From an uncultured Ignavibacteria bacterium (GTDB lineage Bacteria; Zixibacteria; MSB-5A5; JAABVY01; JAHJOQ01): DNA of 64,000 nt. Both the position numbers and the translations under genes were made by a program. Below the pieces are notes generated by a model. That model saw only the letters and a list, made by a program, of their open reading frames with translations. It had not been told where the DNA came from and did no database searches. Where the stretch lies: the NCBI GenBank assembly GCA_964415885.1, contig CAYQCE010000006.1, forward strand, positions 18,467-82,466, written 5' to 3'. This document shows positions 1 to 64,000 of the stretch, piece after piece (positions within the stretch are counted from its first letter, which is position 1; each line of letters opens with the position of its first letter).

Positions 1-222
1 AAATCCGCATGGCAGATATCGAACATCTGCTCGATATCCGTCTGGATCGATCCATATTTTGAGCGGCGTACACGGCCCCATAGGGTGAGCTTATGAAGAT
101 ACCCCTTGGAGTCTCACCGTCCATCCCTCATAATAGAAACGACCGATATGGCTGTGTACATTTGAGTCCCCGTTTGAGCTTTTGTAAAAAAATGTTTAGC
201 AACCGCTTTTTCTTCGGATGAG

Positions 223-711
223 GTGACAATGAGAATTCAACAGATAGGTACAATCCATACTCCATTCAAAGAGCAGAAAGGTACGCCGATTCAACCGAAG
301 ATGGGAAAGGACATCGCGGGCACGATTGGAATATTCGATGAATTCGTCCCGGCATTGAGAGACCTCGACGGGTTCTCACACATCATCCTCCTCTTCTATC
401 TGCACAAGTCGGAGGGATTCAACCTCGAAGTTGTGCCTTATATGGATGACAAGAAACGTGGCCTCTTTGCTACTCGCGCACCTCGGAGGCCATCGCCTAT
501 CGGTCTCTCGATCGTGCGACTCGTGAAGGTGGATGGAAACCTGTTGCACATTAAAGACGTTGATATTCTTGACGGCACGCCGTTGCTCGATATCAAGCCG
601 TACGTTCCGGCATTCGACGAGCCACAGGAGATTCGAACCGGCTGGCTGGAAAAACGAGCACATAAGGCGAGTGACAAGAAGGCCGACGACAGATTCGATA
701 AATCGGATTGA
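223..711 (+). CDS. trmO: tRNA (adenine37-N6)-methyltransferase TrmO/TsaA (YaeB family)
   Basis: 162-aa ORF with YaeB/TsaA-family hallmarks, including the conserved RPSPIGLS segment and the DG..LLDIKPY C-terminal strand. Confidence 0.7.
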   Translation: MTMRIQQIGTIHTPFKEQKGTPIQPKMGKDIAGTIGIFDEFVPALRDLDGFSHIILLFYLHKSEGFNLEVVPYMDDKKRGLFATRAPRRPSPIGLSIVRLVKVDGNLLHIKDVDILDGTPLLDIKPYVPAFDEPQEIRTGWLEKRAHKASDKKADDRFDKSD

Positions 712-817
712 GCATGCTCCTGAGACGGTCGAGAGGTTTGACAATGCGAGCATTTTATGCATTATTAGGTGCAGCAGCGAAAGACGAACAGGTTTATTTT
801 ACATAACTGGAGGCAGA

Positions 818-1312
818 ATGGCGGAAGATTTTACGTTGCGCGAGAGCATTCAGCTCGCGGTCACGACCGAGCAGCTTGGTGCCGAATACTACGAGAAGAT
901 GGCACGCAGATTCAGCGATGAGAAAGAGATAGTCGGCATCTTCAATCAGCTCGCGAAGGACGAGAAGGTTCACGAACAGCAGTTCAAGGCAATCCTCGGT
1001 GATGTTCCGAAGGAGGAGGATCGTCCGAAGCGGTACGAGCTGGAGCAGTTCCTGAGGGCTACTGCGATATCCGAATTTTTCCAGAAAGACTACTTCAAGA
1101 ATCTGGAGGGGATAGACGAGACCCGTGATGCTCTCTCGAGAGCTCTTAATTTCGAGAAGGCTACCCTTCAGTACTATCAGGCGATCGCGGATGTACTCGG
1201 CGAGAATGAGCAGTTGAAGGCAATAATCGACGCCGAGAGAAATCATGTAATCTCGCTGGTGAAGATTATCCCGACCGACGCCGTGTTTCGCGGCTTGAGT
1301 GATCGATTTTAG
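818..1312 (+). CDS. ferritin-like / rubrerythrin-family diiron-type protein
   Basis: ATG at 818 is preceded by GGAGG (809-813). The ~164-aa product is all-helical with paired Glu/His-containing helices (EYYEKMARRF, EKVHEQQF, NFEKATLQYYQ, ERNHVISL). The N-terminal extension in track ORF 533.. has no coding support. Confidence 0.55.
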   Translation: MAEDFTLRESIQLAVTTEQLGAEYYEKMARRFSDEKEIVGIFNQLAKDEKVHEQQFKAILGDVPKEEDRPKRYELEQFLRATAISEFFQKDYFKNLEGIDETRDALSRALNFEKATLQYYQAIADVLGENEQLKAIIDAERNHVISLVKIIPTDAVFRGLSDRF

Positions 1313-1342
1313 AGCAGAACGCATGAATCTGAGAATTAAACG

Positions 1343-1376
1343 GCCGTCGGGTTAGCAAACCCGGCGGCTTCTTTCG
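1343..1376 (+). terminator. rho-independent terminator after the rubrerythrin-like gene
   Basis: An 11-bp GC-rich stem (GCCGTCGGGTT/AACCCGGCGGC, one G-U pair) with loop AGCA is followed by TTCTTTCG. Confidence 0.5.
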
Positions 1377-1440
1377 TATGTACTATAGAAGGAGATAAAC
1401 CAGACAAATTTGGAACTCTTTAGCTTTTAACACTTTGTGC

Positions 1441-1469
1441 TTGACAACTACTCGGCAGATTGTTAAAGT
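1441..1469 (+). promoter_or_regulatory. candidate sigma70-type promoter for the repeat-protein gene
   Basis: TTGACA (1441-1446), a 17-nt spacer and TAAAGT (1464-1469) lie about 60 nt upstream of the 1529 start. Confidence 0.35.
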
Positions 1470-1528
1470 ATTCACAATCTGGAATGGGCGTTCATTTCAG
1501 TGTTTTGCGGGTGCAGGAGATTAGGTGA

Positions 1529-2794
1529 ATGGACAACTCTGAGAAGTTCGACTGGACTCCCGGAAAAAGAGAAATTGTCAATATTGCCGATATAAGAGGG
1601 CGATTCCCGCAGGTTCACGAATTTACTGCGAGCCTCGACGGCGAGCGAATAGCCGCGCCGGTCAAGACCGAGGATAACCAGTTTTCGGCTTGCGTCAATG
1701 GCGAATTGTGGCCGGATCCGGTCGAGCTGCTCTGGTATCTAAGGTATCTCGACGACGGCCGACTTATCGGGCTCGCGCGGATCGATGACATGTGGACCCT
1801 CATCGTTGATGGCAAACCGTGGGAACAGCGTTTCGAGTATGCGTGGCAACCGAAGGTTGCCTCCGGCAGCGGCAAGATCGGCCTCAAATACAAGCAGAAC
1901 ATGGAATACGGCGTCGCGGTGGATGACGAGCCGTGGGACAAGTCATACGTCGCAATCCGCGATTTCTGCATAAGCCCCGACGGCTCGAAGAGCGCTGCAA
2001 CGGTCCAGATAGAATCGTTAAAGGAAGCCGATATCTTCCATTTCTTCGAGGGTGTGTGGTCGGTTGCGGTCAATGGCGAACCGTGGGACAAGAAGTTCGT
2101 CAACTGCTGGAATCCGAGCTTCAGCCCCGACAATTTGAGACTCGCCACCGAGATACGCACCAATATCGCAGAGTATTCCGTCGCGGTGGACGGAAGCACA
2201 TGGGATAGCAAGTTTGGCTGCGTATGGGCGCCGTCGTTCAGACCCGGCAAAAACTCGGTTGTCGCGCCGGTCAGGACCGAAGGCAAGTGGACTCTCGCCG
2301 AAGACGGCAAGCCGATATGGGACAGACGGTTCATCCAGCTCTGGAATCACAGATTCAGCATGGATGGGAAACGAATCGCCGCCAATGCTGCGCCGGAGTA
2401 CGGCAAGTGGACTATTGTCGTGGACGGGGAGCCGTGGCCGGTACGTTTCGCGGAGATGGTCTTAGCTCCCGTTGTTTCGTTTGATGGTTCCAAAGTCGCA
2501 GCGGTCGTCAAACAGGATGATCGCTGGTCGATCTGTGTCGATGGCAAGACATGGAAGAAAAATTTCGCAATGATCTGGGACCCGGTCTTCACGCCAGACT
2601 CCGCCCACATTCTCGCGATGGCTGAGCAGGACGGGAAGTACGACATCGCCGTTGATGGCGAGACAATCGGTATCAATGCCGAACAGATGTGGGAACCGGT
2701 AGTAAAATCGGATGGCGAATTGGTGCTGCTGCGATACGTTATCGACGGCAAGTACATAAGGGATGTAAGATATCTTAGCGAATTGGTGAGGTAG
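1529..2794 (+). CDS. tandem-repeat (beta-propeller-like) protein with about nine 46-aa repeats
   Basis: 421 aa with no signal peptide. Recurrent units of the form fSPDG..A..V.......W.i.VDG.PWdk.F...W.P are visible (e.g. NGEPWDKKF, DGSTWDSKF, DGKPIWDRRF, DGEPWPVRF, DGKTWKKNF). Confidence 0.55.
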   Translation: MDNSEKFDWTPGKREIVNIADIRGRFPQVHEFTASLDGERIAAPVKTEDNQFSACVNGELWPDPVELLWYLRYLDDGRLIGLARIDDMWTLIVDGKPWEQRFEYAWQPKVASGSGKIGLKYKQNMEYGVAVDDEPWDKSYVAIRDFCISPDGSKSAATVQIESLKEADIFHFFEGVWSVAVNGEPWDKKFVNCWNPSFSPDNLRLATEIRTNIAEYSVAVDGSTWDSKFGCVWAPSFRPGKNSVVAPVRTEGKWTLAEDGKPIWDRRFIQLWNHRFSMDGKRIAANAAPEYGKWTIVVDGEPWPVRFAEMVLAPVVSFDGSKVAAVVKQDDRWSICVDGKTWKKNFAMIWDPVFTPDSAHILAMAEQDGKYDIAVDGETIGINAEQMWEPVVKSDGELVLLRYVIDGKYIRDVRYLSELVR

Positions 2795-2796
2795 AA

Positions 2797-3444
2797 GTGT
2801 ACGAATTCGTAAGAGGACCGCTGGTCTGGGCGGCGTTCATTATCTTCATCGGTGGGGTGATCTACCGAATTGTCCACATGATGACACTCGCCCGCGAAGA
2901 CAAGGTCATACACCCGTACATTAGCTTCAGATTTGGCCTGAGATCGATTCTGCACTGGCTGACGCCATATGCCACGGTCAATATGCGCATGCGACCGGCA
3001 TTCACCGCGATTTCATTCATCTTCCACGTCTGTCTGCTTATCACTCCGATATTCGCGCTCGGCCATGTAATGTCGTTCAAGGAATCATGGGGCATATCCT
3101 GGCCGGCGTTTCCAGATCCATTCACGAATGCGCTTACGATCGTGGTTGTCCTGACCGGCATAGTATTTCTCCTCCGGCGATTGGGCGACCCCGGCGTGCG
3201 GTTTGTCACGAACTGGAAAGATTTCACGCTTCTGGCCATAGTGCTGATGCCATACATCACGGGAATAATCTGCTACTACCAGATTATGGAGTACACGACC
3301 GCAATAACCGTGCATATAGCCTCGGGTGCGCTCTGGCTGATGATTATCCCGTTTACGCGGGTAGCGCACATGATCTTCTTCCCATTGACTCGAATATACA
3401 TGGGAAGCGAATTCGGATTCGTCAGGAATTCGAAAGACTGGTAA
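2797..3444 (+). CDS. hmcE: HmcE-like membrane b-type cytochrome (NarI/DsrM-like subunit)
   Basis: GTG start follows a GGTGAGG SD. The 215-aa product has 5-6 TM helices with conserved His residues (HMM, HVCLL, HMIFF) typical of NarI-like dihaem cytochrome b. It is immediately followed by an HdrD-like gene. Confidence 0.6.
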   Translation: MYEFVRGPLVWAAFIIFIGGVIYRIVHMMTLAREDKVIHPYISFRFGLRSILHWLTPYATVNMRMRPAFTAISFIFHVCLLITPIFALGHVMSFKESWGISWPAFPDPFTNALTIVVVLTGIVFLLRRLGDPGVRFVTNWKDFTLLAIVLMPYITGIICYYQIMEYTTAITVHIASGALWLMIIPFTRVAHMIFFPLTRIYMGSEFGFVRNSKDW

Positions 3445-3481
3445 ATCGGCCTCTGACAGAGGCATTGGAGGATAGAGCGGG

Positions 3482-4819
3482 ATGCTGCAAGAACTTCCGG
3501 AAAAACAAGTCAAAGACGCCGGAATTGATGAAGGGATAAAGAAGCTAACACCTGAGAAGATCGCGGCTGTTGTCAATCGGGTGATGGACAAAGAGACTGC
3601 CGCGCGTATGAAGATATATCTCGATACCTGCGTGCATTGCGGCCTCTGCAACGAAGCGTGCCACACCTATATTTCACGCGGCAAGGACCCGCGCTTCTCC
3701 CCTGTCGGCAAGGTCAAGCAGACGATCTGGGAGATCCTGAAGCACAAGGGCAAAATCGAGCCGGAGAAGCTTCGCGATATGGCACGGATAGCGTTCACCG
3801 AATGCAATGTCTGCAGACGCTGCTCGATGTACTGCCCGTTCGGTATCGACATAGCGTATCTTCTCCTCACAATGCGTCGAATCTGCAATCTGCTCGGCGT
3901 CGTTCCGCAGTATCTTCAGGACACGACAAACAGCCATGCCGCCACTCTCAACCAGATGTGGGTCAACCAGGATGAATGGATTGACACACTCCAGTGGCAG
4001 GAAGAGGAGAACCAGCTCGAGATGCCGGATCTTCGCATTCCCCTCGAGAAAGAGGGCGCGGAGGTAATGTACTCGGTGATCGCGCCGGAGCCCAAAATCC
4101 TGGCGCAGTTGATCGGATATATGGCGCAGATTTTCACCGTGGCTGGAGTCGACTGGACAATGCCCGCCACTGACGGCTGGGATAACTCGAATATGGCGAT
4201 GTATTCCGGCGACTTCGAGGTCATGGGGCGTGTTGAGCGCCTGCATTGGGAAACGGCCGCACGGTTGAAAGTCAAGAAGATCGTGATGGGCGAATGCGGA
4301 CACGCATTCCGTGGCGCTGTTTATGACGGTCCCCGCTGGCTCGGATGGAAATTCCCGCCGATCAAAATGGTCCATGCGATTGAGTTCTACTATGACCTCA
4401 TCAAGAGCGGGCGAATTAAGATCAGAGAGAAATACAAAGAGCACGTTACGATTCAGGATCCGTGCAACACGGTGCGAGGGCTCGGTCTGGGACAAAAGCT
4501 AAGGTATGTCGTAAATGCGACATGCGAGAATTTCACGGATGTCACCCCCCGTTTCGAGCACAATTACTGTTGCATGGCAGGCGGCGGGACAATCAACTGC
4601 GGACCGCCATGGAAGAGATCGCGAATGGTCTCGAATAAGGTCAAGGCCGAGCAATTCAAACGAACGGGCGCAGATATTATCATAACGCCCTGCCACAACT
4701 GCCATTCGGGAATCGAAGATATCGTCGGCTTCTACAACCTCGGGATGCATGTCAAGTTCATAAACGAGATTCTCGTTGAAGTGATGGAAATCCCGGAGCA
4801 TCTGAAGCCAGCATCATAA
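3482..4819 (+). CDS. hmcF: HmcF-like cytoplasmic Fe-S protein (HdrD/DsrK/GlpC-like, CCG domains)
   Basis: 445 aa with two ferredoxin-type CxxCxxCxxxCP motifs (CVHCGLCNEACH, CNVCRRCSMYCPFG) and two CCG-type Cys-rich domains (CCMAGGGT, PCHNCH). Confidence 0.7.
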   Translation: MLQELPEKQVKDAGIDEGIKKLTPEKIAAVVNRVMDKETAARMKIYLDTCVHCGLCNEACHTYISRGKDPRFSPVGKVKQTIWEILKHKGKIEPEKLRDMARIAFTECNVCRRCSMYCPFGIDIAYLLLTMRRICNLLGVVPQYLQDTTNSHAATLNQMWVNQDEWIDTLQWQEEENQLEMPDLRIPLEKEGAEVMYSVIAPEPKILAQLIGYMAQIFTVAGVDWTMPATDGWDNSNMAMYSGDFEVMGRVERLHWETAARLKVKKIVMGECGHAFRGAVYDGPRWLGWKFPPIKMVHAIEFYYDLIKSGRIKIREKYKEHVTIQDPCNTVRGLGLGQKLRYVVNATCENFTDVTPRFEHNYCCMAGGGTINCGPPWKRSRMVSNKVKAEQFKRTGADIIITPCHNCHSGIEDIVGFYNLGMHVKFINEILVEVMEIPEHLKPAS

Positions 4820-4832
4820 GGTACGACCGGAT

Positions 4833-6377
4833 ATGACGAGAACGATAGCAAGGACAGCAGCGGGATATGGGATTCTTCTTGGAGTCCTCATTATAGCATC
4901 CGGCTTCCTGACCGCATGCGGTGAGACGCAGGCGAATACCCCTGAGTATAGACCGGACGCGATTTCGATCGACGCCATGTCTGTGTTCGGACCGCTCGAC
5001 AGAGCACCGGTACCGTTCGGACACGACAAACACACGAAAGCGCTCGAGCCGGAGGGTAAGGACTGCGGGTACTGCCATCCCAAACGGGATGACGGCACAC
5101 TGTCGCTGAAGTTCATGCGGGTCGAAAATACGAATTACGATGAAGTGATGAGTTTATATCATGACAACTGCATCGACTGTCACAAGGAGATGGAAGAGAG
5201 CTTGAAGAAGCAGCTTCCGATCACCTGCGGCGAGTGTCATCAGCGAGACCCGAAGTTCGTTTCGAACGCTGTTCCGATGCAGATGGATAAGTCGCTTCAT
5301 TATCGGCATATTGCAGCGGTAAACGACAGTTGCAGCCAATGTCATCACGAATATGACGAGGTTGGTGACAGCCTGTATTACGTCAAAAATGAGGAGAGAT
5401 CGTGCCGAGACTGCCATCTCGATGCCACGGTCGATAATCGAATCTCGTTTCGTCTCGCCGCACACGAACAGTGCATTTCCTGCCACCGCGATCGCGACAA
5501 GGGATTCGTGATGTGCGGCGGATGTCACGATCCGGCGACACGGGCTGAGATCGAAGTGGTCGACGACCCGCCGAGACTCGATATCGGACAGGATGAGTTC
5601 ATGCTGGTTGCGGCAGCGGAAAGCGAACGTAACCAGACCAAGCTCGGTTCGGTACCGTTCTCGCACATCGGACACGAGCAGTCCCATGACAACTGCCGCG
5701 TTTGCCATCATGTCCGGATGGATCCGTGCACAGAGTGCCACACTCTCGATGGCGGCGAGAAATCCGGCGGAGTTCGTTTGCAGCGCGCGATGCACGACAT
5801 GAACTCCGAGCATTCCTGCGTGGGATGTCACGAACAGCAGAAGGAGAATCCGGAATGCGCATCGTGCCATTTCATGATCGAGAAAGGCTCCCTCTCGGAG
5901 CATGCATGCGAGATATGTCATTCCGGGCCGAAACCGAATATGCTCGCGCAGGTTGGGGATCGATACAACTCGATCGACCAGTTTACTCCGAAGCCGTCCG
6001 AGATGAAACTGACATTTTCTGAGGCTCAGATTCCCGATACAGTCACTATCAGCATACTCTCGGATCAATACTATCCGGCGAAATTCCCCCACAGACAGAT
6101 TGTGTACAATCTGCTGGGGCATATAAATGACAATAAGGTTGCGAAGTACTTCCACGGCCACGAAGATCTGGTGTGCCAGGGTTGCCACCATCACAGTCCG
6201 GTCGGCGTGGAGCCGCCGCTTTGCGAGAGCTGTCACGGCGAGCCGTTCGACGATTCGAAGCTGTTTACGCCGGGGCTCTTCGGAGCCTATCACCGGCAGT
6301 GTATCGGGTGTCATGAAAAGATGGCGATTAGCAAGGCAACCGATTGTGAGAAATGCCATAAGAAGCGAGATATATAG
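4833..6377 (+). CDS. hmcA: 16-haem high-molecular-weight cytochrome c (HmcA), lipoprotein
   Basis: 514 aa with a lipobox (LTACG). I counted 16 CxxCH haem-binding motifs, from CGYCH through CEKCH. Confidence 0.85.
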   Translation: MTRTIARTAAGYGILLGVLIIASGFLTACGETQANTPEYRPDAISIDAMSVFGPLDRAPVPFGHDKHTKALEPEGKDCGYCHPKRDDGTLSLKFMRVENTNYDEVMSLYHDNCIDCHKEMEESLKKQLPITCGECHQRDPKFVSNAVPMQMDKSLHYRHIAAVNDSCSQCHHEYDEVGDSLYYVKNEERSCRDCHLDATVDNRISFRLAAHEQCISCHRDRDKGFVMCGGCHDPATRAEIEVVDDPPRLDIGQDEFMLVAAAESERNQTKLGSVPFSHIGHEQSHDNCRVCHHVRMDPCTECHTLDGGEKSGGVRLQRAMHDMNSEHSCVGCHEQQKENPECASCHFMIEKGSLSEHACEICHSGPKPNMLAQVGDRYNSIDQFTPKPSEMKLTFSEAQIPDTVTISILSDQYYPAKFPHRQIVYNLLGHINDNKVAKYFHGHEDLVCQGCHHHSPVGVEPPLCESCHGEPFDDSKLFTPGLFGAYHRQCIGCHEKMAISKATDCEKCHKKRDI

Positions 6378-6426
6378 TTGCAATCGAAAGCAACTTGCGC
6401 ATAGAGTTCGAAAGGTTGTGATATAG

Positions 6427-7491
6427 ATGAGCGTGTCTCGCAGGAGATTCCTTCAGGTGCTCGCTGCCGCATCCGCGGGAGCGGCAACAACAAAAACGGG
6501 TCAGGCCGCGCACGGCGTCTTTTCGGGATATCCCGAGAGCTACGGCGTCCTGCACGACACCACCCTGTGCATCGGCTGCAGATCGTGCGAGCAGGCCTGC
6601 AACGAGGTCAATGACCTCCCTGAGCAGGACAAGCCGTTCGATGATCTTTCGGTCCTTGAAGAGAAGCGCCGCACCGATGCGACCCGATATACTGTTGTTA
6701 ACAGATACAAGACATCGGACACGGATCGCCCGATTGTCAATCGCAAGAACCAGTGCAATCACTGTCTTGAGCCGGCGTGTGCGTCATCCTGCTTCGTCGG
6801 CGCATTCACGAAGACAGCGCAGGGTTCGGTGATCTACGATGAGAGCGTCTGCGTAGGCTGCAGGTATTGCCTGATAGCGTGCCCGTTCGACATCCCGACT
6901 TTTGAATACGATGATGCCACCTCGCCAAGGGTTCAGAAGTGCACGCTCTGTCATCCGCGTCTTCTCGAAGGCAAACTCCCGGGATGCGTGGAAGCCTGCC
7001 CGATGGAGGCATTGACATTCGGCAAACGTATCGATCTGATTACCATTGCTCGCGAGCGAATCCGGAAGTACCCGGAGCGCTATGTGGATCACATTTACGG
7101 CGAGTATGAGATGGGCGGCACGAGCTGGCTCTATATCACAAGCGCAGATGACATCAACGAGATCGGCCTGAGGGACGATCTCGGCAGGACACCTGCTCCG
7201 GAATTCACTTCCGGCGCGCTCTTGATGGTCCCGATTGCGATCGGAATCTGGCCGGTGCTCCTCGGTGGAATTCACAAGATAAGTGAGCGCAAGGCGAAGA
7301 TGGCCGAACAGGAGAAGAAGGAAGCCGTTGCCAATGCTGTCTCCGAGACCGAAGAGGCGGCACAAGAAAAACTTTCCAAGCGCGAACAGGCGCTCGCTGA
7401 GCAGCGAGAGAAGGCTGTCAAGTCAGCCGTTGACAAGGCGCTCAAGGAGGCCGGGGTCGAGAAAAAGGATGACGGGGAGGAGTCGAAATGA
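6427..7491 (+). CDS. hmcB: HmcB-like Tat-exported 4Fe-4S ferredoxin subunit (NrfC/DmsB family) with C-terminal TM anchor
   Basis: Twin-arginine signal ([17 protein letters not shown]) and four Cys clusters ([42 protein letters not shown]...CVEACP). A TM helix sits near the C-terminus, followed by a charged tail. Confidence 0.8.
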
Positions 7492-8660
7492 ACGATTATC
7501 CCATGCCTAAGAAGCGGTCGATGTTCGGGCCTTTCAATATCATCGCCGGGATAATAATCCTCGTCGGCCTTTACCTGACCTTTAAGAGATTTACGGGCGG
7601 TCTCGGGGCGGTCTCGAATTTGAACGACAACACGGCCTGGGGCATCTGGATCGGATTCGACCTGCTGACAGGCGTCGCGCTCGCCGCGGGCGGGTATGTC
7701 ACTGCAGCAGCAGTGTACATCTTCGGGAAAAAAGAGTATCATTCAGCGGTCCGACCCGCAGTTCTGACAGGGTTCCTCGGCTACGCTATGGTCGTGTTGG
7801 CTCTTCTGTACGACGTCGGAAGACCGTGGCGTCTCCCCTATCCATTTTTCGTCAGTCAGGGCGTGACATCGATAATGTTCGAGGTAGGTGCGTGTGTTAT
7901 GCTCTACCTCACGGTTCTGTTCATCGAATTCTCACCGGCTGCAATGGAATGGCTCGGGATGAAGAAGGTGCGAAAGGTCGCAGTTGGGCTTACGATGCTC
8001 CTGACGGTCCTCGGAGTCGTTTTATCGACGCTTCACCAGTCATCGCTCGGCGCACTCTTCCTGATCGCGCCGTCCAAGCTCCATCCGCTCTGGTATTCAC
8101 CCTATCTGCCGGTGTTTTTCTTTGTATCCAGTATCGCGGCGGGACTTTCGATGGTGATCGTGGAATCGACGCTCGCGCACCGAAATTTCCACGATTTAAT
8201 GGACAAGCCGCATAACAGGGAACGCGATAAAATCACACTCGGATTCGGGCGTGCGGCATCACTGGTGCTCGCCGGCTATTCATCGATCAAAATTTTTGGT
8301 ATTGCCGCTGACAATAACTGGCATTATCTGCTGACCGACTACGGTTTGTGGTTCCTCGTGGAGCTGCTCGGATTTGTAATGCTGCCGAGCTTCCTGTTTG
8401 CGATGGGAGTTCGTGAGAAGAACTTGAAACTGATCCGTTTCACGGCGTTTCTGACCGTAATTGGAATAATGCTGAATCGCCTGAATGTGGGCCTCATAGC
8501 GTTCAACTACCATCTGCCGGAAGGCACGGGTTACACTCCACATTGGATGGAGATCGGTATCACTCTCTTCGTGATAACAGTCGGATTGGTGATTTACCGA
8601 TTCGTCGTAACGAGAATGCCGATCTTCTACGAGCACCCGGAATACAGGGAAGCTCACTGA
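7488..8660 (+). CDS. hmcC: HmcC-like integral membrane subunit (NrfD/PsrC family)
   Basis: 390 aa with about 10 TM helices. The ATGA start overlaps the hmcB stop, indicating translational coupling. Confidence 0.7.
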
Positions 8661-8673
8661 GCGAGGTGATATT

Positions 8674-8817
8674 ATGGAGAGCACGATACATACACTTCAA
8701 GAGTTCATGATTCGAACCAAGGGTATTGTCTACATTCTCGCCATCGGATACCTGATCGGTTTTACAGCCTTCTGGAAATTCCTCTTCGCAAGAGACAAGA
8801 GCGAGGACATCGAGTAG
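8674..8817 (+). CDS. small single-TM protein, HmcD-like (not in ORF track)
   Basis: ATG at 8674 lies 5 nt after GAGGTGA. The 47-aa product (MESTIHTLQEFMIRTKGIVYILAIGYLIGFTAFWKFLFARDKSEDIE) has one hydrophobic helix. The ORF sits between hmcC and the terminator, the same position and size as HmcD in Desulfovibrio. Confidence 0.35.
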   Translation: MESTIHTLQEFMIRTKGIVYILAIGYLIGFTAFWKFLFARDKSEDIE

Positions 8818-8846
8818 ATTATTCAACAGATGAGGGATAAATGAAA

Positions 8847-8876
8847 GGCCCCGCCAATCGGCGGGGCCTTTTCTTT
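8847..8876. terminator. bidirectional rho-independent terminator between convergent hmc operon and peptidase gene
   Basis: GGCCCCGCC-AATC-GGCGGGGCC forms a 9-bp GC stem. It is flanked by TTTTCTTT on the + strand and by TTTCATTT on the - strand (preceded by AAAG). Confidence 0.65.
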
Positions 8877-8923
8877 ATCGAGTCAGAGCCTGTTCTTATC
8901 TTATTCAGGCACGTTTGTTGACT

Positions 8924-11900
8924 CTACGGACAGTCGGCGCACGGCTCCGGACCACCGCTGAAGACATATGCTATCGTGTACACGATATCATCAATGTCTA
9001 CAGAGTCGTTGCAGTCTACATCTCCAGCTTCGACCGGCTCCGGTGCCGGACCGCTGCCGAAGACGTATTCGATTAGCATCACTACGTCATCAATGTCTAC
9101 AGCGAGGTTTCCGTCGCAGTCACCGCAAACATACTGCTGCTCCTCTTCAACGAGGAGATTGACCGGGATTGACCACGGGTTGTCCGGTGTATCCGGGTCA
9201 TTGGAGTAGATGTTCACAGCGCACGCGTATTCGCCGATATCGAGACCGAAGGTATTCACCCTGGCAGTGATAGTGTTCTCGCCCATCGGCTCAATAGTGC
9301 CGGATGTCGGGGTGAGAGTCAGCCATTGTGCCGGGGCCGAGAACTCGACCGCGAGATTGTCCTTCAGGTACGAGGTGTTGAACGCAACCGTAAGACCATC
9401 GTCACCGGCCTCGTTCTCAATACCGATTGTCGCGCTCTCATCGGCGTCAAAGCCGGACGCAACCGTCTGGTACTGGAACTTGATTCGGCCGCTGGCGTAG
9501 AGTATGATCTCGGCATTGATTACGTCGCCGGCAGACGCCTGGTATTCCGAATAGTCGACGAACTGGATCACCAGCCTGTTGCCATCGGAATGGTAGTACA
9601 CCTTGCTGGTGTTGTTGGAGTTGGTCGGATCGAGATCGTCCCAACACCAGGCGAGGATGTTGTTCGGCGGATCATCATCCGGCAATAGCGTATTGTTGCG
9701 GCTGTAGTAGCCTGCGTCGGGACCGAACCCGATAAATCCGTTCGAGGCTATATAGAGCTCGTCATACGAGACTCCGTAGTAGCTGAAACTGAATCCGATC
9801 GGAACCGGGCCGAAGTAGTTGTCGTCACCGAGACTGTCGGCGGCATCCCTGATCGGGACTTCCGTACCGACTGCCTGGACATCAATCCAGTCGAACACAG
9901 GTCCACCCGGCTCATCCGAATCAACCCAGATATAGCCGAAGTTATCTGGACCGCCTGCGTCACGCTCGACAGCCGGACCCTCTCGTGTATCCGGAGTGCC
10001 CTTGGGCAGATCCGGCAACTCTTCGACTTCGTAATCCTCAAGGTAGTTGTACGGCGAGGTGAACAGTTCCCCAATGGCTCCGCGGAATACCGGTACGCTC
10101 TGCACCGTGTAGTTCAGCGTCCCGGGGCCGCCATTCTGAACCGTGATCATCGCGGAAGCAGAATCTCCCTCGATCAACTGGAAATCAAACGAGGCCGGTG
10201 TCACAGCAATCGACGGGGCGAAGTCGACTCTGATATCGTCAACATACCAGTAGTCATCGCCAGCCGTATTTCCGTAGCTGTGTACTCGCAGCTGGAATGT
10301 CTCGTGAAGCGCGTCGCCGGTCAGAACGACCTCGACATACTCGAATGACATCATATCCTCGCCGCTACCGAGCTGTCTGCTCGCCTCGACCCATTCACCG
10401 GAGGAGTTCTGGTACTCGAATACGAGGTCTTCGCCGGTCTCAGGCGAATCACCGGGACCCTTACGCTCGTAGTAGTAGGTAAGCAGCGCGGCGTCCTGAC
10501 CAGTGAGATCTATGAGCTGAGATATGAGCGTATCACATCCGCCATCCAGAAGCAACGAATACGTTCCGCTCGGTGTATTGTAAGCGTTTGAGGCAATTGC
10601 TCCGCCGATGTTCACCATCCACTTGCTCATATCGAGCGTGGCTGTCGGGAACTGCTCCTCCCACGGCACTGACGCCGGGAAGCCGGCAGAGATCGCGCAG
10701 ATGAAGGCTCCGCCGGAGATACTCGGATCGCCGTTCGAACGAGCCATCACCATTATAGTATCTTCGGAATTGAGCGGCGTAGCAGCCGGAATCTCGACCT
10801 TCGCGATTATCATCGCGGAATCGAGCGGCTCTATTATGCCTGTGGATGTGATCTGGCTCGTCGCCGCCTCATCCCAGAAAGTGACGTTCCACTGCGCCAG
10901 AGAATCATACAGAGAGAACTGATCGGAATAGAGACCCTTATTCTTCACAAAGAGCGTGAACGTGGCCTCACCTTCGGCAGGACCATACTGCTCCTGGAAC
11001 GAAGGCATCACCTGCACCTCGTATGACGGCGGGTGACCGATGTAGATGTCATCCACGAACCAGTCATCGTAACTGCCCGCAGTACCAGTACTTGAGAAAC
11101 GGATTCTCATTCCTGCATGCATCGCACCAGCCGGAAGCTGTACGATATTCTCCTCGAACACAGTCATGTCCGGATCGGCACCCGGATGCGTATCGAGAGT
11201 GTGCCAGACTCCGTTGGAGTCGAGATACTCGACATCGAGATCATCGCCGGATTCCGGACTGTCGCCGTCGCCGGTCTGCTGGAAGTAGTACCGCAGTATT
11301 ACATTGCTCTCATTCCGGAGGTTGATAGCCTCGGATTCGAGAGCATCGCCGCCGCTCGGGTTGCCGTCGAGATTGATCGAGTACGGCGCCGACGGCTCAT
11401 CGATACCGCTGGTGCTGACTTCGGCACCACCGGCGTCCTCCCACTTGGTCATATCGAGATCGGCGGTGAGGAACGACTCGGTGAATGGAATCGGCCATGG
11501 CTGTCCCGCGGAAACGGATATGATGTCCGCTCCGGCGGCAAATGAGGGATCGCCGACAGATGTCGTAACGACGCGTATACTGTCGCTCTCACCTTCCCAG
11601 CTCGATGGAACCAGTACCTGTACCTGGAAATCGAATGTCTCATCTGCAGACAGCAGATCCGTCTGCGTTATCTCTGTAGTGCCCGTTGCATCCCAGACTG
11701 TCGTTGCCCAGTCCACATCCTCAACGCTGATCGAGTAGGTGTCGTCGAGGACACCGTCATTCGTCACCGTCAGAGTATAGGTCAGCGTGTCGCCAACCGG
11801 AGCGGTCTGACTCTGATAGCCCGGACCGAGCAGAAGACCGTAATCGATAACCGAGAACGAATAGACCTCGGTCGTATCCGCAAGCCCGTTCGTGGTCTTC

Positions 11901-14104
11901 GCGAAGAAGTAATAGTCGATCTGCGTACCGGGTGACTGAGCCGGAATGGTTCCGTAGAACTCATTGTCGCCGGCGCCCTCCTGCAGCAGATCGGCCATGT
12001 ATCCACCGCCGTCTATGCTGTAGTAGAGAAGAAGCGAATCGGTGTCCAGCGCCTCCTCGGTGTAGATCATACACTCGGCGGTATAGTCATTTGTGTAATC
12101 CTTGGTGTCGGTCAAAGGACTCGGCACGATAACCGCGAGGTCGGATGTCACAACTACGGCTTCCTCGACCGTCGCAAGGTTGTAGCCGGTGACGGTCAGA
12201 GTGATCGACTGACCAATCGGAAGAAGTCCCTCGATCGGTATTGACGCGGTGCCATCCGGACCGGTGTAAGCCGAACCAAAGAGTTCGCCGTTATGGTAAA
12301 GAGCGCACAGGGCACCTTCCTGGCCGACGACCTCGATATCATACGTGTCCATAGCGAAGAAAACCGCTCCGCCGTGGTTTACAGTGATCGCCTCGGGAAC
12401 GTCGGTCCTGACCTGAACCGACGGATCGCCGAAGATATGCCATGTGTTATACATTGACACACCACCGGAGCCGTTGATGTCGATCATCTTGCACGAACCG
12501 TTGAAACAGAGTCCGCCGTACGTGTTCATCTGTTCCTGAATCAGGAGGTGAACCACCTCGTCCTGGCCATCCATCGGAGGATTCCAGGACTGGTTGATCG
12601 ATGACATGTATGCACCGATCGCGCCGGTCGGGCTGGAACCGTTCGTGGCGCGCAACCATGCCTCACCGAAACATGTGTAACCGTCGAACTGACCGTTAAC
12701 GCATGCCACACTGATGATGAACGGCAGCATATTATCATTCACGAGGGCGTTCACATTACTGTTCGAGAAGCCGGAGGAACTCCAGGCGGTAGTCGAACCG
12801 TGTCCCGTGTAGTTTATGATACTGCGACCGTCATTGAGAGCGGCAGCAACCGCCGCAGAGCTCGCGGTCGGATCGTATATCTGGTCGACATACGTGTAAG
12901 TGTAAGAGAACAGCGAATCCCGAATGTAATCGAGGTGCTCATCGTCGTACTCACCGCCGTTGTGTCCCGGACCCTGATTGGACCCGACGCCGGTGCCCTT
13001 GTGGAACCAGCTTCCAGCGAGAGGATTCTTCTCGTACGTGATCGTACGGTCTACCTGCGTTGTCACCTGGGTGCCGTTCTCCGCGGAGAAACGCCCGACG
13101 AAAAGATCCGGGTAGTTATCGGTCGTCATAAGAGCGTATGACGGGTCAGATGATCCACCGGAGGCGTATGGTGTCGCTACCTGTGCGGCGTCTCCAACCA
13201 GAAGGACATAGCCGAGATCAGAAGTGTTATAGATGTTCTGAATGTACGACTTGATTGCGGTAGAATTGTTGCCGATATCAGATACGTTTACCAACGTGGT
13301 CGGAAGACCCTTCTGGTTCTTCCAGTTCACGAACGGAATCATCTCATCCATGAAATCAGCGTAGCAGATTACGAGGAGATCGCCCTCTTCCTGCACGGGC
13401 GTGTACTTGCCCTGGACGAAATCATAGTTGATGAAACGACTCTCGTAGAGGTTATCGAATTCCGGTAGCAGCGTGAAATCGCTCTGCCGGTTCTGGAACA
13501 CGTTGATCTCGCCTGCACCGGCAGCGACAACTTCAACGGTTACCGAAGTATAGACGCGGAGCATGTTCTCGTCAGGCTTAACCTGGAACGGAAGGATCTC
13601 CACGACCGCGCCACGGTAGTCCCTCAGGATATAGGGACTTCCCAGTGAAACTGTGTTGGTCGGATAGAACTCGTTCGAGCTGTAGACGGGACCGAACGCG
13701 TAGGGAACGTCCTCGGGATTCACTGTTCTGAGCAGATTACCCTTGGACGGCACCACCGGAGTATTCGCTATGTCGACAAAATCCGTCGACAGAACGCGAA
13801 TGTCCATCTTGGCGTTGTCGGGAATGATGATACTCCGGCATATTTTCGGAAGCTCGGGTTCGGACTCGTTAAGAAGGATTCCCTCTCTATTGAGGGCAAT
13901 TCTGTAGTAAGTCTGGCCGTTGATATCCACGGCTTCTTTCTCGAAACCCCCAACTTCGAATCGAATGACAGTCCGAATGTCGTTCGACTCTTCAACCGTT
14001 ACTACGACGTCTTCTCCAAAGGCCCTGAGGTCGACATGCTCTCCATATGTCAACGCAGAAAGCGCAAGAAGAAGAACGACAGACAGAAGCACTCTCCTAT
14101 GCAT
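8924..14104 (-). CDS. giant secreted peptidase C25 (gingipain-like cysteine protease) with C-terminal dockerin-like Ca-binding module
   Basis: 1726 aa. An N-terminal signal peptide (MHRRVLLSVVLLLALSALTYG) precedes a propeptide-like region. The C25 catalytic region has a NYTGHGS...W His motif and an ISVACVNGQF Cys motif. About 1000 aa of beta-rich repeats follow. The C-terminus carries paired DxDxDG-type repeats (GDCDGNLAVDIDDVVMLIEYVFG ... GDVDCNDSVDIDDIVYTIAYVFSG) typical of dockerin type I. Confidence 0.75.
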   Translation of the reverse strand: MHRRVLLSVVLLLALSALTYGEHVDLRAFGEDVVVTVEESNDIRTVIRFEVGGFEKEAVDINGQTYYRIALNREGILLNESEPELPKICRSIIIPDNAKMDIRVLSTDFVDIANTPVVPSKGNLLRTVNPEDVPYAFGPVYSSNEFYPTNTVSLGSPYILRDYRGAVVEILPFQVKPDENMLRVYTSVTVEVVAAGAGEINVFQNRQSDFTLLPEFDNLYESRFINYDFVQGKYTPVQEEGDLLVICYADFMDEMIPFVNWKNQKGLPTTLVNVSDIGNNSTAIKSYIQNIYNTSDLGYVLLVGDAAQVATPYASGGSSDPSYALMTTDNYPDLFVGRFSAENGTQVTTQVDRTITYEKNPLAGSWFHKGTGVGSNQGPGHNGGEYDDEHLDYIRDSLFSYTYTYVDQIYDPTASSAAVAAALNDGRSIINYTGHGSTTAWSSSGFSNSNVNALVNDNMLPFIISVACVNGQFDGYTCFGEAWLRATNGSSPTGAIGAYMSSINQSWNPPMDGQDEVVHLLIQEQMNTYGGLCFNGSCKMIDINGSGGVSMYNTWHIFGDPSVQVRTDVPEAITVNHGGAVFFAMDTYDIEVVGQEGALCALYHNGELFGSAYTGPDGTASIPIEGLLPIGQSITLTVTGYNLATVEEAVVVTSDLAVIVPSPLTDTKDYTNDYTAECMIYTEEALDTDSLLLYYSIDGGGYMADLLQEGAGDNEFYGTIPAQSPGTQIDYYFFAKTTNGLADTTEVYSFSVIDYGLLLGPGYQSQTAPVGDTLTYTLTVTNDGVLDDTYSISVEDVDWATTVWDATGTTEITQTDLLSADETFDFQVQVLVPSSWEGESDSIRVVTTSVGDPSFAAGADIISVSAGQPWPIPFTESFLTADLDMTKWEDAGGAEVSTSGIDEPSAPYSINLDGNPSGGDALESEAINLRNESNVILRYYFQQTGDGDSPESGDDLDVEYLDSNGVWHTLDTHPGADPDMTVFEENIVQLPAGAMHAGMRIRFSSTGTAGSYDDWFVDDIYIGHPPSYEVQVMPSFQEQYGPAEGEATFTLFVKNKGLYSDQFSLYDSLAQWNVTFWDEAATSQITSTGIIEPLDSAMIIAKVEIPAATPLNSEDTIMVMARSNGDPSISGGAFICAISAGFPASVPWEEQFPTATLDMSKWMVNIGGAIASNAYNTPSGTYSLLLDGGCDTLISQLIDLTGQDAALLTYYYERKGPGDSPETGEDLVFEYQNSSGEWVEASRQLGSGEDMMSFEYVEVVLTGDALHETFQLRVHSYGNTAGDDYWYVDDIRVDFAPSIAVTPASFDFQLIEGDSASAMITVQNGGPGTLNYTVQSVPVFRGAIGELFTSPYNYLEDYEVEELPDLPKGTPDTREGPAVERDAGGPDNFGYIWVDSDEPGGPVFDWIDVQAVGTEVPIRDAADSLGDDNYFGPVPIGFSFSYYGVSYDELYIASNGFIGFGPDAGYYSRNNTLLPDDDPPNNILAWCWDDLDPTNSNNTSKVYYHSDGNRLVIQFVDYSEYQASAGDVINAEIILYASGRIKFQYQTVASGFDADESATIGIENEAGDDGLTVAFNTSYLKDNLAVEFSAPAQWLTLTPTSGTIEPMGENTITARVNTFGLDIGEYACAVNIYSNDPDTPDNPWSIPVNLLVEEEQQYVCGDCDGNLAVDIDDVVMLIEYVFGSGPAPEPVEAGDVDCNDSVDIDDIVYTIAYVFSGGPEPCADCP

Positions 14105-14510
14105 GACGCTCCTCTCGTAAATGGATTGAGTGATTTGAAGTACTTGTAATTTTTATTTTTCCCGTAATGAGAACAAAACAGTAGAATACCAGGCCCGTAT
14201 ATACTTCCCGTAATATAATATCATCCATCAATTTGGCAAGGTAAAACATGAGTGCGAGAGTCGATGCAAACACGCGGGTGTGGGTGTAGCCTGGTGCCAC
14301 AAATCCTCCGATGACATGCGCAAAACCGGCGAGACCGCGTCCCGGTCGAATCCTATTCGACAACTGAAAAGGCACGAAAGCGCAGCCCGCCTCTAAGACA
14401 TTGCAAAGCATTAGCTTACGAAGCAGGGCGGGATTACGTCGCTCCGCCGGTACACATTGTCTTATAGAAGACTACGAAGTATACCATACACTCTATTTGC
14501 AGCAAGAAGA

Positions 14511-14544
14511 ACGAGGCCGATCCATTTTTGTGAATCGGCCTCGT
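14511..14544 (-). terminator. candidate terminator downstream of the serpin gene
   Basis: A perfect 11-bp stem ACGAGGCCGAT/ATCGGCCTCGT with a 12-nt loop lies 30 nt 3' of the serpin stop. The T-run after it on the - strand is weak (TCTTCTTGCT). Confidence 0.4.
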
Positions 14545-14575
14545 AAATCATCGAGATCTGAATTGAACGGATAAC

Positions 14576-15802
14576 TCAGAAAACGGGTTCCTCGACTTTC
14601 CCGATAAAGAGGATTGAGTTCGAATTTGATTCCCAGATCGCGAACAGGAAGGGATGATCGGCAATGAAGATCGAATGCGGGCTCGAAGTTATCCCCATCT
14701 CCACCGATGTTACTGCGGCGGCCTCGGTGCCTTCCTCGTCGATGCGCACGAACGACTTATGTTTGACATCCGTTATCGCGAGACCCGTAGTATCGCTCAT
14801 GCCTCTGAAATTCGCTAACGGCGTGAAGGCTATCCCCATACCCATTGAGGCGAGAATCTGATTCAGGCTCTTCTCATACTCAAATTTGAGTTTCGGAAAA
14901 CCGAGAGTGATCTCCTCTTCCGCAAACGAGCTCATCAGGTTGTCCCACATCAAATCATCGAGAGTAGCCGCAAGTTCTGTGGGCGAGTCCTGCTTTGGCA
15001 GGATTGCAATGAGGTTATAGTGCTTATAGCCGTATGGCAGTTTCACAGCCTTCAGTGCATCATTCTCGAAATACTGCACATCCACCTTGTGCTTCGACAT
15101 CATCTGGCACTGGATCGTGGAACCGTCGGAGAGATGGAATAGACCGTTGTGAGTATTCTCAGGATCGAACGGTTCGGTCCAGAGAGCGTTGAAATAGACC
15201 GCGTTAATGAGGTACATCACAGCATAATCCGGGATCCGGTTAAGTATCGAGGTTATCTTCCCGTGAGTTTTCTCATCGACCCAGGAGTTGATTACGCCAG
15301 GAGCTTTGGGATCAGTGAAATCGAGTTTCTGTACCTCGGCATCATAGTACTCCCGAAGTCTCCCGAGAAACTCGTCCTTGACATCAAAATCGTCTCGGGG
15401 CCACACGGAGTTCGCGATCTCCAAAGTTACCGACGGATCGATTGTCATCAGGAATTCAGCAAGCGTCTCGTAGTTACGATTGATCTCTTCGTCGGTCAAT
15501 CCCGCAAGCTCGAGTGTCTGGACGAGTGCCTCGCGCGTTTCACCCTGGGCGCCGTTCAGCACCATTCCAAATGCAGTCGAAACAGACAGGGGTGAGATAA
15601 ACACATTTGCATTCCGGTCATCCCGACAGATCGCATCGAACAGCTTGAAACCGAATGCGTTGCCGCTCTCGGAGAGAGTCATCTCGGCCTGAGTCAGAGC
15701 GCGTACCGACGGTACAGGATCAATCGGTGATTCCGATTCACCAGAGCATGCTACCAAAAGCAGCATAGTTGTTAGTATGGCACAGATTGAACGTGACATC
15801 AT
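14576..15802 (-). CDS. serpin (serine/cysteine protease inhibitor), lipoprotein
   Basis: 408 aa with a lipobox (LLVACSG). It has a serpin hinge and C-terminal signature (EEGTEAAAVTSV ... FIADHPFLFAIWE). The C-terminal region also matches the typical serpin NAVYFNALWTEPF motif. Confidence 0.85.
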   Translation of the reverse strand: MMSRSICAILTTMLLLVACSGESESPIDPVPSVRALTQAEMTLSESGNAFGFKLFDAICRDDRNANVFISPLSVSTAFGMVLNGAQGETREALVQTLELAGLTDEEINRNYETLAEFLMTIDPSVTLEIANSVWPRDDFDVKDEFLGRLREYYDAEVQKLDFTDPKAPGVINSWVDEKTHGKITSILNRIPDYAVMYLINAVYFNALWTEPFDPENTHNGLFHLSDGSTIQCQMMSKHKVDVQYFENDALKAVKLPYGYKHYNLIAILPKQDSPTELAATLDDLMWDNLMSSFAEEEITLGFPKLKFEYEKSLNQILASMGMGIAFTPLANFRGMSDTTGLAITDVKHKSFVRIDEEGTEAAAVTSVEMGITSSPHSIFIADHPFLFAIWESNSNSILFIGKVEEPVF

Positions 15803-15943
15803 ATCCTCCCTTGTTTTTTGCCTTGCCGCGAAATAGGAACTGTAAAAGGGACGAGCCTGTCCCCGTTCTGTTGAATTCCAATCACAATCAAGAGATGCCG
15901 CTCATCAACTGATTCATAGTCAAGTCTCAAAGAAATACGAAGG

Positions 15944-16330
15944 TCAAATTTTGCCGATCTCTTCCACGGTCCAGTCATCTCCGACCCAGACCCCGTAGAT
16001 ATCGGCCTTGAGATGCCATGACCGGACCTCCTCCATCGCCTTTCTGACATGCTCGAGGTGCATCTCCTTGTCGCCCGGATTGCCCGCGCAGTCGTGGTGC
16101 CCGACGATCACGATTGCCTTGGATCCGTGCTTCTCGACTGAAATAAGGACTCTCGTTTTGATCGAGTCGATCAGTTGAGGCTCGCCTCTGGCGATTATGC
16201 CATCCGGGCCCGGCTCGGTGACCGAGTCGACATAGTCGACACCGAATCTCTCTTTCATCCACTCAATTACGGGAAGCTGTGTACGGCCATCCATGCAGTT
16301 GATGGCTGTCGCGAAAGTGCCTTGTGCCAT
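15944..16330 (-). CDS. hypothetical protein with beta-carbonic-anhydrase-like Cys/His motifs
   Basis: 128 aa containing CMDGR and HHDCAG motifs that resemble the CxDxR / HxxCxG zinc ligands of beta-CA. It is too short for a canonical beta-CA, so it remains tentative. Confidence 0.3.
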   Translation of the reverse strand: MAQGTFATAINCMDGRTQLPVIEWMKERFGVDYVDSVTEPGPDGIIARGEPQLIDSIKTRVLISVEKHGSKAIVIVGHHDCAGNPGDKEMHLEHVRKAMEEVRSWHLKADIYGVWVGDDWTVEEIGKI

Positions 16331-16450
16331 TGAAGAAATCCTTTGCGAAGATTATCCTTCCATTTGACACAATAACGCAATTGCGACATGTTAAGGCAAG
16401 AACTTAGGCAAGAACTGTAATGATCTGTTCTATTATGAGGAAAGAGGTCT

Positions 16451-16735
16451 TCAGGATTTCTTCTTGGACTTATCGATCATTTTCTTCATCGCGCCTGTCT
16501 TGTCCCACTTCTCAGATAGATAGAAGCCGAGCGCTCGGTCGACTATTTCCTGTACGGGCTTGTCCTCGAAGTGAGCTATGACCTTCAGCTTGCCAAGGTA
16601 CTCTTCGCGAATCCAGACAGCTTTGCGCTGCCATGTTTTCCCGGCCTTGTCGATGCGGACGTCCTTGACATACACTGACTTCTCGGATTTGGGGTCTTCC
16701 TTCGAATTGCCTTTGACCTTATCGATTATACCCAT
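16451..16735 (-). CDS. small lysine-rich hypothetical protein
   Basis: 94-aa ORF with good coding periodicity and no recognisable family. Confidence 0.4.
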   Translation of the reverse strand: MGIIDKVKGNSKEDPKSEKSVYVKDVRIDKAGKTWQRKAVWIREEYLGKLKVIAHFEDKPVQEIVDRALGFYLSEKWDKTGAMKKMIDKSKKKS

Positions 16736-16902
16736 AAAATCCTCCTCATTTAGACTATCGGCCGTGATCGGTTCAATCTACACAGGATTGAGCTTAAAAC
16801 CGTTCTCACCTGAAACATAGTGCCCCAAAACCGTAATCATCTGCATCAGTCTTCCGATAATAGAGATGAATTAGATCATGTTACGATTTGGAGGGAGAAA
16901 CC

Positions 16903-17886
16903 ATGTCAACACCTGCGAAATGCCTTATCCTGTTCACAGCATTCGCGACAATATTCGTCGTCGGTTGCGGAAGCTCCGATGATCCGACCTCTCCGGGTGG
17001 ACGAAACTCGGCAAGTTTCCAGAACTACGAGCAGTACATCCGAGAAATCGCGCCGCCGGAGTTCACCCAGATTGCCGCATCACCCCGGGCATACGGCGAT
17101 TGGACCGAAGGGGAATATCCGCTTCTCGCGAAAGTGTTCAGCGAGAACGAACCGATGTCGCTATACAGCAATACCGAAACACTCGACAACCTTATCGACG
17201 AGCTGAATGAGCATGTGGGCACGGATGAATCCGGCAAGTACGTTAAACTCATTGACACAGACAGCACTCTCACCCTCACTGAGTTGACATCGAACCTGCC
17301 GATTCCGACGCATCTACAATCGCTGTTCGGAATGTCGTCTGTTAATCTCGATTATCTTGCCGTTCTGGAATACGAGAAGTTGCCAACATCGGTAAGGAAG
17401 ATCGGATTCTCTCAGACCGACGAAACCGAGGAATTGCTGCTGTTCTACAAAGCGCCCTATGGCTCACAGACCACAACCCACCTGTACTATGCTTTCGTCG
17501 ACAAGACCATCGACTCGATAGTGATTATCGGAGCAGAGAGCAAGGCCGAGACAGCGTCACCGTCGAACGTGACGGCAAACTGGAGCTACAGAATCAGCAC
17601 TGTCAATGAGACGGATTTCGATTATATCATGGCATGGGGCGGTATAGAAGCCGATTTCATGGGCAAGGTCATCGGCGGCGGCAATAAAGACGTCAAATTC
17701 GCTTTGCGATACCAGGGCTTTAATCCGTCAACTGCAGCCGAGCCGCATGAGGACATGACACAGATGTTCGGGCCAAACTTCTCGGATGAGGGCACACTCA
17801 CTACCGGCTTTGACTACTTTATCTCCGCGGACCGATTCCTTCAGCGGAGCGATCTTGCATATACTTTGATTGAAATATCATTCTGA
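16903..17886 (+). CDS. hypothetical lipoprotein
   Basis: ATG at 16903 lies 7 nt after GGAGGGAG. The product has a signal peptide plus lipobox (FVVGCGSS) and no recognisable family. Confidence 0.5.
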   Translation: MSTPAKCLILFTAFATIFVVGCGSSDDPTSPGGRNSASFQNYEQYIREIAPPEFTQIAASPRAYGDWTEGEYPLLAKVFSENEPMSLYSNTETLDNLIDELNEHVGTDESGKYVKLIDTDSTLTLTELTSNLPIPTHLQSLFGMSSVNLDYLAVLEYEKLPTSVRKIGFSQTDETEELLLFYKAPYGSQTTTHLYYAFVDKTIDSIVIIGAESKAETASPSNVTANWSYRISTVNETDFDYIMAWGGIEADFMGKVIGGGNKDVKFALRYQGFNPSTAAEPHEDMTQMFGPNFSDEGTLTTGFDYFISADRFLQRSDLAYTLIEISF

Positions 17887-17934
17887 TCAGGTCTTTTCGC
17901 CTGTCAAACGCGCGGTCGATCGGCCGCGCGTTTT

Positions 17935-18537
17935 CTATTTGGCGAGCTTTTCGATCTCGGGATAGCGGAAGCAGTCTACGAGATGGTCGTTCACCATCCC
18001 GGCCGCCTGCATGAAGGCATAACAGATCGTCGATCCCACGAACTTGAATCCACGCTTCTTTAAGTCCCTACTCATTGCATCCGACTCATCAGATGTCGCC
18101 GGGATTTGATCGAGTGTTTTGAAACCGTGGTGAATCGTACCGCCTCCTGTGAATTGCCAGATGTATCTATCGAATGATCCGTACTCATTCCGAATCGCAA
18201 TGAAGTTTTTCGCGTTCGCGATTGTTGCGCCTATCTTCTGGCGATTGCGGATTATGCCGGCATCCTGCAGCAGCCTGTCAACCTTGGGTTGCTTGTACTT
18301 TGCGATCTTCTCAAAGTCGAAATCATCGAGCGCCTTGCGGAAGTTCTCGCGCTTGTGAAGCACCGTTCTCCAGGAGAGTCCCGCCTGGAAGGCGTCGAGC
18401 ACCATGTACTCGAACAACTTGCGGTCGTCGTGCACCGGCACACCCCATTCGCGATCGTGATATTCGATCATGAGATGGTCATCGGCCGGCCATGGGCACC
18501 GCGATTCTTCCCTAACTGACACTGTAAGTCCTTTCAC
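17935..18537 (-). CDS. tag: DNA-3-methyladenine glycosylase I (Tag)
   Basis: 200 aa with typical Tag sequence (CPW...YHDREWGVP...FQAGLSWRTVL...RNR.KI.A...NA) and Zn-ligand Cys/His positions. Confidence 0.85.
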   Translation of the reverse strand: MKGLTVSVREESRCPWPADDHLMIEYHDREWGVPVHDDRKLFEYMVLDAFQAGLSWRTVLHKRENFRKALDDFDFEKIAKYKQPKVDRLLQDAGIIRNRQKIGATIANAKNFIAIRNEYGSFDRYIWQFTGGGTIHHGFKTLDQIPATSDESDAMSRDLKKRGFKFVGSTICYAFMQAAGMVNDHLVDCFRYPEIEKLAK

Positions 18538-18570
18538 TATCGACTTTCACGCAGTCACACCGAAATACCA

Positions 18571-19338
18571 TCACTCCTCATCGGGTTTGACCCCGTACCA
18601 TATCTGCCTCGGAACCATCGGTGTCAGAGTCGCGCCGTCATAATCGCCGAGGATACCGACCGTAGTGAGGCCGGAGCGCTTAACGAGATGTCCGAATCTC
18701 TCCGGCGGATAAAGCCGAACTCGCTCGGTATAGTCACGCTTGCCTGCGGGATCATCAACCGTGATCTTCTTCACCACACAATCACGAACGAGCTTGCGGG
18801 TTTCAGTTACATGCGCCGGACCATTGGGCCCCTTCAGTTCGCGCTCAGAGCGTGGCACCAGGTGCGCCTCCAGATGGGCCGGATTCGGAATATCGATCCA
18901 CCACCATCCGCCGGTCCGGAGAACACGCTTGACCTCGAGAAGTACCCGAAGGTCCTCGCTAGGATTTTCGAAGTACCCGAAGGATGTAAACCACATAGTC
19001 ACCCCGTCGAATTCCTCATCGAACGGCAGCTCCCGCATGTCGGACTTCACGAGCAGGGCATCGATTTCGGCTTCTTTGAGACGGCTCCGTGCCTCCGCCA
19101 GAAGCGTTTCGGAGAGATCAACACCGGTCAGTTCCGCGCCAAAATCCGAAAAAGCGAGCATATGTCTTCCGGCGCCACACGCCAGGTCGAGAATTTTCTG
19201 CCCGGACTTAAACGGCAGATGTTTAACCGCGGTCGCGACCTCCTTTTCGGCGGCCTCCTCGGATCGATGAGAGTAGAGCCAGAGATAGTCGTCCTGAAAT
19301 GCGCTTTTGTACCACTCATCCGATTTCGCTCTGGCCAT
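18571..19338 (-). CDS. class I SAM-dependent methyltransferase
   Basis: Start taken at MARAK (complement of 19336-19338) after AGGAGG. Motif I is ILDLACGAGRH and the post-I acidic residue is in GVDLS. Confidence 0.7.
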   Translation of the reverse strand: MARAKSDEWYKSAFQDDYLWLYSHRSEEAAEKEVATAVKHLPFKSGQKILDLACGAGRHMLAFSDFGAELTGVDLSETLLAEARSRLKEAEIDALLVKSDMRELPFDEEFDGVTMWFTSFGYFENPSEDLRVLLEVKRVLRTGGWWWIDIPNPAHLEAHLVPRSERELKGPNGPAHVTETRKLVRDCVVKKITVDDPAGKRDYTERVRLYPPERFGHLVKRSGLTTVGILGDYDGATLTPMVPRQIWYGVKPDEE

Positions 19339-19524
19339 CGTTCCTCCTGATAACGATCCGAATCCTATGTATCCACAATGATACCACACGCCGCGTTCCC
19401 CTGCAAGGATATTGCCCGAGCGTCATCGTTTCATCAGGTCCGTGCATGTGCAAGAGTGTATCGCAAGTAAACGATTTGACGGTCGGTCTTGACAAAACTC
19501 GGTTGGATACAGCATATTTGTGGT

Positions 19525-20523
19525 ATGCCGGCGAATTTGACACCACAGTACAAGGAAGCGGAAGATCGCTACAAACAGGCCAAGTCTGATGAGGAGCGGC
19601 TGGCGTGCCTCGAGGAGATGATGCGTGTCATCCCCAAGCACAAGGGGACCGAGAAGATGCGCGCCGACATCAAGTCGCGCATGGCGAAACTCCGTCAGCA
19701 GCTCGAGTCTCCGAAGAAGCAGACGGGCGGGAGCCGTCAACAGGCCATCGACCATGTCGAAAAACACGGCGCCGCGCAGATCGTCCTGCTCGGACCACCC
19801 AACAGCGGAAAATCGTTCTTCCTCACGACCGTGACCGCCGCCGAGACCGAGGTCGCCGAATATCCATACACAACTCGGACGCCAACACCCGGCATGATGG
19901 AATTCGAGACGATTCAGTTTCAGATGGTGGACTTGCCTCCTATTGCGCCGGATTTCTTCGAGAATTGGATGACGAACATCATCCGAAACAGCGATTTTAT
20001 CATGCTGATGGCCGATCTTGCAGCAGATGATCTTCTCGAGGGCATGGACGCCGTAGTATCGAAGCTCGATGAGCTGAAGATGATCCTGGTAAGAAAGGAG
20101 ATCCCTGAGGATTACGAGGGGTCGCAGTTCTGCAAGAGGGCCGTCGTAGCCGCGAACAAGTCGGACGCTTCCGGAGCCGGGGATCGGCTGGAGATCCTGA
20201 AGGAATTCTATGCCGACAGATTCGATATCATACCGATATCATGCAAGAAGCGCGAGGGGATCGCGCGGCTTCAGCGGCACATCTTCGACGCCCTCCAGAT
20301 TATGCGAGTTTATACCAAGACTCCAGGCAAGGATGTGAAGTATGTCGATCCGATAGTCCTCCCGATAGGATCGACCGTGGAGGACGCAGCTTTCGAATTG
20401 CACAAGGATTTCGCTCACAAGCTTCAGTTTGCGCGGGTCTGGGGGGATGGCAAGTTCGACGGGCAGCGGGTTACGCTGAAGTATGAATTATCGGACAAGG
20501 ATGTCGTCGAGTTTCATATCTGA
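19525..20523 (+). CDS. DRG-family GTPase (Obg superfamily) with C-terminal TGS domain
   Basis: G1 GPPNSGKS, G3 DLPP and G4 NKSD are present. The N-terminal coiled region (MPANLTPQYKEAE...KLRQQL) and C-terminal TGS (MRVYTKTPGK...WGDGKFDGQRV) match the DRG/Rbg architecture. Confidence 0.65.
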   Translation: MPANLTPQYKEAEDRYKQAKSDEERLACLEEMMRVIPKHKGTEKMRADIKSRMAKLRQQLESPKKQTGGSRQQAIDHVEKHGAAQIVLLGPPNSGKSFFLTTVTAAETEVAEYPYTTRTPTPGMMEFETIQFQMVDLPPIAPDFFENWMTNIIRNSDFIMLMADLAADDLLEGMDAVVSKLDELKMILVRKEIPEDYEGSQFCKRAVVAANKSDASGAGDRLEILKEFYADRFDIIPISCKKREGIARLQRHIFDALQIMRVYTKTPGKDVKYVDPIVLPIGSTVEDAAFELHKDFAHKLQFARVWGDGKFDGQRVTLKYELSDKDVVEFHI

Positions 20524-20527
20524 CCGA

Positions 20528-21259
20528 CTACTGCATTGCATCCAGTCTTTTGCGCTCCAGGAGTGCCTTCATATCTGCGGCCATCTCACGTGGCCTGCTG
20601 TGGATCACGCCGTCCTTCAGATACACGACCCGATTTGTCCGTGTGGCAACGGTCGAGTCATGAGTGATCATGAGGATTGTTGATCCCGCTCTCCAGAGCT
20701 CTTCGAAGAGATCGATGATCGCCCTGCCCGACTTCGAGTCGAGATTGCCGGTCGGTTCGTCCGCGAGGATCAGCTTCGGCTTGTTGGCGAGCGATCGCGC
20801 GATCGCGACACGCTGCATTTCACCACCCGAGAGCTCCCTCGGCTTGTGATCGAGACGATCCCCGAGGCCCACGCGCTCCAAAAGCTCCGTAGTCCGTTTC
20901 TTTCGCTCCTTCGCGTTGACATTCCCGAAGATCATCGGCAGCTCGACATTTTCATAAGCGGTCGCGTACGGCAGCAGATTAAACGCCTGAAACACGAAAC
21001 CAATCTTACGGTTACGTGTTTCCGCCAGACGGGACATACTCAGGCTCTCAACATACTCGCCATCGAGCTGATACTTGCCGTCGGAAGGTGTATCGAGGCA
21101 GCCTGCGATGTTCATGAGGGTCGATTTGCCGGAACCGGATGGTCCGACGATCGAGACGAATTCTCCGCCGTCAATTTCGAGATCTATGCCCTTGAGCGCC
21201 TCGACTTTGATCTTGCCCGTATTGTAGTGCTTGCGAATTGCTTCCATCTTGATCATCAT
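20528..21259 (-). CDS. ABC transporter ATP-binding protein (MacB/LolD-like)
   Basis: Walker [10 protein letters not shown], signature [15 protein letters not shown], Walker [12 protein letters not shown] and an H-loop are present. Confidence 0.85.
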
Positions 21260-21271
21260 GATGCTACCTCC

Positions 21272-22552
21272 CTACTCGTATCTGAGCGATTCGACCGGGT
21301 TTACGGATGCCGCACGTCGCGCCGGAAAAAACCCGGAGACAAGACCTATCATGGCGAGAACAGCAATCGTAATCATCGCGATTGGAACGGAGATCGTTGG
21401 CGTACCGAGCCACTGCATCGCATCCGAGTCCATCGGCAGAGAACCGAGAATTCCCGCAATCGTGAATGATGCAAGCAGACCGACGGCGCCGCCGATTCCG
21501 GCAATGAGCAACGCCTCGAGCATAAACTGAACCATGACCTGCCCGCGTTTCGCACCCATCGCCATCTTGACGCCGATTTCCGCTGTCCGTTCGCGCACGG
21601 CAACGTACATAATATTCGCCACGCCTACACCGGCAACGAGCAGTGTCAATCCGCCGATCACGCCGAAGAATATCTGCATTCCGATCATGACTTTGTTCAT
21701 CACTTCAGCATCCTCGATTACGTTCCAGATCGAGAGAGCGCGACGATCGTCCGGATCGAACTGGTACTTTGAAGAGAGGATGTCATAGAGCCGATCCTCG
21801 ATCTGCTCGGTTTGGCTGATATCTCTCGGTTTGACTACGAGATTGTTCAAAACGCGGCGATTGAATATCGTGCCGAATGTCGTTCGTGGAATAAATGCGG
21901 TGTTCCAGTCGGGACCGGAATACATCCCCATCTGTAGTTTCTTCTGCATTACGCCAATCACGGTGAACTGCACGTCGTTTATTTCGATTGTCTTGCCGAT
22001 GGGATCGATCGCACCGGGGCTGCCCGGCTCCCCAAACAGATCGTCGCGAATCTCATTGCCGATGAATGTCACCCGGCGTTTCTCCTCCATGTCGAGCCGG
22101 TTGAAGAACCTGCCGCCCTGTTCGGGATACATCGAGCGCATAATCTCATACTCGGGAGTTACTCCGTTGACTTTGTTGTTTATGCTTTTCTTCCCATGTG
22201 AAATCTCGCGTCCCCACGTTATGAACTCACCGGACACATATTCCAACTCCGGCACCTGTTCCCTTATGTAAGGAATTACATCTTCCCGTAATCGAATTGG
22301 TCTGCCGCGGGGCAAGCCCTTGTATGGTTTCTCGGTCTGGCCGCCCCAGATAATCAGGATACCGTCCCCGAGACCCTTCTTGTTGATCTCGAGCTGGTTC
22401 TTCAGACCCTCGCCGAACGCGAGCAGCATCGTGATCGAGAGAGTACCCCAGACAATCGCGGCCATAGTCAGCGACATGCGAAGCTTCTGGCTCTTCAGCT
22501 CGCGAAAGAAGAGCCTGGTAATGAGCCGTATGTTACTCCAGATACTGCGCAT
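21272..22552 (-). CDS. ABC transporter permease (FtsX/MacB-type) 2
   Basis: 426 aa with an N-terminal TM, a large periplasmic domain and a C-terminal 3-TM FtsX-like domain. It is paralogous to the upstream permease. Confidence 0.75.
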   Translation of the reverse strand: MRSIWSNIRLITRLFFRELKSQKLRMSLTMAAIVWGTLSITMLLAFGEGLKNQLEINKKGLGDGILIIWGGQTEKPYKGLPRGRPIRLREDVIPYIREQVPELEYVSGEFITWGREISHGKKSINNKVNGVTPEYEIMRSMYPEQGGRFFNRLDMEEKRRVTFIGNEIRDDLFGEPGSPGAIDPIGKTIEINDVQFTVIGVMQKKLQMGMYSGPDWNTAFIPRTTFGTIFNRRVLNNLVVKPRDISQTEQIEDRLYDILSSKYQFDPDDRRALSIWNVIEDAEVMNKVMIGMQIFFGVIGGLTLLVAGVGVANIMYVAVRERTAEIGVKMAMGAKRGQVMVQFMLEALLIAGIGGAVGLLASFTIAGILGSLPMDSDAMQWLGTPTISVPIAMITIAVLAMIGLVSGFFPARRAASVNPVESLRYE

Positions 22553-22554
22553 TG

Positions 22555-23784
22555 TTACATCTTCAATGATTCGACCGGGTTAAGATTCGCGGCGCGCCTG
22601 GCAGGGAAAAACCCGGCGAGCACACCAATTAGCATCAGAAGCGATACTGAAAGCACCGCCTCGACAGTCGAGACACTTGGAACCCCAACGTAGTCTTCTA
22701 TATCCATCGAACCGATCAGCTTGATCAGCAGCATAGCGAAGGCGAATCCGGTAACACCGCCGATGATTGTGATGAAAAGCGTTTCCAGCAGGAACTGCGT
22801 CAAAATGAAGCCCTTCCTGGCTCCGAGAGACAGCTTCAAACCGATCTCACGCGATCTTTCCTTAACGACGACATACATGATGTTCGCCACACCGATTCCA
22901 CCGACGATGAGGGTTGCAAAGGAGATCATCAGCAGGAATATCCTGAAACCCCAGAAGAAAGATGAGAAGAACTCCATGTTTTCCGTCGTGTCCCACATGG
23001 ACAGGGCCTGCTTGTCATCGGGACTGAACTTGTACTTCTTGCCCATCAATTCGAAGATTTTGCGTTTGGCAACATCGTGGACTTCGAGTGATTGAGCTTT
23101 CCAGATCACAATGTCCGCGTATTTGTGCCCAAACATCATGGCGGAGGTCGTATACGGCATGAATACCTTGTCCTCGTCTCGGCCGCTGTACGAGGAGTCT
23201 TGTCCCTTCTCGACCATCACGCCTATCACGGTGAACGGCACACCCTGGATTTCTATAACCTTGCCAATTGGATCCTCGTCACCGAATACATCCACTGCAA
23301 GATCATTCCCGAGAAAGCACACTCTGCGGCGCATCTCGACATCCACATCATTAATGAACCTGCCGCCCCAATCGGGTATGACATTCCGCATCGTGCCAAA
23401 CTCGGGTGCCACACCGGCAATCTGAGCGGAAACTCGCACCCTGTCACGCTTCACCGAAACTCCCCAGTTCTGGTATTCAATGGACGCTGACTGCAGCTCG
23501 GGTATCTGCTCCTTCATCAGGGCGACATCGGATTCGCGGAGCATTATTCCGCGACCTTTCGGAAGTCCTTCATAGGTGATCGAGGTCCGCCCCGGGAACA
23601 TTATGACAATATTCTCGCCGAGGCCCTTGAATTGCTTCTCCTGATGCTTGTGGATACCGTGACCAAACGCGCCGAGAAGTATCAGTGCGGCCGTCCCCCA
23701 GAAGATGCCGAACAGAGTCAGCCCCGAACGCAGCTTCTGTGCCCGCATGTCGCGGAGAATCTGTCTGATAAACATGAGATGCAT
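22555..23784 (-). CDS. ABC transporter permease (FtsX/MacB-type) 1
   Basis: Start taken at MHLMFIRQ (23784), 7 nt after the HlyD stop. It has the same architecture as the 21272..22552 gene. Confidence 0.7.
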   Translation of the reverse strand: MHLMFIRQILRDMRAQKLRSGLTLFGIFWGTAALILLGAFGHGIHKHQEKQFKGLGENIVIMFPGRTSITYEGLPKGRGIMLRESDVALMKEQIPELQSASIEYQNWGVSVKRDRVRVSAQIAGVAPEFGTMRNVIPDWGGRFINDVDVEMRRRVCFLGNDLAVDVFGDEDPIGKVIEIQGVPFTVIGVMVEKGQDSSYSGRDEDKVFMPYTTSAMMFGHKYADIVIWKAQSLEVHDVAKRKIFELMGKKYKFSPDDKQALSMWDTTENMEFFSSFFWGFRIFLLMISFATLIVGGIGVANIMYVVVKERSREIGLKLSLGARKGFILTQFLLETLFITIIGGVTGFAFAMLLIKLIGSMDIEDYVGVPSVSTVEAVLSVSLLMLIGVLAGFFPARRAANLNPVESLKM

Positions 23785-23791
23785 CTGGCTG

Positions 23792-24886
23792 CTACTCGAT
23801 GGTTTTCGGAGGTTTCTCGACGATTTCCTGGCCCTCGGAGAGGCCGGAAACAATCTCGACCGTTATCCCGTCCGACAATCCGATTTCGACCGGCATCTCA
23901 GCGATCGTACCAATGGAATCACGCACATCGACAAAGGTTGAGTCACTCCTGAAGGTAATGAGGCGTTCCGGCACGACGAGCACCTCGTTCTTCTCGTCTA
24001 CGATGATCTCCGCATTGGCGGAATATCCTGCTCGGAGTGTGGAGTTGCCGGTAGAGGAGGATATCCTGACCTCGACATCAAACACCGTTGTATTGTCCTG
24101 CTTGCGCGCTTTCGGGGAAATCTTGTACAGCATGCCGTAGATCGTGTCGTTCGGAATCGCGCCGATCTGAAGCTGTACGTTCATACCCTCCTGCAGCTTG
24201 CCTACATCGATCTCATCCACCGTGCCTCGGAAGATCAGGCTGTCCATCGCAGCGAGAGCCATTAGTTCGGTTCCCTGCTGGTACGAGGTCAACGGCACTA
24301 CCGGATCGCCCTCATCCACGAACCTCTGCAGAACGACTCCCGAGATCGGTGCGCGAATAACATTCTCGACTTCACGGCCGGCGATATTCGTCTTCCCCTC
24401 TTGAATCAGCGAGAGCTTCTCTCTGGCGGATGCCAGACGAACCTTTGCCTCCTCGTAGGCCTGCTGAGAATCCTCCAACTCGCTCTCGGAAATGAGGTTC
24501 TTCTCGAACAGCCCCTTTATCCGCTCGTATCCTCGTTTTGCATTCTGAAAAGTAACGTCGGCGAGTTCAACCTGGCGTTTCGATTCTGCGTACTCGATCG
24601 GAGTTGGCTGTGGTGCAATATCAAACAGCGGATTCCCAACTTCAACTCTGTCGCCGACTTCGACATAGGCGCGGGATACTATACCGGAAATCTGCGATTT
24701 TACAACAATGTCACGTTCGGGCTCTATCTGCCCTATTGCCATAGCCTTATCCACAACATTGCCGCGCTCGACCGTGTGTATGGTCATGCCCTGCTCATTG
24801 CTCGAGGATGATTTGGAGAATCCGAAGACGATCGCGACGACCACCACGACGAGTACAACGCCGATGATTGCCAGTTTTTTGCCCAT
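23792..24886 (-). CDS. efflux periplasmic adaptor subunit (HlyD/MFP family, MacA-like)
   Basis: 364 aa with an N-terminal TM anchor, a coiled-coil hairpin and beta-barrel/lipoyl-like segments. It is the first gene of the adaptor-permease-permease-ATPase operon. Confidence 0.8.
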   Translation of the reverse strand: MGKKLAIIGVVLVVVVVAIVFGFSKSSSSNEQGMTIHTVERGNVVDKAMAIGQIEPERDIVVKSQISGIVSRAYVEVGDRVEVGNPLFDIAPQPTPIEYAESKRQVELADVTFQNAKRGYERIKGLFEKNLISESELEDSQQAYEEAKVRLASAREKLSLIQEGKTNIAGREVENVIRAPISGVVLQRFVDEGDPVVPLTSYQQGTELMALAAMDSLIFRGTVDEIDVGKLQEGMNVQLQIGAIPNDTIYGMLYKISPKARKQDNTTVFDVEVRISSSTGNSTLRAGYSANAEIIVDEKNEVLVVPERLITFRSDSTFVDVRDSIGTIAEMPVEIGLSDGITVEIVSGLSEGQEIVEKPPKTIE

Positions 24887-25064
24887 GAGCTATCTCCCAA
24901 TCTGACTTTACATACTCGGTATGTTCGTTCCTGTTGATAGCTTCTATACGGAGAGCGATTCGTTTATGTTTCAATGATTCAGAAAAGGGGCGGGATGATA
25001 CATCTGTCTTCGATGACATTATTTCGTGGCTGATGTACGTCCTGAGGCCGTCCCGGAAGGCACC

Positions 25065-25227
25065 AAAACGGTTACGGCAGATCCTGATCCCGATGAGAAT
25101 CGGGATTGTGATCTGCCGTCAGCTCGGTCACGCTCATGTTAGTCTGCGACTTATGAACGGTCAGGTCACACCTGCCTGCGGCGGGCAGGACCTGACCGAA
25201 CTTCACTACCCGCCTTTTTCAACAAGC
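25065..25227. repeat. intergenic repeat element copy 1 (family sharing GGTCAGGTCAC and TTTTTCAACAAGC motifs)
   Basis: AAAACGGTTACG...GTGATCTGCCGT...GGTCAGGTCACAC (25159-25171) is embedded in a nested palindrome GGTCAGG..CCTGCC-tgcggcg-GGCAGG.CCTGACC. It ends with TTTTTCAACAAGC (25215-25227). About 100 nt are alignable to copy 2. Confidence 0.4.
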
Positions 25228-25332
25228 TCCAGATAGCCCTGGGCCACAATGTGTGCATACGCATTCACATTCCGGCAGTTCTTGCCCGGCAATCGCCGGG
25301 TGTGAACTGCCAGCAATCCAAAACTCAATCTA

Positions 25333-26157
25333 TCAGTTCCCGCCGAGGATCAACGGCAGACCTTCCTTGCCCGCACCGATCACGACGACCTTGGCATTCG
25401 GAGAATTCGAGAGCTTCTCCGTAGCCTCGATACCCTTCCATTTCAGCAAGTTCTGAGTCAGACCCGCAGACACGATTTTCTGGAAGTCCGAGATGCCCTG
25501 CGCCTCGATTCGTTTACGCTCGGCCTCCTGCGTCTCTTTTCGGAGCACGAATTCCATCCGTTGAGCTTCCTGATCGGCAGCGAGTTTCTCATTGATAGCA
25601 TCCGTGATCTTCTTCGGCAGAGTAACATCGCGTACGATAACATCATCGATCTCGATGAATTTCTGCGCCATCTGCTTCTGCATCCCTTCCCTGATCAGTG
25701 TCGCGATTTCCTCCCGCTTGGTCGAGTAGATCTCTTCCGGCTTATAGAGTCCAACCGTGCCACGCGCGATTCCGCGAAGCGCCGGTTTTATCACGATGTC
25801 CATATAGCGCGGACCGATAGTAATCTGGAGGCTGTCAAGCTTGGCGGCAATCGGCCGGTACCACACAGATACATCCAGGGCAATCGTTGCACCATCAGAT
25901 GAGAGTACGTTCAAAGTCTCCTTTGTGTCCTGAGTCTGCGTGCGATAGACATAAACGGAGTTCCACGGCAAATGCCATTGGAATCCCTCACCGTAGATTT
26001 TGCCCATTTCCGTTCCGCCACTGAACTTGAGATACTTGACCCCATGATGTCCCGATGGCACCTGCGTGCCGCAACCGGTCGTCAGGAGCGGTACGGCAAA
26101 CAACAGAACCGCAGCCAGTGCGATTTTGAGTACTTTTCTGGAATGCGTTTTCAACAT
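25333..26157 (-). CDS. SPFH/band-7 (prohibitin-like) domain lipoprotein
   Basis: 274 aa with a lipobox (LLTTGCG). It has an SPFH core and a C-terminal coiled coil (AADQEAQRMEFVLRKETQEAERKRIEAQG). Confidence 0.8.
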   Translation of the reverse strand: MLKTHSRKVLKIALAAVLLFAVPLLTTGCGTQVPSGHHGVKYLKFSGGTEMGKIYGEGFQWHLPWNSVYVYRTQTQDTKETLNVLSSDGATIALDVSVWYRPIAAKLDSLQITIGPRYMDIVIKPALRGIARGTVGLYKPEEIYSTKREEIATLIREGMQKQMAQKFIEIDDVIVRDVTLPKKITDAINEKLAADQEAQRMEFVLRKETQEAERKRIEAQGISDFQKIVSAGLTQNLLKWKGIEATEKLSNSPNAKVVVIGAGKEGLPLILGGN

Positions 26158-26303
26158 GATCGGACCTCCTTGTATTGTTATTGAGTCTCAATTCCGTTGA
26201 TCTTCCCTTATCTTACATGAGATATCCAATTAAAACAGCAAAAAAGTGGCTTCACTGTTTCCAAAAGTCTGGACTAAAGCAGCGATTTTTGTAAATTCAC
26301 GGC

Positions 26304-27689
26304 ATGAAAGTAGTCAAGACACCAGAAGAGGCGATAAACTCGCAGATCGTAAAGCCGGGCAGTGTAATCTACACTTCCGGCAACGCCGCGACTCCACAGG
26401 ACCTTCTGCTGCAGCTCGCTCAGGATACCTCCATTCAGCATGTCGCGCTGTATAGTGTACTTCCTCTCGGTGAGCGGATACTCCCCTTGTTTTCTGAAGA
26501 ACGCTGCAAGACACTGACGCACCGGGTGCTTTTTAACAGCCACATTTCGCGCGAAGCAGTAAACAAGGGGTGGGCGAAGTATCATCCGATGCATCTCTCG
26601 GAAATCCCGAAATACGCCAAACGGGAAGGCGGCCCGAATGTCGTGCTCTTGACAGTTCAGGGGCCTGATTCCGGCGGCAATTACTCGCTGGGAACCACGG
26701 TTGAGAGCGTTTTGGCAGCTATATATTCCGCGAAGAGACGCGGGGGGCTGGTGATAGCCGAGCGAAACGCCCGGATGCCGTTCGTACTCGGCACAACCAT
26801 ACCGTCGGAGTACATAGACTTTCTCGTTGACTCGGATTATGAGCTTCCATCCAGTCCCGTCAAACAGCCGGATGACCTCGCGGTGAGAATCGGGGAGATC
26901 ATTGCCGCACTCTATGTCCGGGACGGCCGCGGGAATGAACCCGGCTCGACACTTCAGTACGGCATAGGCGAGGTCCCCGAGGCCGTGACGTCCGCGATCC
27001 TGAAACGCGGTGTCGGCGATCTCGGGATTCACACCGAGTTGTTCGCTTCCGCGATGCAAAGACTGATCGAAGAGGGTGTTGTGACCAACCGCTGGAAGAG
27101 CAATATCAATTTTTCGATATCATCGATCTTTCTTGCCAAGGACCAGAAGGGGTATGAGTGGCTCAATTACAACAGCTCAGTGCAGAGCCGGCCGTCCGAC
27201 TACACGAACAGCGTATTTCGAATCGCCCAGCAGCCGAGAATGGTCACGATAAACAGCGCGATCGGTGTGGATCTGCAGGGTAACATCTGGGCCGACTCGC
27301 TCGATGCCAGAAAGATATATTCCGGCGTGGGAGGACAGAGCGACTTCATACGTGGCGCACAATACTCAGAAGGTGGCGTGGCAATCATTGCGCTGAAATC
27401 CAAGACCGGTAAGGGAATTTCGAAGATAGTCGACCGGTGCCCGGCGGGAATCACTACTACCGCTATTCCGGCAGATCAGGTTATCATAGTTTCCGAGCAC
27501 GGCGCATTTGACCCGAGACGGCTGAGCCTCGGTGAGCGTGCGGTTGGTATTGCACATCTTGCGGCGCCCGAGAAGCGAGATGAGCTGCTAAAGATAATCC
27601 GGGATGATCCGGCATTCCACCGTCCGAAACTGGAATCGAACAAAATTCCGGGATTCACATCATACGAGGAAGCGCTGGAGAGAATGTAA
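26304..27689 (+). CDS. acetyl-CoA hydrolase/transferase family protein (CoA-transferase, Cat1/ASCT-like)
   Basis: 461 aa with family-typical N-terminal (VIYTSGNAATPQ) and C-terminal (GGQSDFIRGA) segments. Confidence 0.75.
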   Translation: MKVVKTPEEAINSQIVKPGSVIYTSGNAATPQDLLLQLAQDTSIQHVALYSVLPLGERILPLFSEERCKTLTHRVLFNSHISREAVNKGWAKYHPMHLSEIPKYAKREGGPNVVLLTVQGPDSGGNYSLGTTVESVLAAIYSAKRRGGLVIAERNARMPFVLGTTIPSEYIDFLVDSDYELPSSPVKQPDDLAVRIGEIIAALYVRDGRGNEPGSTLQYGIGEVPEAVTSAILKRGVGDLGIHTELFASAMQRLIEEGVVTNRWKSNINFSISSIFLAKDQKGYEWLNYNSSVQSRPSDYTNSVFRIAQQPRMVTINSAIGVDLQGNIWADSLDARKIYSGVGGQSDFIRGAQYSEGGVAIIALKSKTGKGISKIVDRCPAGITTTAIPADQVIIVSEHGAFDPRRLSLGERAVGIAHLAAPEKRDELLKIIRDDPAFHRPKLESNKIPGFTSYEEALERM

Positions 27690-27695
27690 CGGGGG

Positions 27696-29840
27696 TCATT
27701 TGCCCGTCTCGACCTTCTCTACTATGAAACGAGCATCTACGGCGGCGGTATTTTCTGCGTCAGCCGCGATGATAAACGGGTTAACGTCGAATTCCTTGAA
27801 CTCGAGGAAATCCGCAACGAGTTGAGACAGACGCAGGATAGCCTCTATCAGCAGATCGAGATCGACCGGTTCCGATCCACGAAATCCTCGTAGCAACTCG
27901 TATCCGCGCAGGCGCTGAACCATCTCGCGAGCCTCGATATTGGTAACCGGGTTGACCCGGAACACAACATCTTTCATCACCTCGACGTAGATTCCACCGA
28001 GACCGAACATGAGAAGCGGACCAAACGCCGGATCGGTCGACATGCCCATCACGGTTTCGATTCCGCCCCTGACCATCGCCTGTATCGCCACGGAGAACGG
28101 CTCGTCCGAGTCGACTTCCCTTCGCACGTTCTTCTCCATCTCATCCCATGCAGCCCTTATCTCCTTCTCATCGCGGAGATCCACCTTGACCGCGCCGATC
28201 TCGGTCTTGTGCAGAATTCTCGGGGTGCTCACCTTCATCACGACTGGGAACCCCAGCTTTGCGGCAGCCTCGACAGCCGAATCGGGAGAGAATGCATACT
28301 CGTACTGGGCTACGTTGATACCGTAGGCTTCAAGTATCTCAAGTGCCTCGCGGCCGATAATCTCGAACTGCTCTTTCTTGAGGTGCTCGTCGATAATCCT
28401 GCGCACACGCTTACGGGCGACATCGAAGGACGGGAACTTGCCTTCCTCCCTATCGCGGAATTTCCGATATTTCTCTATCTTGACGAGCGTCTTGCTGATT
28501 GACTCAGGAAAAATGTAAGCCGGGATATTGTTCTTTTTCAGGTATTCGAAGCCTTCCGAATACCACGATACACCCATGAAGCAGGCATAGAGCGGTTTGT
28601 CGTATCGGTTCTTCACATCAACAATACTCTCGGCGACCTTCATCTGGTCGACCGTAATTGGCGGGACGAAGATCGAGAGCACCGAGTCGAAACTGTCATC
28701 CTGGATTGCGGCCTCGAGTGCAGCCTTGAATTCAACGTGTGTGGCACCGGCCACCAGATCAAGTGGATTGTGGATCGGCGTGTCGGGCGGCATATGCGGA
28801 CGAATCTTTTTCTTTGTCTCTTCCGTATAGTCCGGCATCTCCATCCCGAGACTGATAAGCGCATCTGTCGCAAGGATTCCCGGTCCACCGGAATTCGTCA
28901 CAATGCTGACTCTATTGCCCTTGGGGACAGGCATTCGAGCCAACGCGGACGCCGTGTCGAAGAGTTCCTCGATCGACGACACACGTATCACGCCGGTCTG
29001 CTCGAACAGTGCGTCGACAGCGACCTCGGTACCGGCGAGTGCGCCCGTATGTGAGGATGCGGCTGCGGCACCTTTGGTCGTGGTGCCGGATTTTACGACC
29101 ACTATCGGCTTCTTCTTCGTTACTTCTCTCGCAATAGAGGTGAAGTGGCGGGGATTGCCGAAATTCTCGAGATACATCAGGATGATATCGATGTCGGGAT
29201 CGTCCTTCCAGTATTCGAGTAGATCGTTAGCCGAGATGTTCGCCTTGTTTCCGATCGATGCGAATTGCGCAAGGCCGAGATTCATATCGGTTGCCTGCGC
29301 CAAAATCGCCTCGCCGAGAGCTCCCGACTGTGAGATAAACCCGATCTTGCCGCGCCTGGGGTAGACCTTCGAGAACGTGGCGTCCATCATGATCTCGGGA
29401 TTCGTGTTGATGATCCCGAAACAGTTCGGACCAATCATCCGCATGCCCCAGTATTCAACCCTCTCAATCAGCTCGAGTTCGAGCTTCAGACCGGTCGGTC
29501 CAACTTCACGGAATCCGGCGGTTATGATCACGAGTCCGCGAACACCCTTCTCCCCGCACTGATCGACTACCGCAGCGACCTTCTCTCGGGGCACGATGAC
29601 GACCGCGAGATCCACGCGATCCGGAACATCCAGAATGCTCGAATATGCCTTTATCGAGTGTATGACGCTATGATTCGGATTTACGGGAAAGATCTTTCCG
29701 TTAAACTCGTACGTGATCAGATTGTGGAGTATTTCTCGACCGATCGAGCCCTTTCTCGGCGTAGCGCCGATAACCGCAATCGATCGCGGACGCATGATAT
29801 AGTCTAATTCCTGTCGACCGGACCGTGATTCCGTTGCCAT
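27696..29840 (-). CDS. acyl-CoA synthetase (ADP-forming), fused alpha/beta (acetate--CoA ligase ACD-type)
   Basis: Start taken at MATESRSG (29840). It has a CoA-binding Rossmann domain (IAVIGATPRKGSIG), a succinyl-CoA-synthetase-like ligase-CoA domain and a C-terminal ATP-grasp domain. Confidence 0.8.
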   Translation of the reverse strand: MATESRSGRQELDYIMRPRSIAVIGATPRKGSIGREILHNLITYEFNGKIFPVNPNHSVIHSIKAYSSILDVPDRVDLAVVIVPREKVAAVVDQCGEKGVRGLVIITAGFREVGPTGLKLELELIERVEYWGMRMIGPNCFGIINTNPEIMMDATFSKVYPRRGKIGFISQSGALGEAILAQATDMNLGLAQFASIGNKANISANDLLEYWKDDPDIDIILMYLENFGNPRHFTSIAREVTKKKPIVVVKSGTTTKGAAAASSHTGALAGTEVAVDALFEQTGVIRVSSIEELFDTASALARMPVPKGNRVSIVTNSGGPGILATDALISLGMEMPDYTEETKKKIRPHMPPDTPIHNPLDLVAGATHVEFKAALEAAIQDDSFDSVLSIFVPPITVDQMKVAESIVDVKNRYDKPLYACFMGVSWYSEGFEYLKKNNIPAYIFPESISKTLVKIEKYRKFRDREEGKFPSFDVARKRVRRIIDEHLKKEQFEIIGREALEILEAYGINVAQYEYAFSPDSAVEAAAKLGFPVVMKVSTPRILHKTEIGAVKVDLRDEKEIRAAWDEMEKNVRREVDSDEPFSVAIQAMVRGGIETVMGMSTDPAFGPLLMFGLGGIYVEVMKDVVFRVNPVTNIEAREMVQRLRGYELLRGFRGSEPVDLDLLIEAILRLSQLVADFLEFKEFDVNPFIIAADAENTAAVDARFIVEKVETGK

Positions 29841-29961
29841 GTGAATCCTCGTTTCCTTTCTGTTGAAAACACAGAACGATATAGCCCATGTTCGCCACAA
29901 GTCAAGCTGTTTTTCATTCACCGGCGGAGATACGCAGATGACTCAGTCTCGCGCACGAAGA

Positions 29962-29992
29962 AAGCGCCGAAGCTCAAGTAGCTCCGGCGCTT
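29962..29992 (-). terminator. candidate terminator after ppdK
   Basis: An 8-bp stem AAGCGCCG/CGGCGCTT with an internal AGCT/AGCT extension lies 32 nt downstream of the ppdK stop. The following T-run is weak. Confidence 0.35.
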
Positions 29993-30023
29993 AACAAACC
30001 AATTTACCAGAATCAACTGTCGG

Positions 30024-32960
30024 CTATTTCTTCTTCTTGCGAGAAGTCTTCTTCGTTGCCTTCTTCGTGGTTTTCTTCCCTGCAGACTTCTTCTTTGCCG
30101 CCGTCTTCTTCGTGCTCTTCTTCTTTGCGGCCTTCTTTGCCGTCTTCTTCGTCGTCTTCTTCTTTGTCGTTTTGCCGGCAGGCTTCTTCGTTGTCTTCTT
30201 AGTCTTGCTCGTCTTCTTCTTCGGCGCACTCTTAGCCCTGGTGGTCGTACCGCCACCCTCTTCGATCACTGCCTGCGCTGCTGCGAGACGGGCGATCGGG
30301 ACCCTGAACGGCGAGCATGAGACATAGTCGAGACCGGCGCGATGGCAGAACTTGACCGATGCCGGATCACCGCCGTGCTCACCACAGATACCGATCTTCA
30401 ACTCTTCCTTGGTGGCACGTCCCTTGTCGACACCCATTTCCACGAGCTGTCCCACACCGGTCTGATCGAGAGAGACAAACGGGTCCTTCGGCAGGATGCC
30501 CTTGTCCACATAATACTTGAGGAATCGACCGGCATCATCGCGCGAAAAACCCATCGCCATCTGAGTCAGGTCATTGGTTCCGAAAGAGAAGAACTCAGCG
30601 ACTTCAGCGATCTCATCCGCAGTCAGTGCGGCACGCGGTATCTCGATCATAGTGCCGACCTTGTACTCAATTTCGGTGTTATATTGACGCATCACCTCTT
30701 CGGCAACACGCACAACAACCTCGCGCTGATTCGCGAGCTCATTGACATGACCGACAAGCGGGATCATAATCTCCGGATAGACCTTCTTACCGGCCTTCTT
30801 CAGCTCACAAGCCGCCGTGATGATCGCACGGGTTTGCATCTCGGTTATCTCAGGATAAGTGATTCCGAGACGGCACCCTCTGTGTCCGAGCATCGGATTA
30901 AGCTCGTGAAGCTCCTCGAGGCGTCTTCGGATAACTCTCTGCTTCTCTATCTTCTTCTCATCAGCGCCCTTCTCCTCGAGCTCGCGGATCTTGGCGTCGA
31001 CCTCCTCCATCCTCGGGAGGAACTCATGAAGCGGCGGATCGAGAGTACGGATTGTAACCGGCAGGTCCTCCATCGCGGAAAGAATGCCCTTGAAATCGGC
31101 TTTCTGGAACGGCAGAAGCTTATCGAGCGCCGCCTGCCTGTCGGCCTGCGACTCGGAGATAATCATCTGCTGTACGATCGGCAAACGATCCTCTGCGAAG
31201 AACATATGCTCAGTCCTGCAGAGACCGATACCCTCGGCACCGAACGCCCTCGCGGTAGTCGAATCGTCAGGTGTATCAGCGTTGGTTCGAACTCCGAGCT
31301 TGCGGTATCCATCAGCCCATTCCATGAACTCGCCGAATTCGCCCGAGAGCTCTGGATCGATCGTCTCGACTTCGCCCTTCATAACCTCACCGGTCGAACC
31401 GTTGAGCGTGATGACATCGTTCTCCTTGAATACCTGCGTTCCAACCGCAAACTGGCGCTTGGCCTCGTAGACTCTGATATCCTCGCATCCGGCGACACAG
31501 CACTTGCCCATGCCCCGCGCTACAACAGCGGCGTGCGAGGTCATCCCGCCGCGGGCGGTCAATATACCCGCCGCTGCGGCCATACCGTGAATGTCGTCAG
31601 GATTGGTCTCGGTTCGCACGAGGATTACCTTCTCACCGGTTTCTGCGCGTTCGACCGCCTGATCAGCGGTGAACACAACCTTGCCCGATGCGGCTCCCGG
31701 TGATGCCGCGAGACCCCTGGCAATCACGTCATAATGGGCATCCGGGCTAATCCGGGGATGCAGCAACTGATCGAGGTCCTCGGGACGGACCCGCATCAGA
31801 GCTTCATCGACCGAAATCAGATCCTCTTTGACCATATCGACGGCGATCTTCACAGCCGCCGGAGTTGTCCGCTTGCCGGAACGAGTCTGGAGCATGTAGA
31901 GGATGCCCTCTTCGATAGTGAACTCGAAATCCTGGACATCTCTATAATGAAGCTCGAGCTTATCGGTGATATCGCGGAGTTCCTTGAACACCGCCGGCAT
32001 ATCCCTCTGCAGCTCGATAATCGGCTTCGGCGTGCGAATACCCGCGACAACGTCTTCACCCTGCGCATTGATCAGATATTCACCGTAGAATTCTCTGTCA
32101 CCGGTAGCGGGGTTCCGTGTGAATCCGACGCCCGTTCCGGAGGTGTCACCGAGATTGCCGAATACCATCAACTGAACATTGACACCGGTCCCGGTTTCCT
32201 CGGTAAGATCGTTGAGCTTGCGATATGTTATTGCGCGTGGATTATTCCATGAGCGAAAGACCGCGTCACGAGACATCTTCAACTGACGATTCGGGTCTTC
32301 CGGGAAGTCCTCGCCGGTCTTGTCCTTGATTATCTTCTTGAACTTGTCTGCAACATCCTTGAGATCATCCGCGGAAAGAGAGGAATCGTGACGGACCTGG
32401 CGCTGCTTTTTCTTCTTTTCCATTACATCATCGAAAATCTCTTTATCGATTCCGAGCACAACATCACCGAACATCTGTATAAACCGGCGGTAAATGTCAT
32501 AGGCAAACCGCTCGTTGCCTGTCTTCTCGATCATTCCCTGCAACGTCTCGGAGTTAAGGCCGAGATTCAGCACCGTATCCATCATACCCGGCATAGAAAT
32601 CGGGCCGCCGGACCTGACCGACACGAGAAGTGGATCTTCCTTGCCGCCAAATTTCCTTCCGGTAAGCTTCTCAAGCCTGGCGATTGCCTTGTCGATTTCC
32701 TCTTCGAGCCCGGGAGGGGAACTCATGTTGTTCTCGTAGAAGAGCTTGCATGCTTCGCAGGTGATAGTGAATCCGGGAGGAACCGGGATACCCGCGTTGG
32801 TCATCTCAGCGAGTCCGGCTCCCTTTCCCCCCAGAAGTTCTTTCATCGACCCGTTGCCTTCGGCCTTACCTCCGCCGAAGAAGTACACCATTTTGGGTTT
32901 CTTTTTGCGAGTGCTCTTTTTTGAAGTCCTTTTGGTGGCTCCAGCCGTCTTCCTTGCCAT
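30024..32960 (-). CDS. ppdK: pyruvate, phosphate dikinase with lysine-rich N- and C-terminal extensions
   Basis: The ATG encoding MARKTAG lies 9 nt after AGGAGA. The PPDK core runs from MVYFFGGGKAEG (canonical PPDK N-terminus) through the GGMTSHAAVVARG phospho-His region to the PEP-utilising TIM barrel. In frame before it is a 23-aa basic leader (MARKTAGATKRTSKKSTRKKKPK). In frame after ...AAAQAVIEEGGG is an ~80-aa tail of K/T/A repeats (KKKTSKTKKTTKKPAGKTTKKKTTKK...). Confidence 0.85.
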   Translation of the reverse strand: MARKTAGATKRTSKKSTRKKKPKMVYFFGGGKAEGNGSMKELLGGKGAGLAEMTNAGIPVPPGFTITCEACKLFYENNMSSPPGLEEEIDKAIARLEKLTGRKFGGKEDPLLVSVRSGGPISMPGMMDTVLNLGLNSETLQGMIEKTGNERFAYDIYRRFIQMFGDVVLGIDKEIFDDVMEKKKKQRQVRHDSSLSADDLKDVADKFKKIIKDKTGEDFPEDPNRQLKMSRDAVFRSWNNPRAITYRKLNDLTEETGTGVNVQLMVFGNLGDTSGTGVGFTRNPATGDREFYGEYLINAQGEDVVAGIRTPKPIIELQRDMPAVFKELRDITDKLELHYRDVQDFEFTIEEGILYMLQTRSGKRTTPAAVKIAVDMVKEDLISVDEALMRVRPEDLDQLLHPRISPDAHYDVIARGLAASPGAASGKVVFTADQAVERAETGEKVILVRTETNPDDIHGMAAAAGILTARGGMTSHAAVVARGMGKCCVAGCEDIRVYEAKRQFAVGTQVFKENDVITLNGSTGEVMKGEVETIDPELSGEFGEFMEWADGYRKLGVRTNADTPDDSTTARAFGAEGIGLCRTEHMFFAEDRLPIVQQMIISESQADRQAALDKLLPFQKADFKGILSAMEDLPVTIRTLDPPLHEFLPRMEEVDAKIRELEEKGADEKKIEKQRVIRRRLEELHELNPMLGHRGCRLGITYPEITEMQTRAIITAACELKKAGKKVYPEIMIPLVGHVNELANQREVVVRVAEEVMRQYNTEIEYKVGTMIEIPRAALTADEIAEVAEFFSFGTNDLTQMAMGFSRDDAGRFLKYYVDKGILPKDPFVSLDQTGVGQLVEMGVDKGRATKEELKIGICGEHGGDPASVKFCHRAGLDYVSCSPFRVPIARLAAAQAVIEEGGGTTTRAKSAPKKKTSKTKKTTKKPAGKTTKKKTTKKTAKKAAKKKSTKKTAAKKKSAGKKTTKKATKKTSRKKKK

Positions 32961-33175
32961 ACTGTATAGTCTCCTCATGATATGTAGAATTTCCACCGTA
33001 AATCATAGACTCAATTTGGCACAATTCTACGTAAGTTGAATTCCTCACGCAAGATGTTTCTTGACATAATTGAGCCATAACACCGAGGCGGGCGATTCTG
33101 TTTCAGAAAAGACTAGAACTGTAGGACCCGGTATCAGATTTTCGCTCCGACACGGCGAGCCACGAGCCGCTTCAT

Positions 33176-33493
33176 CTACATGGTGAAGTATCGCTCGCCC
33201 GAGATAATCTTCTCGAGCATCTTGAGGGTCTTCTCCACCGGAGCATGCATGAGATCGTGAGTGTTTAGCGTGCCCTTGGCCTTCTCACGCCGATACTCAA
33301 CCCCATTTGCGCCCTTCAGCCGCTGCTTCTTTTTGTGAGTGAGATTATACAATCTCTGATACTCTCTTGCTTTTTCGCGATGTGCCAGATAATACTTTCT
33401 CTGGTACTCAGCGCGCGCGGCCTTAATTTCCTCAGGAGTCATGTCCTTTTTGCTCTTGCGGCGCTTGGGTTTAGAGATTTGGATCTTTCCCAT
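33176..33493 (-). CDS. small basic hypothetical protein
   Basis: 105 aa, Lys/Arg-rich and helical, with no family recognised. Confidence 0.4.
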   Translation of the reverse strand: MGKIQISKPKRRKSKKDMTPEEIKAARAEYQRKYYLAHREKAREYQRLYNLTHKKKQRLKGANGVEYRREKAKGTLNTHDLMHAPVEKTLKMLEKIISGERYFTM

Positions 33494-33796
33494 AGTACCG
33501 TCCTTGGTTACTGCCGAAATACTTCAGCCCTCTAATTAGCAGTGTTTCAATGACTTACAGAGGTGGTGGAAGCCGAAGCATCCTCCCCGTGTAAGTAATT
33601 TAACAATAATCGGTTAACGTGTCAACAGAAAAGTGCAACAAAATACAGCTTTTCTGCAATGAGTATCGTTGACCTGAAATCCCTGTGAGACAGTTAGATA
33701 CGAAGTACTAAATCATAGGCAAAACCCTCCATACACATCCGCTCTTAACACTCTTATCAACCCTCATAACTCCCTTACCCGCCTACACTTAACGGG

Positions 33797-34435
33797 TCAG
33801 GAGAAATAACTCACCACCATGTAGTACCAAGACTCGATAAATGCTATCCTCTGTACGAAAAGTGAAACTCGAGCCATTACCGTATATCCGAAACTCGATC
33901 CGAATCCGAGCATAAGGATCCAGATTCCGAATTTCGCCGCGCCTCCGAATGCTCCCTTGTGTTCCTTCGAAAAGAAGAAGTACATGAGCCCCGTGAGTAC
34001 ACCGATCACTATAACTATATTCCAAAACTCTGTCAAGGAGGCAAAGCCAAGATTGAGGTCCAAAGTTGCAGAAAGCTGTCTGTTCACACTGTTGTACATG
34101 TAAAGCGGTATTGCAACACCGGACGTGCCAATATAGAATGCGATCGGATAGCGTGATAGCCACGCCAGTTTCTTCGAAAACCTGAACCACATCATTGCGC
34201 CGAGGAGTCCCGGAATGAGGTACCACCATTCACCGGCGATCACCGGATCGAACAGCTTCGGCTTGAGACTGTTCAGTACCAGGAGGACGGCGAAATAGCC
34301 TGCTCCGACACCGACAACCAGATGCTCTGCAAATTTGTAAAACGGGTTGTCCTTATACAGAAAGCTGAACGTCGCGATTGTCAAAAGCACCGCGAGTGTC
34401 GTCCATAAGAGTTCTACAGTCGGGCCATCTTCCAT
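33797..34435 (-). CDS. module copy 3, protein D: 6-TM membrane protein (uncharacterised family)
   Basis: 212 aa. It shares FLYKDNPxYKFxE, FFFSKEHKGAFGGAAK and FGxSFGYTVMARxSL motifs with 37215..37958 and 40814..41503. Confidence 0.7.
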   Translation of the reverse strand: MEDGPTVELLWTTLAVLLTIATFSFLYKDNPFYKFAEHLVVGVGAGYFAVLLVLNSLKPKLFDPVIAGEWWYLIPGLLGAMMWFRFSKKLAWLSRYPIAFYIGTSGVAIPLYMYNSVNRQLSATLDLNLGFASLTEFWNIVIVIGVLTGLMYFFFSKEHKGAFGGAAKFGIWILMLGFGSSFGYTVMARVSLFVQRIAFIESWYYMVVSYFS

Positions 34436-34450
34436 TTACCTCACCTCCTC

Positions 34451-35302
34451 CTACAGCTTAATTTTCTTCTTACGATCGGACATAAGATATCCGATGTTTC
34501 CAATTAGGATGAACAGCACGATGGTCAGATGCGCGACGACCTGTGCAGGCATACCCTGGTTGGCGTCCGCTTCCTGTCCGACAAGCTGTTCATACTCTGC
34601 AGCACCCACCCAGCCTCCAATAAGGCCGAAGAGTGCGTTGCCGAGATATGGATAGTAGTCGGTGGCCATAACTCCGGTCACCCCGAGAGCGAGAGGCATA
34701 TCGTATCTCGCGTTGCCGTAGATGATCCACATATCGGATGTCGTACCTGATGTTATCGTTACGACCCCCTTAAGGTCATCGTAGTTTCGCACCCTATGCA
34801 TGATCGGGAGCTCATCGAGAGGAGTGTCGTAATAGTCTCTCGGGAAAAACACGCGGAAGTTCTCGCCCATTCCGAGGATCACAAATGCCGGGTATGGACG
34901 ATACCCGAGGAAGCAGTAATCCTCGCCATAGACGACCTCTCGGCCATATATCTCCGCTGCATCCTCCGAGACCTCCCGTGTCACCTGCTCTACCATACCT
35001 GCGCCGTACTGCGAAAGAGTGACGGTGACTACCTTAACACCTTTTCGGAAACAGTGCAGCATGATAGCGCGTGACATGGGATGCAGCTCAGCGAGAGAAC
35101 TGGGGTCGTAATCGAACGACATCAGTATCTTCTCTCCAGGCTCCGCATTCTCGATAAAGTTGTATATAGACTTGACCTCATCGGTGGTTACCACTCCCAC
35201 GGTAAACACGCTTCTCAGGAAGTACGCCATTGACACAACGACGAACAGGAAGAGAAAGACCCAGCGCCTGTCAAGTTCTACCATTCTTTCAAATATATTC
35301 AT
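34451..35302 (-). CDS. module copy 3, protein C: bitopic protein with N- and C-terminal TM helices and ~220-aa periplasmic domain
   Basis: 283 aa, paralogous to 37955..38857 and 41505..42368. Shared segments include SFDYDPS..EL.PM..A and GLLGG..GAAEYE. Confidence 0.7.
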   Translation of the reverse strand: MNIFERMVELDRRWVFLFLFVVVSMAYFLRSVFTVGVVTTDEVKSIYNFIENAEPGEKILMSFDYDPSSLAELHPMSRAIMLHCFRKGVKVVTVTLSQYGAGMVEQVTREVSEDAAEIYGREVVYGEDYCFLGYRPYPAFVILGMGENFRVFFPRDYYDTPLDELPIMHRVRNYDDLKGVVTITSGTTSDMWIIYGNARYDMPLALGVTGVMATDYYPYLGNALFGLIGGWVGAAEYEQLVGQEADANQGMPAQVVAHLTIVLFILIGNIGYLMSDRKKKIKL

Positions 35303-35314
35303 ACCGGCATCCTC

Positions 35315-35938
35315 CTAATCTCTACCGAGGTAAGCCCGTTCAATGCCGAGCATGATTTTGAGTGCAGTTGCGACCGCTCCGAGACCGATTCCGATAATGA
35401 TCGCGCGCTTGGCGGCCAGATTCGGGACCTTAAGAATCCATGTAGCGAGATTAGCAACCGGTTCCGAGATGAATCCCATCGGAACGAATCTGATCATTAT
35501 AACCAGGCCCGCAATAAGGAGCAAAGTCGCCAGAACCGATCTGGCCCGGAATGCCCTGAATGCGGCAGAGGCTATAAAGAAAGCGAGCAATGAGAACATT
35601 GTTGCCTGGATCGGAACCAGAATATGGAAGAAAAAGTGCTCGTACACATAGTTGTTCAGATTTCCACCGCCGGGGAAAAAGCCAAAGATCAGCATCACGA
35701 AAAGTCCGACGAGTGTAACAACTGCGAATCCCCAGTTCTCCGATCTACGGCTGATTTTCCCCCAGTTTACCCGAAGAAGTGACCAAATTCCGAGCAACAG
35801 GGCGAACACGCCGATAACAATTGTCCAGTCGATCAGGTACTGGTACATCCAGGCCCAACTGTCGAGCGGGACGAAATACTGGACGACCATGAACACACTG
35901 ACCATGAACACCATTATCAAGGGAATCCGTTGTTTCAT
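35315..35938 (-). CDS. module copy 3, protein B: 6-TM membrane protein (uncharacterised family)
   Basis: 207 aa. It shares SAxFRAFRARxV.ATLLLIAG, NLAxxRAIxIGIxLG and LGIERxYLG motifs with 38866..39549 and 42368..43021. Confidence 0.7.
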   Translation of the reverse strand: MKQRIPLIMVFMVSVFMVVQYFVPLDSWAWMYQYLIDWTIVIGVFALLLGIWSLLRVNWGKISRRSENWGFAVVTLVGLFVMLIFGFFPGGGNLNNYVYEHFFFHILVPIQATMFSLLAFFIASAAFRAFRARSVLATLLLIAGLVIMIRFVPMGFISEPVANLATWILKVPNLAAKRAIIIGIGLGAVATALKIMLGIERAYLGRD

Positions 35939-35950
35939 AACATATCCTCC

Positions 35951-37189
35951 TTACAGATTCACCCTGACAATTTCGCGGAAGCCCTCCCAGCCGAGTGCGA
36001 CTGCGACAACTCCCACCGCCAACAATACCATCACTATCGCCTTGCCCCAGTCCTCGGCTTTGAGCGACCCGAGAAGCAACGGGTCTCTTCCGAGATACGC
36101 CGAGGCGGCATAGAGTTCTTCGCCGATCAGCGTGTAGTCGCATGCCACGACGAAGAACGGAATTTGCGTAACCTGATCGGTACCGGCAATCTGAATTGCA
36201 CCGATTGCGTTACCCGTCTCCGCGAGAATCAGGGATTCTGCAGCGAAGTAACCCAGGTAGAAGTTCGTAGCCGGGAGATCACGAACCATGATACCGTTCA
36301 CACCCGCGACATACGCGAACTGCGCGTTTGTCACGAAGTAGACCTGATCGTCGGAATACTGATCAGGACGACCGGCTTCGAGATATGACGACTTTACGAC
36401 ATCCTGCGCGACCGACATAACGATCGGGTCGTAGCACGGCACGATCAGGTCTGTCTGATATTCCGCGACCTTCTTTGCGACCCTGCCGAGAATAGTAAAC
36501 GACGCGATCGTCGCAATCTCGGCGGCGGTTCCAATTCCGAGAACATACAGTATGGGCTTCCCCATCTCCGTAGCTCTGCCGATAGCCTCATCCACAGCCT
36601 CGATTCCCGCAAGCGGTCTGACAAACAGATCCTTGCCCTTCTTGGCTACCTGGATGAAGTATATCGTGAACGCCGTGAAGAGAAGTACAGCGACAAGTAC
36701 CGGGACCTTGCCAGTGTGGAACCACTGGCCTTTTGCCTGGAAAGGCCCACCGATTTCCGACTCGGTTGTCTGACCTTCCTCGCCTATAGCCACCACCTTG
36801 TAGTAGTAATCCTTGTCGTTGGCCAGGTAATCTTCATTTGCCGGATCGCTGTCCCCGATATCGAAGTACTCGAAGAAAGTCGACGGGGACCGACCTCGCA
36901 ACTTGAACTCACCGTCCGGAGACTCTGCCCGATAGACCTTGAAGTGATCGATCATATCGACGGCCTCCTCCGGATACTCCCATATGACAGTGAGCTTGTG
37001 CCCGTTGTCGTTGGGATGATCCTTGCCGGAGACAATCACCGGTTTTGGTGGAGGTTCTGTCTCTGCCGGTTGCATGAGCGTATCAGCACCCTCTTCTGCC
37101 GGTTCATCCTGCGCCATTACTGCGGCAGGAATCATCAACAGAAGGAGCAGTGCTGAAAGGAAACACGGAAATATGTACTTCATACGCAA
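35951..37189 (-). CDS. module copy 3, protein A: signal peptide + FN3-like periplasmic domain + TM + conserved cytoplasmic domain + C-terminal TM
   Basis: 412 aa, paralogous to 39556..40812 and 43025..44266. The cytoplasmic core IQIAGT....Q.PFFV.ACDYTLIGEELYAASAYL is nearly invariant. The periplasmic part has a Y.YRV/YYYKVVA FN3-like signature. Confidence 0.7.
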   Translation of the reverse strand: MRMKYIFPCFLSALLLLLMIPAAVMAQDEPAEEGADTLMQPAETEPPPKPVIVSGKDHPNDNGHKLTVIWEYPEEAVDMIDHFKVYRAESPDGEFKLRGRSPSTFFEYFDIGDSDPANEDYLANDKDYYYKVVAIGEEGQTTESEIGGPFQAKGQWFHTGKVPVLVAVLLFTAFTIYFIQVAKKGKDLFVRPLAGIEAVDEAIGRATEMGKPILYVLGIGTAAEIATIASFTILGRVAKKVAEYQTDLIVPCYDPIVMSVAQDVVKSSYLEAGRPDQYSDDQVYFVTNAQFAYVAGVNGIMVRDLPATNFYLGYFAAESLILAETGNAIGAIQIAGTDQVTQIPFFVVACDYTLIGEELYAASAYLGRDPLLLGSLKAEDWGKAIVMVLLAVGVVAVALGWEGFREIVRVNL

Positions 37190-37214
37190 CCTCGATGGAT
37201 TTGTAGTGAACTTA

Positions 37215-37958
37215 TTATCCGATCATACCGAGCCAGTCGCCGAACAGGTACTGCATTCGTCCGACGAGCAGAGATATACGCGCCATAACCGTATATCCGA
37301 ATGACGCGCCGAAAGTTATCATCAGCACGATGATACCCATCCTGGCTCCTGCACCAAACGCTCCCTTGTGCTCCTTGGAAAAGAAAAAATAGATGAGCCC
37401 ACAGAAAACGCCAATGAATATAACGATGTTCGATAGCGTCTGGCCGAAGTCGAAACCGGCGGCAGACGATATATATAACGAAAAAGTCGTGTTGTTTATC
37501 TGTTGTATAAAATCGGATCTCAGGTACCGCACAAGATTCAGACCTGCAGTGGTTCCGACAATAAATGCCAGCGCCCATCGGGATATCCAGCCCGCATTCG
37601 GCGCGAGCCTCATCAGAAGAAGGATGCCGAGAATGAGCGGGATAATCATGAGCGGTTCCGCGGGATTATCCTTAAGCGCCGGAAGCACCCCACCGACCAT
37701 CGGAGGATAGAGTTTGCCGAAGAGATTTGGCACCATCGTGCCCCAGAATCCCATGCACATCCAGTAGGCGGCACTCACCCCAACGAACAGATGTTCCGCG
37801 AACTTGTAGTACGCGTTATCCTTGTAGAGGAAAGAGAAAATGAACAGCGTCAGAAACGCACCTACCGTTACCAGCGGACCTTTGAGCGCCACGCTGACCG
37901 CGAAAGCGATTATGACAATACCTAACAGAATCCAGGATGCCAGCTTGCTACCGTTCAA
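37215..37958 (-). CDS. module copy 2, protein D: 6-TM membrane protein
   Basis: 247 aa, a paralog of the other D proteins (FLYKDNAYYKFAE, FFFSKEHKGAFGAGAR, FGASFGYTVMARISLLVGR). Confidence 0.7.
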   Translation of the reverse strand: MNGSKLASWILLGIVIIAFAVSVALKGPLVTVGAFLTLFIFSFLYKDNAYYKFAEHLFVGVSAAYWMCMGFWGTMVPNLFGKLYPPMVGGVLPALKDNPAEPLMIIPLILGILLLMRLAPNAGWISRWALAFIVGTTAGLNLVRYLRSDFIQQINNTTFSLYISSAAGFDFGQTLSNIVIFIGVFCGLIYFFFSKEHKGAFGAGARMGIIVLMITFGASFGYTVMARISLLVGRMQYLFGDWLGMIG

Positions 37959-38857
37959 AGCCGCCCTCCTTCGATTCCGTCTGTCTTGTGTTTCCTCCGA
38001 TGTAAGAAGTAGAGCACATTGCCGAATATTATGAAGAAGATTATGACCATGTGCGAAACTGTCTGGGATACCATCAGGCTCATCCCGGCCATCCAGCGAT
38101 CCTTGTACTTCGGATACTGAGTAATGAGCGCATTCTCGTATTCAGCGGCTCCTTTCGCTCCACCGAGAAGGCCGATCAACTGATTCGGATAGTACGGATA
38201 CAGAAGCGGCGCGGAGACCGCGGTACATCCACCTCCAACCGGAACATCACCCGGATCACCCGCATAGAGCACCCATTCCTTGATACCAGGGAATCCGCCA
38301 CCGAATGAGACGATCAAATCGAAATTCCTTACGTTGTTGATATTCTTCATCATCGGAATGGAGTCGATTGCGGTACCTTTGGCATCGGTGGAGTACATTC
38401 GCTTGAAATCGACCAAGAGCAGCCGAATAAGCCCCTGATTACCAGCTTTGTAGCCGAGGTTCACATAGTCCTCGCCGTACTCATAACCGGGAAACTCCGG
38501 ACGCAGTATGGTTTCTATTGTCTCGCCGGTAATGTTATGACCTGTCGCCCAGACAGCCATCATATACAGCCTGCAGTTTCGCTCTGCCAAGTGCCGCACC
38601 AAGGCGTCTGCCATTGGTTGAATCTCGGGAGCGGTTGTCGGGCCGTAATCGAAGGACAGGAGCACTCTCGAGTCTTCCGGCAGATTCTCGACGTAGTCAA
38701 AGAAAGCCTGCACGATCGGAGTGGTCTCCTCTTTCATCGTTGCACCGACCAGCAGCGGTATTACGACGGCAAATGCGATGAAGACGAAGATAATCCGCCT
38801 GTCGATAAATTGAAGTCTCTCGACCATACTCTGTTTATTTGTTTCGTTCGCCGCCAT
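37955..38857 (-). CDS. module copy 2, protein C: bitopic periplasmic-domain protein
   Basis: 300 aa, a paralog of the other C proteins. It overlaps the D gene by 4 nt. Confidence 0.7.
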   Translation of the reverse strand: MAANETNKQSMVERLQFIDRRIIFVFIAFAVVIPLLVGATMKEETTPIVQAFFDYVENLPEDSRVLLSFDYGPTTAPEIQPMADALVRHLAERNCRLYMMAVWATGHNITGETIETILRPEFPGYEYGEDYVNLGYKAGNQGLIRLLLVDFKRMYSTDAKGTAIDSIPMMKNINNVRNFDLIVSFGGGFPGIKEWVLYAGDPGDVPVGGGCTAVSAPLLYPYYPNQLIGLLGGAKGAAEYENALITQYPKYKDRWMAGMSLMVSQTVSHMVIIFFIIFGNVLYFLHRRKHKTDGIEGGRL

Positions 38858-38865
38858 ATATCAAC

Positions 38866-39549
38866 CTAATCCGTATCCTGTCCGAGATATGTTCGCTCGA
38901 CGCCGAGGATAACTCGCAACGACATCGAAATAACCCCCAGTGCAATGCCGATCATAATTGCTCTCTGCCCGGCAAGGTTCGGCACGTCCATTATCCAGTT
39001 TGCCATTGTCGGTATCTGGAGGAACGACCAGCCACCTGTCAGATCCTGAGTAAGCCAGAGTCCGAACGGGGTCCGTCCGAGCAGGATTATAAACGCCGCT
39101 ATTAGCAGAATCGTGGCCTCGATGTTCTTGGCGCGAAATGCGCGATATGATGCCGATCCGACGAAGAACGCCAGGAGTGCGAACATAGAAGCCTGAAGCG
39201 GCGTAAAGATGTACAAATATAGATCGTTGAAGAGTGAGCCGAAAGCCGCAACGTCGCCCTGAATCCCATCCGGATTGTTAATCTTGAATATTCCAGCCGC
39301 AAGCATTACGAGAAATCCTCCGAGCGTCACCAGCGAAAACGGCCAGTCTTCCTTCTTCCGGTTGACTTTTGTCAGGTGCACGCGAACGAGATTGCCGCCG
39401 CCCAGGAGGAACGCAAAGACCGCGATGATATCGAAATAGAGCGAGAAATCATCCCCGAGGTTGCCGAACGGCTTGTGCGGGATGAAATCCGCGAGAACCA
39501 GAACGGTTCCAACGATGAATGTTATTGCAAGCGGTACGGTTCGTTTCAT
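38866..39549 (-). CDS. module copy 2, protein B: 6-TM membrane protein
   Basis: 227 aa, a paralog of the other B proteins. Confidence 0.7.
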   Translation of the reverse strand: MKRTVPLAITFIVGTVLVLADFIPHKPFGNLGDDFSLYFDIIAVFAFLLGGGNLVRVHLTKVNRKKEDWPFSLVTLGGFLVMLAAGIFKINNPDGIQGDVAAFGSLFNDLYLYIFTPLQASMFALLAFFVGSASYRAFRAKNIEATILLIAAFIILLGRTPFGLWLTQDLTGGWSFLQIPTMANWIMDVPNLAGQRAIMIGIALGVISMSLRVILGVERTYLGQDTD

Positions 39550-39555
39550 TTCAGA

Positions 39556-40812
39556 CTAACTCGCTGAGAATATCGATCTAAATGTTTTAGCCAGCGACAG
39601 CAGGCTTTCAGAATTGGCTATTGTCGCAACCGTGAAAAGCCCGCATCCTATTATAATGGCGGCCATCGCTATCATCTTACCAACATCCTGCCCCTTGAGA
39701 GACCCGAGCTGTTTCGGTTCGCCTGAGAGATATGCCGATGCCGCAAATAGCTCCTCACCGATTAGAGTATAGTCGCACGCGGCAACAAAGAACGGAAGCT
39801 GCGCGGGCATTGCTGTGCCGGCGATCTGTATTGCCCCGATCGAGTTACCGGTCTCCGCCATAATCAGTGACTCCGCGAAAAACGCACCCAGATAGAAACA
39901 TGTAGCGGGCTTCTCACGGACCATGATACCGTCGACTGCGGCGACATACCCGAACTGCTCGTCGGTCAGGTAATGAACCATGTCGTCAGAGTAAGCCTCC
40001 GGTCTGCCCGCAGCGACATACGCCTGCTTGACAGTCTCACGCGCGGTGGTCATAACGATCGATCGCGAGACCGGCATGTTGAGCTTTGTATCATAATTTG
40101 CTATTGTCCTTGCAATTCTGCCGAGGATTGTTATTCCAGCAACCGTCTGGACATCATCCATATCGAGAATGCCGGGAATGAAAAGAATGGGACGTCCCAT
40201 CTCGGTCGCACGTCCAATCGCTTCGTCAACCGCCTCGAGACCCGCGATCTTTCGCAGATAGAGCTTCTTGCCTTTTTGGGCAGCGAAGATGAAGAATATG
40301 ACCGAGACAGAGATTATCAGGCCAATGATGAATGTGTCGAGGTCTTTGATGCTGAACCACTGCGCGGATGATGTAACAGGGCGTGAAATCGACGATCTCG
40401 AGGATTCCCCGTCCGCAAAAGTTTCGACGTAGTAATAGTATTCCTCGCCATCGGTCGTGGTCGCATCCTCGAATTCGGTCAGTCCCCTCGAGGCTGAACC
40501 GATGACCTCGAACGGTCCGGTCGGGCTTTGGCTGCGGTAAATGACGTACGAAGTCACATTATCATCGCCTGCGCCGTCATCGGGTGACAATGTCCACGAA
40601 ACATGAATCGAACTACCCGCATCGCCCGGATTGTCCTGCACGACATCGATCCTGGCCGGCTCGGGCGGATCGGCGGGCATGGCTTCCTCGACCGCCATCG
40701 CGGTATCCACCATCGTAGTATCAGGAGTGTCTTCCTCCTGCGCGAGCACCGAAACATGCGCAAAGGCAAAAAACGCGAGTATCGCGAGTATTTTGATACC
40801 CAGACTCTTCAT
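39556..40812 (-). CDS. module copy 2, protein A: FN3/TM/cytoplasmic-domain protein
   Basis: 418 aa with signal peptide MKSLGIKILAILAFFAFAHVSVLA. It is a paralog of the other A proteins. Confidence 0.7.
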   Translation of the reverse strand: MKSLGIKILAILAFFAFAHVSVLAQEEDTPDTTMVDTAMAVEEAMPADPPEPARIDVVQDNPGDAGSSIHVSWTLSPDDGAGDDNVTSYVIYRSQSPTGPFEVIGSASRGLTEFEDATTTDGEEYYYYVETFADGESSRSSISRPVTSSAQWFSIKDLDTFIIGLIISVSVIFFIFAAQKGKKLYLRKIAGLEAVDEAIGRATEMGRPILFIPGILDMDDVQTVAGITILGRIARTIANYDTKLNMPVSRSIVMTTARETVKQAYVAAGRPEAYSDDMVHYLTDEQFGYVAAVDGIMVREKPATCFYLGAFFAESLIMAETGNSIGAIQIAGTAMPAQLPFFVAACDYTLIGEELFAASAYLSGEPKQLGSLKGQDVGKMIAMAAIIIGCGLFTVATIANSESLLSLAKTFRSIFSAS

Positions 40813-40813
40813 A

Positions 40814-41503
40814 TCAACTGAATGTCCCTATAAACCATGTGTTGACCAGAAAATCGAGCCTTCCGATCAGAAGCGACATACGGCTCATCACAGTGTATCC
40901 GAATGACGCCCCGAATGTTATCATCAGGAACCATGTACCCACCTTGGCTGCTCCGCCGAAGAAACCCCGGTGCTCCTTCGAGAAAAAGAAGTACACGAGA
41001 CCGGTAAATGTCCCCACCAGTATAAGGGCATTTCCGAATCCATGCCAGAAATCTCTTACCGGTTCCACACCTCCGGCGTCGGAAATCGGCCCGAATATCG
41101 GAACGATCGTGTTGTATATCTGGACCACGCCGTTGGATACGAGATAGTTGATGAACTGTAGTCCTGCGGTCGCGCCGACAACCAGCGCAAGCGGCCATCT
41201 CGAAATCCAACCTATCGGCGGCACGAGCCGCATGAGCATCATCAGGCCGAAGATGCCGGCGATCACGTAGAGCAGTCCGTCGGTGATCTCGCCGCGCGCG
41301 AAGAGCGCCTCGAGTGCGGGCCAGAGATTGTCCCAGAGCTTCGATACCAGATTCTGCCAGAAGAGCGACACAAACCAGTAGCCGGCCGAGAGGCCGACGA
41401 AAATAGCCTCGGAGATCTTATACCATGGATTGTCCTTGTACAGGAAAGACATGATCCCGAGCGTAAGAAATGCGGCTATCCAGACTCCGATATCGAAAGT
41501 CAT
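40814..41503 (-). CDS. module copy 1, protein D: 6-TM membrane protein
   Basis: Start taken at MTFDIGVW (41503), 1 nt after the stop of the C gene. The longer track ORF runs back into the C gene. Confidence 0.65.
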   Translation of the reverse strand: MTFDIGVWIAAFLTLGIMSFLYKDNPWYKISEAIFVGLSAGYWFVSLFWQNLVSKLWDNLWPALEALFARGEITDGLLYVIAGIFGLMMLMRLVPPIGWISRWPLALVVGATAGLQFINYLVSNGVVQIYNTIVPIFGPISDAGGVEPVRDFWHGFGNALILVGTFTGLVYFFFSKEHRGFFGGAAKVGTWFLMITFGASFGYTVMSRMSLLIGRLDFLVNTWFIGTFS

Positions 41504-41504
41504 A

Positions 41505-42368
41505 TTACTGTTCCACGTCCAGTTTGCTCTTGCCCCTGCCGGTAATGGCATAGGCGAGATTGCCAACGATAATAAAGAAGATCACTATTGCATGCGCGAA
41601 CGTCTGCGACAACATGAAAGTCGTCGCCTTCGCTGTAAACCCGGTTACTTCCTCGAATTCGGCTCCGCCTCTCATTCCGCCCAGAAGCCCCACGAGCTGT
41701 CCGGCGCCAAGGTAGGGATACGCCAGCGGCGCCTGCACGGCGGTGTTACCAGCACCGAGCACGACACCATATCGGTCGACAGCGACCTGCACCCATTCGA
41801 CAGTGCCGGGGTATCCGGCCGAGAAATTGAAAGCGAAATCTATGTTCGAATAGTTCTTAACATTGTTCAGCAGCGGGATATCCTCGTAGCGGTTACCCCG
41901 AACATCCTTGGAGAAAGCCTCACGGAAGTCCGATCCCATGCGCTGAATCACGAATTCATTCCCTGCCTGGAACCCGAGATTGACGTAATCCACGCCGTAT
42001 TCGATATCTTTGTCTTTAAGCTCCGGACTGGCGAGTGCGCGCTGGATAGATATCTCCGCCTGCTGCGGCCCCTGTGGCCAAAGTCCCATGATGATGAGTT
42101 TGAGATCATTCATGAACGCATACTTGACGGCAGCATCGGCCATCGGCTGAAGCTCAGGTGCAGACGGCGGGTCATAATCGAATGACATCAGGACCTTCGA
42201 ACCGGGTGGAAGGTTCTCGTAAGCCTCAAAGAGACCTGCGGTTTCGGGTGATATGAGAAGCTCGTATTCAACGGCCATGAACGGCAGCATGGGCAAGAGG
42301 AGAGAGATGCCGACGAAGAGGAATATCCATCGTCGGTCGATGGCAAGCATTTTATCCCAGAATCCCAT
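41505..42368 (-). CDS. module copy 1, protein C: bitopic periplasmic-domain protein
   Basis: 287 aa. Its start overlaps the B stop by 1 nt (TGATG). Confidence 0.7.
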   Translation of the reverse strand: MGFWDKMLAIDRRWIFLFVGISLLLPMLPFMAVEYELLISPETAGLFEAYENLPPGSKVLMSFDYDPPSAPELQPMADAAVKYAFMNDLKLIIMGLWPQGPQQAEISIQRALASPELKDKDIEYGVDYVNLGFQAGNEFVIQRMGSDFREAFSKDVRGNRYEDIPLLNNVKNYSNIDFAFNFSAGYPGTVEWVQVAVDRYGVVLGAGNTAVQAPLAYPYLGAGQLVGLLGGMRGGAEFEEVTGFTAKATTFMLSQTFAHAIVIFFIIVGNLAYAITGRGKSKLDVEQ

Positions 42369-43021
42369 CAGTCGCCTCCCCCGAGGTAGGACCTCTCTAT
42401 TCCGAGAATTATCCGCAGTGCAGTCGAAACAGTTCCGAGTGCAATACCGATCATAATAGCTCGCTGGCCGGCGAGATTAGGATAGTTCATTATAAAAGAG
42501 GATATCTCGGACAACGGCTGGAAATCCTGCACCCATGGTCCGAAAATAATGTCATCGAACAGCACTCGTCCCATCATGACAAGAAATCCTGCCACCAGAA
42601 GCAGCGTTGCCTGCACATTTCTCGCCCTGAAGGCTCGATATGATGCTGATGCCACGAAGAACGCGAGGATCGCGAACATTGTGGCAGACAGCGGTGTGTA
42701 GATATTCACATACAACCAATCGAACGCGGTGCCCGGTGTCTGGAATCCGCGGCCTCCCGCGAATCCGGCAATTGCCATCGCAAGCCAGGAAATGATGATT
42801 ATTATCGAGTACGGCCAGTCTTTTTGCTGACGCTGCACTTTGATGATCGACAGTTTCAGGAGATTGAGCGCGCCGAGCCATATTGCGCACGCAGCAATTA
42901 TGAAAAACCAGTCAGAGAATAGCTGTTCGAATTTGTCGAATGGCGAGTGCGGTATAAAATACTGCACAACGAATGCTATCCCGACAACCGCCGTTATTAT
43001 GAGTGGTATCTCTCGTCTCAT
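42368..43021 (-). CDS. module copy 1, protein B: 6-TM membrane protein
   Basis: 217 aa, a paralog of the other B proteins. Confidence 0.7.
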   Translation of the reverse strand: MRREIPLIITAVVGIAFVVQYFIPHSPFDKFEQLFSDWFFIIAACAIWLGALNLLKLSIIKVQRQQKDWPYSIIIIISWLAMAIAGFAGGRGFQTPGTAFDWLYVNIYTPLSATMFAILAFFVASASYRAFRARNVQATLLLVAGFLVMMGRVLFDDIIFGPWVQDFQPLSEISSFIMNYPNLAGQRAIMIGIALGTVSTALRIILGIERSYLGGGD

Positions 43022-43024
43022 AAC

Positions 43025-44266
43025 CTAATTCGCTGTCACTTTAAACAGACTCGCGAAGTCGTATATTCCGAGTGTTTGAATTATGACTCCGATTGCTATC
43101 ACTGCCAGAATAACTCCCTTGCCGACATCCTGCCCCTTAAGCGATCCGAGGAGTTTCGGTTCCTTCGACAGATACGCCGAAGCTGCGAAGAGTTCCTCGC
43201 CGATCAACGTGTAATCGCATGCCGCGACGAAAAACGGCAACTGTGCCGGCATGGCTGTCCCGGCTATCTGTATCGCGCCTATGGAATTTCCAGTCTCTGC
43301 GAGAATCAGAGATTCGGCATAGAACGCGCCCATGTAGAACATGGTAGCGGGCTTCTCGCGCACCACCATTCCGTCGATAGCGGCCGCATATCCAAACTGA
43401 TCGTCAGTCAAATAGTGTACCGTATCCTCGTGAAATGCATCCGGGCGTCCGGCATTCAGATACGCTTCCCTCACAATCTCTCGCGCGGTTACCATGACGA
43501 GCGAACGCGAAACCGGGACATCAAGAGCAGTGTCATACTGCGCAGCGAGCCGTGCCACGCGGCCGAGTATTGTCACTCCGGCAATTGTCTGGATATTTTC
43601 CATATCCTGAGTGCCCGGCACATAGAATATCTTCTTCCCCATCTCCGTTGCGCGTCCCACAGCCTCATCAACCGCCTCAAGTCCTGCGATCTTGCGGATA
43701 AACAGCTCCTTGCCCTTGCGAGCCTGAGAGATGTAGTAGATGATCAGAGACCCGATCACGATTGCGAAGATCAACACAATCGTACGATTTGTGTTGAACC
43801 ACTGTGCTTTGGCTTTAACCGAGCCTGACGGCTCCGAGTAGGATTTCATCTCAACCCATTCGCCGGGAGCCTGCTCAACCCTGTCAACCGTGACTATGCG
43901 ATAGACATACTCGACGCCATTTTCGGCGTAATTGTCGGTGATTCTGGTCTGACCGGATGTCGCGTTGCCCATCACTTCGTAGGTTGCATCGTCAGCGTTT
44001 ATCTCTTTTCGTTCAATATCATAACGGTCGATGACCCCGTTGGTATCATCCGGGGACAACTCCCAGTGAATCTGGATCGAGCCTCCGTGATCGTTGGGAG
44101 TATCATTAGCAGTGACGTTGGCAGCAGGGCGTGGAGCCTCGGGCAGAGACTCAAGCATCTCCGTCTCAGCAAGGGTATCCGTCACAACCCGTGTCGTATC
44201 TTCCTGCGCAAACGCGAACGCACAGGAGACAGAGAGAATCAATATCGTTACAACGGCTTTCTTCAT
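43025..44266 (-). CDS. module copy 1, protein A: FN3/TM/cytoplasmic-domain protein (first gene of 12-gene operon)
   Basis: Start taken at MKKAVVTILILSVSCAFAFA (signal peptide). The 20-codon N-terminal extension in the ORF track is a translation of the upstream terminator hairpin. Confidence 0.7.
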   Translation of the reverse strand: MKKAVVTILILSVSCAFAFAQEDTTRVVTDTLAETEMLESLPEAPRPAANVTANDTPNDHGGSIQIHWELSPDDTNGVIDRYDIERKEINADDATYEVMGNATSGQTRITDNYAENGVEYVYRIVTVDRVEQAPGEWVEMKSYSEPSGSVKAKAQWFNTNRTIVLIFAIVIGSLIIYYISQARKGKELFIRKIAGLEAVDEAVGRATEMGKKIFYVPGTQDMENIQTIAGVTILGRVARLAAQYDTALDVPVSRSLVMVTAREIVREAYLNAGRPDAFHEDTVHYLTDDQFGYAAAIDGMVVREKPATMFYMGAFYAESLILAETGNSIGAIQIAGTAMPAQLPFFVAACDYTLIGEELFAASAYLSKEPKLLGSLKGQDVGKGVILAVIAIGVIIQTLGIYDFASLFKVTAN

Positions 44267-44289
44267 AATTGTGCTGACTACTAAAGAAA

Positions 44290-44320
44290 AGAGACCGTCA
44301 ATAAAGAGCGGACGGTCTCT
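44290..44320 (-). terminator. intrinsic-terminator-like hairpin in the leader of the 12-gene operon (candidate attenuator)
   Basis: A perfect 10-bp stem AGAGACCGTC/GACGGTCTCT with an 11-nt loop is followed on the - strand by TTTTCTTT. The hairpin ends 15 nt before the ATG of the first operon gene. Confidence 0.5.
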
Positions 44321-44419
44321 GGTCAAAATCTATCAAAAGGCTAAGTATGCGAGTTCTTCTGTCGAAACAATCACGTGCAAGCCTTCTTAGCTGGATAATG
44401 TCGATTTCCAAGTTCACCT

Positions 44420-44448
44420 AATTTATTCCAGCACAAGATTCAAGTCAA
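44420..44448 (-). promoter_or_regulatory. candidate sigma70-type promoter for the 12-gene membrane-module operon
   Basis: On the - strand, TTGACT (44448-44443), a 17-nt spacer and TAAATT (44425-44420). It lies immediately downstream of the preceding gene's stop and upstream of the leader hairpin. Confidence 0.4.
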
Positions 44449-44461
44449 GCCAAAACTGGCA

Positions 44462-45589
44462 TTAAGCTTCGATCAGTTCAACGTTTGCGCGCGGAATGAT
44501 CGCCTTCTCACCGTCCTCGAATTCGACACCCAGAATACGAGCCATCGACTCCGACTCGAGCTTGTGAAGTTCCGGCTGCAGATCGGTCACCTTGCCGAGC
44601 TTGCCGAAGTACGGCTGACGGATCACGCGGATCGGCGATCCGATTCCGAGGCCGGCGGACTTCTCCTCGTCCTCGTCCGACATAACACGCTTTTCGCCCT
44701 CGAAGGGGATTACGACTTCGGGACGAATGACACCCGCACGGATCTGCGTGGCACCGTTTATACAGGCCATCATCCCTTCCTTCGACTTGAGAAGCTCAAA
44801 TGTGCGTCCGGCCATCATAATCTCGCCGAAACCCTCGGTAACCACGAGTGAAACACCGACATCCTCGTTGCCGGTGATCGCGACACCGATGTCCTGGCCG
44901 AGGAAATCACGGAGATCCTGGTCATCAAATCCACCTACGACAATGCCCTTGGCCTTGACATCGACGGCCTTGCGGATAGCATCGGCGGTAACGAGACTGC
45001 CACCGACAATCACTTTGTCCTTGCAGGAGTCATCGATCAGAGAATCGGTCAGGACCTGGCTGCTGTTGTCGACTACCATCTTGATTTCGCCGTGTGTCTC
45101 GCCACCGATTCCGAAAATACCCTGCACGAACGTGCCGACTGTCTCGACGACTACGCCCTCCGTCTCGATAACCTCCTTAACCGTGCCGTCGAGATAGGCT
45201 TTCACCTCGACAGGTATCGGATGTCCGCGGAGCAGTACCTGTCCGGTAACGTTCGAGACATTCTCCACGCTGCCGTCGATTTTGGACTTCGCCTCGGACT
45301 TGAACAGACCGAAGAAGCTCTTGGTCATGGCGATGGTCTCGCCTTTTTCGATCGGCTCGCCTTCCTTTTTGAGCATTGCATCCGGTACATCCTCCGGCGG
45401 AAGACCGAGAATGTTCGCAACATTCATCGGCTCGACGTTTCCAGGAAGGTCCGTCCGGGCAACCACTGTGTCCGGTTCCACACTGTCACCGACTTTGACG
45501 ACAACTTCGCCCTTGAGCGGGAGGATTCTCCGTTTCCGGATAACCATCTTCTCCGTGACTTTCAGGCCGGGCGTATATGCATGAGCCAT
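44462..45589 (-). CDS. conserved hypothetical protein (375 aa, Gly/Val-rich beta-type), partner of the ASKHA ATPase
   Basis: Clean ORF with no TM helices. It lies 62 nt downstream of the ASKHA-ATPase gene on the same strand. No family is recognisable from sequence. Confidence 0.5.
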   Translation of the reverse strand: MAHAYTPGLKVTEKMVIRKRRILPLKGEVVVKVGDSVEPDTVVARTDLPGNVEPMNVANILGLPPEDVPDAMLKKEGEPIEKGETIAMTKSFFGLFKSEAKSKIDGSVENVSNVTGQVLLRGHPIPVEVKAYLDGTVKEVIETEGVVVETVGTFVQGIFGIGGETHGEIKMVVDNSSQVLTDSLIDDSCKDKVIVGGSLVTADAIRKAVDVKAKGIVVGGFDDQDLRDFLGQDIGVAITGNEDVGVSLVVTEGFGEIMMAGRTFELLKSKEGMMACINGATQIRAGVIRPEVVIPFEGEKRVMSDEDEEKSAGLGIGSPIRVIRQPYFGKLGKVTDLQPELHKLESESMARILGVEFEDGEKAIIPRANVELIEA

Positions 45590-45651
45590 TAATCTAACTC
45601 CTATCTATCAACGACGAATATTCTCGGGTATCATCAAACGACTTGCGCCAT

Positions 45652-47517
45652 CTAATCAAGCTTCTTCTTCAGGGCATCAACCGGGTAGATGTCGAGCTCG
45701 GCTATCCACTCGAGTAACTTTTCAACTCTTCGGCTGTCTTCCTCAGGTGGCGTGAATGGCCTCCCGCGGCCATCGAGGATTATACCCACCACTCCACCGG
45801 AAATTGTCGTCTCGACCTGATGACCCTTTCCATTGCCGACATCATGATTCCGATCCGGCTTCAGAGCGGCCTTTGCCTTGAACGGCAGGTCGGTTTCCTT
45901 GTCGAAACCGAGCTTTATAAGCTTCATCTGACCGGGCACCAGTTCGCCCTCCTCGCTCTTGCCATCGGGAAGCTCTATCTTGTAGTGCATGAGGGGCTTA
46001 TTGCCCTTCTGCTCCCCGATAGGGGCGATGCACGTCCCGAGATGAATCAGGCAGTCCTTCTCGAACACCTCGGTCGCTGCCGCCTGATGAACCTCTGCCA
46101 GCACACCGAGCTGCGGCATCATAAAGATCGAATCGACCGCGAGCCGGGTTATACCCTCCGGCTGGAATGCGTCGATCATCATCAGAGCCGACTGCTGGCG
46201 GCGAGGAGCGTGCGATAGCACACCGCCGGAGCCGATCAACATATCGAGAGACATCATATTGACGAGTGTTTTTCCCGATGCGCTCTGGCTGAATGCGTCC
46301 GCGATAGTTCTCTGCTGCTGCACGCCCTTGAGCACGGTCGCGAAACTCTTGTGCTGCACCAGTGCAAGCCTGAGCGCCTCGCGAGCGATCGCCTGCTCGA
46401 ACACGAGCTCCTCCATCGACTGCGGGATAGTGGTCGGACGGATCATCTTGTTTTTCACGCGGTTACGCAGGTCGCGCTCATCGAGATGGAACGGCACCCA
46501 CCGCATGACATTCTTGATACCCGCTTCCTTGAACACATTCGACACCGAATAGCTCATTCCGAGGTTCGCGGACACTGTCCTGTTGAATACATCCTGGAAA
46601 ACAGAGAAGACATCGGTGGTCGCCCCGCCGATATCGACTCCGAGAGCCTCTATATCGTTTATATCTGCAATAGTCTTGATAATCGATCCCACCGCACCCG
46701 GCGTCGGCATGATCGGAGCATCTGTCCAGCTCATCAACTTGCTGTAGCCGGGAGCCTGCGCCATTACGTGCTCCATAAAGAGATCGTGGATCTTCTCACG
46801 CGCCGGCATCAGGTTTTCTCTCTCGAGCACGGGTCGGATATTGTCTACAATCTCGAGGTCGACCTTGTCGGCAAGTGTGTCGGATATCTTATCGCGGGCG
46901 TTCTTGTTACCGGCATAGATCACCGGCAATTGATAGCCGGATCCGAGGCGCGGTCTCGGGTCGGCGGCGGAGATCAACTCTGCGAGTTCCACGACGTGAG
47001 TCGTCGTGCCACCGTCAATACCTCCGGACAGGAGTATCATGTCGGGGCGAAGATGACGGATACGTTCAATCTGCTCGTGAGGCTGGCGCTTGTCGTTGGA
47101 CGCTATAACATCCATCACTATCGACCCGGCACCCAACGCGGCGCGCTCAGCGGATTCCGCGGTCATCGTACGAACCACGCCCGCAACCATCATCTGAAGG
47201 CCACCGCCTGCGGATGATGTCGAGAAGTAGGCATCAGTTCCCACCCGGCTGCCGTTCTTGTCCGCTCTCGGGGAGATAATGCGGTTTTCCTCATCGAGCA
47301 GCTTTCGTCCGGACAGCTCCTCGATTTCCTGTACGGCATTGAGCACTCCCATAGTGACATCCTCGAAGGGAGCCTCCACAGTCGTCGGCGCTTCACCGCG
47401 TGAGATAAGCCGGTATTCACCCTCACGCTTTTCGATCAGGATCGCCTTGGTGGTGGTCGATCCACAATCCGTCGCGAGAATGACTTCAATATCTTCAGGT
47501 TTAAGATTCTTGGCCAT
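45652..47517 (-). CDS. ASKHA-fold (actin/Hsp70/sugar-kinase-like) ATPase resembling GlmL(MutL)/EutA-type proteins
   Basis: 621 aa. The N-terminal phosphate-1 motif is ILATDCGSTTTKAILI. A second nucleotide-binding motif is GVDIGGATTDVFSVF. There is an internal SGGIDGGTTTHV segment. The pattern matches the glutamate-mutase-associated GlmL / EutA family, but no B12 mutase gene is nearby. Confidence 0.45.
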   Translation of the reverse strand: MAKNLKPEDIEVILATDCGSTTTKAILIEKREGEYRLISRGEAPTTVEAPFEDVTMGVLNAVQEIEELSGRKLLDEENRIISPRADKNGSRVGTDAYFSTSSAGGGLQMMVAGVVRTMTAESAERAALGAGSIVMDVIASNDKRQPHEQIERIRHLRPDMILLSGGIDGGTTTHVVELAELISAADPRPRLGSGYQLPVIYAGNKNARDKISDTLADKVDLEIVDNIRPVLERENLMPAREKIHDLFMEHVMAQAPGYSKLMSWTDAPIMPTPGAVGSIIKTIADINDIEALGVDIGGATTDVFSVFQDVFNRTVSANLGMSYSVSNVFKEAGIKNVMRWVPFHLDERDLRNRVKNKMIRPTTIPQSMEELVFEQAIAREALRLALVQHKSFATVLKGVQQQRTIADAFSQSASGKTLVNMMSLDMLIGSGGVLSHAPRRQQSALMMIDAFQPEGITRLAVDSIFMMPQLGVLAEVHQAAATEVFEKDCLIHLGTCIAPIGEQKGNKPLMHYKIELPDGKSEEGELVPGQMKLIKLGFDKETDLPFKAKAALKPDRNHDVGNGKGHQVETTISGGVVGIILDGRGRPFTPPEEDSRRVEKLLEWIAELDIYPVDALKKKLD

Positions 47518-47801
47518 CTACCATATCCTTACTGTAATATGTAGAAACAGAATACACATTTCTCCTCCAGGACGGATGCACTCCCGTCACCTCGAACTTT
47601 TAAGGTGCACAAATTAAACAAACCTGTCCGCTTTTGTCAAGCCGTCTGAGGTCGGTGACGATTGATTCGCCCGATGCAACTCCCGATGCCGAACCATATA
47701 CGACTATCTTTTTGCTTGAAAACAGATCAAAGATTCGTACCATTCCTGTGTGGAAACTGCCCCGCGCCGGTGTCGGGGCATGGTAAGAGGGCGAATCCTA
47801 A

Positions 47802-48764
47802 ATGAGAATCCTCATTGTCGGTCCGATACCTCCGCCCTACGGCGGGATATCGGTGTATGTCTACCGCCTGGCACACAGGCTTACCCGCGAGGGACACATT
47901 GTCCGAATTGTAGACTACGGCAGGAAGTCCCGGTTCGGACGCTTGCTCGCGCTGATTAACATCCTGCTCTCACGAAAAGACTATATCCACGTCAACTGCA
48001 GCTCTACCGGCATAGCGTTGCTGTTGACCTGGTCGCGACTCTCGCGCAAAACGCAGTTCACCGCGCACGGTGAGGGAATCCGGGGGTGGAGCAGGCGTAA
48101 ACTCAAGATTATGGACAGAGTCCTGAGGCGATGTGATACCGTAATGCTTGTCGGCGACCATCTTAAGAAGCTCTATGACGATTATCTGAGCGAACCTCTG
48201 CACAATATAAAGATAAACAGCGCGTTCATACCGCCGCCGCCGGAAGATGAGGCTGGTATACTTGCTTTATACTCGGAGGCAACCAAAACCTTCGTGGACC
48301 AACACAAACCTCTGATGATCGCCAATGCGTACAGGATCGAGTTTCACGACAACACCGACTTGTACGGTATCGATATGTGCATTGATCTCGTCGAGAGGCT
48401 GAAACCGGACTACCCGAACATAGGTCTGCTATTCGCTCTGGCTGATATTGGAGACTACCAGTATTTCGACGGCATGAAGCGCAAAGTCTCCGATGCTGGT
48501 TTGAATGAGAACTTTCTCTTTCTGACCGGTCAGAAAGAGCTATGGCCCCTTTTCAAGAAAGCTGACCTGATGGTACGCCCGACATGCGTCGACGGCTTCG
48601 GGATCAGCATCGCAGAGGCGCTTCACTTCGGCTGCCCGGCTGTTGCGAGCGATGTCTGCGCACGCGCCAAAGGGACGAGAGTATTCCGAAACCGCAACTT
48701 GGATGATTTTGAAAGAAGATGTCGCATAGCGCTTGAAGAAAAGATCGAAACCACGGTCAATTGA
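47802..48764 (+). CDS. glycosyltransferase (GT4-like, short form)
   Basis: 320 aa with an N-terminal Rossmann fold (MRILIVGPIPPPYGGISVY). The C-terminal half has a GT-B EX7E-like region (FGISIAEALHFGCPAVASD). Confidence 0.5.
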   Translation: MRILIVGPIPPPYGGISVYVYRLAHRLTREGHIVRIVDYGRKSRFGRLLALINILLSRKDYIHVNCSSTGIALLLTWSRLSRKTQFTAHGEGIRGWSRRKLKIMDRVLRRCDTVMLVGDHLKKLYDDYLSEPLHNIKINSAFIPPPPEDEAGILALYSEATKTFVDQHKPLMIANAYRIEFHDNTDLYGIDMCIDLVERLKPDYPNIGLLFALADIGDYQYFDGMKRKVSDAGLNENFLFLTGQKELWPLFKKADLMVRPTCVDGFGISIAEALHFGCPAVASDVCARAKGTRVFRNRNLDDFERRCRIALEEKIETTVN

Positions 48765-48770
48765 CGCGGA

Positions 48771-50006
48771 ATGACATTGCGAGGCAAAATGAAGATCGAA
48801 AAATGCAGGTACTTTAACGATCACAGGACGTCCTGCTCGCTTATGATCGACGATCTGTCGAACACGGCGACGACCCTCGACGGCGAAGTGAGACCTTGGA
48901 ACGACTGGGGCTACGGTAAAGACTCTGAGCACAGTCTCTATAGCTATCTCAAGCGGACACTTCTCGCGCAGTTTCCGGAGATCAAAGGCACCTTCTTCTA
49001 CCCCATCGCCTCGCACGCAGTCCAGAATCCAAGCTCGAACTGGAGGATACTCCAGGAGCCGGTGGACGCTGAATTCATCGGGTTCATCTCGGAAATCTCA
49101 GACAGATTCGATCTCGCCTTTCATGGCACGAGCCACGGTAGATACATTGATTTTGACAATCCGGAAATCGCCGGAAACTTCGAGCAGGAGTTCTCCTATC
49201 TAACCGAAAGTGACATTCCTCGCATCAAAAAGCAGATTGACACAGCGGAGGAGAGCCTCGGGGTAGTGTTCACCGGCGGCAAATGTCCAGGCATCGTGAA
49301 GAACGAATTCACGGACGGGATTATCCGGGCACTTGGTTTCAAGTGGTGGACTCTCAATGAGGTAGTAGTGAACCGTAAACATGATAAGAACAGGCATACC
49401 TACATGGATGCCGACGGTCCCCTCCTGCTCCCGATGAACCTGATCGGCAACTGCCTGTCCCGATGCGTAAAAGACGGGGGCGGCTCACGGCAGTTCATTC
49501 GCGGGCTCAGACGCAATGTCGCGCATTTCCGCATCGAGAGGTTCATCGGCTACCTGTACGATCGGGGATATCCGATCACTATACAGGAACATTTCCAGAA
49601 TCAGCGAACAGACGGAAAAAGGCAGCTTCCTAATCTTTTCGACGACCTCCCTTCGGTGGAACAGCTCTATGGCATCCTTCGAGGAGCCGATATATGGCAT
49701 GCAACATCTTCGGATATCGCACACTCTCTCGAAAGCTGTGACAGGTCGGAAGTGATTCGACAGGACGACAACGCTTTCACAGTTGAGTATGATGGTTCAT
49801 GGGAGCGACCCTTCCTATCTCTGAAGTGCGATACTCCGGTGCTGACAGAAGTTGAATCCGGTATCGCACACAAGGGCATATACAAGCAGGGAATGTGGAT
49901 ATTCAACAATGTCGCCGAGGGCATGTATCGCGTCGGTGGTATCGAATATAGGGGAAGCAGGTTGGCAGACAGAGTTACCCGCCACAAAAGCGGAGGAAAA
50001 GCATGA
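48771..50006 (+). CDS. hypothetical protein, possibly CE4/NodB-like polysaccharide deacetylase fold
   Basis: 411 aa with an MIDDLSN (DD motif) and an FHGTSHG (HxxxH-like) motif. The assignment is weak. Confidence 0.3.
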   Translation: MTLRGKMKIEKCRYFNDHRTSCSLMIDDLSNTATTLDGEVRPWNDWGYGKDSEHSLYSYLKRTLLAQFPEIKGTFFYPIASHAVQNPSSNWRILQEPVDAEFIGFISEISDRFDLAFHGTSHGRYIDFDNPEIAGNFEQEFSYLTESDIPRIKKQIDTAEESLGVVFTGGKCPGIVKNEFTDGIIRALGFKWWTLNEVVVNRKHDKNRHTYMDADGPLLLPMNLIGNCLSRCVKDGGGSRQFIRGLRRNVAHFRIERFIGYLYDRGYPITIQEHFQNQRTDGKRQLPNLFDDLPSVEQLYGILRGADIWHATSSDIAHSLESCDRSEVIRQDDNAFTVEYDGSWERPFLSLKCDTPVLTEVESGIAHKGIYKQGMWIFNNVAEGMYRVGGIEYRGSRLADRVTRHKSGGKA

Positions 50007-51004
50007 TAGAGTACAAGGTAGATGAGATCAGATATGAGGAGATGATCACACTGCAGGAGGCGAACAACATCCGCAACGAAATGACCGAAGATCGATTCAA
50101 CTGGCTCTACTACAAGAATCCGTTCGGCAACAGCTACTTCTATTGCGCCTACGATGACGGTCGCCTCGTTGGGACTCAGGTGTCGCTGCCGCTCACAATG
50201 CAGGTCAATGGCGAGACAGTGAACACTGTTATGTCGATGAACTCCCTGATCGATTCGAGCTGCCGGGGGAAGGGAGTCTGGAAGAAGCTGATTAACATGA
50301 ACCACGAGGACCAGGCCGAGCGGGGTACCGCATACATATGGGGCTTTCCGAATGATGCCTCTTACCCGATCTTCATTAACAAGGTCGGATGGAAAGACAT
50401 CTGCTATGTCAATTACTACCGCTGCGTCTTAAAGGACTCAGAAACGGGCTCAATTGGGAGACGAGTTGCCGAGAAAGGGATCGGTCTCGTCACGAGGACT
50501 ACAACCGGGGGCAGAAGGAAGAGACTGTCCATTGAGCTTGCCGACTTTGATCTCGACGCAATCCGGGCCAAAGACGATGAGATATCGGTGCTCCAGTCAG
50601 TAGAATACGTCAAATGGCGTTTCATCGACATACCGGAGGGCGGCTACGCGCTGAAGACCATTCGTAGAGGAAGAGGAGGCGACCCGGTTGGGTTTGTGGC
50701 GTACAAGGTGCGTGACGGGATCATGCATGTATTCGATTATCGGATAAGTGACAAGACGCTTGAAAAAGAGATTCCGTTTCTGCTTCAGGCGGAAGCGTTG
50801 GACCGTGACTTCCGAAGGATCGATATCTGCCTGTCGACATCGACCGGCGCGATTCCGCACTTCGAAGCGGCGAAATTCATCAAGAGAGAGGGTGCGGTCA
50901 CAGGCGGCCGAGTGTTTGACCTGACATATGCCAATGCGTTCGACCAGCCGTGGAGCATAAACATGGCTGATCTCGATATATACTTCAACAAACCGTTCGA
51001 GTAG
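50003..51004 (+). CDS. GNAT-fold acyltransferase-like protein (FemAB/GNAT superfamily)
   Basis: 333 aa. Its start overlaps the upstream stop (ATGA). The N-terminal half resembles an acyl-CoA N-acyltransferase fold (..LVGTQVSLP..NSLIDSSCRGKGVWKKL..). Confidence 0.35.
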   Translation: MIEYKVDEIRYEEMITLQEANNIRNEMTEDRFNWLYYKNPFGNSYFYCAYDDGRLVGTQVSLPLTMQVNGETVNTVMSMNSLIDSSCRGKGVWKKLINMNHEDQAERGTAYIWGFPNDASYPIFINKVGWKDICYVNYYRCVLKDSETGSIGRRVAEKGIGLVTRTTTGGRRKRLSIELADFDLDAIRAKDDEISVLQSVEYVKWRFIDIPEGGYALKTIRRGRGGDPVGFVAYKVRDGIMHVFDYRISDKTLEKEIPFLLQAEALDRDFRRIDICLSTSTGAIPHFEAAKFIKREGAVTGGRVFDLTYANAFDQPWSINMADLDIYFNKPFE

Positions 51005-51028
51005 TGATCGTTCGGAGGAACCTCGGTC

Positions 51029-52318
51029 ATGAACAGAATCGCTCTGACATTGAAAGGACTGACTGACAAGGGGTTCTTTCATCTGCTATCCGCGAATTTC
51101 GTGATCGGGTTTCTCGCTTTCGGCTCACAATTGCTCGTAGCCAAGTTTCTCTCGCCCGAAGAGATCGGAAGGATCAAGACGATGCAATCGTACATCGGCA
51201 TCGCGACGATCCTTGCGGGATTCGGGTTCAACACCGCTGTTCTCAAACTCTGCTCCGAGAGAAGACCGGACCCGGAGAAGGGATTCATCCTCAAGAGAAA
51301 TCTTCTCTATACTGTCGTGCCACTCGCGGCGGTTCTCGCGATAATCGCTATTGCTGCGAGTCTCGGCTGGACCTCGCCGGACTCGAAGATCAACCGCTGG
51401 CTTGTCGTCTTCATGCTCATGCTGCCCGGTTCGGCATACACGGCGTTACTGATCGGCTACTTACAGGCTCGAAAGCGGATTCATCTGATGGCCTATGCCC
51501 AGACCACTGTGCGGGTGGCGGGTGCCGCTCTGCTCGTGGCAGCCACATACCTCTTCGGGTTTCCGGGATTCGTGTATACGTCCGTAGCTGTCAGCACGGC
51601 GGCGATAATACCGCTTTTCGGTCTGGTGAAACAGGACCTGAAACACTTGTCGAAGGTAGCTAATCCATTCCGGAAGAGCTTCTACTACGCCAAATGGAGC
51701 ACTGCAAACAACACGCTCGGCACTGTAGCGAGTTTTCTCGATATTCTGTTTCTCAATTTCATGGTATCCGACAGAACCGAGTTCGGATATTACGGCATCG
51801 CGACAATATTCGTGGTCGGCCTGAATTCCGTGACTACGACAGTGCAGAAGATCGCCATGCCGTACTTCTCCGAAAAAAGCGGAGACGAGCGGGAGTTTAG
51901 ACGCGTTCTGAACAAGTATCAGAAGCAGCTTGTCATGCTCACGGGAGGTGTTGCGCTCGCTTCGATAGTAATAGTACCGGAGTTCATAAAGATCGTCTAC
52001 GGCAAGTCCTATTCGCCGGCAGGCGTCTACTTCCAGATTCTTGCTGTGAAATACTTCTTCTGGAGCTGTTCAGTTCTCTATGGCGTAGCGATCTGGGGAA
52101 TCGGCAGAATGCAAAGCCTCTTTTCCTGTCTCGCGGCAATGGCACTGTTTTCTGCCGTAGCACTCTACCTGCTGATTTCCAAGTTCGATATAATGGGTGC
52201 CGCGATAGCGCAGACTCTATCTCATGGCTTTCTGTTCGTACTCGTATATTTCACGGCGCGACATGTAGTCAGCAAGCATTTCAGTGAACTCAATGCCGAT
52301 TCCGGGATCGGGAGGTGA
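51029..52318 (+). CDS. wzx: polysaccharide/O-antigen flippase (Wzx, MOP superfamily)
   Basis: 429 aa with 12-14 TM helices. The N-terminal region is typical of the PST family (LSANFVIGFLAFGSQLLVAKFLSPEEIG). Confidence 0.7.
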   Translation: MNRIALTLKGLTDKGFFHLLSANFVIGFLAFGSQLLVAKFLSPEEIGRIKTMQSYIGIATILAGFGFNTAVLKLCSERRPDPEKGFILKRNLLYTVVPLAAVLAIIAIAASLGWTSPDSKINRWLVVFMLMLPGSAYTALLIGYLQARKRIHLMAYAQTTVRVAGAALLVAATYLFGFPGFVYTSVAVSTAAIIPLFGLVKQDLKHLSKVANPFRKSFYYAKWSTANNTLGTVASFLDILFLNFMVSDRTEFGYYGIATIFVVGLNSVTTTVQKIAMPYFSEKSGDEREFRRVLNKYQKQLVMLTGGVALASIVIVPEFIKIVYGKSYSPAGVYFQILAVKYFFWSCSVLYGVAIWGIGRMQSLFSCLAAMALFSAVALYLLISKFDIMGAAIAQTLSHGFLFVLVYFTARHVVSKHFSELNADSGIGR

Positions 52319-52327
52319 TGCGGTAAG

Positions 52328-52981
52328 ATGCAATTCAGGGACATTTTCAACCCATTCAAGTACTACAGGTTCGCACGGATCAGAATCAAGCGGTACGCGC
52401 TGATGCGTCGTTTGAAGTCCGTCGGCGATAATTTCCTGTTCGATGTCGAGAGCTACATACTTGCTCCCGAGCAAATTGAGATCGGCAACAATGTCTTCAT
52501 AGGAGAGCTTGCGCACATATCCGCAGACCTCAAGATCGGTAACAACGTCATGTTTGGCCCGAGGCCAATCATAATCGGAGGGAATCACTACTTCGGTGTC
52601 AAGGGACGGAGCAATTTTACGCTTCGTCCGCAGGGACGCGAGAACACGGAGCTGATTACTATCGAGGATGATACCTGGTTCGGTGCCGGCGTTGTGATTC
52701 TGAAGGGAGTCACCGCGGGCATCGGGACTATTGTCGGAGCCGGAAGCGTGGTCACGAAGTCCCTGCCGCCGTTCTGTGTGTCGGTAGGGAATCCATGCCG
52801 CCCTATCAAACTGGTATTTGACGACGTCACGATATACGACCATCTCGTGCAACTCGGCTATGATGAAGAATTTGCCCGGAAGACTGTCCAGCGAAGAAAT
52901 ACCGAGTTGGAAAAATGGGGTATGGAGAGTCTCTCGGTGATCGATCAAACGAGCACATATTGGGAGACGAAAGATCAGTAA
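52328..52981 (+). CDS. hexapeptide-repeat (LbH) sugar O-acetyltransferase
   Basis: Left-handed beta-helix repeats are visible (IGNNVFIGELAHIS, IGNNVMFGP, GAGVVILKGVTAGIGTIVGAGSVV). Confidence 0.8.
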   Translation: MQFRDIFNPFKYYRFARIRIKRYALMRRLKSVGDNFLFDVESYILAPEQIEIGNNVFIGELAHISADLKIGNNVMFGPRPIIIGGNHYFGVKGRSNFTLRPQGRENTELITIEDDTWFGAGVVILKGVTAGIGTIVGAGSVVTKSLPPFCVSVGNPCRPIKLVFDDVTIYDHLVQLGYDEEFARKTVQRRNTELEKWGMESLSVIDQTSTYWETKDQ

Positions 52982-53153
52982 CGGGGACCTACAACGCCAC
53001 TATGACTGCAGAAAACATGGATTATTTGTTGATTACATCATCTCAATACCTCAAGATAGAAGATGGAAGCTGTGTCGTAAGGGCTCGGCGAGCTTCAAGT
53101 GAACACATCGTGACTTTGGTCAGCATCGGACATGACCTTGAGGAGGCTTGTTT

Positions 53154-53885
53154 ATGAAGAGGGTCGTAATCGTAACCGGGGCAAACGGCGGAATAGGTTT
53201 CGCCACGGTCAAGGCTATCCTCGATAAGACAGATTTTGCGGTTCTGGCAACTATCAACGAAAACGAAAAGAACGTAAGATCTTTCGACACCGACAGGGTG
53301 ATCCCCTGCCGCTGCGACATCACAGAACCCGACTCCGGAGAGAAGCTGCTCGATTGTATCGGCGCAAAGGAGAGCGAGTTCGAGATACATGGTCTGGTGA
53401 ACAACGCAGGGATAAACCGGGACTCGCTTTTCCTGAAGATGGATCCGTCCAGGTGGAAAGAAGTGATCGACACCAATCTCAGCGCGCTGTTCAACGTGAC
53501 ATATCCGATAGTCAAATACATGATCGACAACCAGCCGCAGGAACAGACCAAGTATATCATTAACATCTCCTCGATTATCGGTGAGTCGGGCGGATTCGGA
53601 CAGACGAACTACTCCGCCGCCAAGGCGGGGATTCTCGGGTTCACGAAATCACTCGCGCTCGAGACGGCGAGATTTAACATCCTGGTCAATGCCATAGCGC
53701 CCGGTTTCATCAAGACACCGATGACCGCGGCGATCCCGGACAAGGTTAAAGACATTCTCTTCAAGAAAATCCCGCTGGGGAGATTCGGAGAGCCGGAGGA
53801 TATAGCGAATACAGTGCTCTTTCTTATGTCATCGAGGTACGCAACGGGAAGCGTACTCAACATAAACGGCGGTCTGTACATGTAG
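53154..53885 (+). CDS. SDR-family oxidoreductase (FabG-like 3-ketoacyl reductase)
   Basis: ATG at 53154 lies 8 nt after AGGAGG. It has TGANGGIG (Gly motif), NNAG and a YSAAK catalytic Tyr/Lys. Confidence 0.85.
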   Translation: MKRVVIVTGANGGIGFATVKAILDKTDFAVLATINENEKNVRSFDTDRVIPCRCDITEPDSGEKLLDCIGAKESEFEIHGLVNNAGINRDSLFLKMDPSRWKEVIDTNLSALFNVTYPIVKYMIDNQPQEQTKYIINISSIIGESGGFGQTNYSAAKAGILGFTKSLALETARFNILVNAIAPGFIKTPMTAAIPDKVKDILFKKIPLGRFGEPEDIANTVLFLMSSRYATGSVLNINGGLYM

Positions 53886-53962
53886 TTTTTGGCTTGCCAT
53901 GCGGACCATCAAGCTGGTTATTGGCGAGTAAGAGATTGGGCTGTACGGGGGCAATTGATCAG

Positions 53963-53975
53963 GGTCAGGTCACGC
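53963..53975. repeat. isolated copy of GGTCAGGTCAC(G/A)C motif (repeat family fragment)
   Basis: GGTCAGGTCACGC is preceded by GCTGTACGG, which resembles the GCTATACGG preceding the same motif at 56290. Confidence 0.3.
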
Positions 53976-54065
53976 GTCCGTGTAATGCCTTCCAAGGATA
54001 CAATCATCTATACTGCACGATCCTGAGTTGCACACAAATCCGTGAATGTCAACACGGGAGGAGCG

Positions 54066-54944
54066 ATGTTGAAGAAGACAATCAAGCAGATACTCCCAAA
54101 CCGCATCGCCAACTACCTGAGCGACGCCAAACGGGAACGTGAACGCGCAAAGCGCAGGGCATTGACTCCCCTGACCGAGGGAGAATTCAGGCGCATTGTC
54201 GAAAATGACCTCGAAGTGAGAAAAGGCAGCATCGCTTTTATTCACAGCGGTATCGGAGGAATTCGACCGGGCTTCACTCCGGACAGAGTCATAGAGCTGC
54301 TTCTGGAAATCGTTGGCGATGAAGGTACGTTGCTCTTCCCCACCTATCCGAAATTGACCTCGTATGAGTTTCTTCTTGCCAATCAGGTGACCGACATTCG
54401 TACTTCCAAGTCGTATACAGGCATACTTAGCGAAAAAGCACGGACTCATCCCGAAGCAGTGCGAAGCCTGCATCCCACCAAATCAGTCTGCGCGATCGGC
54501 AAATACGCCAGAGAGATGACCGCAACGCATCAGGATTCGCCGTATCCATACGACGCCTGTTCGCCATATTATAAAGCCGCCGAATACGAAGGCCGGATTG
54601 TCGGGCTCGGAGTTCCGACGACATATATGTCTTTCGCTCACTGCGCCGATGATTATCTTAAGGATGAGTTTCCGGTCCAGCCGTATCTGGACAAGCTCTT
54701 CGATGGTAGAATAATCGACTATGACGGCAAAGAGAGAATCATAAGGACATACACGCACGATAAATCGAAAATGCTGCACGACGTGCCGAAGTATGTCAAG
54801 AAACATCTGCCGGATAAAATCTGCTGTGATGTCACGATCAAGAAGCGGAGCTTTTTCACCGGCGACGCGGCACAGTTGTTCGAGAAGATGGTGGAGCTTG
54901 CCCGCGAGGGTATAACGATGTATCCTCGGTCTGTCTACAAGTAA
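54066..54944 (+). CDS. AAC(3)-family (aminoglycoside 3-N-acetyltransferase fold) sugar N-acetyltransferase
   Basis: ATG at 54066 lies 5 nt after GGGAGGAG. AAC(3)-like segments include AFIHSGIGGI...GDEGTLLFPTY...HP..S..AIG. Confidence 0.55.
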   Translation: MLKKTIKQILPNRIANYLSDAKRERERAKRRALTPLTEGEFRRIVENDLEVRKGSIAFIHSGIGGIRPGFTPDRVIELLLEIVGDEGTLLFPTYPKLTSYEFLLANQVTDIRTSKSYTGILSEKARTHPEAVRSLHPTKSVCAIGKYAREMTATHQDSPYPYDACSPYYKAAEYEGRIVGLGVPTTYMSFAHCADDYLKDEFPVQPYLDKLFDGRIIDYDGKERIIRTYTHDKSKMLHDVPKYVKKHLPDKICCDVTIKKRSFFTGDAAQLFEKMVELAREGITMYPRSVYK

Positions 54945-54958
54945 ACAAGGAGCCATTA

Positions 54959-56161
54959 TTGCGGCTCGGTCTCGTGTTGACAAATGATTGGGAACTGTTC
55001 GGTGATGGTTCCGGGGATTACTTCGAAATCCAGCACAGGCCGTTGTACGAGCTGTTGGATACGATCGAGGCGCATGGCGCCAGGCTGACACTCATGGCCG
55101 AACTCGGTCAGCAGTGGGGGCATCTCGGCCTCGCACCCGACAACCCGAGATCGGCGGAAATCGCGACAGCGTGGGAATCCGCAGTTAAAGATACCGTCCG
55201 AAGGGGGTCGGATGTCCAGTTGCATATTCATACCCAGTGGCTTGATGCGAGGTTCATCGACGGCGAATGGCGGCTGAATCTCGATCGCATTTCAATCGCG
55301 AAACTCGAAGAGGCTACGATTGCTGACGCCATCCGGCGGGGAAAGGACTACCTCGACAGTCTATTGCAGTCCCTTGATCCGGACTATGAATGTATCGCGT
55401 TTCGAGCCGGAGCATATGCTCTTCAGCCGTCGCGGAGAGTAGTGGAGCAGTTGCTCAAAGTCGGTATCAGGTGCGATACGTCCGTGACAAAAGGACTCCT
55501 GAATCACAAGCTCTATGATTTTCGCAAGGCCTGCTACGGCTGCCGGCCGTACTTCGTGCGATCTGACGATATTACACAAGAAGCTGAAACGAAGGAAGGA
55601 CTACTCGAACTGCCGATCTACTCGTATCAGACCCCGGATACCGCGGTGATTCGCAAGGCTATCGGCGACTGGCAGTTCTACCGCCTCACCCTCGGCGCCA
55701 GGACCGACCGGGAAGACGAGAAGTGGTTTGCGGAGAAAAGACGTATTACTCTCAAGCGATTCCCCGCCAATAGACGGCTCAAGGCACTCGATGACAATCC
55801 GCTGCACGACATCCGCGGGTCGAAGATAAATGCACTCAGGTGGGGGTTTTCCAAGATTGCGGGAAGACGCACTATTCATCTCGATTACGATGGTCTGCCA
55901 CCGGATATGTTCGTTCGATGCCTCGAGAAGGCACTTGTTTCGAAAGACCTGGCGGATTTGAGGGACACCGATGTTACTGTCCCGATCGTGGCTCTGGGTC
56001 ATATCAAGTCGATGCATAGCCCGGAGAATATTGACCGCATACTGGGTCTCGCCAAACAGCGGCTCGGAGACAGAATTACATTCTGGACATTGCGTGAGGC
56101 TGTAAACTACTGGATTGAATTAGCTAAATCGGGAGTATCGAGGGGTTTCCATCAGGTTTAG
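54959..56161 (+). CDS. hypothetical protein (polysaccharide-cluster associated)
   Basis: 400 aa. The TTG start is 9 nt after AAGGAG. No family was recognised, although it is possibly a TIM-barrel hydrolase/deacetylase-like protein. Confidence 0.35.
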   Translation: MRLGLVLTNDWELFGDGSGDYFEIQHRPLYELLDTIEAHGARLTLMAELGQQWGHLGLAPDNPRSAEIATAWESAVKDTVRRGSDVQLHIHTQWLDARFIDGEWRLNLDRISIAKLEEATIADAIRRGKDYLDSLLQSLDPDYECIAFRAGAYALQPSRRVVEQLLKVGIRCDTSVTKGLLNHKLYDFRKACYGCRPYFVRSDDITQEAETKEGLLELPIYSYQTPDTAVIRKAIGDWQFYRLTLGARTDREDEKWFAEKRRITLKRFPANRRLKALDDNPLHDIRGSKINALRWGFSKIAGRRTIHLDYDGLPPDMFVRCLEKALVSKDLADLRDTDVTVPIVALGHIKSMHSPENIDRILGLAKQRLGDRITFWTLREAVNYWIELAKSGVSRGFHQV

Positions 56162-56192
56162 GCGCGCAAAGCACCGTCGTCTACACGTATGG

Positions 56193-56302
56193 GCTTGTTG
56201 AAAAAACCGTTACGCCAAATCCTGCGGCCTCGTTTCGCGGGCGTGTGATCTGGCGTTCTTCGAATCGGCCTTTGTTTATGCGGCTATACGGTCAGGTCAC
56301 AC
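56193..56302. repeat. intergenic repeat element copy 2 (GCTTGTTGAAAAA ... GGTCAGGTCACAC)
   Basis: Starts with GCTTGTTGAAAAA (56193-56205). It contains AAAACCGTTACG and GTGATCTGGCGT and ends with GGTCAGGTCACAC (56290-56302), abutting the stop of the cysteine desulfurase gene. Confidence 0.4.
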
Positions 56303-57544
56303 TTACTTCGAACCCATCGCCGGCTGATTGATCTCTTCAGCCCGCTTTGCTATCTCCTTCAGGGCCTCGATTGACTTGTCTACATGCTCTTCAGTGTTAA
56401 ATGGACCAATCGAGAATCGAACGCCGCCGTGTATCTTATCTATCCCAAGTTGCCTGTGCACCAGTGGCGCACAATGCAGACCGGTTCGAGTCGCGATATT
56501 GAAATCGACATCGAGCATTATTCCGACATCACCGGCATCCAGCCCTTCGACATTTATCGTGATAGTAGAGATGTGGTTATCCATGCAATCGCAGCAATAC
56601 ATGATGACACCGCCAATTTGCTTGACAGCATCCACGAATCTCCGCGCGAGCTTCATCTCACGCCTGTGAATCTCTTCCACTCCACCCTGATCGCGAATCC
56701 AATCCTGACCCGCCCAGAGTGACGCCACCCCTACCATATTCGGAGTGCCAAATTCCATTCGGTACGGGTACTCATCGAGGTGATATGGAAAAGCAGACCG
56801 GACACCCGTCCCACCGCTTCTTGTGTGCCGAAGCTTAACATGCTGACGGATGCAGAGTCCGCCGATCCCGGTCGAACCCATCAGTGATTTGTGGCCGGTA
56901 AAGGCGAGGATGTCTATGTTCATCTTCTGCATGTTGATCGGGATCATCCCGGCAGACTGGGAGGCATCCACCGCAAATATAACGCCTGCTTTTTTGCAGA
57001 CGTTGCCGATCTCCGTAACCGGCTGAATTGTCCCGATGACATTGGAGGCGTGATTCAGTATCACGAGCCGCGTATTCGGCTTTATCGCAGCGCGGATATC
57101 ATCCGGATCGACGAAACCATCCTGATCGAACGGCACGTACGTTGCCTCAACGCCGTGATCACGAACCATGTGATTGACCGGCCGTATAACGGAGTTGTGC
57201 TCAAGATTGGTCGTGACCACATGGTCACCGTCGGCGAGCATACCCTGCACGATCAGGTTGAGGGAATCGGTGGCGTTGTAGCCGAAGCATAGTCTCTCCG
57301 GAGTCGCCTCGTCCCCACCGAAAAACCGTGTAAGCCGTTTCCGCAGGTTCTCGAGAAGATCCCCCGCCTCAATTGCGCGATCGAATCCACTTCGCCCGGG
57401 ATTGACCCCGCACGATTTGTAGAATTCGATCATGTAGGAGTAGACATTGTCGGGTTTGGGCCACGAAGTTGCGGCGTTGTCGAGATAGATGAGATCTTCC
57501 AATTTGCACACCTCGCTGGAAGAGCCGGGAGCCTGACCGTGCAT
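56303..57544 (-). CDS. cysteine desulfurase / class V aminotransferase (NifS/IscS/SufS-like)
   Basis: 413 aa. The N-terminus is IYLDNAATSWPKP. A PLP-Lys region (TGHKSLMGSTGIGGL) and a conserved C-terminal SIGPFNT segment are present. Confidence 0.8.
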   Translation of the reverse strand: MHGQAPGSSSEVCKLEDLIYLDNAATSWPKPDNVYSYMIEFYKSCGVNPGRSGFDRAIEAGDLLENLRKRLTRFFGGDEATPERLCFGYNATDSLNLIVQGMLADGDHVVTTNLEHNSVIRPVNHMVRDHGVEATYVPFDQDGFVDPDDIRAAIKPNTRLVILNHASNVIGTIQPVTEIGNVCKKAGVIFAVDASQSAGMIPINMQKMNIDILAFTGHKSLMGSTGIGGLCIRQHVKLRHTRSGGTGVRSAFPYHLDEYPYRMEFGTPNMVGVASLWAGQDWIRDQGGVEEIHRREMKLARRFVDAVKQIGGVIMYCCDCMDNHISTITINVEGLDAGDVGIMLDVDFNIATRTGLHCAPLVHRQLGIDKIHGGVRFSIGPFNTEEHVDKSIEALKEIAKRAEEINQPAMGSK

Positions 57545-57628
57545 CAGGCTCCGTTTATATACTTGATGTGCAAATTAGGATTTATACACAATCCGCACAA
57601 GCTGTTTTTCGGCTGCAGGATTGCAGCA

Positions 57629-60600
57629 CTACTGCGAGTCAATCTGCCTCAGCAGTATCTCGACCGCCTTCTCGAGCTGCTTATCTTGACCCTCAACCAC
57701 GGTTTCAGGATCATTGTCGACAAGATAATCCGGCTCAAGCTGGGCATTCTCGAGGTAGTTACCACGGTTATCGATTATGCCCACTTCCGGAATCCCGAAG
57801 TAGAGCGATCTATCCTGCAGAGTCTCCCACCAGACCGAGGTTGCAGTGCCGGGCACAGGCATACCGACCAGTTCGCCGATACCGAGTTCACGATACGCCC
57901 ACGGGAAGTAATGGGCGTCGGAGTAATTGCCCTCGCTCATAACTACGATTGATGGACGGTTCCATTTGTCCCACGGCTCCTCGCCGACCTTTTGGCCTCT
58001 CGGCACATTGCTGGCGTAAACTTTGCCGCTAAAGAAAGTCACGAGCTGGTTGGTAAGATTTCCGCCTGAGTTAAACCGCGTGTCGACAACCAGCCCCTCC
58101 TTGTCGGCATTGCGACCCAGAATCTCCGAATAGACATCTCTGAAGCTGCGATCACTCATACTGCGGATATGCACATATCCGAGTCTTCCATCGGAAAGAC
58201 GTTCGGTTTCGGCGCGACGGCTCTCTATCCACCGTTCGTAAAGAAGCCCCCGCTCCGCCCCGAGGCTGATCGGCTTCACAACTTCGTTGAATGTGCCGTC
58301 ATTGTCACGCAGGTTCAATCGCACGTTCTTACCGGCCTTGTGATTAAGAAGTGGATAGAAGTTCATCCCCTCCTCGATCGGGACACCATCGATTTCGAGT
58401 ATGACCGTTCCTTCAGAGATTTTCGTCCCCGGTTTCGAAAGCGGCGATTTTTCAATTATCTCCGCTATTCTCACTCCGGGACCATCATGCTCCGAATCGT
58501 AGAACGCACCGAGTGCCGCCGTGGCGTCTCCGCCCTCCACATTAGAACGATAGCCTGCACCGGTGTGGGATGCGTTCAGCTCGCCGAGCATTTCCGAGAG
58601 CATGTCTGCAAAGTCATGATTGTTGGTTATGTGCGGAAGAAACCGCGCGTACTCCTTCTTGTAGAAGTCCCAATCGACTCCATGCAGGTCCTTCTTGTAG
58701 AATTTCTCTCTTACCTGCCGCCACACGTGTTCAAACAGATGCTCCCGCTCCGCAGCCGGATCGAGATACATCCTGGCGCTGTGACTCACAGGTTTCTTGT
58801 CGCCGCTCCCGATTTCGATCTTCACGAGCTTGCCGTCGGCCACCATGTAAGCGTTCTTACCCTCATCGTCGAGAATAAACGATGAGATTCGCCTTGCATC
58901 GAGCTTCGTGAGAAGCTTGATCTCGGACTCACGGTGCTTGTAGCTCCAGAGATCATAGTTCTTCTCGAACCGAACCAGATACAGCAACTGCTCGCCGTCG
59001 GGCGTGAGGAGAGCGTCCGCCATCCGGGATGAGTGTATGGTCTGGCGCTTCGTTCGGTTTTTGATGTGATCGAGATCATATTCTACGGGGTCCGGAAGCT
59101 CCTTCGGGGTGAACCAGGCAGATTCGTCCTTATCATCGTCTTTGTCGTCATCGTCATCGTCATCTTTCTTGTCTTTGTCATCCCCGTCCTTACCGTCCTT
59201 TTTCTTTGATTTCTCTTCCTTCTTCTTCCAGATTGCGAGTTCGGATTCGCTGAGGTTGTATTTGTACCACGATTCCTCTGTGAAGAATGTCAGCATGACA
59301 TCATCTTCCGACCCCCAGCTACCGTGGGTTCTCATGCCGTATCGATCGGTCAGGTAGACCATGACCTCGCCGTCGAGCGCCCAGCGTGGCCGGAAGTCCT
59401 CGTAGCCGCTGTTCGTGAGATTGGTAACTTCTCCGCCATCAGCGGACACAAGACCGATCTCCGATGACCATCTGCCGCGATCGATGAACTCGACCAAAAA
59501 ATGGCTGCCGTCAGGGGACCAGCTATACCACTGGTCGCTGTCGGTATACGAGTAGTTCATATCGCCCGGCAGTACGACACGGGTCTTGCCGCTCTCCAGA
59601 TCGATCACCTTGAGCGTAGTTCGATTCTCAAGGTACGCCACTTCTTTTCCATCGGGAGAGTAGCTCGGTCGGAACTCCTCGTTCGCTGTAGCGACAATCT
59701 TCTTCTCATTGAAAGACGTTGCTGCGAAGAAATACGGTTCGTTGTCGTCCGCTATGCTGATCGAGAGAACATCCCAGCTCGTGTCCCGCTCGGCGGCAAA
59801 GAGAATCGATCGGGCATCCGGTGAAAATGAGATCGACCGCTCCTGCTGTGGGGTATCGGTCAGCCGACGGGTATCGCCATGCTCTATCGATGTGACGAAA
59901 ATCTCGCCACGCATGATGAACGCCAATTCCTCGCCTGTCGGTGAAAGCGCGAGTTCGGTTACTCCGCCCGGCGGTGTTATATATTTCTTCTCAGCCATCT
60001 CGCGGTCTGAGACAATCTCGATTTCGAGCTTCCGCTCATCAGCGGCTCCGTAGTCAAGAAGATATATTTCGCCGTTGTAGGTATAGCAGAGATCGCCGTT
60101 GTCAGAGGCTGTCAGGAAACGAACTGGATGATTGTCGTGATTCGTGATTTGAGTCGTTTCACCGGTCTGCAGGTCCCTTCGCCAGACATTGAAAGAACCG
60201 CTCTGTTCGCTCAGATAGAACATCGAATTCTGATCAGGTGCGAAAACGGGATTACGGTCTTCACCCGCGAAATCTGTCAGCTTCTGATGTTCTCCCGTGC
60301 GAGTGTCGTAAAGCCACACATCACGGGCAATTGAGGATGTGTGGTGCTTGCGCCAGTCGTCCTCCGGGCCCTTTCTGTCGTAATAGATGATTCGATTTCC
60401 TGTTTTGTCGTATTTCGCGCCAATTGCCGGCGTAGAAAGAACGCGAACCGGTTTGGCGGCATCGAGCGAAACCGAGTACAGCTCCGGAAGGCTGCCGGAT
60501 GGAAACTGAGCGTTCCGGTGATCGTCGATCCTTGCGGCGGTGAAAAGAACCGTCGAGCCATCCGGCGAAAAACCGCTCGGGAAATCGCCGGTCGAATAGT

Positions 60601-60934
60601 AGGTCAGCCGCTTCGCATCTCCCCCGGAACTCGGCATAACATAAATATCGAAACTGCCGTTTCGGTCGGATGCGAAGGCGATCCTGCTGCCGTCGGGCGA
60701 AAAAACCGGCATGAAATCGTGCGACTCATGTAACGTCAAAGGTATGGCCTCGCCTCCAGATGAAGAGATGCTGTACAGGTCTCCCTTGTATCCGAACACT
60801 ACCTGCTCCCCGTCGGGTGATATTGCCGGATATCGAAGCCATAGTGGCGAGGCGGAAAGGACTGCGGGGAGCATAATCAGAATTAGTAAAGACACTGTTA
60901 AAGTTGAAGCCTTTTGTTCTGGTAGGTCGTTCAT
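57629..60934 (-). CDS. tricorn-type protease (PD40 beta-propellers + PDZ + S41 peptidase)
   Basis: 1101 aa with a signal peptide. It has multiple FSPDG TolB/PD40 repeats and a C-terminal S41 domain (RFNSGGN). There is an internal Asp/Lys low-complexity insert (KKKEEKSKKKDGKDGDDKDKKDDDDDDDKDDDKDE). Confidence 0.8.
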   Translation of the reverse strand: MNDLPEQKASTLTVSLLILIMLPAVLSASPLWLRYPAISPDGEQVVFGYKGDLYSISSSGGEAIPLTLHESHDFMPVFSPDGSRIAFASDRNGSFDIYVMPSSGGDAKRLTYYSTGDFPSGFSPDGSTVLFTAARIDDHRNAQFPSGSLPELYSVSLDAAKPVRVLSTPAIGAKYDKTGNRIIYYDRKGPEDDWRKHHTSSIARDVWLYDTRTGEHQKLTDFAGEDRNPVFAPDQNSMFYLSEQSGSFNVWRRDLQTGETTQITNHDNHPVRFLTASDNGDLCYTYNGEIYLLDYGAADERKLEIEIVSDREMAEKKYITPPGGVTELALSPTGEELAFIMRGEIFVTSIEHGDTRRLTDTPQQERSISFSPDARSILFAAERDTSWDVLSISIADDNEPYFFAATSFNEKKIVATANEEFRPSYSPDGKEVAYLENRTTLKVIDLESGKTRVVLPGDMNYSYTDSDQWYSWSPDGSHFLVEFIDRGRWSSEIGLVSADGGEVTNLTNSGYEDFRPRWALDGEVMVYLTDRYGMRTHGSWGSEDDVMLTFFTEESWYKYNLSESELAIWKKKEEKSKKKDGKDGDDKDKKDDDDDDDKDDDKDESAWFTPKELPDPVEYDLDHIKNRTKRQTIHSSRMADALLTPDGEQLLYLVRFEKNYDLWSYKHRESEIKLLTKLDARRISSFILDDEGKNAYMVADGKLVKIEIGSGDKKPVSHSARMYLDPAAEREHLFEHVWRQVREKFYKKDLHGVDWDFYKKEYARFLPHITNNHDFADMLSEMLGELNASHTGAGYRSNVEGGDATAALGAFYDSEHDGPGVRIAEIIEKSPLSKPGTKISEGTVILEIDGVPIEEGMNFYPLLNHKAGKNVRLNLRDNDGTFNEVVKPISLGAERGLLYERWIESRRAETERLSDGRLGYVHIRSMSDRSFRDVYSEILGRNADKEGLVVDTRFNSGGNLTNQLVTFFSGKVYASNVPRGQKVGEEPWDKWNRPSIVVMSEGNYSDAHYFPWAYRELGIGELVGMPVPGTATSVWWETLQDRSLYFGIPEVGIIDNRGNYLENAQLEPDYLVDNDPETVVEGQDKQLEKAVEILLRQIDSQ

Positions 60935-61048
60935 GGTGACTCTCCGAAAAACGTGAATGCCTGCTTCTGCTGTTGACGGTCGTGCTTCCGCACAACCGAA
61001 TCAGAGAAATATACGATATTTACAGACGGCCAAACCCAATAATTTGGG

Positions 61049-61225
61049 GCTTGTTGAAAAACCACAGGACAACGATCATTGCGAGTGAGCGTAGCGAGCG
61101 TGGCAATCTCAAAGCAGCCGTATAGTATTTCCTGACTATGAGATCGCCGCGCCATTCCGCCTCCGCGGGACTCCTCGCGATGACAGCTTTTCCAGCAATA
61201 CGCAATACGAACTTTTTCAACAAGC
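61049..61225. repeat. MITE-like element with perfect 13-bp terminal inverted repeats
   Basis: GCTTGTTGAAAAA (61049-61061) and its exact reverse complement TTTTTCAACAAGC (61213-61225) flank 151 bp of non-coding sequence. The same 13-mer occurs at 56193 and 25215. Confidence 0.45.
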
Positions 61226-61352
61226 TCATTTGTTTCGGGGAACTCATCTGTCTGTCGGATTGTCGAATAGCTTGCGGATAATGGCCAAACACGCCATATT
61301 CAGTGCTTGATACGACGGAGTCATTGAATTCAGGCTCAATAAGGAGCGAAAC

Positions 61353-61700
61353 TTGAGAATCGACAACGATTTTCTGCTGATTATTAAGTCATCGGCTCTC
61401 GGAGAGGGCGAAATCGATCTCGGATCGAAATTGATGGGCAGCTTTCTCACCATGATTCTCGAGTCGGGCAGATTGCCGGAGAAGTTGATATTCTTTAATT
61501 CGGGAATCTACCTGACAACAGAGGGCTCTTCGGTTGCGGAAACGCTGCAGGGATACCTCGAAGCGGGAACCAAAGTGCTGACCTGTGGTACATGTCTCGA
61601 TTATTATGATCGAAAGGAGAATCTGATTATCGGCGAGGCCACGAACATGAAAGATACGGTGGATGCCATCAATTCTCACGGGAAGGTTGTGACCGTCTGA
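61353..61700 (+). CDS. DsrE/YchN-like (YedF C-terminal-domain-like) protein, candidate selenium-handling partner of SelD
   Basis: 115 aa. Residues LIIKSSALGEG...LTCGTCLDYY...GKVVTV align to the DsrE/YchN pattern (..KLCKTC....KVLTF). Its stop overlaps the selD ATG (TGATG). Confidence 0.5.
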   Translation: MRIDNDFLLIIKSSALGEGEIDLGSKLMGSFLTMILESGRLPEKLIFFNSGIYLTTEGSSVAETLQGYLEAGTKVLTCGTCLDYYDRKENLIIGEATNMKDTVDAINSHGKVVTV

Positions 61701-62746
61701 TGCACAGAAGAGATGAGATAATTAAGCTGACCGCTATGGTTTCCTGCGCGGGGTGAGCCTCGAAACTGGGAGCGGGTCCGCTCCGAGAGGTGCTCGCGCA
61801 GTTGCCGCAGGCAGCCAACCCTGATTTGATCGTCGGTTCCAACGCCGCCGATGATGCGGGAGTGTATCGTCTAAACGAAACGCAGGCGCTGGTCGTGACG
61901 TGCGACTTCTTTCCGCCGATAGTCGACGATCCTTACATGTTCGGCCAGATCGCAGCCGCAAATGCTCTCTCCGATGTCTACGCCATGGGCGGTCGGCCTC
62001 TGGTTGCTTTGAACATCCTGTGCTTCCCGTACGGCAAGATCGATGACAGCATAATGGTGAAGCTGCTGACCGGCGGGCACGACAAGGTCGTGGAAGCCGG
62101 AGCTGTGGTCGCTGGCGGTCATTCGGTCAAAGACAGTGAGATGAAATACGGCCTTTCGGTAACGGGTATCGTAGAGATCAACAGAATCATGGCCAATTCG
62201 ACTGCTCGCACCGGTGACAGGCTGATCCTGACAAAGGCACTCGGCACCGGTATTGTTTCTACGGCAATGAAGAAAGATATGGCGCCTGATCATCTCGTCG
62301 AGTGTACCGTTCAGCAGATGGCGCAACTGAACCGACACGCATCCGAGGTCGCGCTGAAATACCGTACGTCCGCAATTACCGATATCACCGGTTTCGGTTT
62401 GATCGGGCATACGCTCGAAATTGCACAGGGTTCCTGTAAGGCGATCCGCATAGACAGCGAGTCGGTTCCAGTGATTGACGGTACAGCGGATCTTGCGATG
62501 AAGGGCTGTCTGACAGGCGGGGGGAACGACAACCGCAAATACGCCGAAGCGTGTGTCAAGTACGAAACCGATTTGCCGGAGTCGATGATACACGTGCTCC
62601 ATGATCCGCAGACCTCGGGCGGGCTCCTGATTGCGATCCACCCGGATGACGCCGAATCGGCTATAGCCGAGATCAGGACTGAAATGACTGAAGCGGAAAT
62701 CATCGGCGAAGTCATCGACGGGACACCGGGTATCACGATCATATGA
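61700..62746 (+). CDS. selD: selenide, water dikinase (selenophosphate synthetase) SelD, selenocysteine-containing
   Basis: ATG at 61700 opens MHRRDEIIKLTAMVSCAG-U-ASKLGAG..., matching the E. coli SelD N-terminus IRLTQYSHGAGCGCK. The in-frame TGA (61754-61756) sits at the Cys17 position. The track ORF (61790..) is the same frame after the TGA. Downstream are the PurM-like SelD domains (DDAGVY, SDVYAMGG, GGHS). Confidence 0.8.
61769..61784 (+). promoter_or_regulatory. bacterial SECIS-like hairpin directing Sec insertion at the selD UGA
   Basis: A 6-bp stem GGAGCG/CGCTCC with a GGUC tetraloop begins 12 nt after the UGA. The loop G and U fall at positions +23/+24 from the U of UGA, as in the E. 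coli fdhF SECIS. Confidence 0.5.
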
Positions 62747-62824
62747 TTCCCACTCGAAACTGCTGATTGACACCGTCCGATTCTCTGATTAGCTTCTAAT
62801 ACCAATTCAAACAGAGGGTTGAGT

Positions 62825-64000
62825 TTGCCCGGTTTATCATTCTATTTCCGCACGATACCTATCGACCCTGATTGTAGTGAGAGACTCGCTGTAGCGGCAG
62901 ACTCATTGAAGCTCTTTCCGGAATATCAAGTCGAACTTCTGTACGGCGATGATCACATACGTTTGTATTTCAGCGGCTATCCGGAATATCCCCAGACCAC
63001 ACTAAACACGAGTCGCTACTTCATTCTTCTCGAGGGCAAGATATATGACCGCGACGATAGTAAGGTGTCGCAGCTCTTATCAGAAGTCGCGGAGGCAGGT
63101 ATCGAGTCTGGCAGAGACACGGCAGAGTTTGCCGAGTTTCTCGGGCAACGACTCTCGATGGCAGACGGTGATTACAATATTGTCGTTATTGATAAGCGTG
63201 ACGGTAACTTCCTGATTCTGAACGACTCATTCGGGAAACTCATGTTGTACAGGTATTCCGACGAGAAACAACTCGCGGTCTCACGGGAAGTGAAGTTCAT
63301 TCAAAACGCGACCGGCATTTCGGAAATTGATTCGTACGGTGCCGCGGAATTCCTGATGCTCCGCCATACCCTCGGCGGTAAAACTCTGCTGAAGAACGTA
63401 CACCGCGTTCCGCATGGCTCGTTCATCAGATCAGTCGGCGCCATTGATCCACAGAGCCGGCCCTACGTTGAATGGGATGTTGCGGAACAAGACTACGGTA
63501 GTAGCAGAACAGAAAATGCAAAACATCTGGCAGAGCTCTTCCTGATTGCTACAGCGAATAGAGAAAGAAAGAAATCCCAGCCTGTGTCTCTGCTCGGCCT
63601 TTCAGGTGGAATGGACTCCCGGTGCGTGCTCGGCTCCCTATACAGATGCGAATCCGATTTCGTGGCAGTGAGTACAATCTCGAATTCGAAAGCCAATCTG
63701 CACGATGTGAAGATTGCCGGTGAACTCGCGAGGTCGTTTGATACGGAATTCATAAGCTGGGTACTCAAGCCGACGCCGCTGAGTGATCGACAGAAACTCG
63801 TTGAGTGCAGGGATGGGCTGAACGGATGCCACATGGCTGTGGCGTTCCAGCTTTACCGGGAAACTTTGTCGAGATTTGGGTCTGGAACAAACTTCTATAC
63901 CGGTGACGGCGGCGCACGAATAAAGACTCCATATCGGCTTTTCAAGAGATTTTCGTCACCGCGTGACGTAATCGAATACGCATTTCTCAGAGTATCGAGG
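62825..64000 (+). CDS. asparagine synthetase (AsnB)-like PP-loop amidotransferase homolog, 5' region (partial, runs off window)
   Basis: Open frame from about 62789 to the window end. It has an SGGMDSR PP-loop ATP pyrophosphatase motif (63605-63625) and a VPHGSFI segment typical of AsnB. There is no N-terminal Cys nucleophile (MCG). The start is uncertain; TTG at 62825 lies 6 nt after AGAGGG. Confidence 0.5.
   Translation, partial: MPGLSFYFRTIPIDPDCSERLAVAADSLKLFPEYQVELLYGDDHIRLYFSGYPEYPQTTLNTSRYFILLEGKIYDRDDSKVSQLLSEVAEAGIESGRDTAEFAEFLGQRLSMADGDYNIVVIDKRDGNFLILNDSFGKLMLYRYSDEKQLAVSREVKFIQNATGISEIDSYGAAEFLMLRHTLGGKTLLKNVHRVPHGSFIRSVGAIDPQSRPYVEWDVAEQDYGSSRTENAKHLAELFLIATANRERKKSQPVSLLGLSGGMDSRCVLGSLYRCESDFVAVSTISNSKANLHDVKIAGELARSFDTEFISWVLKPTPLSDRQKLVECRDGLNGCHMAVAFQLYRETLSRFGSGTNFYTGDGGARIKTPYRLFKRFSSPRDVIEYAFLRVSR

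What the first reader, a model, noticed from the sequence alone, without database searches (positions are those of the whole stretch)
8924..15802. Giant dockerin-bearing gingipain-like (C25) protease encoded next to a lipoprotein serpin
A 1726-aa secreted protein combines a C25 cysteine-peptidase catalytic domain (His in NYTGHGS, Cys in ISVACVNGQF) with about 1000 aa of beta-repeat domains and a C-terminal dockerin-type double Ca-binding repeat. That implies tethering to a cohesin-bearing scaffold or cell-surface partner. Directly upstream, in the same orientation, is a lipoprotein serpin with an intact hinge (GTEAAAVTSV) and the FxADHPFLFxI signature. A protease and protease-inhibitor gene pair suggests either self-protection or control of the secreted protease, or a defensive inhibitor targeting foreign proteases. 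Bacterial serpins inhibiting C25-type enzymes are not well documented.
Basis: partly seen in the sequence, partly recalled or inferred. Interest (0 to 1): 0.6.

Follow-up and report, generated by a model that had tools for sequence, protein, structure and literature searches.

The report
Zixibacterial dockerin-tagged gingipain beside a serpin
A giant secreted gingipain-like protease with a dockerin tail and a neighbouring surface serpin are both real, but they are ordinary members of large Zixibacteria families, are transcribed separately, and do not look like an enzyme-inhibitor pair.

Summary
Both genes exist exactly as described. The 1726-aa protein is an RgpB-type (Arg-gingipain) C25 zymogen. 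It has a signal peptide, an inhibitory prodomain, a catalytic domain with an invariant His/Cys dyad and Arg-type S1 pocket, Ig and jelly-roll modules, and a genuine dockerin. It is one of at least 30 full-length orthologues (49-94% identity) in Zixibacteria MAGs. The serpin is a consensus member of a very large family of miropin-like bacterial lipoprotein serpins.

The proposed protease-inhibitor coupling is poorly supported:
- A strong conserved terminator follows the serpin.
- The protease has its own promoter-like element, conserved even in serpin-less loci.
- The adjacency occurs only in the window's clade: 4 of about 25 informative orthologous loci, and none of 3 other serpin loci.
- The reactive-centre loop (VEMGI-T|SSP) has no Arg or Lys. 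Its closest solved relative, miropin, needs a basic residue to trap gingipains and does not inhibit RgpB.

The dockerin inference fares better. The module tags 157 ORFs in the fetched Zixibacteria loci. Cohesin-type modules occur in dockerin-bearing proteins, including one in a MAG that also carries an orthologue of this protease. No cohesin could be shown for this genome. Verdict: a new member of known kinds, of modest interest.

The parts
8924..14104 (-). Gene for the 1726-aa secreted gingipain-R-like C25 protease zymogen
   Evidence: ORF; Pfam; RgpB E 4e-85; at least 30 full-length orthologues in Zixibacteria
14042..14104 (-). Sec signal peptide (aa 1-21, no lipobox)
   Evidence: Read directly from the sequence
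13406..14041 (-). N-terminal prodomain (aa 22-233), including invariant Arg126 (13727..13729), which aligns with RgpB pro-Arg126
   Evidence: Propeptide_C25 1.4e-24; 4ief_A 1.3e-26; R126 in 32/32 orthologues; role of Arg126 from PMC4357240
12410..13405 (-). C25 catalytic domain (aa 234-565): His435 (12800..12802), Cys468 (12701..12703), S1 Asp387 (12944..12946), Gln505, Trp507, Met511
   Evidence: Alignment to 1cvr/4ief_B; all listed residues invariant in 32 orthologues
12155..12397 (-). Ig-like domain that follows the catalytic domain, as in gingipains (aa 570-650)
   Evidence: Peptidase_C25_C 2.3e-7; aligned with the RgpB IgSF domain
11843..12151 (-). Additional beta-sandwich domain (aa 652-754)
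   Evidence: AF2 model with pLDDT 86.7, all-beta
11024..11842 (-). Repeat unit 1 (aa 755-1027): DUF11/CARDB-like Ig domain plus a jelly-roll (reelin subrepeat-B / CBM32-like)
   Evidence: Pfam DUF11 and Reelin_subrepeat-B, both sub-threshold; Foldseek hits to VesC, the sialidase galactose-binding module and reelin
10211..11023 (-). Repeat unit 2 (aa 1028-1298), a tandem duplicate of unit 1
   Evidence: BLASTP of unit 1 against unit 2: 36% identity, E 1e-54
9365..10210 (-). Ig-like (ASH/PapD-type) domain, a disordered linker, and a NIDO-like domain (aa 1299-1580)
   Evidence: Pfam NIDO and BACON_2, weak; AF2 model; Foldseek hits to ASH/PapD-like domains
9140..9352 (-). BACON/ASH-like Ig domain (aa 1585-1655)
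   Evidence: Pfam BACON_2 and Cep192_D6
8927..9133 (-). C-terminal dockerin (aa 1658-1726): two EF-hand loop-helix segments bracketed by conserved Cys1660 and Cys1725
   Evidence: Pfam 22.0 bits against GA 22.9; profile matches only dockerins in the PDB; predicted three-helix segment
14212..14239 (-). Promoter-like element TTGCCA-N16-TATATT, about 110 nt upstream of the protease ATG
   Evidence: Scan gives 10/12 matches; conserved in L081, L001, L003 and in serpin-less loci L006, L007, L008, L010, L014, L020, L029
14511..14544 (-). Intrinsic-terminator-like hairpin (14-bp stem followed by a T-rich tail), starting 32 nt after the serpin stop codon
   Evidence: folding energy -33 kcal/mol, z = -5.6; hairpin kept, with base changes on both arms, in L081 and L001
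14576..15802 (-). Gene for the 408-aa miropin-like lipoprotein serpin (lipobox LVAC, Cys19)
   Evidence: PF00079 7.9e-106; miropin 5ncs 2.3e-79; 7246 homologues at E<=1e-20 among the candidates scored
14669..14737 (-). Serpin hinge and reactive-centre loop (aa 356-378: EEGTEAAAVTSVEMGI-T|SSPHSI). P2 is Ile371, P1 is Thr372, P1' is Ser373. No Arg or Lys.
   Evidence: Alignment to miropin; P numbering follows miropin (Lys368 = P2); family column counts

Best explanation
These are two separately transcribed extracytoplasmic genes of a Zixibacteria MAG that happen to be neighbours in one clade.

(1) The protease. It is a roughly 190-kDa secreted zymogen of an Arg-specific gingipain-R-type C25 cysteine protease. 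It is exported by Sec. Its own N-terminal prodomain keeps it latent, with Arg126 predicted to occupy the S1 pocket as in pro-RgpB. After prodomain removal it acts as an extracellular protein-degrading enzyme. The Ig, jelly-roll and NIDO-like modules probably bind substrates or glycans. The C-terminal dockerin is the phylum's common C-terminal tag on secreted proteins. It most likely docks the enzyme, Ca2+-dependently, onto cohesin-type modules carried by other dockerin-bearing proteins, giving a surface or extracellular multi-enzyme assembly.

(2) The serpin. It is a miropin-like, lipid-anchored inhibitory serpin with the family-consensus hydrophobic/Thr reactive loop. It is predicted to trap elastase-, chymotrypsin- or subtilisin-like serine proteases, either foreign or self-made, at the cell surface. 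It is not predicted to trap the Arg-specific neighbour.

Shown: domain identities, conserved residues, the terminator and promoter elements, and the distribution of the adjacency. Inferred: Arg specificity, prodomain latency, cohesin docking, and the serpin's target class.
For: - The protease is RgpB-type: 289 bits to RgpB against 80 bits to Kgp.
- The RgpB S1 residues named in PMC4357240 (Asp163, Gly210, Gly212, Gln282, Trp284) correspond to Asp387, Gly434, Gly436, Gln505 and Trp507. All are invariant in 32 orthologues.
- Prodomain Arg126 is invariant and aligns with the RgpB autoprocessing and inhibitory Arg126.
- Separate transcription: a 14-bp terminator hairpin follows the serpin and is kept in L081 and L001. 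The promoter-like TTGCCAAA-N14-TTATATT lies upstream of the protease, also in seven serpin-less orthologous loci.
- Adjacency: a serpin lies next to the protease only in the window, L081, L001 and L003. It is absent from about 21 other orthologous loci that have at least 1.6 kb of upstream sequence. Three other serpin loci (L082, L083, L084) have no C25 gene.
- The loop from P6 to P3' (VEMGITSSP) equals the family consensus and has no Lys or Arg.
- Miropin inhibits Kgp only through Lys368 and does not inhibit RgpB. An engineered Arg variant does inhibit Rgp.
- The dockerin is real and is present at the C-terminus of 157 ORFs in the fetched loci.
- Cohesin-type modules occur in L078, L083, L087 and P0241. 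Their profile matches ten cohesin structures, best E 1.5e-6.
- Precedent: a dockerin-bearing C25 peptidase plus a cohesin scaffoldin in Cloacimonadota (PMC8542988).
Against: - The serpin-C25 pair survives in L003 although both flanks differ. That hints at selection for linkage.
- In L001 the protease-proximal serpin (P0124) carries Arg exactly at the miropin Lys368 position.
- Arg specificity and prodomain latency are inferred from homology only. The predicted pro/mature junction is Lys233|Tyr234, not Arg.
- No cohesin has been shown in this genome. The cohesin-type modules found are single modules inside dockerin proteins, not a multi-cohesin scaffoldin. Pfam scores them below its threshold.
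- How a 190-kDa protein crosses the outer membrane is unknown.
- Promoter and terminator calls are consensus matches in a phylum whose promoters are uncharacterised.
Confidence: 0.6

Rival explanations
1. One reading: the serpin is the cognate inhibitor of the neighbouring C25 protease, acting by cross-class suicide inhibition to protect the cell or to time activation.
For: - Same orientation and immediate adjacency.
- The adjacency is kept in L081, L001 and L003, the last with different flanks.
- Serpin inhibition of a C25 enzyme is mechanistically possible: miropin inhibits Kgp.
- P0124, next to the orthologue in L001, has an Arg in its loop.
Against: - There is no Arg or Lys anywhere from P15 to P10', while the S1 pocket is RgpB-type. 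Wild-type miropin, which lacks an Arg, does not inhibit RgpB.
- A terminator follows the serpin, and the protease's promoter is independent and conserved.
- The pair is absent from about 21 orthologous loci and from 3 of 3 other serpin loci.
- The loop is the generic family consensus, and 31% of family members carry Lys or Arg regardless of context.
- The protease already has an inhibitory prodomain.
Confidence: 0.1
2. There is an indirect functional link. The serpin does not inhibit the C25 enzyme but shields it, together with other surface or dockerin-assembled proteins, from serine proteases. Those could be competitors' enzymes or the cell's own dockerin-tagged S8 subtilisins. The two genes would then belong to one 'extracellular proteolysis' toolkit and be kept close.
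For: - The pair is retained across a rearranged context in L003.
- Dockerin-tagged S8 peptidases occur next to an orthologue in L002.
- Miropin is a surface-exposed broad-range inhibitor.
- Cellulosomal serpins in Clostridia are a known analogue (my own knowledge, not checked here).
Against: - There is no co-transcription signal.
- The adjacency is missing in most orthologous loci.
- The serpin has no dockerin.
- The L003 serpin belongs to a different serpin subclade, so the two adjacencies may have arisen independently or by chance.
Confidence: 0.2
3. The dockerin-like module is not a cohesin-binding device here. It would instead be a Ca2+-stabilised C-terminal sorting, secretion or cell-envelope-anchoring tag, analogous in role to a T9SS C-terminal domain.
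For: - The module sits at the extreme C-terminus of 157 very diverse ORFs.
- C25 paralogues carry a T9SS C-terminal domain (PF18962) instead.
- Conserved Cys residues bracket the module.
- Cohesin-type modules appear rare: only 2 metagenome loci and 1 protein-search hit.
- Dockerin-like modules without cohesins are widespread (Peer et al. 2009, cited in PMC8542988).
Against: - Cohesin-type modules do exist in these lineages, and specifically in proteins that also carry this dockerin type.
- Both Ca-binding loops and both helices have canonical dockerin geometry.
Confidence: 0.25

Closest known systems
Gingipain R (RgpB) of Porphyromonas gingivalis (MEROPS C25; PDB 1CVR, 4IEF)
   Same: Same order of prodomain, catalytic domain and Ig-like domain. 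The His/Cys dyad is conserved, as are all the S1 residues that bind the P1 Arg and the prodomain Arg126.
   Different: There is no T9SS C-terminal domain. About 1070 extra residues follow: 2x(Ig + jelly-roll), a NIDO-like domain, an Ig domain and a dockerin. Glu152 is replaced by Gln377 (Q in 18 and E in 11 of 32 orthologues). The pro/mature junction is Lys-Tyr rather than Arg-Tyr. The host is an environmental Zixibacterium.
Miropin, the surface lipoprotein serpin of Tannerella forsythia (PDB 5NCS)
   Same: It is the best solved homologue (2.3e-79). The hinge EEGTEAAAVT is identical and the loop is in the same register (EMVKTSSP against EMGITSSP). Both have a lipoprotein signal.
   Different: P3-P2 is Gly-Ile instead of Val-Lys, so the Lys368 bait used against trypsin-like enzymes and Kgp is missing. 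No biochemical data exist for this serpin.
Dockerin-bearing C25 peptidase with a cohesin scaffoldin in Ca. Stygibacter (Cloacimonadota) (PMC8542988)
   Same: A gingipain-like C25 peptidase and an S8 peptidase both carry C-terminal dockerins in a bacterium of the same broad group of phyla (my own taxonomic knowledge). A protein-degrading, cellulosome-like assembly was inferred there.
   Different: That study found a 3755-aa multi-cohesin scaffoldin with a T9SS C-terminal domain. Here only single cohesin-type modules embedded in dockerin proteins were found, all in related genomes and none in this one.
Clostridial cellulosome (type I cohesin-dockerin)
   Same: The duplicated 22-residue Ca-binding dockerin is present. 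The cohesin-type profile matches CipA and OlpB cohesins.
   Different: The cargo here is proteases and adhesin-like proteins rather than glycoside hydrolases. The host is presumably diderm (my own assumption). No scaffoldin was identified.
Operonic bacterial protease-inhibitor pairs (potempins with KLIKK proteases in T. forsythia; staphostatins with staphopains)
   Same: An inhibitor gene lies next to a secreted protease gene.
   Different: Those pairs are co-produced and matched in specificity. For potempins this comes from the introduction read; for staphostatins it is my own knowledge. Here there is a terminator between the genes, an independent promoter, and a loop that does not match the protease's specificity.

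Membership tests
Peptidase family C25 (gingipain), RgpB subtype | Catalytic His then Cys dyad in a caspase-like fold | tested here: met
   His435 and Cys468 align with RgpB His211 and Cys244 and are invariant in 32 orthologues. Pfam 1.4e-60.
Peptidase family C25 (gingipain), RgpB subtype | Arg-specific S1 pocket (Asp163, Gly210, Gly212, Gln282, Trp284) | tested here: met
   Asp387, Gly434, Gly436, Gln505 and Trp507 are all invariant. The residue list comes from PMC4357240. Kgp does not align an Asp at this position. Enzymatic specificity was not measured.
Peptidase family C25 (gingipain), RgpB subtype | N-terminal inhibitory prodomain with Arg126 | tested here: met
   Propeptide_C25 1.4e-24; 4ief_A 1.3e-26; Arg126 present in 32 of 32 orthologues.
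Peptidase family C25 (gingipain), RgpB subtype | T9SS C-terminal sorting domain (as in P. gingivalis gingipains) | tested here: not met
   No PF18962 hit; the C-terminus is a dockerin. Some paralogues in the same phylum do carry PF18962.
PorU-type T9SS sortase | Full-length match to NF033707 | tested here: not met
   66 bits against a cut-off of 420. Only the shared C25 core matches.
Inhibitory serpin (MEROPS I4) | Serpin fold | tested here: met
   PF00079 7.9e-106 across the whole profile.
Inhibitory serpin (MEROPS I4) | Hinge with small residues from P15 to P9 (G-T-E-A-A-A-V) | tested here: met
   EEGTEAAAVT is identical to miropin. The columns from P17 to P8 are nearly invariant in 121 family members.
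Inhibitory serpin (MEROPS I4) | Covalent complex with a target protease | not testable with these tools
   Needs biochemistry.
Cognate inhibitor of an Arg-gingipain-type enzyme | Arg (or Lys) at or near P1 of the reactive loop | tested here: not met
   The loop GTEAAAVTSVEMGITSSPHSIFIAD has no Arg or Lys. The requirement comes from the miropin data.
Cognate inhibitor of an Arg-gingipain-type enzyme | Co-transcription or conserved linkage with the protease | tested here: not met
   A terminator and an independent conserved promoter separate the genes. The linkage appears in only 4 of about 25 loci.
Type I dockerin | Two tandem ~22-residue segments, each a 12-residue Ca2+-binding loop followed by a helix | tested here: met
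   The loops DCDGNLAVDIDD and DVDCNDSVDIDD have Asp/Asn at positions 1, 3, 5, 9 and 12. Helices are predicted at 1671-1682 and 1704-1716. The profile matches only PDB dockerins.
Type I dockerin | Pfam PF00404 gathering score | tested here: inconclusive
   The window sequence scores 16.1 bits as part of the whole protein and 22.0 bits as an isolated module, against a cut-off of 22.9. Many orthologues carry a precomputed PF00404 hit.
Cohesin-dockerin (cellulosome-like) system | Cohesin-bearing partner encoded in the same genome | not testable with these tools
   Only 64 kb of this genome is available, and no cohesin lies in it. Cohesin-type modules were found in related genomes: L078 (same MAG as orthologue L006), L083, L087 and P0241.
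Cohesin-dockerin (cellulosome-like) system | Scaffoldin with multiple cohesins and a cell-anchoring module | tested here: inconclusive
   Only single cohesin-type modules flanked by dockerins were seen. The searches had limited reach.

The most novel reading that the evidence does not exclude
Zixibacteria may run a non-cellulosomal, protease-rich cohesin-dockerin assembly system. Hundreds of secreted proteins, including this giant Arg-gingipain-like enzyme, carry a Cys-bracketed C-terminal dockerin. Adaptor proteins carry dockerin-cohesin-dockerin or signal-peptide-cohesin-dockerin arrangements, which could link cargo into chains or lattices on the cell surface. Within the window's clade, a fast-evolving serpin locus upstream of the protease (loops VEMGITSSP, IGVGATGAM, VGFGRIGGP) may include variants, such as the Arg-bearing P0124 in L001, that do regulate the C25 enzyme.
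Probability: 0.3. Interest if true: 0.6.

Novelty: new member of a known kind. Interest (0 to 1): 0.33.

Why it matters
If the coupling were real, it would be a natural bacterial serpin/clan-CD protease regulatory pair. The evidence argues against that here. What remains useful falls into three points.
- RgpB-type gingipains, with S1 pocket and prodomain Arg intact, are widespread in an uncultured environmental phylum, fused to large binding arrays. This bears on how Zixibacteria degrade proteins in sediments.
- A dockerin tag is used on a very large and diverse secretome in this phylum.
- Cohesin-type modules are embedded in dockerin proteins there. This makes a protein-degrading, cellulosome-like assembly outside the Firmicutes directly testable.

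Tried and rejected
- PorU/T9SS sortase identity: rejected, 66 bits against a cut-off of 420.
- T9SS C-terminal domain on this protein: none found.
- Cohesin or a second dockerin in the window: none. I scanned ten large ORFs against Pfam and ran a six-frame dockerin-loop regex.
- Literature search for 'Zixibacteria' plus 'dockerin': 0 papers.
- Fold search of the C-terminal model (pLDDT 69): dominated by generic ASH/PapD Ig hits and uninformative for the NIDO-like and dockerin parts.
- Word-indexed protein search with the cohesin-type profile: only one hit, P0241. The metagenome scan gave only two loci. The abundance of cohesins therefore remains unknown.
- L072:1221-2006 as a cohesin: the Pfam hit was weak (17.7 bits) and nothing supported it in the PDB, so it was left aside.
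- Rfam on 8700..16500: only far-sub-threshold sRNA matches over the hairpin between the convergent genes.
- Looking up the exact serpin to identify the source assembly: this returned only a 2-kb Logan contig.
- P0124's loop Arg as evidence of specificity matching: discounted, because 37 of 121 family members carry Lys or Arg between P6 and P3' irrespective of context.

Full report
**Observation.** The window carries two ORFs on the minus strand: 8924..14104 (1726 aa) and, 471 nt upstream, 14576..15802 (408 aa). Pfam places Propeptide_C25 (33-195), Peptidase_C25 (244-564, 1.4e-60) and the gingipain Ig-like domain (570-648) in the large protein. It places a full-length Serpin domain (7.9e-106) in the small one.

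**Organism and family.** The protease has more than 3700 homologues among the candidates scored. The best are about 1720-aa proteins with the same architecture at 49-94% identity, and where named they are 'C25 family cysteine peptidase [Candidatus Zixiibacteriota]'. A genome scan returned 75 loci, mostly Zixibacteria MAGs. The exact protein is already in public collections, unnamed, on a 92.9-kb NCBI contig. This is one member of a large, already-annotated but uncharacterised family.

**The protease.** The catalytic region is much closer to Arg-gingipain RgpB (289 bits, E 4e-85) than to Lys-gingipain Kgp (80 bits).
- His435 and Cys468 align with the RgpB dyad.
- The residues that hydrogen-bond the P1 arginine in RgpB are Asp163, Gly210, Gly212, Gln282 and Trp284 (PMC4357240). 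They correspond to Asp387, Gly434, Gly436, Gln505 and Trp507, and all are invariant in 32 orthologues.
- The prodomain aligns with the RgpB prodomain (1.3e-26). It has an invariant Arg126 at the position of the RgpB autoprocessing Arg126.

I therefore infer an Arg-specific enzyme held latent by its own prodomain. Two small deviations exist. RgpB Glu152 is Gln377 here (Q or E across the family). The predicted pro/mature junction is Lys233|Tyr234 rather than Arg|Tyr.

**Downstream domains.**
- A beta-sandwich occupies aa 652-754.
- It is followed by a tandem duplication, 755-1027 and 1028-1298 (36% identity, E 1e-54).
- An AF2 model of 652-1030 (pLDDT 86.7) shows Ig-like sandwiches plus a jelly-roll. 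Foldseek matches this jelly-roll to Vibrio VesC, the galactose-binding module of a sialidase, and reelin subrepeats. This agrees with weak Pfam hits to DUF11 and Reelin_subrepeat-B.
- An Ig domain, a disordered linker, a NIDO-like domain and a BACON/ASH-type Ig domain follow.

**The dockerin.** The last 70 residues contain two canonical 12-residue EF-hand loops, each followed by a helix. As a single sequence the module falls just below Pfam's threshold (22.0 against 22.9 bits). A profile of 20 orthologues matches only dockerins in the PDB (2e-11 to 1e-3).

An HMM of the module finds 157 ORFs in the fetched loci, almost always at the extreme C-terminus and often in runs of neighbouring genes. 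Two of these proteins have a roughly 155-aa module between two dockerins: a beta-helix protein in L078 and a Sortilin/BNR protein in L083. In L078 this module gives a sub-threshold Pfam Cohesin hit (21.7 bits). Together with relatives in L086, L087 and P0241, it gives a profile that matches ten cohesin structures and essentially nothing else (best 1.5e-6).

L078 comes from MAG Dive96_bin4.201, which also carries a 60% orthologue of this protease (L006). A dockerin-bearing C25 peptidase with a cohesin scaffoldin has been described in Cloacimonadota (PMC8542988). It could not be tested for this genome, and the 64-kb window has no cohesin or other dockerin.

**The serpin.** Its closest solved relative is miropin of Tannerella forsythia (2.3e-79), a surface lipoprotein serpin. 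The hinge is identical. The loop reads EMGI-T|SSP where miropin has EMVK-T|SSP, so P2 is Ile371 and P1 is Thr372 in miropin's numbering. The N-terminus has an LVAC lipobox.

The family is very large: 7246 hits at E<=1e-20 among the candidates scored, from Zixibacteria, KSB1, Bacteroidales and Chloroflexota. The window's residues from P6 to P3' equal the family consensus. There is no Arg or Lys anywhere in the loop.

**Is it a protease-inhibitor pair?** Four lines of evidence argue against it.
1. *Transcription.* A 14-bp-stem hairpin with a T-rich tail starts 32 nt after the serpin stop codon (-33 kcal/mol, z = -5.6). It is maintained, with base changes on both arms, in L081 and L001. A TTGCCAAA-N14-TTATATT element lies 110-160 nt upstream of the protease start. 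It is conserved in L081, L001 and L003, and also in seven orthologous loci that have no serpin.
2. *Distribution.* tblastn with the serpin against all fetched loci finds a serpin next to the orthologue only in L001 (76% protease identity, two tandem serpins), L003 (63%) and L081 (94%). About 21 other orthologous loci with enough flank have none. From the serpin side, three other loci (L082, L083, L084) have no C25 neighbour.
3. *Specificity.* Miropin inhibits Kgp by presenting Lys368 and does not inhibit RgpB. An engineered Arg variant does. A loop without any basic residue is a poor bait for an RgpB-type pocket.
4. *Redundancy.* The enzyme already has a prodomain inhibitor of its own.

Two points count in favour of some link. 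In L003 the pair persists although both flanks differ. However, that serpin belongs to another subclade, only 45-49% identical to the window's. In L001 the protease-proximal serpin P0124 has Arg at the miropin Lys368 position. However, 31% of family members have Lys or Arg in that stretch regardless of context. I put direct inhibition at about 0.1 and an indirect 'toolkit' link at about 0.2.

**Comparison and novelty.** The protease is an RgpB-type C25 member that lacks the T9SS C-terminal domain and has gained a long binding array and a dockerin. The serpin is a miropin-like member that lacks the basic P2. The dockerin-C25 combination has a published precedent in a related phylum. The claim that bacterial serpin inhibition of C25 enzymes is undocumented is superseded by the 2025 miropin-Kgp preprint. 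The finding as posed is a new member of known kinds. The more interesting by-product is the size of the Zixibacterial dockerin-tagged secretome and the dockerin-cohesin-dockerin adaptors.

**Verdict.** Interest is 0.33.

Noticed in passing
window 1529..8820 (+), convergent with the protease gene: An Hmc-like membrane redox complex operon. In order: a 421-aa ORF, a 215-aa NarI/HmcE-like protein, a 445-aa CCG-domain HmcF-like protein, a 514-aa multihaem cytochrome c3-type protein, a 354-aa 4Fe-4S protein, a 390-aa NrfD protein, and a roughly 48-aa DVU_0533 (HmcD-like) ORF. The Pfam assignments are taken from the syntenic locus L001; the ORF sizes match the window.
   Followed up: partly
84 fetched loci (for example L048, L040, L057, L035): The protease's C-terminal dockerin type is found on 157 ORFs of very different kinds: S8 and M14 peptidases, TSP3-repeat, PKD, cadherin-like and Sortilin/BNR proteins. 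It is nearly always at the extreme C-terminus and often on several adjacent genes. It behaves like a phylum-wide secretome tag.
   Followed up: partly
L078:959-2899(+), L083:7387-10575(-), L087:586-4953(+), P0241: Cohesin-type modules of about 155 aa are embedded in dockerin-bearing proteins, in dockerin-cohesin-dockerin or signal-peptide-cohesin-dockerin arrangements. Their five-sequence profile matches ten PDB cohesins (best 1.5e-6). Pfam scores them below threshold or misses them.
   Followed up: yes
window 14212..14239 (-) and the equivalent position in L001, L003, L006, L007, L008, L010, L014, L020, L029, L081: A conserved promoter-like motif, TTGCCAAA-N14-TTATATT, lies 110-160 nt upstream of orthologous C25 genes. 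A conserved GAGAGGAGCGT ribosome-binding region lies next to the ATG.
   Followed up: partly
L001 6931..9549 (two tandem serpins, P0123 and P0124): A tandem serpin duplication lies upstream of the 76% orthologue, and the two loops are strongly diverged (IGVGATGAM and VGFGRIGGP). The protease-proximal copy has Arg at the miropin Lys368 position. L084 has three tandem serpins.
   Followed up: partly
window 13403..13408 (aa 233-234) and 13436..13444 (aa 221-223, SRF here; RRF in the orthologue consensus): The predicted prodomain/mature junction is Lys|Tyr (Lys in 23 of 32 orthologues, Arg in 5 of 32), although the S1 pocket is Arg-type. The orthologue consensus has a conserved Arg-Arg-Phe 12 residues upstream (Ser-Arg-Phe in this protein), which could be the real autoprocessing site.
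   Followed up: no
window 57629..60934 (-): An 1101-aa tricorn-type S41 protease with PD40 beta-propeller, Tricorn_C1, PDZ_Tricorn and Peptidase_S41 domains.
   Followed up: no
window 16888..17886 (+): A 332-aa ORF whose N-terminus looks like a lipoprotein signal (FVVGCGS). It has no Pfam hit. Syntenic ORFs of the same size occur in L001 and L081.
   Followed up: no
window 8818..8885: A hairpin-forming stretch lies between the convergent HmcD-like ORF and the end of the protease gene. It gives only far-sub-threshold Rfam sRNA matches and is probably a bidirectional terminator.
   Followed up: no

What the first reader, a model, noticed from the sequence alone, without database searches (positions are those of the whole stretch)
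29962..32996. Pyruvate phosphate dikinase carrying histone-H1-like lysine-rich tails at both termini
The PPDK core is canonical (MVYFFGGGKAEG ... catalytic His region ... PEP-utilising domain). It is preceded in frame by the 23-aa basic leader MARKTAGATKRTSKKSTRKKKPK. It is followed in frame, after ...AAAQAVIEEGGG, by an ~80-aa tail of (K)n-T/A repeats (KKKTSKTKKTTKKPAGKTTKKKTTKKTAKKAAKKK...). At the DNA level this is the cttctt-rich low-complexity stretch at 30027-30260. Such tails resemble bacterial histone-H1-like domains (Hc1, AlgP-type KPAA repeats) that bind nucleic acids or polyanions. Fusion to a central metabolic enzyme is unusual. It could mediate nucleoid, polyphosphate or membrane association, or it could be an assembly frameshift artefact that merged two genes.
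Basis: seen in the sequence. Interest (0 to 1): 0.6.

Follow-up and report, generated by a model that had tools for sequence, protein, structure and literature searches.

The report
PPDK enzyme with lysine-rich disordered tails
A normal central-metabolism enzyme (pyruvate phosphate dikinase) of an uncultured Zixibacteria-like bacterium really does carry strongly positive, histone-H1-like floppy tails at both ends; the tails are kept across the whole lineage, so they are not an assembly error, and they probably stick the enzyme to negatively charged cell material such as DNA or RNA.

Summary
One uninterrupted gene (30024-32960, minus strand) encodes a complete PPDK core between a 23-residue basic leader (net +11) and a 76-residue K/T/A tail (35 Lys, no Asp/Glu, net +37). 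The gene has a Shine-Dalgarno site, a conserved ATG and a hairpin terminator.

The artefact reading is refuted. All 120 best homologues, from many independent assemblies and mostly Zixibacteria, carry such tails. Indels against close relatives are in frame. Non-synonymous change in the tails stays well below synonymous change, which is saturated.

The tail behaves as a charge module rather than a domain:
- Relatives have either a short N tail with a long C tail, or the reverse. A rough tree needs at least 7 switches between the two.
- N and C lengths are anticorrelated (rho -0.59), and tail charge offsets core charge (rho -0.41).
- AlphaFold2 predicts both tails disordered, and they have no Pfam match.

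The trait is specific to PPDK. No other gene in the window has it, and almost none do in 2.5 Mb flanking other PPDK genes. Shorter basic termini recur in 39 of 142 PPDK loci from other phyla.

The best mechanism, inferred and not shown, is an electrostatic tether to cellular polyanions: nucleic acids first, polyphosphate second. I found no published description. It is a new variant of known kinds.

The parts
30024..32960 (-). Complete PPDK gene: 978 codons plus a TAG stop at 30024-30026.
   Evidence: ORF. Three PPDK Pfam domains in order. Aligns to solved C. symbiosum PPDK 1KBL, query 33-899 to chain 8-870 of 873, E = 0. An identical 978-aa protein is on record from an NCBI contig (P0001).
32892..32960 (-). 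N-terminal basic leader, residues 1-23 (MARKTAGATKRTSKKSTRKKKPK), net charge +11.
   Evidence: Sequence. The ATG is conserved in L081 and L082. pN is 0.09 against a saturated pS of 0.75 versus L081. AF2 gives pLDDT below 50 for residues 1-18. A basic N leader is present in nearly all 120 homologues.
30255..32891 (-). Catalytic core, residues 24-902, net charge -30. It comprises the nucleotide-binding domain, the His476 swivel domain and the PEP/pyruvate TIM-barrel domain with Cys859.
   Evidence: AF2 pLDDT is mostly 90 or higher.
30027..30254 (-). C-terminal lysine-rich tail, residues 903-978 (76 aa: 35 K, 18 T, 10 A, 5 S, 4 G, 2 R, 2 P, no D/E), net charge +37.
   Evidence: Degenerate period-12/15/30 DNA repeats. 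In-frame indels against L081 and L082. pN 0.26 against pS 0.77. AF2 pLDDT 31-35 with no secondary structure. No Pfam match.
32971..32976 (-). Shine-Dalgarno-like GAGGAG, 10 nt upstream of the ATG at 32960.
   Evidence: Read. The GGAGA core is conserved in L081 and L082. No comparable site precedes the internal Met24 (aaagaaacccaaaATG).
29962..29992 (-). Intrinsic-terminator-like hairpin with a 13-bp stem, followed by UUUCUUCG. It begins 31 nt after the stop codon.
   Evidence: RNA fold gives -28.2 kcal/mol, z = -2.3. The stem is kept in L081 through a two-sided change, GCGCCGGAGC/GCTTCGGCGC to GCGTCGGAGC/GCTTCGACGC. The consensus scan did not list it.
27696..29840 (-). Downstream neighbour on the same strand: ADP-forming acetyl-CoA synthetase-type enzyme (CoA_binding, Succ_CoA_lig, Ligase_CoA_2, ATP-grasp_5). 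It has no basic tail. Metabolic context only.
   Evidence: Pfam. The same neighbour occurs in L081 and L082. Termini.

Best explanation
The gene encodes a catalytically standard pyruvate phosphate dikinase. Lineage-specific, intrinsically disordered polycationic tails have been added to its two ends and maintained by selection: +11 at the N terminus and +37 at the C terminus, on a core of -30.

Selection acts on total positive charge. It does not act on sequence, motif or position. The tail therefore works as a generic electrostatic anchor like the C-terminal domain of histone H1.

I think the most likely role is to hold this large, probably abundant enzyme on cellular polyanions. The first candidate is nucleic acids, meaning the nucleoid and the ribosome- and RNA-rich cytoplasm. 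Those are the places where PPi and AMP, the two substrates PPDK converts to ATP in the glycolytic direction, are released by polymerases and aminoacyl-tRNA synthetases.

Shown:
- The tails are real, in frame and conserved.
- They are predicted disordered.
- They are specific to PPDK among its neighbours.
- Their position is interchangeable between the two termini.
- Their charge offsets the charge of the core.

Inferred:
- Polyanion binding in vivo.
- The identity of the polyanion.
- The idea of local AMP and PPi recycling.
For: Real and translated:
- One ORF with a Shine-Dalgarno site, an ATG and a terminator.
- The ATG and Shine-Dalgarno site are conserved, indels are multiples of 3, and the terminator stem shows a compensatory change in independent assemblies.
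- pN is 0.09 (N tail) and 0.26 (C tail) against pS of about 0.75.

Lineage-wide:
- All 120 best homologues (65-100% identity; the named ones are Zixibacteria/GN15) carry K/A/T/S-rich tails.
- Pooled tail composition is K 33%, A 16%, T 12%, S 8%, P 6%, R 4%, D+E 4.5%.
- The apparent exceptions are contig-end fragments or start-trimmed NCBI models: 894 aa against 961-982 aa in the same 90% cluster.

Charge module, not a domain:
- 55 homologues have a long N and short C tail; 42 have a short N and long C tail.
- Spearman correlation of N length against C length is -0.59, and var(N+C) is 558 against 1507 for the summed variances.
- The core NJ tree needs at least 7 N-to-C switches.
- Core charge against tail charge gives rho -0.41, and the whole protein stays net positive, median +19.
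- High-GC lineages use R/P/A-rich basic tails instead.

Disordered: AF2 pLDDT is 31-35 in the tails against 90 or more in the core, and the tails have no Pfam hit.

PPDK-specific:
- No other gene among about 55 crude gene calls in the window has such a tail.
- The sampled window proteome is ordinary, with median net charge -4.
- 2.5 Mb flanking 160 PPDK loci holds only a few other K-rich proteins: ribosomal proteins, an unannotated ORF with a K-rich N terminus (L021) and one small Zixibacteria protein.

Recurrent: 39 of 142 PPDK loci from other phyla have a terminus of +8 or more.

Prior knowledge:
- K-rich low-complexity regions in prokaryotes mark DNA- and RNA-binding proteins (PMC6821194).
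- Surface-modified fluorescent proteins show charge-dependent mobility in E. coli cytoplasm, attributed to interactions with ribosomes (PMC5726854, PMC5726849).
- H1-like tails of AlgP and PhaF bind DNA and position granules (PMC9239181).
Against: - No binding or localisation data exist for any of these proteins, and no cultured Zixibacteria is available.
- Sequence alone cannot tell DNA, RNA, polyphosphate or acidic lipids apart.
- PPDK is not known to need a nucleic-acid partner.
- I could not check whether other glycolytic or PPi-using enzymes of the same genome carry tails. Only 64 kb of this genome and PPDK flanks elsewhere were readable.
- The correlations are not corrected for phylogeny, and the tree is a rough NJ tree.
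- The gene context (ADP-forming acetyl-CoA synthetase, acetyl-CoA hydrolase/transferase) says nothing about nucleic acids.
Confidence: 0.5

Rival explanations
1. Polyphosphate association. The tails bind polyP granules or chains, as the H1-like tail of AlgP does, placing a PPi-using enzyme at the cell's phosphate and energy store.
For: - AlgP has a C-terminal domain of H1-like composition, localises to polyP granules and needs that domain to space them (PMC9239181).
- Lysine-rich regions are described as polyP binders in the abstracts listed.
- The tail has no acidic residues and a very high K density.
- PPDK handles PPi.
Against: - PPDK uses PPi, not polyP.
- No ppk, ppx or other polyP gene lies next to PPDK in the window or in L081, L082 or L001.
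- The tail lacks KPAA-type repeats.
- Nothing separates polyP from nucleic acids at the sequence level.
Confidence: 0.15
2. Intramolecular or physico-chemical role. The tails offset an acidic core to tune net charge, solubility or oligomer state, or they concentrate the multivalent anionic substrates (PPi, PEP, AMP/ATP) near the active sites. No macromolecular partner is involved.
For: - Tail charge rises as the core becomes more acidic (rho -0.41), and the net charge of the whole protein stays in a band of +5 to +34.
- Position does not matter.
- This protein has the most acidic core (-30) with one of the largest tails (+48).
Against: - Tail-less PPDKs with cores of similar or greater negative charge are the rule elsewhere: median -22 among 41 representatives that could be split.
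- The net charge overshoots neutrality by a wide margin.
- A strongly positive net charge is expected to cost mobility in cytoplasm (PMC5726854), so it needs a benefit.
Confidence: 0.15
3. Membrane association. The polycationic tails bind anionic phospholipids and hold PPDK at the inner face of the membrane, for example near a membrane pyrophosphatase or transporters.
For: - Polybasic tails can bind acidic membranes. One plasmid-partition protein's C-terminal region binds both membranes and DNA (PMC7762940 title).
- The gene lies next to a large block of membrane-protein genes.
Against: - The tails have almost no hydrophobic or aromatic residues (F+W+Y+L+I under 5%).
- AF2 predicts no helix, so there is no amphipathic helix.
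- The membrane-gene neighbourhood is not kept in other Zixibacteria such as L001.
Confidence: 0.07
4. Non-adaptive by-product. AAG-rich repeats expanded by replication slippage from the A-rich codons that follow the start (MAKK...) or precede the stop, and the tails are tolerated junk.
For: - Degenerate period-12/15/30 repeats in the tail DNA.
- Rapid length turnover and in-frame indels.
- Many tail-less PPDKs already begin MAKK or MKK. This is a plausible seed for how the tails arose.
Against: - Retention in all 120 homologues despite saturated synonymous divergence.
- pN well below pS.
- Near-exclusion of D/E.
- N/C length compensation and core-charge compensation.
- Specificity to PPDK among about 2,000 neighbouring genes.
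Confidence: 0.07
5. Artefact or mis-annotation. Either a frameshift or missing stop fused a small H1-like gene to PPDK, or the N leader is untranslated and the true start is Met24.
For: - Low-complexity repeats are error-prone in assemblies.
- NCBI models of some relatives start at the core Met.
Against: - The same in-frame architecture appears in more than 100 independent assemblies from NCBI, JGI, ENA and Logan.
- Indels are multiples of 3.
- A terminator directly follows the tail.
- The Shine-Dalgarno site and ATG are conserved upstream of the leader, and there is no Shine-Dalgarno site before Met24.
- The upstream frame in relatives stays K-rich and free of stops for 60-130 codons.
Confidence: 0.02

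Closest known systems
Canonical bacterial PPDK (Clostridium symbiosum, PDB 1KBL/1DIK; EC 2.7.9.1)
   Same: - Full-length collinear alignment, query 33-899 to chain 8-870 of 873.
- The same three Pfam domains.
- Catalytic His in GGMTSH and Cys in GICGEHGG.
- A confident AF2 core.
   Different: The solved PPDKs closest to this one end within a few residues of the core (873-876 aa; one is 913 aa). This protein has 23 extra basic residues at the N terminus and 76 at the C terminus, which turn a -30 core into a +18 protein.
C-terminal domain of eukaryotic linker histone H1
   Same: Lysine-rich (about 40%), with alanine, serine/threonine and proline, almost no acidic or hydrophobic residues, and intrinsically disordered. 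The H1 composition is from my own knowledge and from the comparison made in PMC9239181.
   Different: - No winged-helix globular domain and no linker_histone Pfam hit.
- Threonine-rich T-K-K units instead of S/TPKK and A/P-rich units.
- Attached to an enzyme, and placed at either terminus.
AlgP and PhaF of Pseudomonas (H1-like KPAA-repeat C-terminal domains)
   Same: These are bacterial disordered polylysine tails of H1-like composition. They bind DNA and position polyP or PHA granules relative to the nucleoid (PMC9239181). That is a precedent for a tail that tethers a metabolic structure to a polyanion.
   Different: - There are no KPAA repeats here.
- AlgP and PhaF are dedicated structural or regulatory proteins, not central metabolic enzymes.
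- Their tails are C-terminal only. One non-Zixibacteria PPDK representative, P0123, does have an AKKPA-type C tail.
Lysine-repeat tails of actinobacterial DNA enzymes (Ku with PAKKA repeats; Streptomyces topoisomerase I)
   Same: These are enzymes or DNA-end binders carrying terminal K-rich low-complexity tails that modulate DNA binding non-specifically (PMC3553676; the topoisomerase I work is cited in PMC6821194).
   Different: Those proteins already act on DNA, so the tail strengthens an existing function. PPDK has no known nucleic-acid substrate. The PAKKA motif is absent.
PhaM of Ralstonia eutropha
   Same: It attaches a metabolic assembly, PHB granules, to the nucleoid (PMC3556143, title and abstract). 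This is the nearest functional analogy to tethering metabolism to DNA.
   Different: It is a separate adaptor protein, not a fusion to the enzyme. The paper I could read does not describe its basic motif, so the tail resemblance rests on my memory only.

Membership tests
Pyruvate, phosphate dikinase (EC 2.7.9.1) | Three domains in order: PPDK_N (nucleotide-binding), PEP-utilizers (phospho-His swivel), PEP-utilizers_C (PEP/pyruvate TIM barrel). | tested here: met
   Pfam E-values are 2.4e-50, 3.5e-25 and 2.1e-85, all above the curated cut-offs.
Pyruvate, phosphate dikinase (EC 2.7.9.1) | Catalytic histidine in the G-G-x-T-S-H motif, and the catalytic cysteine of the PEP domain. | tested here: met
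   GGMTSHAAVVARG at 471-483 (His476) and GICGEHGG at 857-864 (Cys859). Both positions are invariant in the 42-sequence alignment.
Pyruvate, phosphate dikinase (EC 2.7.9.1) | End-to-end similarity to PPDKs with solved structures. | tested here: met
   1KBL, 1DIK, 1VBG and 5JVL all match at E = 0 over essentially their whole length.
Pyruvate, phosphate dikinase (EC 2.7.9.1) | Reversible ATP + Pi + pyruvate = AMP + PPi + PEP activity. | not testable with these tools
   Needs an enzyme assay.
Linker histone H1/H5 | Winged-helix globular domain (Pfam linker_histone). | tested here: not met
   No Pfam family other than the three PPDK domains at E <= 0.01. AF2 finds no folded element in the tails.
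Linker histone H1/H5 | A K/A/P/S/T-rich disordered C-terminal domain. This is a compositional resemblance only and does not define membership. | tested here: met
   The C tail is 46% K, 24% T, 13% A, 7% S and 3% P with no D/E, and pLDDT is 31-35.
AlgP/PhaF-type H1-like tails | Tandem KPAA (KPVA, KTAAA) repeats. | tested here: not met
   The tail sequence has no KPAA. The dominant unit is T-K-K, seven times. TRF finds only degenerate period-12/15/30 repeats.
Actinobacterial PAKKA-repeat tails (Ku, HupB, TopA) | PAKKA or AAKK(P) repeat units. | tested here: not met
   No PAKKA in either tail. There is one AKKA.
Chlamydial Hc1/Hc2 histone-like proteins | Similarity to the Hc1 family profile. | tested here: not met
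   No such Pfam hit. A tail-only sequence search gave no significant match of any kind. That search is weak evidence, because composition filters suppress such queries.
Nucleic-acid or polyanion-binding disordered tail (functional class) | Demonstrated binding to DNA, RNA or polyP. | not testable with these tools
   Needs EMSA, co-sedimentation or localisation experiments.

The most novel reading that the evidence does not exclude
In Zixibacteria, PPDK would double as an abundant chromatin- or ribosome-associated protein. Its H1-like tails would park a 200-kDa-class ATP-regenerating enzyme on nucleic acids, so that AMP and PPi released by polymerases and aminoacyl-tRNA synthetases are turned back into ATP on the spot.

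This would be a spatially organised energy-recycling device, built by adding a position-free charge module to a housekeeping enzyme. It would have been evolved repeatedly, because shorter versions occur in Acidobacteriota, Planctomycetota, FCPU426 and Altiarchaeota.
Probability: 0.15. Interest if true: 0.75.

Novelty: new variant of a known kind. Interest (0 to 1): 0.5.

Why it matters
Most bacterial cytoplasmic proteins are kept negatively charged, and strongly positive ones are expected to stick to ribosomes and nucleic acids. Here a central energy-metabolism enzyme has been made strongly positive on purpose. It has been kept that way across a whole candidate phylum, with the charge moving freely between the two ends of the protein.

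That is a clean natural example of selection on the bulk property of a disordered region rather than on its sequence. It points to spatial organisation of core metabolism in bacteria that cannot yet be grown.

It also has a practical side. Homology-guided start-site calling trims the N-terminal versions of these tails in public records (894 aa against about 980 aa), so the feature is partly invisible in databases.

Shorter versions occur in PPDK loci labelled Vicinamibacterales, Tepidisphaerales and Phycisphaerae. Those groups have cultured members, to my knowledge, which would make the idea testable if their PPDKs carry the tails.

Tried and rejected
1. A tail-only protein search (74 aa) found 3,329 word-sharing candidates but none at E <= 0.001. 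Composition filters make this uninformative, so I could not list other protein families that share the tail.
2. The exact look-up of the window's own protein gave no record, so I did not obtain the source record name. The Zixibacteria assignment rests on named homologues at 68-75% identity and on tree placement.
They were useful for showing recurrence elsewhere. They gave only four loci with long Zixibacteria-type tails, three of them labelled Zixiibacteriota, so a Zixibacteria-wide census of tailed proteins could not be made.
4. The consensus terminator scan did not list the hairpin after the stop codon. Folding showed it.
6. dN/dS could not be computed properly because synonymous sites are saturated even against the 92%-identical relative. 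I report pN against pS instead.
7. The PhaM paper I opened does not mention a lysine-rich or PAKKA motif, so I do not cite it for that.
8. Considered and rejected: a plant-type transit peptide or a PTS1-type targeting signal (wrong composition, bacterial context); a Sec or Tat signal (no hydrophobic core); a separate gene on the opposite strand of the tail (the 96-aa F-rich ORF at 30037-30327 is the complement of the AAG repeats); the R-rich 112-aa ORF at 29918-30256 (a frame-shifted reading of the same repeats).


Full report
**What is in the sequence**

The minus strand carries one uninterrupted ORF, 30024..32996. Its product contains the three Pfam domains of pyruvate phosphate dikinase in the usual order: PPDK_N, PEP-utilizers and PEP-utilizers_C. 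All three score far above their cut-offs, and nothing else matches.

The protein aligns end to end with solved PPDKs. Residues 33-899 match residues 8-870 of the 873-residue Clostridium symbiosum enzyme at E = 0. The catalytic His476 (GGMTSHAAVVARG) and Cys859 (GICGEHGG) are in place.

- N terminus: the 23-residue leader MARKTAGATKRTSKKSTRKKKPK.
- C terminus: 76 residues after ...AAAQAVIEEG. This tail has 35 Lys, 18 Thr, 10 Ala, 5 Ser, 4 Gly, 2 Arg, 2 Pro and no Asp or Glu.
- Charges: +11 for the leader, +37 for the C tail and -30 for the core.

**Gene boundaries**

- A GAGGAG lies 10 nt upstream of the ATG at 32960. No such site precedes the internal Met24.
- That ATG and the GGAG are conserved in the two closest relatives, although the surrounding non-coding DNA differs.
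- The TAG stop at 30024-30026 is followed, 31 nt downstream, by a 13-bp hairpin and a U-rich run.
- The hairpin is kept in the 92%-identical relative through a two-sided change in the stem.

So the gene is 30024-32960.

**Not an artefact**

The 120 best database homologues have 65-100% identity in the best local alignment and come from NCBI, JGI, ENA and Logan assemblies. Those that carry names are candidate division Zixibacteria / Zixiibacteriota / GN15. Nearly all are 920-1050 residues long, against about 875 for ordinary PPDKs.

I split each homologue at conserved core motifs. Every one has lysine-rich extensions. The few apparent exceptions are contig-end fragments, or NCBI models whose start was placed at the core methionine. 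In one 90% cluster the NCBI records are 894 residues and the other members are 961-982.

Two close relatives, L081 and L082, were recovered with their flanks.
- They show the same gene order: a small basic ORF, PPDK, then an ADP-forming acetyl-CoA synthetase-type gene. Further downstream both have a Band 7 gene, and L081 also has the acetyl-CoA hydrolase/transferase gene seen in the window.
- Their tails differ from ours only by substitutions and by indels that are multiples of three.
- Synonymous sites are saturated even against the closest relative (pS about 0.7-0.77).
- Non-synonymous differences are 0.05 in the core, 0.09 in the N leader and 0.26 in the C tail.

The tails therefore evolve faster than the core but are clearly constrained as coding sequence.

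**What kind of thing the tail is**

Pooled over 119 homologues, the tails are K 33%, A 16%, T 12%, S 8%, P 6%, G 4%, V 4% and R 4%. D+E together are 4.5%, and aromatic residues are almost absent. AlphaFold2, run with a 42-sequence alignment, gives a confident core. Residues 1-18 and 907-978 have pLDDT 31-35 and no secondary structure. The tail DNA holds only degenerate period-12/15/30 repeats.

The most informative result is that position does not matter.
- 55 homologues have a long N tail (50-130 residues) with a short C end. 42 have our arrangement, a short N leader with a 40-92-residue C tail.
- N and C lengths are anticorrelated (Spearman -0.59). The variance of their sum (558) is far below the sum of their variances (1507).
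- On a neighbour-joining tree of the cores the two arrangements interleave. Parsimony needs at least seven switches.
- Tail charge rises as the core becomes more acidic (rho -0.41), and the whole protein stays net positive, median +19.
- In PPDK loci labelled as Acidobacteriota and Planctomycetota lineages, many of the basic tails are richer in Arg, Pro and Ala than in Lys.

These patterns fit selection on total positive charge of a disordered appendage, not on a motif or a fold. They are not corrected for phylogeny, and the tree is rough.

**Specific to PPDK**

- Among about 55 crude gene calls in the window, only PPDK has such a tail.
- The sampled proteome is ordinary, with median net charge -4 and median pI about 6.
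- In 1.43 Mb plus 1.07 Mb flanking 160 other PPDK genes, the same scan finds only a few real K-rich, acid-poor proteins. They are archaeal ribosomal proteins, an unannotated ORF with a K-rich N terminus, and a 161-175-residue Zixibacteria protein with a K-rich linker. That last gene sits directly downstream of PPDK in three loci.

**Recurrence elsewhere**

Among the 150 best 50%-identity representatives of PPDK, almost all lack tails. Three have clearly basic ones, including one with an 88-residue AKKPA-type C tail.

Among 142 PPDK loci at 53-68% identity from genomes and metagenomes, 39 have a terminus with net charge of +8 or more. By record title these include FCPU426, Vicinamibacterales and other Acidobacteriota, Tepidisphaerales, Phycisphaerae (a 52-residue C tail), a Spirochaetia bin and an Altiarchaeota bin. 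Most others begin with only MAKK or MKK.

Zixibacteria therefore carry the extreme, fixed form of a tendency that recurs in this branch of PPDKs.

**Mechanism**

What is shown is a real, conserved, disordered, PPDK-specific polycation of +20 to +50 per subunit whose position is free. What follows is inference.
- Surface-modified fluorescent proteins show charge-dependent mobility in E. coli cytoplasm. The authors and the accompanying commentary attribute this to electrostatic interactions with ribosomes (PMC5726854, PMC5726849).
- The H1-like tails of AlgP and PhaF bind DNA and position polyphosphate or PHA granules (PMC9239181).

I therefore think the tails most likely tether PPDK to cellular polyanions, nucleic acids first. 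A tempting rationale is that PPDK running towards pyruvate consumes exactly AMP and PPi, the by-products of aminoacyl-tRNA synthetases and, for PPi, of polymerases. This rationale is my own inference from the textbook reaction. The neighbouring ADP-forming acetyl-CoA synthetase-type gene fits a fermentative, ATP-yielding use of the enzyme in this organism, but that linkage is not kept in other Zixibacteria.

The rivals are polyP binding, charge or solubility tuning or substrate attraction without a partner, membrane binding, and non-adaptive slippage. They are listed separately with their evidence. None is excluded except the artefact reading.

**Comparison with known systems**

As an enzyme this is a member of the PPDK family; all testable defining features are met.

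The tails work like the C-terminal domain of histone H1 and like bacterial H1-like tails, but they belong to none of those families.
- There is no linker-histone globular domain and no Hc1-type profile match.
- There are no KPAA repeats (AlgP/PhaF), no PAKKA repeats (Ku, HupB, TopA) and no S/TPKK motif. The recurring unit is T-K-K.

What differs from all precedents I could find is the carrier, a central metabolic enzyme with no nucleic-acid substrate, and the free exchange of the tail between termini.

The literature searches found no prior description. Combining PPDK with lysine-rich returned only unrelated papers. Combining Zixibacteria with the enzyme name returned nothing. The survey of prokaryotic low-complexity regions does not mention dikinases or glycolysis. 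The library searched is incomplete, so absence of a prior description is not proven.

**Verdict**

This is a new variant of known kinds.

I score interest at 0.5. It is a clear and apparently undescribed evolutionary pattern with a testable cell-biological implication, but the core enzyme is ordinary and the mechanism is inferred.

Noticed in passing
window 33797-44326 (-): Three tandem paralogous cassettes of predicted membrane-protein genes. The first of the three ~410-430-aa lead genes (35951-37189) hits DUF6754, PF20539; the other two window genes were not scanned. Each is followed by two or three smaller genes of about 210-300 aa. The same layout lies upstream of PPDK in L081 and L082, where the corresponding lead genes do carry PF20539. 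No function is known.
   Followed up: partly
window 33176-33493 (-): A 105-aa very basic ORF (net +17, pI 10.2, no Pfam hit) directly upstream of PPDK. A 105-aa gene at the same position in L081, and in L082 a clearly homologous ORF (88 aa as called). It may be a small nucleic-acid-binding protein.
   Followed up: partly
L001 12930-13445, L002 12975-13457, L003 12862-13362 (+): In three loci with long-N-tail PPDKs (L001 and L002 are labelled Zixiibacteriota; L003 is labelled Ignavibacteria), the gene directly downstream of PPDK encodes a 161-175-aa protein with a central lysine-rich linker (KKAVKKKAKKKVAKKKVVKKK...) between two conserved segments. It is a second H1-like element next to PPDK, with no counterpart in this window.
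   Followed up: no
Protein cluster of P0009: NCBI records of Zixibacteria PPDKs with long N tails are annotated at 894 aa, starting at the core methionine. Other members of the same 90% cluster are 961-982 aa. Homology-guided start calling hides the N-terminal tails in public databases.
   Followed up: partly
N tails of P0025, P0026, P0040, P0045, P0048, P0055, P0064, P0065, P0068, P0072 and others: One Zixibacteria subclade has a conserved R-x-I-G-V-x-x-K segment, followed by a mildly acidic, proline-containing stretch, between the lysine-rich part of the N tail and the core. This may be a short linear motif or an added strand. It is absent from the window's protein.
   Followed up: no
window 8924-14104 (-) and 14576-15802 (-): A 1726-aa, extremely acidic protein (net charge -194, pI 4.05) with a signal-peptide-like N terminus. 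The next large gene, about 470 bp away, is a bacterial serpin (PF00079, E = 8e-106).
   Followed up: no
window 57629-60934 (-): A tricorn-like protease (PD40, Tricorn_C1, PDZ_Tricorn, Peptidase_S41) with an internal mixed-charge K/D-rich insert, WKKKEEKSKKKDGKDGDDKDKKDDDDDDDK. It was the only other K-dense stretch found in the window.
   Followed up: no
window 3482-8660 (+): A redox gene cluster: a CCG/4Fe-4S protein, a multihaem class III cytochrome c, a 4Fe-4S dicluster protein and an NrfD-type membrane subunit. This suggests a respiratory or sulfur/metal-reducing module.
   Followed up: no

What the first reader, a model, noticed from the sequence alone, without database searches (positions are those of the whole stretch)
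33797..44266. Twelve-gene operon made of three tandem paralogous copies of an uncharacterised four-gene membrane module
Three successive A-B-C-D gene sets lie on the - strand at 43025-40814, 40812-37215 and 37189-33797. Each set encodes the following four proteins.
(A) A ~415-aa protein with signal peptide, FN3-like periplasmic domain, TM helix, a highly conserved ~230-aa cytoplasmic domain (IQIAGT...PFFVAACDYTLIGEELFAASAYL) and a C-terminal TM.
(B) A ~215-aa 6-TM protein (ASYRAFRARN..ATLLL, NLAGQRAIMIGIALG, ILGIERSYLG).
(C) A ~290-aa bitopic protein with a large periplasmic domain.
(D) A ~230-aa 6-TM protein (FLYKDNPxYKF, FFFSKEHKGAFGG, FGASFGYTVMAR).
The genes are separated by 0-25 nt or overlap (TGATG, ATGA), implying a single translationally coupled transcript. 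No ATPase, Walker motif or known transporter signature is present. I could not place any of the four proteins in a described family. A conserved envelope-spanning module triplicated in tandem suggests a multi-subunit membrane machine (transport, motility or cell-surface assembly) with subfunctionalised paralogous units.
Basis: seen in the sequence. Interest (0 to 1): 0.9.

Follow-up and report, generated by a model that had tools for sequence, protein, structure and literature searches.

The report
Triplicated uncharacterised membrane module with ATPase
Twelve genes in this Zixibacteria-like genome are three ancient copies of a four-gene inner-membrane module found across more than ten bacterial phyla, usually next to an actin-fold ATPase, and no part of it has a known function.

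Summary
Twelve co-directional, tightly packed genes (33797-44266, minus strand) form three paralogous A-B-C-D sets. Within each protein type identity is 30-55% (BLASTP E 1e-41 to 1e-147), and there is no similarity between types.

- **A:** signal peptide, FN3, TM helix, Pfam DUF6754 (E 1e-126), TM helix.
- **B, C, D:** no Pfam, NCBIfam, PADLOC or PDB sequence relative.

The A-B-C-D order is kept in 70 of 80 reference-genome loci, with no order violation. Those loci span Zixibacteria, WOR-3, Fermentibacteria, Cloacimonadota, Gemmatimonadota, Acidobacteriota, Planctomycetota and other phyla. The module is mostly single-copy elsewhere. The 1-2-3 triplication is positionally conserved within Zixibacteria, so it is ancient.

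One is a GlmL/MutL-family actin-fold (ASKHA) ATPase and the other is a 375-aa barrel-sandwich/swivel/KOW protein (U375). Both are syntenic with ABCD across phyla.

The A paralogs keep a near-identical cytoplasmic DUF6754 domain (59-93%) but have divergent periplasmic FN3 domains (25-37%).

My best reading is an ATP-dependent inner-membrane complex of two-membrane (diderm) bacteria that acts on the cell envelope. In this genome one cytoplasmic ATPase pair would serve three periplasmically specialised modules. The anatomy and distribution are well supported. The function is inferred, not shown. I found no publication describing the system.

The parts
45652..47517 (-). GlmL/MutL-family ASKHA (actin-fold) ATPase, 621 aa, with a ~130-aa C-terminal extension beyond the family profile
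   Evidence: Pfam PF13941 E 8.6e-133 covering residues 13-489. It falls below all NCBIfam GlmL cut-offs. The ASKHA motifs DCGSTTTK, DIGGATTD and GSGGV are present, and each is kept in 20-24 of 24 orthologs. It is syntenic with ABCD in many phyla. No PDB sequence relative.
44462..45589 (-). U375: conserved cytoplasmic 375-aa protein with an N-terminal barrel-sandwich hybrid, a swivelling beta/beta/alpha-like middle domain and a C-terminal KOW/SH3-like barrel
44283..44320 (-). Terminator/attenuator-like hairpin: 10-bp stem, 11-nt loop, then UUUUCUUU, ending 17 nt before the A1 start codon
   Evidence: Sequence. RNA fold -18.7 kcal/mol, z -3.45, 0 of 200 shuffles fold as well. Analogous hairpins with a U-run lie between U375 and A in other Zixibacteria and in Fermentibacteria/Aegiribacteria loci.
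43025..44266 (-). A1: signal peptide, FN3 (periplasm), TM, DUF6754 alpha/beta domain (cytoplasm), TM
42368..43021 (-). B1: 217-aa protein with six TM helices
   Evidence: Hydropathy. No Pfam, NCBIfam or PDB relative. Family alignment invariants include R129, N182, R187 and R210.
41505..42368 (-). C1: 287 aa; N-terminal TM, ~220-aa periplasmic domain, C-terminal TM
   Evidence: Hydropathy and K/R distribution. No Pfam or PDB relative, singly or across 36 orthologs.
40814..41503 (-). D1: 229-aa polytopic membrane protein (the ATG at 41503 is preferred to the TTG at 41566)
   Evidence: The exact 229-aa product is on record in public gene calls. No family or PDB relative. Conserved motifs SFLYKDNPxYKxxE, YFFFSKEHKG and FGASFGYTVMAR.
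39556..40812 (-). A2, paralog of A1 (55% identity)
   Evidence: PF20539 E 2e-124; BLASTP E 2.7e-147.
38866..39549 (-). B2, paralog of B1 (48%)
37955..38857 (-). C2, paralog of C1 (40%)
37215..37958 (-). D2, paralog of D1 (50%); its TTG start overlaps the C2 stop codon (TTGA)
35951..37189 (-). A3, paralog of A1 and A2 (45-47%); the start is TTG 37189 or ATG 37183
   Evidence: PF20539 E 8.8e-120
35315..35938 (-). B3, the most divergent B copy (40-41%)
34451..35302 (-). C3, paralog of C1 and C2 (30-32%)
33797..34435 (-). D3, paralog of D1 and D2 (41-42%)

Best explanation
**What is shown.** The 12 genes are three anciently duplicated copies of a conserved four-gene inner-membrane module:
- A: periplasmic FN3, TM, cytoplasmic Rossmann-like DUF6754 domain, TM.
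- B: six TM helices.
- C: TM, periplasmic alpha/beta domain, TM.
- D: polytopic membrane protein.

The module belongs to a larger, widespread and uncharacterised system. That system's cytoplasmic part is a GlmL-like ASKHA-fold ATPase plus the U375 barrel-sandwich/swivel/KOW protein. In many genomes two small proteins, n3 and n1, are also part of it.

**What is inferred.** A, B, C and D assemble into one inner-membrane complex. The extremely conserved cytoplasmic DUF6754 domain of A is the docking or transduction site for the shared ATPase/U375 pair. ATP-driven conformational change is passed through the membrane subunits to the variable periplasmic parts. These are FN3 here, multiple FN3 domains or a BamB-like beta-propeller in relatives, plus the C domain. 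The periplasmic parts engage an envelope or outer-membrane target.

In Zixibacteria one ATPase pair would serve three modules whose periplasmic and transmembrane parts have diverged, giving three specificities. The hairpin between U375 and A1 would set or regulate the ratio of the soluble pair to the membrane modules.
For: - **Paralogy and layout:**
- **Unit conservation:** 70 of 80 genome loci from more than 10 phyla carry a complete A-B-C-D run, with 0 order violations.
- **Family size:** 863 clusters at 50% identity with E <= 1e-30.
- **Link to the ATPase pair:** GlmL/U375 lie within 10 kb in 25 of 49 informative ABCD loci. ABCD lies within 10 kb of U375 in 28 of 37 informative metagenome loci, often as n3-n1-GlmL-U375-ABCD.
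- **ATPase competence:** the ASKHA nucleotide-binding motifs are conserved.
- **Shared cytoplasmic partner:** among the A paralogs the DUF6754 domain is 59-74% identical and residues 354-383 are 70-93% identical, against 25-37% for FN3 and 14-28% for the TM helices. The most conserved segment is modelled with low confidence in isolation, as expected for a partner-binding segment. Invariant residues cluster after the beta-strands of the alpha/beta domain.
- **Periplasmic adaptor role:** the N-terminal part of A is swapped for multiple FN3 domains or a BamB-like PQQ_2 propeller in relatives, while DUF6754 stays C-terminal.
- **Envelope context:**
  - A Tol-Pal-like cluster follows directly downstream of GlmL-n6-U375 in other Zixibacteria.
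  - ExbB-ExbD-TonB genes lie near ABCD in WOR-3, Stahlbacteria and Fermentibacteria.
  - lpxB and a PorV-like barrel flank lone U375 genes.
  - A polysaccharide gene cluster lies divergently next to this window's operon.
- **Ancient, retained triplication:**
Against: - No experiment and no homolog of known function exists for A, B, C, D or U375.
- Complex formation among A-D, and contact with GlmL/U375, rest on synteny only. No natural fusions were found; the apparent ones were artefacts.
- About half of ABCD loci lack GlmL/U375 within 10 kb. Some U375 or GlmL-U375 loci lack ABCD. The link is strong but not obligatory, and the two gene sets could be functionally separate.
- The envelope-related neighbours differ between phyla and may reflect inherited synteny of housekeeping genes.
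- The fold relatives of the DUF6754 domain could not be determined, because FN3 hits swamped both structure searches.
- B, C and D were not modelled.
- The GlmL family's only described role is as an accessory protein of B12-dependent mutases, which is unrelated to membranes.
Confidence: 0.4

Rival explanations
1. Solute transporter. B and D are the permease subunits, the periplasmic domain of C captures substrate, and A is a regulatory or accessory subunit. GlmL/U375 either energise or gate transport, or are unrelated neighbours. The three copies import or export three different substrates.
For: The module has two polytopic 6-TM-type proteins plus a membrane-anchored periplasmic alpha/beta domain. 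This is the general layout of binding-protein-dependent or TRAP/TTT-like systems. Tandem paralogous copies are common for transporters. C is the most divergent component among the paralogs (30-40%), as expected for substrate-binding parts.
Against: B, C and D give no hit to any transporter family in Pfam or NCBIfam, singly or across 36 orthologs, and no PDB sequence hit. The system is usually single-copy and very conserved across phyla, with a highly conserved cytoplasmic domain and ATPase pair. That pattern is more typical of core machinery than of substrate-specific uptake. The FN3 and BamB-like propeller modules on A are protein-interaction scaffolds, which is unusual for solute transporters.
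Confidence: 0.2
2. Membrane-bound enzyme complex acting on a lipid or lipid-linked glycan. The Rossmann-like DUF6754 domain is the catalytic subunit at the cytoplasmic membrane face. B and D handle or flip the lipid substrate, and C and FN3 act on the periplasmic side.
For: The DUF6754 domain is a five-stranded alpha/beta domain. Its invariant polar and acidic residues sit at the C-terminal ends of the strands, the usual active-site location. It is extremely conserved. Conserved hydrophobic segments lie next to the membrane. Neighbours include lpxB, polysaccharide genes and Tol-Pal. One weak Foldseek match is to a HAD-like lipid-binding LNS2 domain (TM-score only 0.2-0.3).
Against: No sequence or profile similarity to any enzyme family. 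No recognised catalytic motif. The LNS2 match is poor. The role of an ASKHA ATPase plus U375 is not explained.
Confidence: 0.15
3. Morphogenetic or cytoskeletal system analogous to MreB-MreC-MreD. The actin-fold GlmL-like protein polymerises or scaffolds under the membrane, and ABCD are its membrane and periplasmic partners that organise envelope growth or division.
For: The composition is parallel: an actin-fold ATPase, a membrane protein with a periplasmic domain, and polytopic membrane proteins. One lone U375 gene lies next to ftsZ-ftsA-ftsQ-murC. Tol-Pal, a division-associated system, is adjacent in Zixibacteria.
Against: No sequence similarity to MreB, MreC, MreD, FtsA or PilM. GlmL belongs to the hydantoinase-like branch of the ASKHA superfamily, which is not known to polymerise (established knowledge; Pfam PF13941 assignment). 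The dcw-cluster neighbourhood was seen in a single locus.
Confidence: 0.1
4. ABCD is an independent membrane module. GlmL/U375 are a separate cytoplasmic system, for example a cofactor-repair chaperone as proposed for GlmL with B12 mutases, and lie nearby only through inherited gene order.
For: About half of ABCD loci lack GlmL/U375 within 10 kb. Some GlmL-U375 or lone U375 loci lack ABCD. A terminator-like hairpin separates the two sets in several lineages.
Against: The adjacency recurs in distant phyla (Zixibacteria, Fermentibacteria, Acidobacteriota, Planctomycetota, Marinimicrobia), in both co-directional and divergent arrangements. In Acidobacteriota and Planctomycetota U375 and A are only 5-16 nt apart. 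No B12-dependent mutase gene is adjacent to the pair in this window (the neighbours are U375 and a glycosyltransferase) or in the inspected related loci.
Confidence: 0.12
5. A known ABC-2/GldFG-type or other described exporter whose ATPase is encoded elsewhere. This is the refutation scenario the first reader proposed.
For: Only the general resemblance: polytopic membrane proteins plus an accessory protein with a periplasmic domain.
Against: B, C and D give no ABC2_membrane, GldF/GldG, FtsX/MacB, MlaE, LptF/G or any other permease family hit at E <= 0.1. No ABC ATPase gene flanks the cluster; the flanking genes are U375 and the GlmL-like gene upstream and a 105-aa ORF and PPDK downstream. There is no conserved Walker A motif.
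Confidence: 0.03

Closest known systems
Pfam DUF6754 (PF20539)
   Same: A1, A2 and A3 match over the full 257-position profile (E 1e-120 to 1e-126), so they are members of this catalogued family.
   Different: The family has no assigned function, structure or publication (0 papers). The Pfam entry covers only A. The conserved partners B, C, D, U375, n1 and n3 have no family at all.
GlmL/MutL accessory proteins of coenzyme-B12-dependent glutamate mutase (PF13941; NCBIfam NF040745, TIGR01319)
   Same: The upstream 621-aa protein matches PF13941 end to end and keeps the ASKHA phosphate-1, phosphate-2 and adenosine motifs.
   Different: It scores below every NCBIfam GlmL cut-off (239 vs 475, 224 vs 600, 179 vs 204 bits). 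It has a ~130-aa C-terminal extension. No mutase gene is adjacent. It is syntenic with a membrane module instead.
Glycerol/diol dehydratase reactivase (GdrAB/DdrAB)
   Same: This system combines an Hsp70-like ASKHA ATPase domain with a 'swiveling' domain that holds and releases a partner subunit on ATP hydrolysis (PMC7674605). Here an ASKHA ATPase is paired with U375, whose middle domain has a swivelling beta/beta/alpha-type fold.
MreB-MreC-MreD elongasome core
   Same: An actin-fold ATPase, a membrane-anchored protein with a periplasmic domain and small polytopic membrane proteins are encoded together.
   Different: No homology of any component. GlmL-type ASKHA proteins are not known to form filaments.
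Na+-NQR / Rnf complexes (NqrA/RnfC with NqrD/E, NqrC/RnfG)
   Different: No Pfam hit to any Rnf/Nqr membrane subunit or to the FMN_bind domain. B and D have no invariant cysteines, and U375 has no invariant Cys or His. No redox-cofactor motif is present.
Tol-Pal and ExbB-ExbD-TonB systems
   Same: These are inner-membrane complexes of diderm bacteria that reach across the periplasm. Their genes are recurrent neighbours of this system in Zixibacteria, WOR-3 and Fermentibacteria.
   Different: No component of ABCD matches MotA_ExbB, ExbD or TonB. The energy source suggested here is ATP through an ASKHA protein, not proton flow through a stator.

Membership tests
DUF6754 (PF20539) | Score at or above the Pfam gathering threshold (27 bits) over the domain profile | tested here: met
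   A1 419 bits, A2 414 bits, A3 399 bits, covering profile positions 2-255 of 257
Fibronectin type III domain | FN3 sequence profile and beta-sandwich fold | tested here: met
GlmL/MutL (PF13941) ASKHA ATPases | Pfam gathering threshold; ASKHA nucleotide-binding motifs | tested here: met
   444 bits vs 27. DCGSTTTK, DIGGATTD and GSGGV are present and conserved in orthologs.
GlmL proper (NCBIfam NF040745 equivalog / TIGR01319 subfamily) | Score above the curated cut-off | tested here: not met
   238.9 vs 475 bits; 223.5 vs 600 (Or-4); 179 vs 204.05
GlmL proper (NCBIfam NF040745 equivalog / TIGR01319 subfamily) | Encoded with a B12-dependent mutase (glutamate, ornithine or lysine aminomutase) | tested here: not met
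   The adjacent genes are U375 and a GT4 glycosyltransferase. No mutase appears in the related loci with precomputed Pfam.
ABC-2 / GldFG-type exporter | Permease matching ABC2_membrane-type profiles | tested here: not met
   No such hit for B or D at E <= 0.1 in Pfam or NCBIfam
ABC-2 / GldFG-type exporter | ABC ATPase with Walker A/B motifs in the operon or nearby | tested here: not met
   No conserved Walker A motif in the 14 proteins. The flanking genes are not ABC ATPases.
MreBCD | MreB, MreC and MreD sequence families | tested here: not met
   No MreB, MreC or MreD Pfam or NCBIfam hit. The only related signal is a sub-threshold MreB-like_C cross-hit at E 0.049 for the ASKHA protein.
Rnf / Na+-NQR | RnfD/NqrB, RnfA/E-NqrD/E and FMN_bind subunit families | tested here: not met
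   No hits for B, C or D. Only the N-terminal barrel-sandwich domain of U375 is weakly RnfC_N/NqrA-like.
Known anti-phage defence systems (PADLOC) | Match to any PADLOC model | tested here: not met
   0 families for A1, B1, C1, D1, U375 and GlmL at E <= 0.01
The ABCD(+GlmL/U375) system proposed here | A-B-C-D gene order conserved as a unit | tested here: met
   70 of 80 genome loci hold a complete run, with 0 order violations
The ABCD(+GlmL/U375) system proposed here | Physical complex of A-D, and contact with GlmL/U375 | not testable with these tools
No natural fusions were found.

The most novel reading that the evidence does not exclude
This is a previously unrecognised, ATP-driven trans-periplasmic machine. 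It would comprise an ASKHA ATPase, a swivel/KOW adaptor and a four-subunit inner-membrane platform with exchangeable periplasmic FN3 or beta-propeller heads. It would be a core envelope system of many diderm phyla (the FCB group, Planctomycetota/Phycisphaerae, Acidobacteriota and others), comparable in rank to Tol-Pal, Lpt or Bam. Zixibacteria would run three specialised versions from a single motor pair.
Probability: 0.25. Interest if true: 0.9.

Novelty: categorically new. Interest (0 to 1): 0.74.

Why it matters
If the reading is right, a large part of bacterial diversity carries a conserved multi-protein membrane system about which nothing is known. The A family alone has about 860 clusters at 50% identity, spread over more than ten mostly uncultured phyla.

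Its parts are unusual for membrane machinery: a hydantoinase/GlmL-type actin-fold ATPase rather than an ABC, AAA+ or proton-driven motor. That would add a new way of coupling cytoplasmic ATP to the periplasm.

It would also assign a first non-B12 context to the GlmL family, and a function to DUF6754 and to at least five unnamed protein families.

The triplicated Zixibacteria version is a natural experiment in specialisation. The cytoplasmic interface is held constant while the periplasmic heads have diverged.

Even if the function proves more modest, such as a transporter, the gene set is a well-defined and testable target for structural genomics.

Tried and rejected
1. **Internal duplication A-B to C-D.** Profile-profile comparison of A vs C and B vs D found no homology (probabilities 10% and 0.7%, and only in TM helices).
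3. **Natural gene fusions (A-B, C-D).** The candidates from my ORF extraction contained an in-frame stop and were artefacts. Representatives with longer C-terminal tails showed no B, C or D similarity.
4. **Literature.** 'DUF6754' and 'PF13941' each returned 0 papers. The GlmL and Zixibacteria queries returned nothing relevant.
5. **Rfam** on the whole window: no family.
6. **PADLOC:** no defence family.
At 30-55% amino-acid identity synonymous sites are saturated. I used region-wise identity and positional orthology instead.
8. **The Walker-A-like string AITGRGKS in C1** is a chance match in a non-conserved cytoplasmic tail and is absent from C2 and C3.
9. **n1 and n3**, the small proteins that precede GlmL in other phyla, are not encoded anywhere in this 64-kb window.
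10. **A flavinylation-type motif in C** was considered from the conserved GGGxTAV. I rejected it because there is no FMN_bind hit and the motif differs from the known one.

Full report

Yes. ORF listing shows twelve consecutive minus-strand genes between 33797 and 44266:
- A1 43025-44266, B1 42368-43021, C1 41505-42368, D1 40814-41503
- A2 39556-40812, B2 38866-39549, C2 37955-38857, D2 37215-37958
- A3 35951-37189, B3 35315-35938, C3 34451-35302, D3 33797-34435

Junctions range from a 4-nt overlap to a 25-nt gap, and several have GGAGG-type ribosome-binding sites.

BLASTP among same-type proteins gives these identities:
- A: 45-55%
- B: 40-48%
- C: 30-40%
- D: 41-50%

E-values run from 1e-41 to 1e-147. 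Different types show no similarity (E > 0.1). Profile-profile comparison of A vs C and of B vs D is also negative. The quoted motifs are present.

C has a second, C-terminal TM helix. D shows 4-6 hydrophobic segments.

The correct start is 44266.

**2. What are the proteins?**

*A.* A1-A3 match Pfam DUF6754 over its whole length (399-419 bits). They also carry an FN3 domain. A family profile hits titin FN3 at E 3e-27.

An AlphaFold2 model of A1 has pLDDT 75 overall. In order, it shows:
- a signal-peptide helix;
- a confident FN3 domain (residues 49-143, pLDDT > 90);
- a TM helix (159-183);
- a five-stranded parallel alpha/beta (Rossmann/flavodoxin-like) domain (196-349);
- a low-confidence but extremely conserved segment (354-376);
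- a final TM helix (378-399).

Invariant residues lie mostly just after the beta-strands. That is the usual ligand or partner site of such folds.

*B, C and D.* None has a Pfam, NCBIfam, PADLOC or PDB sequence relative. This holds for the single sequences, for member-by-member scans of 36 orthologs, and for family profiles.

*Literature.* No paper in the searchable library mentions DUF6754.

**3.

Two further genes lie directly upstream on the same strand.

*The GlmL-like ATPase (45652-47517).* This 621-aa protein matches Pfam MutL/GlmL (PF13941, E 9e-133). That family is a hydantoinase-like branch of the actin/Hsp70/sugar-kinase (ASKHA) ATPases.
- It keeps the phosphate-1, phosphate-2 and adenosine motifs, as do 20-24 of 24 orthologs.
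- It falls below all curated NCBIfam GlmL cut-offs.
- It has a ~130-aa C-terminal extension.
- It has no B12-mutase neighbour.

*U375 (44462-45589).* This 375-aa protein has no family. It is 53-58% identical across phyla.
- Weak per-member Pfam hits indicate an N-terminal barrel-sandwich hybrid (Biotin_lipoyl 12/14, RnfC_N 6/14) and a C-terminal KOW motif.
- Its AF2 model is good (pLDDT 82, pTM 0.70).
- U375 has no invariant His or Cys, so phosphoryl or electron relay is not indicated.

**4. How widespread and how conserved is the unit?**

A1 has more than 8000 homolog clusters at 90% identity. In the exhaustive search of 50%-identity representatives it has 863 hits at E <= 1e-30.

A scan of one genome per species found at least 594 loci. 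Mapping A-D, U375 and GlmL on the best 80 gave these results:
- 70 loci hold a complete A-B-C-D run, and none breaks the order.
- The loci come from Zixibacteria, WOR-3, Stahlbacteria, Fermentibacteria, Aegiribacteria, Cloacimonadota, Marinimicrobia, Gemmatimonadota, Eisenbacteria, Coatesbacteria, Acidobacteriota, Phycisphaerae/Planctomycetota and a deltaproteobacterial MAG.
- 45 loci have one full run, 11 have two and 14 have three.
- The multi-copy loci are Zixibacteria, bins labelled Ignavibacteriales or Ignavibacteria, a few bins with no phylum label, and one Coatesbacteria genome with two runs.

GlmL/U375 lie within 10 kb in 25 of 49 informative ABCD loci.

In the reciprocal scan starting from U375 in metagenomes, 28 of 37 informative loci have ABCD nearby. 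The typical arrangement is n3-n1-GlmL-U375-A-B-C-D. Here n3 (~150 aa, two TM helices) and n1 (~136 aa) are two more family-less proteins.

Nine loci with at least 8 kb on both sides of U375 lack ABCD. Four of them have GlmL with U375. The other five have U375 alone, and in the four I inspected it sits next to housekeeping genes.

n1 and n3 are absent from this window.

**5. The triplication**

In at least eleven Zixibacteria-type loci the three sets are best matched, in order, by window sets 1, 2 and 3. A neighbour-joining tree of the DUF6754 domain shows three Zixibacteria clades.
- Type 2 groups with the single-copy modules of Gemmatimonadota, Eisenbacteria, Planctomycetota and Acidobacteriota.
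- Type 3 sits on a long branch.

The copies are therefore old, retained and non-redundant.

Region-wise identity among A1-A3 is:
- cytoplasmic DUF6754 domain: 59-74%;
- residues 354-383: 70-93%;
- FN3: 25-37%;
- TM helices: 14-28%.

This pattern fits one shared cytoplasmic partner, with set-specific membrane and periplasmic partners.

In other lineages the periplasmic head of A is replaced by several FN3 domains or by a BamB-like PQQ_2 beta-propeller. DUF6754 stays at the C-terminus.

**6. Context clues to function**

- Related Zixibacteria contigs place GlmL-n6-U375 in a string that continues into TolQ-TolR-TolA-TolB-...-YbgF. That string is divergent from (ABCD)x3.
- WOR-3, Stahlbacteria and Fermentibacteria loci have ExbB-ExbD-ExbD-TonB a few genes downstream of D.
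- Lone U375 genes sit between lpxB and a PorV-like outer-membrane barrel.
- In this window the operon is divergent from a polysaccharide cluster: GT4, GNAT, Wzx-like flippase, hexapeptide transferase and SDR.
- All labelled host lineages belong to phyla regarded as diderm. This point rests on established knowledge, not on a test made here.

These hints point to the cell envelope or outer membrane. The neighbours differ by lineage, so the hints are circumstantial.

**7. Mechanism**

*Shown:*
- the gene set and its paralogy;
- the topology and domain folds of A and U375;
- the conserved ATP-binding motifs of the GlmL-like protein;
- the synteny.

*Inferred (confidence about 0.4 for the general model):*
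- A-D form an inner-membrane platform.
- The DUF6754 domain docks the GlmL-like ATPase and U375.
- ATP-driven changes are relayed to periplasmic FN3/propeller heads and to the C domain, which act on an envelope target.
- In this genome one ATPase pair serves three specialised platforms.

A useful analogy of parts is the B12-dehydratase reactivase. It joins an Hsp70-like ATPase domain to a swiveling domain that releases a partner on ATP hydrolysis (PMC7674605). This is a lead, not homology.

A terminator-like hairpin lies at 44283-44320 (-18.7 kcal/mol, z -3.45), 17 nt before the A1 start. Similar hairpins lie between U375 and A in other Zixibacteria and in Fermentibacteria/Aegiribacteria. In Acidobacteriota and Planctomycetota the two genes are 5-16 nt apart. 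The hairpin probably sets or regulates the ratio of the soluble pair to the membrane modules.

**8. Rivals**

- A solute transporter (0.2).
- A membrane enzyme acting on lipid or glycan substrates, with DUF6754 as the catalytic domain (0.15).
- GlmL/U375 functionally unrelated to ABCD (0.12).
- An MreBCD-like morphogenetic system (0.1).
- A known ABC-2/GldFG-type exporter (0.03). This was tested at sequence level and not met.

**9. Novelty and verdict**

No component except the generic FN3 domain and the ASKHA fold can be tied to a characterised system. A is only a DUF. At least five partner families have no family entry in the libraries searched. I found no description in the literature available to me.

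I rate the system categorically new, with two caveats:
- subscription-only literature could not be searched;
- fold-level relationships of DUF6754, B, C and D are still open.

Interest is 0.74. The system is widespread, well delimited and experimentally approachable, and its energy-coupling component is unusual. Its function remains an inference.

Noticed in passing
window 44283-44320 (- strand); also L021, L022, L023, L034, L052, L059, L065, L072 between U375 and A: A terminator/attenuator-like hairpin followed by a U-run sits between U375 and A1, ending 17 nt before the A1 ATG. That leaves no room for a promoter downstream of it. Structurally similar hairpins with unrelated sequences recur at the same position in other Zixibacteria and in Fermentibacteria/Aegiribacteria. 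Acidobacteriota and Planctomycetota have only 5-16 nt there.
   Followed up: partly
L085, L086, L088, L092, L100, L118, L119, L122, L129-L132, L163 and genome loci L018, L022, L023, L035, L053, L059, L077: Two further family-less small proteins directly precede the GlmL-like gene in several phyla. n3 is ~150 aa with two TM helices and a PSRLENFRG motif. n1 is ~136 aa with LTPEQ...VPALMFIESVKPLNFIGSQ. They look like additional system components. Neither is encoded in this 64-kb window.
   Followed up: partly
L082 277-9575, L083 681-9494 (related Zixibacteria contigs): In these relatives GlmL, a 250-aa secreted or anchored protein (n6) and U375 are followed on the same strand by TolQ/ExbB, TolR/ExbD, TolA/TonB_2, TolB and a YbgF-like TPR protein. 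The whole string is divergent from (ABCD)x3. The window has a different arrangement (GlmL-U375 co-directional with ABCD, no n6) and no MotA_ExbB-family (TolQ/ExbB) gene was detected in it.
   Followed up: partly
L145 9965-12007, L152 8726-12006, L103 10001-13952, L137 10001-11724: Some genomes carry U375 alone, with no GlmL or ABCD within 10 kb. In two loci it lies between lpxB and a translationally coupled PorV-like outer-membrane barrel. In one it lies next to ftsZ-ftsA-ftsQ-murC. In one it precedes a cNMP-binding protein and prfA.
   Followed up: partly
P0283, P0292, P0352, P0277, P0310 (A-family representatives); P0244, P0245: Long members of the A family replace the single FN3 domain with a BamB-like PQQ_2 beta-propeller or with several FN3 domains. 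The TM-DUF6754-TM module stays at the C-terminus. A few representatives (P0252, P0269, P0384) have 150-250 extra residues after DUF6754 that resemble none of B, C or D.
   Followed up: partly
window 30024-32996 (- strand): The pyruvate phosphate dikinase-like ORF (990 aa) carries a lysine-rich N-terminal stretch and a ~90-residue lysine/threonine-rich C-terminal tail (KKKTSKTKKTTKK...). That is unusual for this enzyme. An arginine-rich ORF overlaps the tail region in another frame and is probably spurious.
   Followed up: no
window 33176-33493 (- strand): A small basic ORF (105 aa, no Pfam family) lies downstream of D3, with its own promoter-like site (TTGACA-17-TAAATT at 33625-33597). No clear terminator was seen between D3 and this ORF.
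   Followed up: no
window 47802-53885 (+ strand): A polysaccharide-type gene cluster lies divergent from the GlmL-like gene: GT4 glycosyltransferase, a 411-aa protein with no family, a GNAT acetyltransferase, a Wzx-like flippase (Polysacc_synt), a hexapeptide acyltransferase and an SDR.
   Followed up: partly
L036 13198-18319 (WOR-3 chromosome CP070705.1) and L045, L046, L048: Downstream of D in WOR-3 and Stahlbacteria there is a conserved string. It has a DUF4388 protein, two family-less cytoplasmic proteins, two small membrane proteins, then ExbB, two ExbD and a TonB-like protein.
   Followed up: partly
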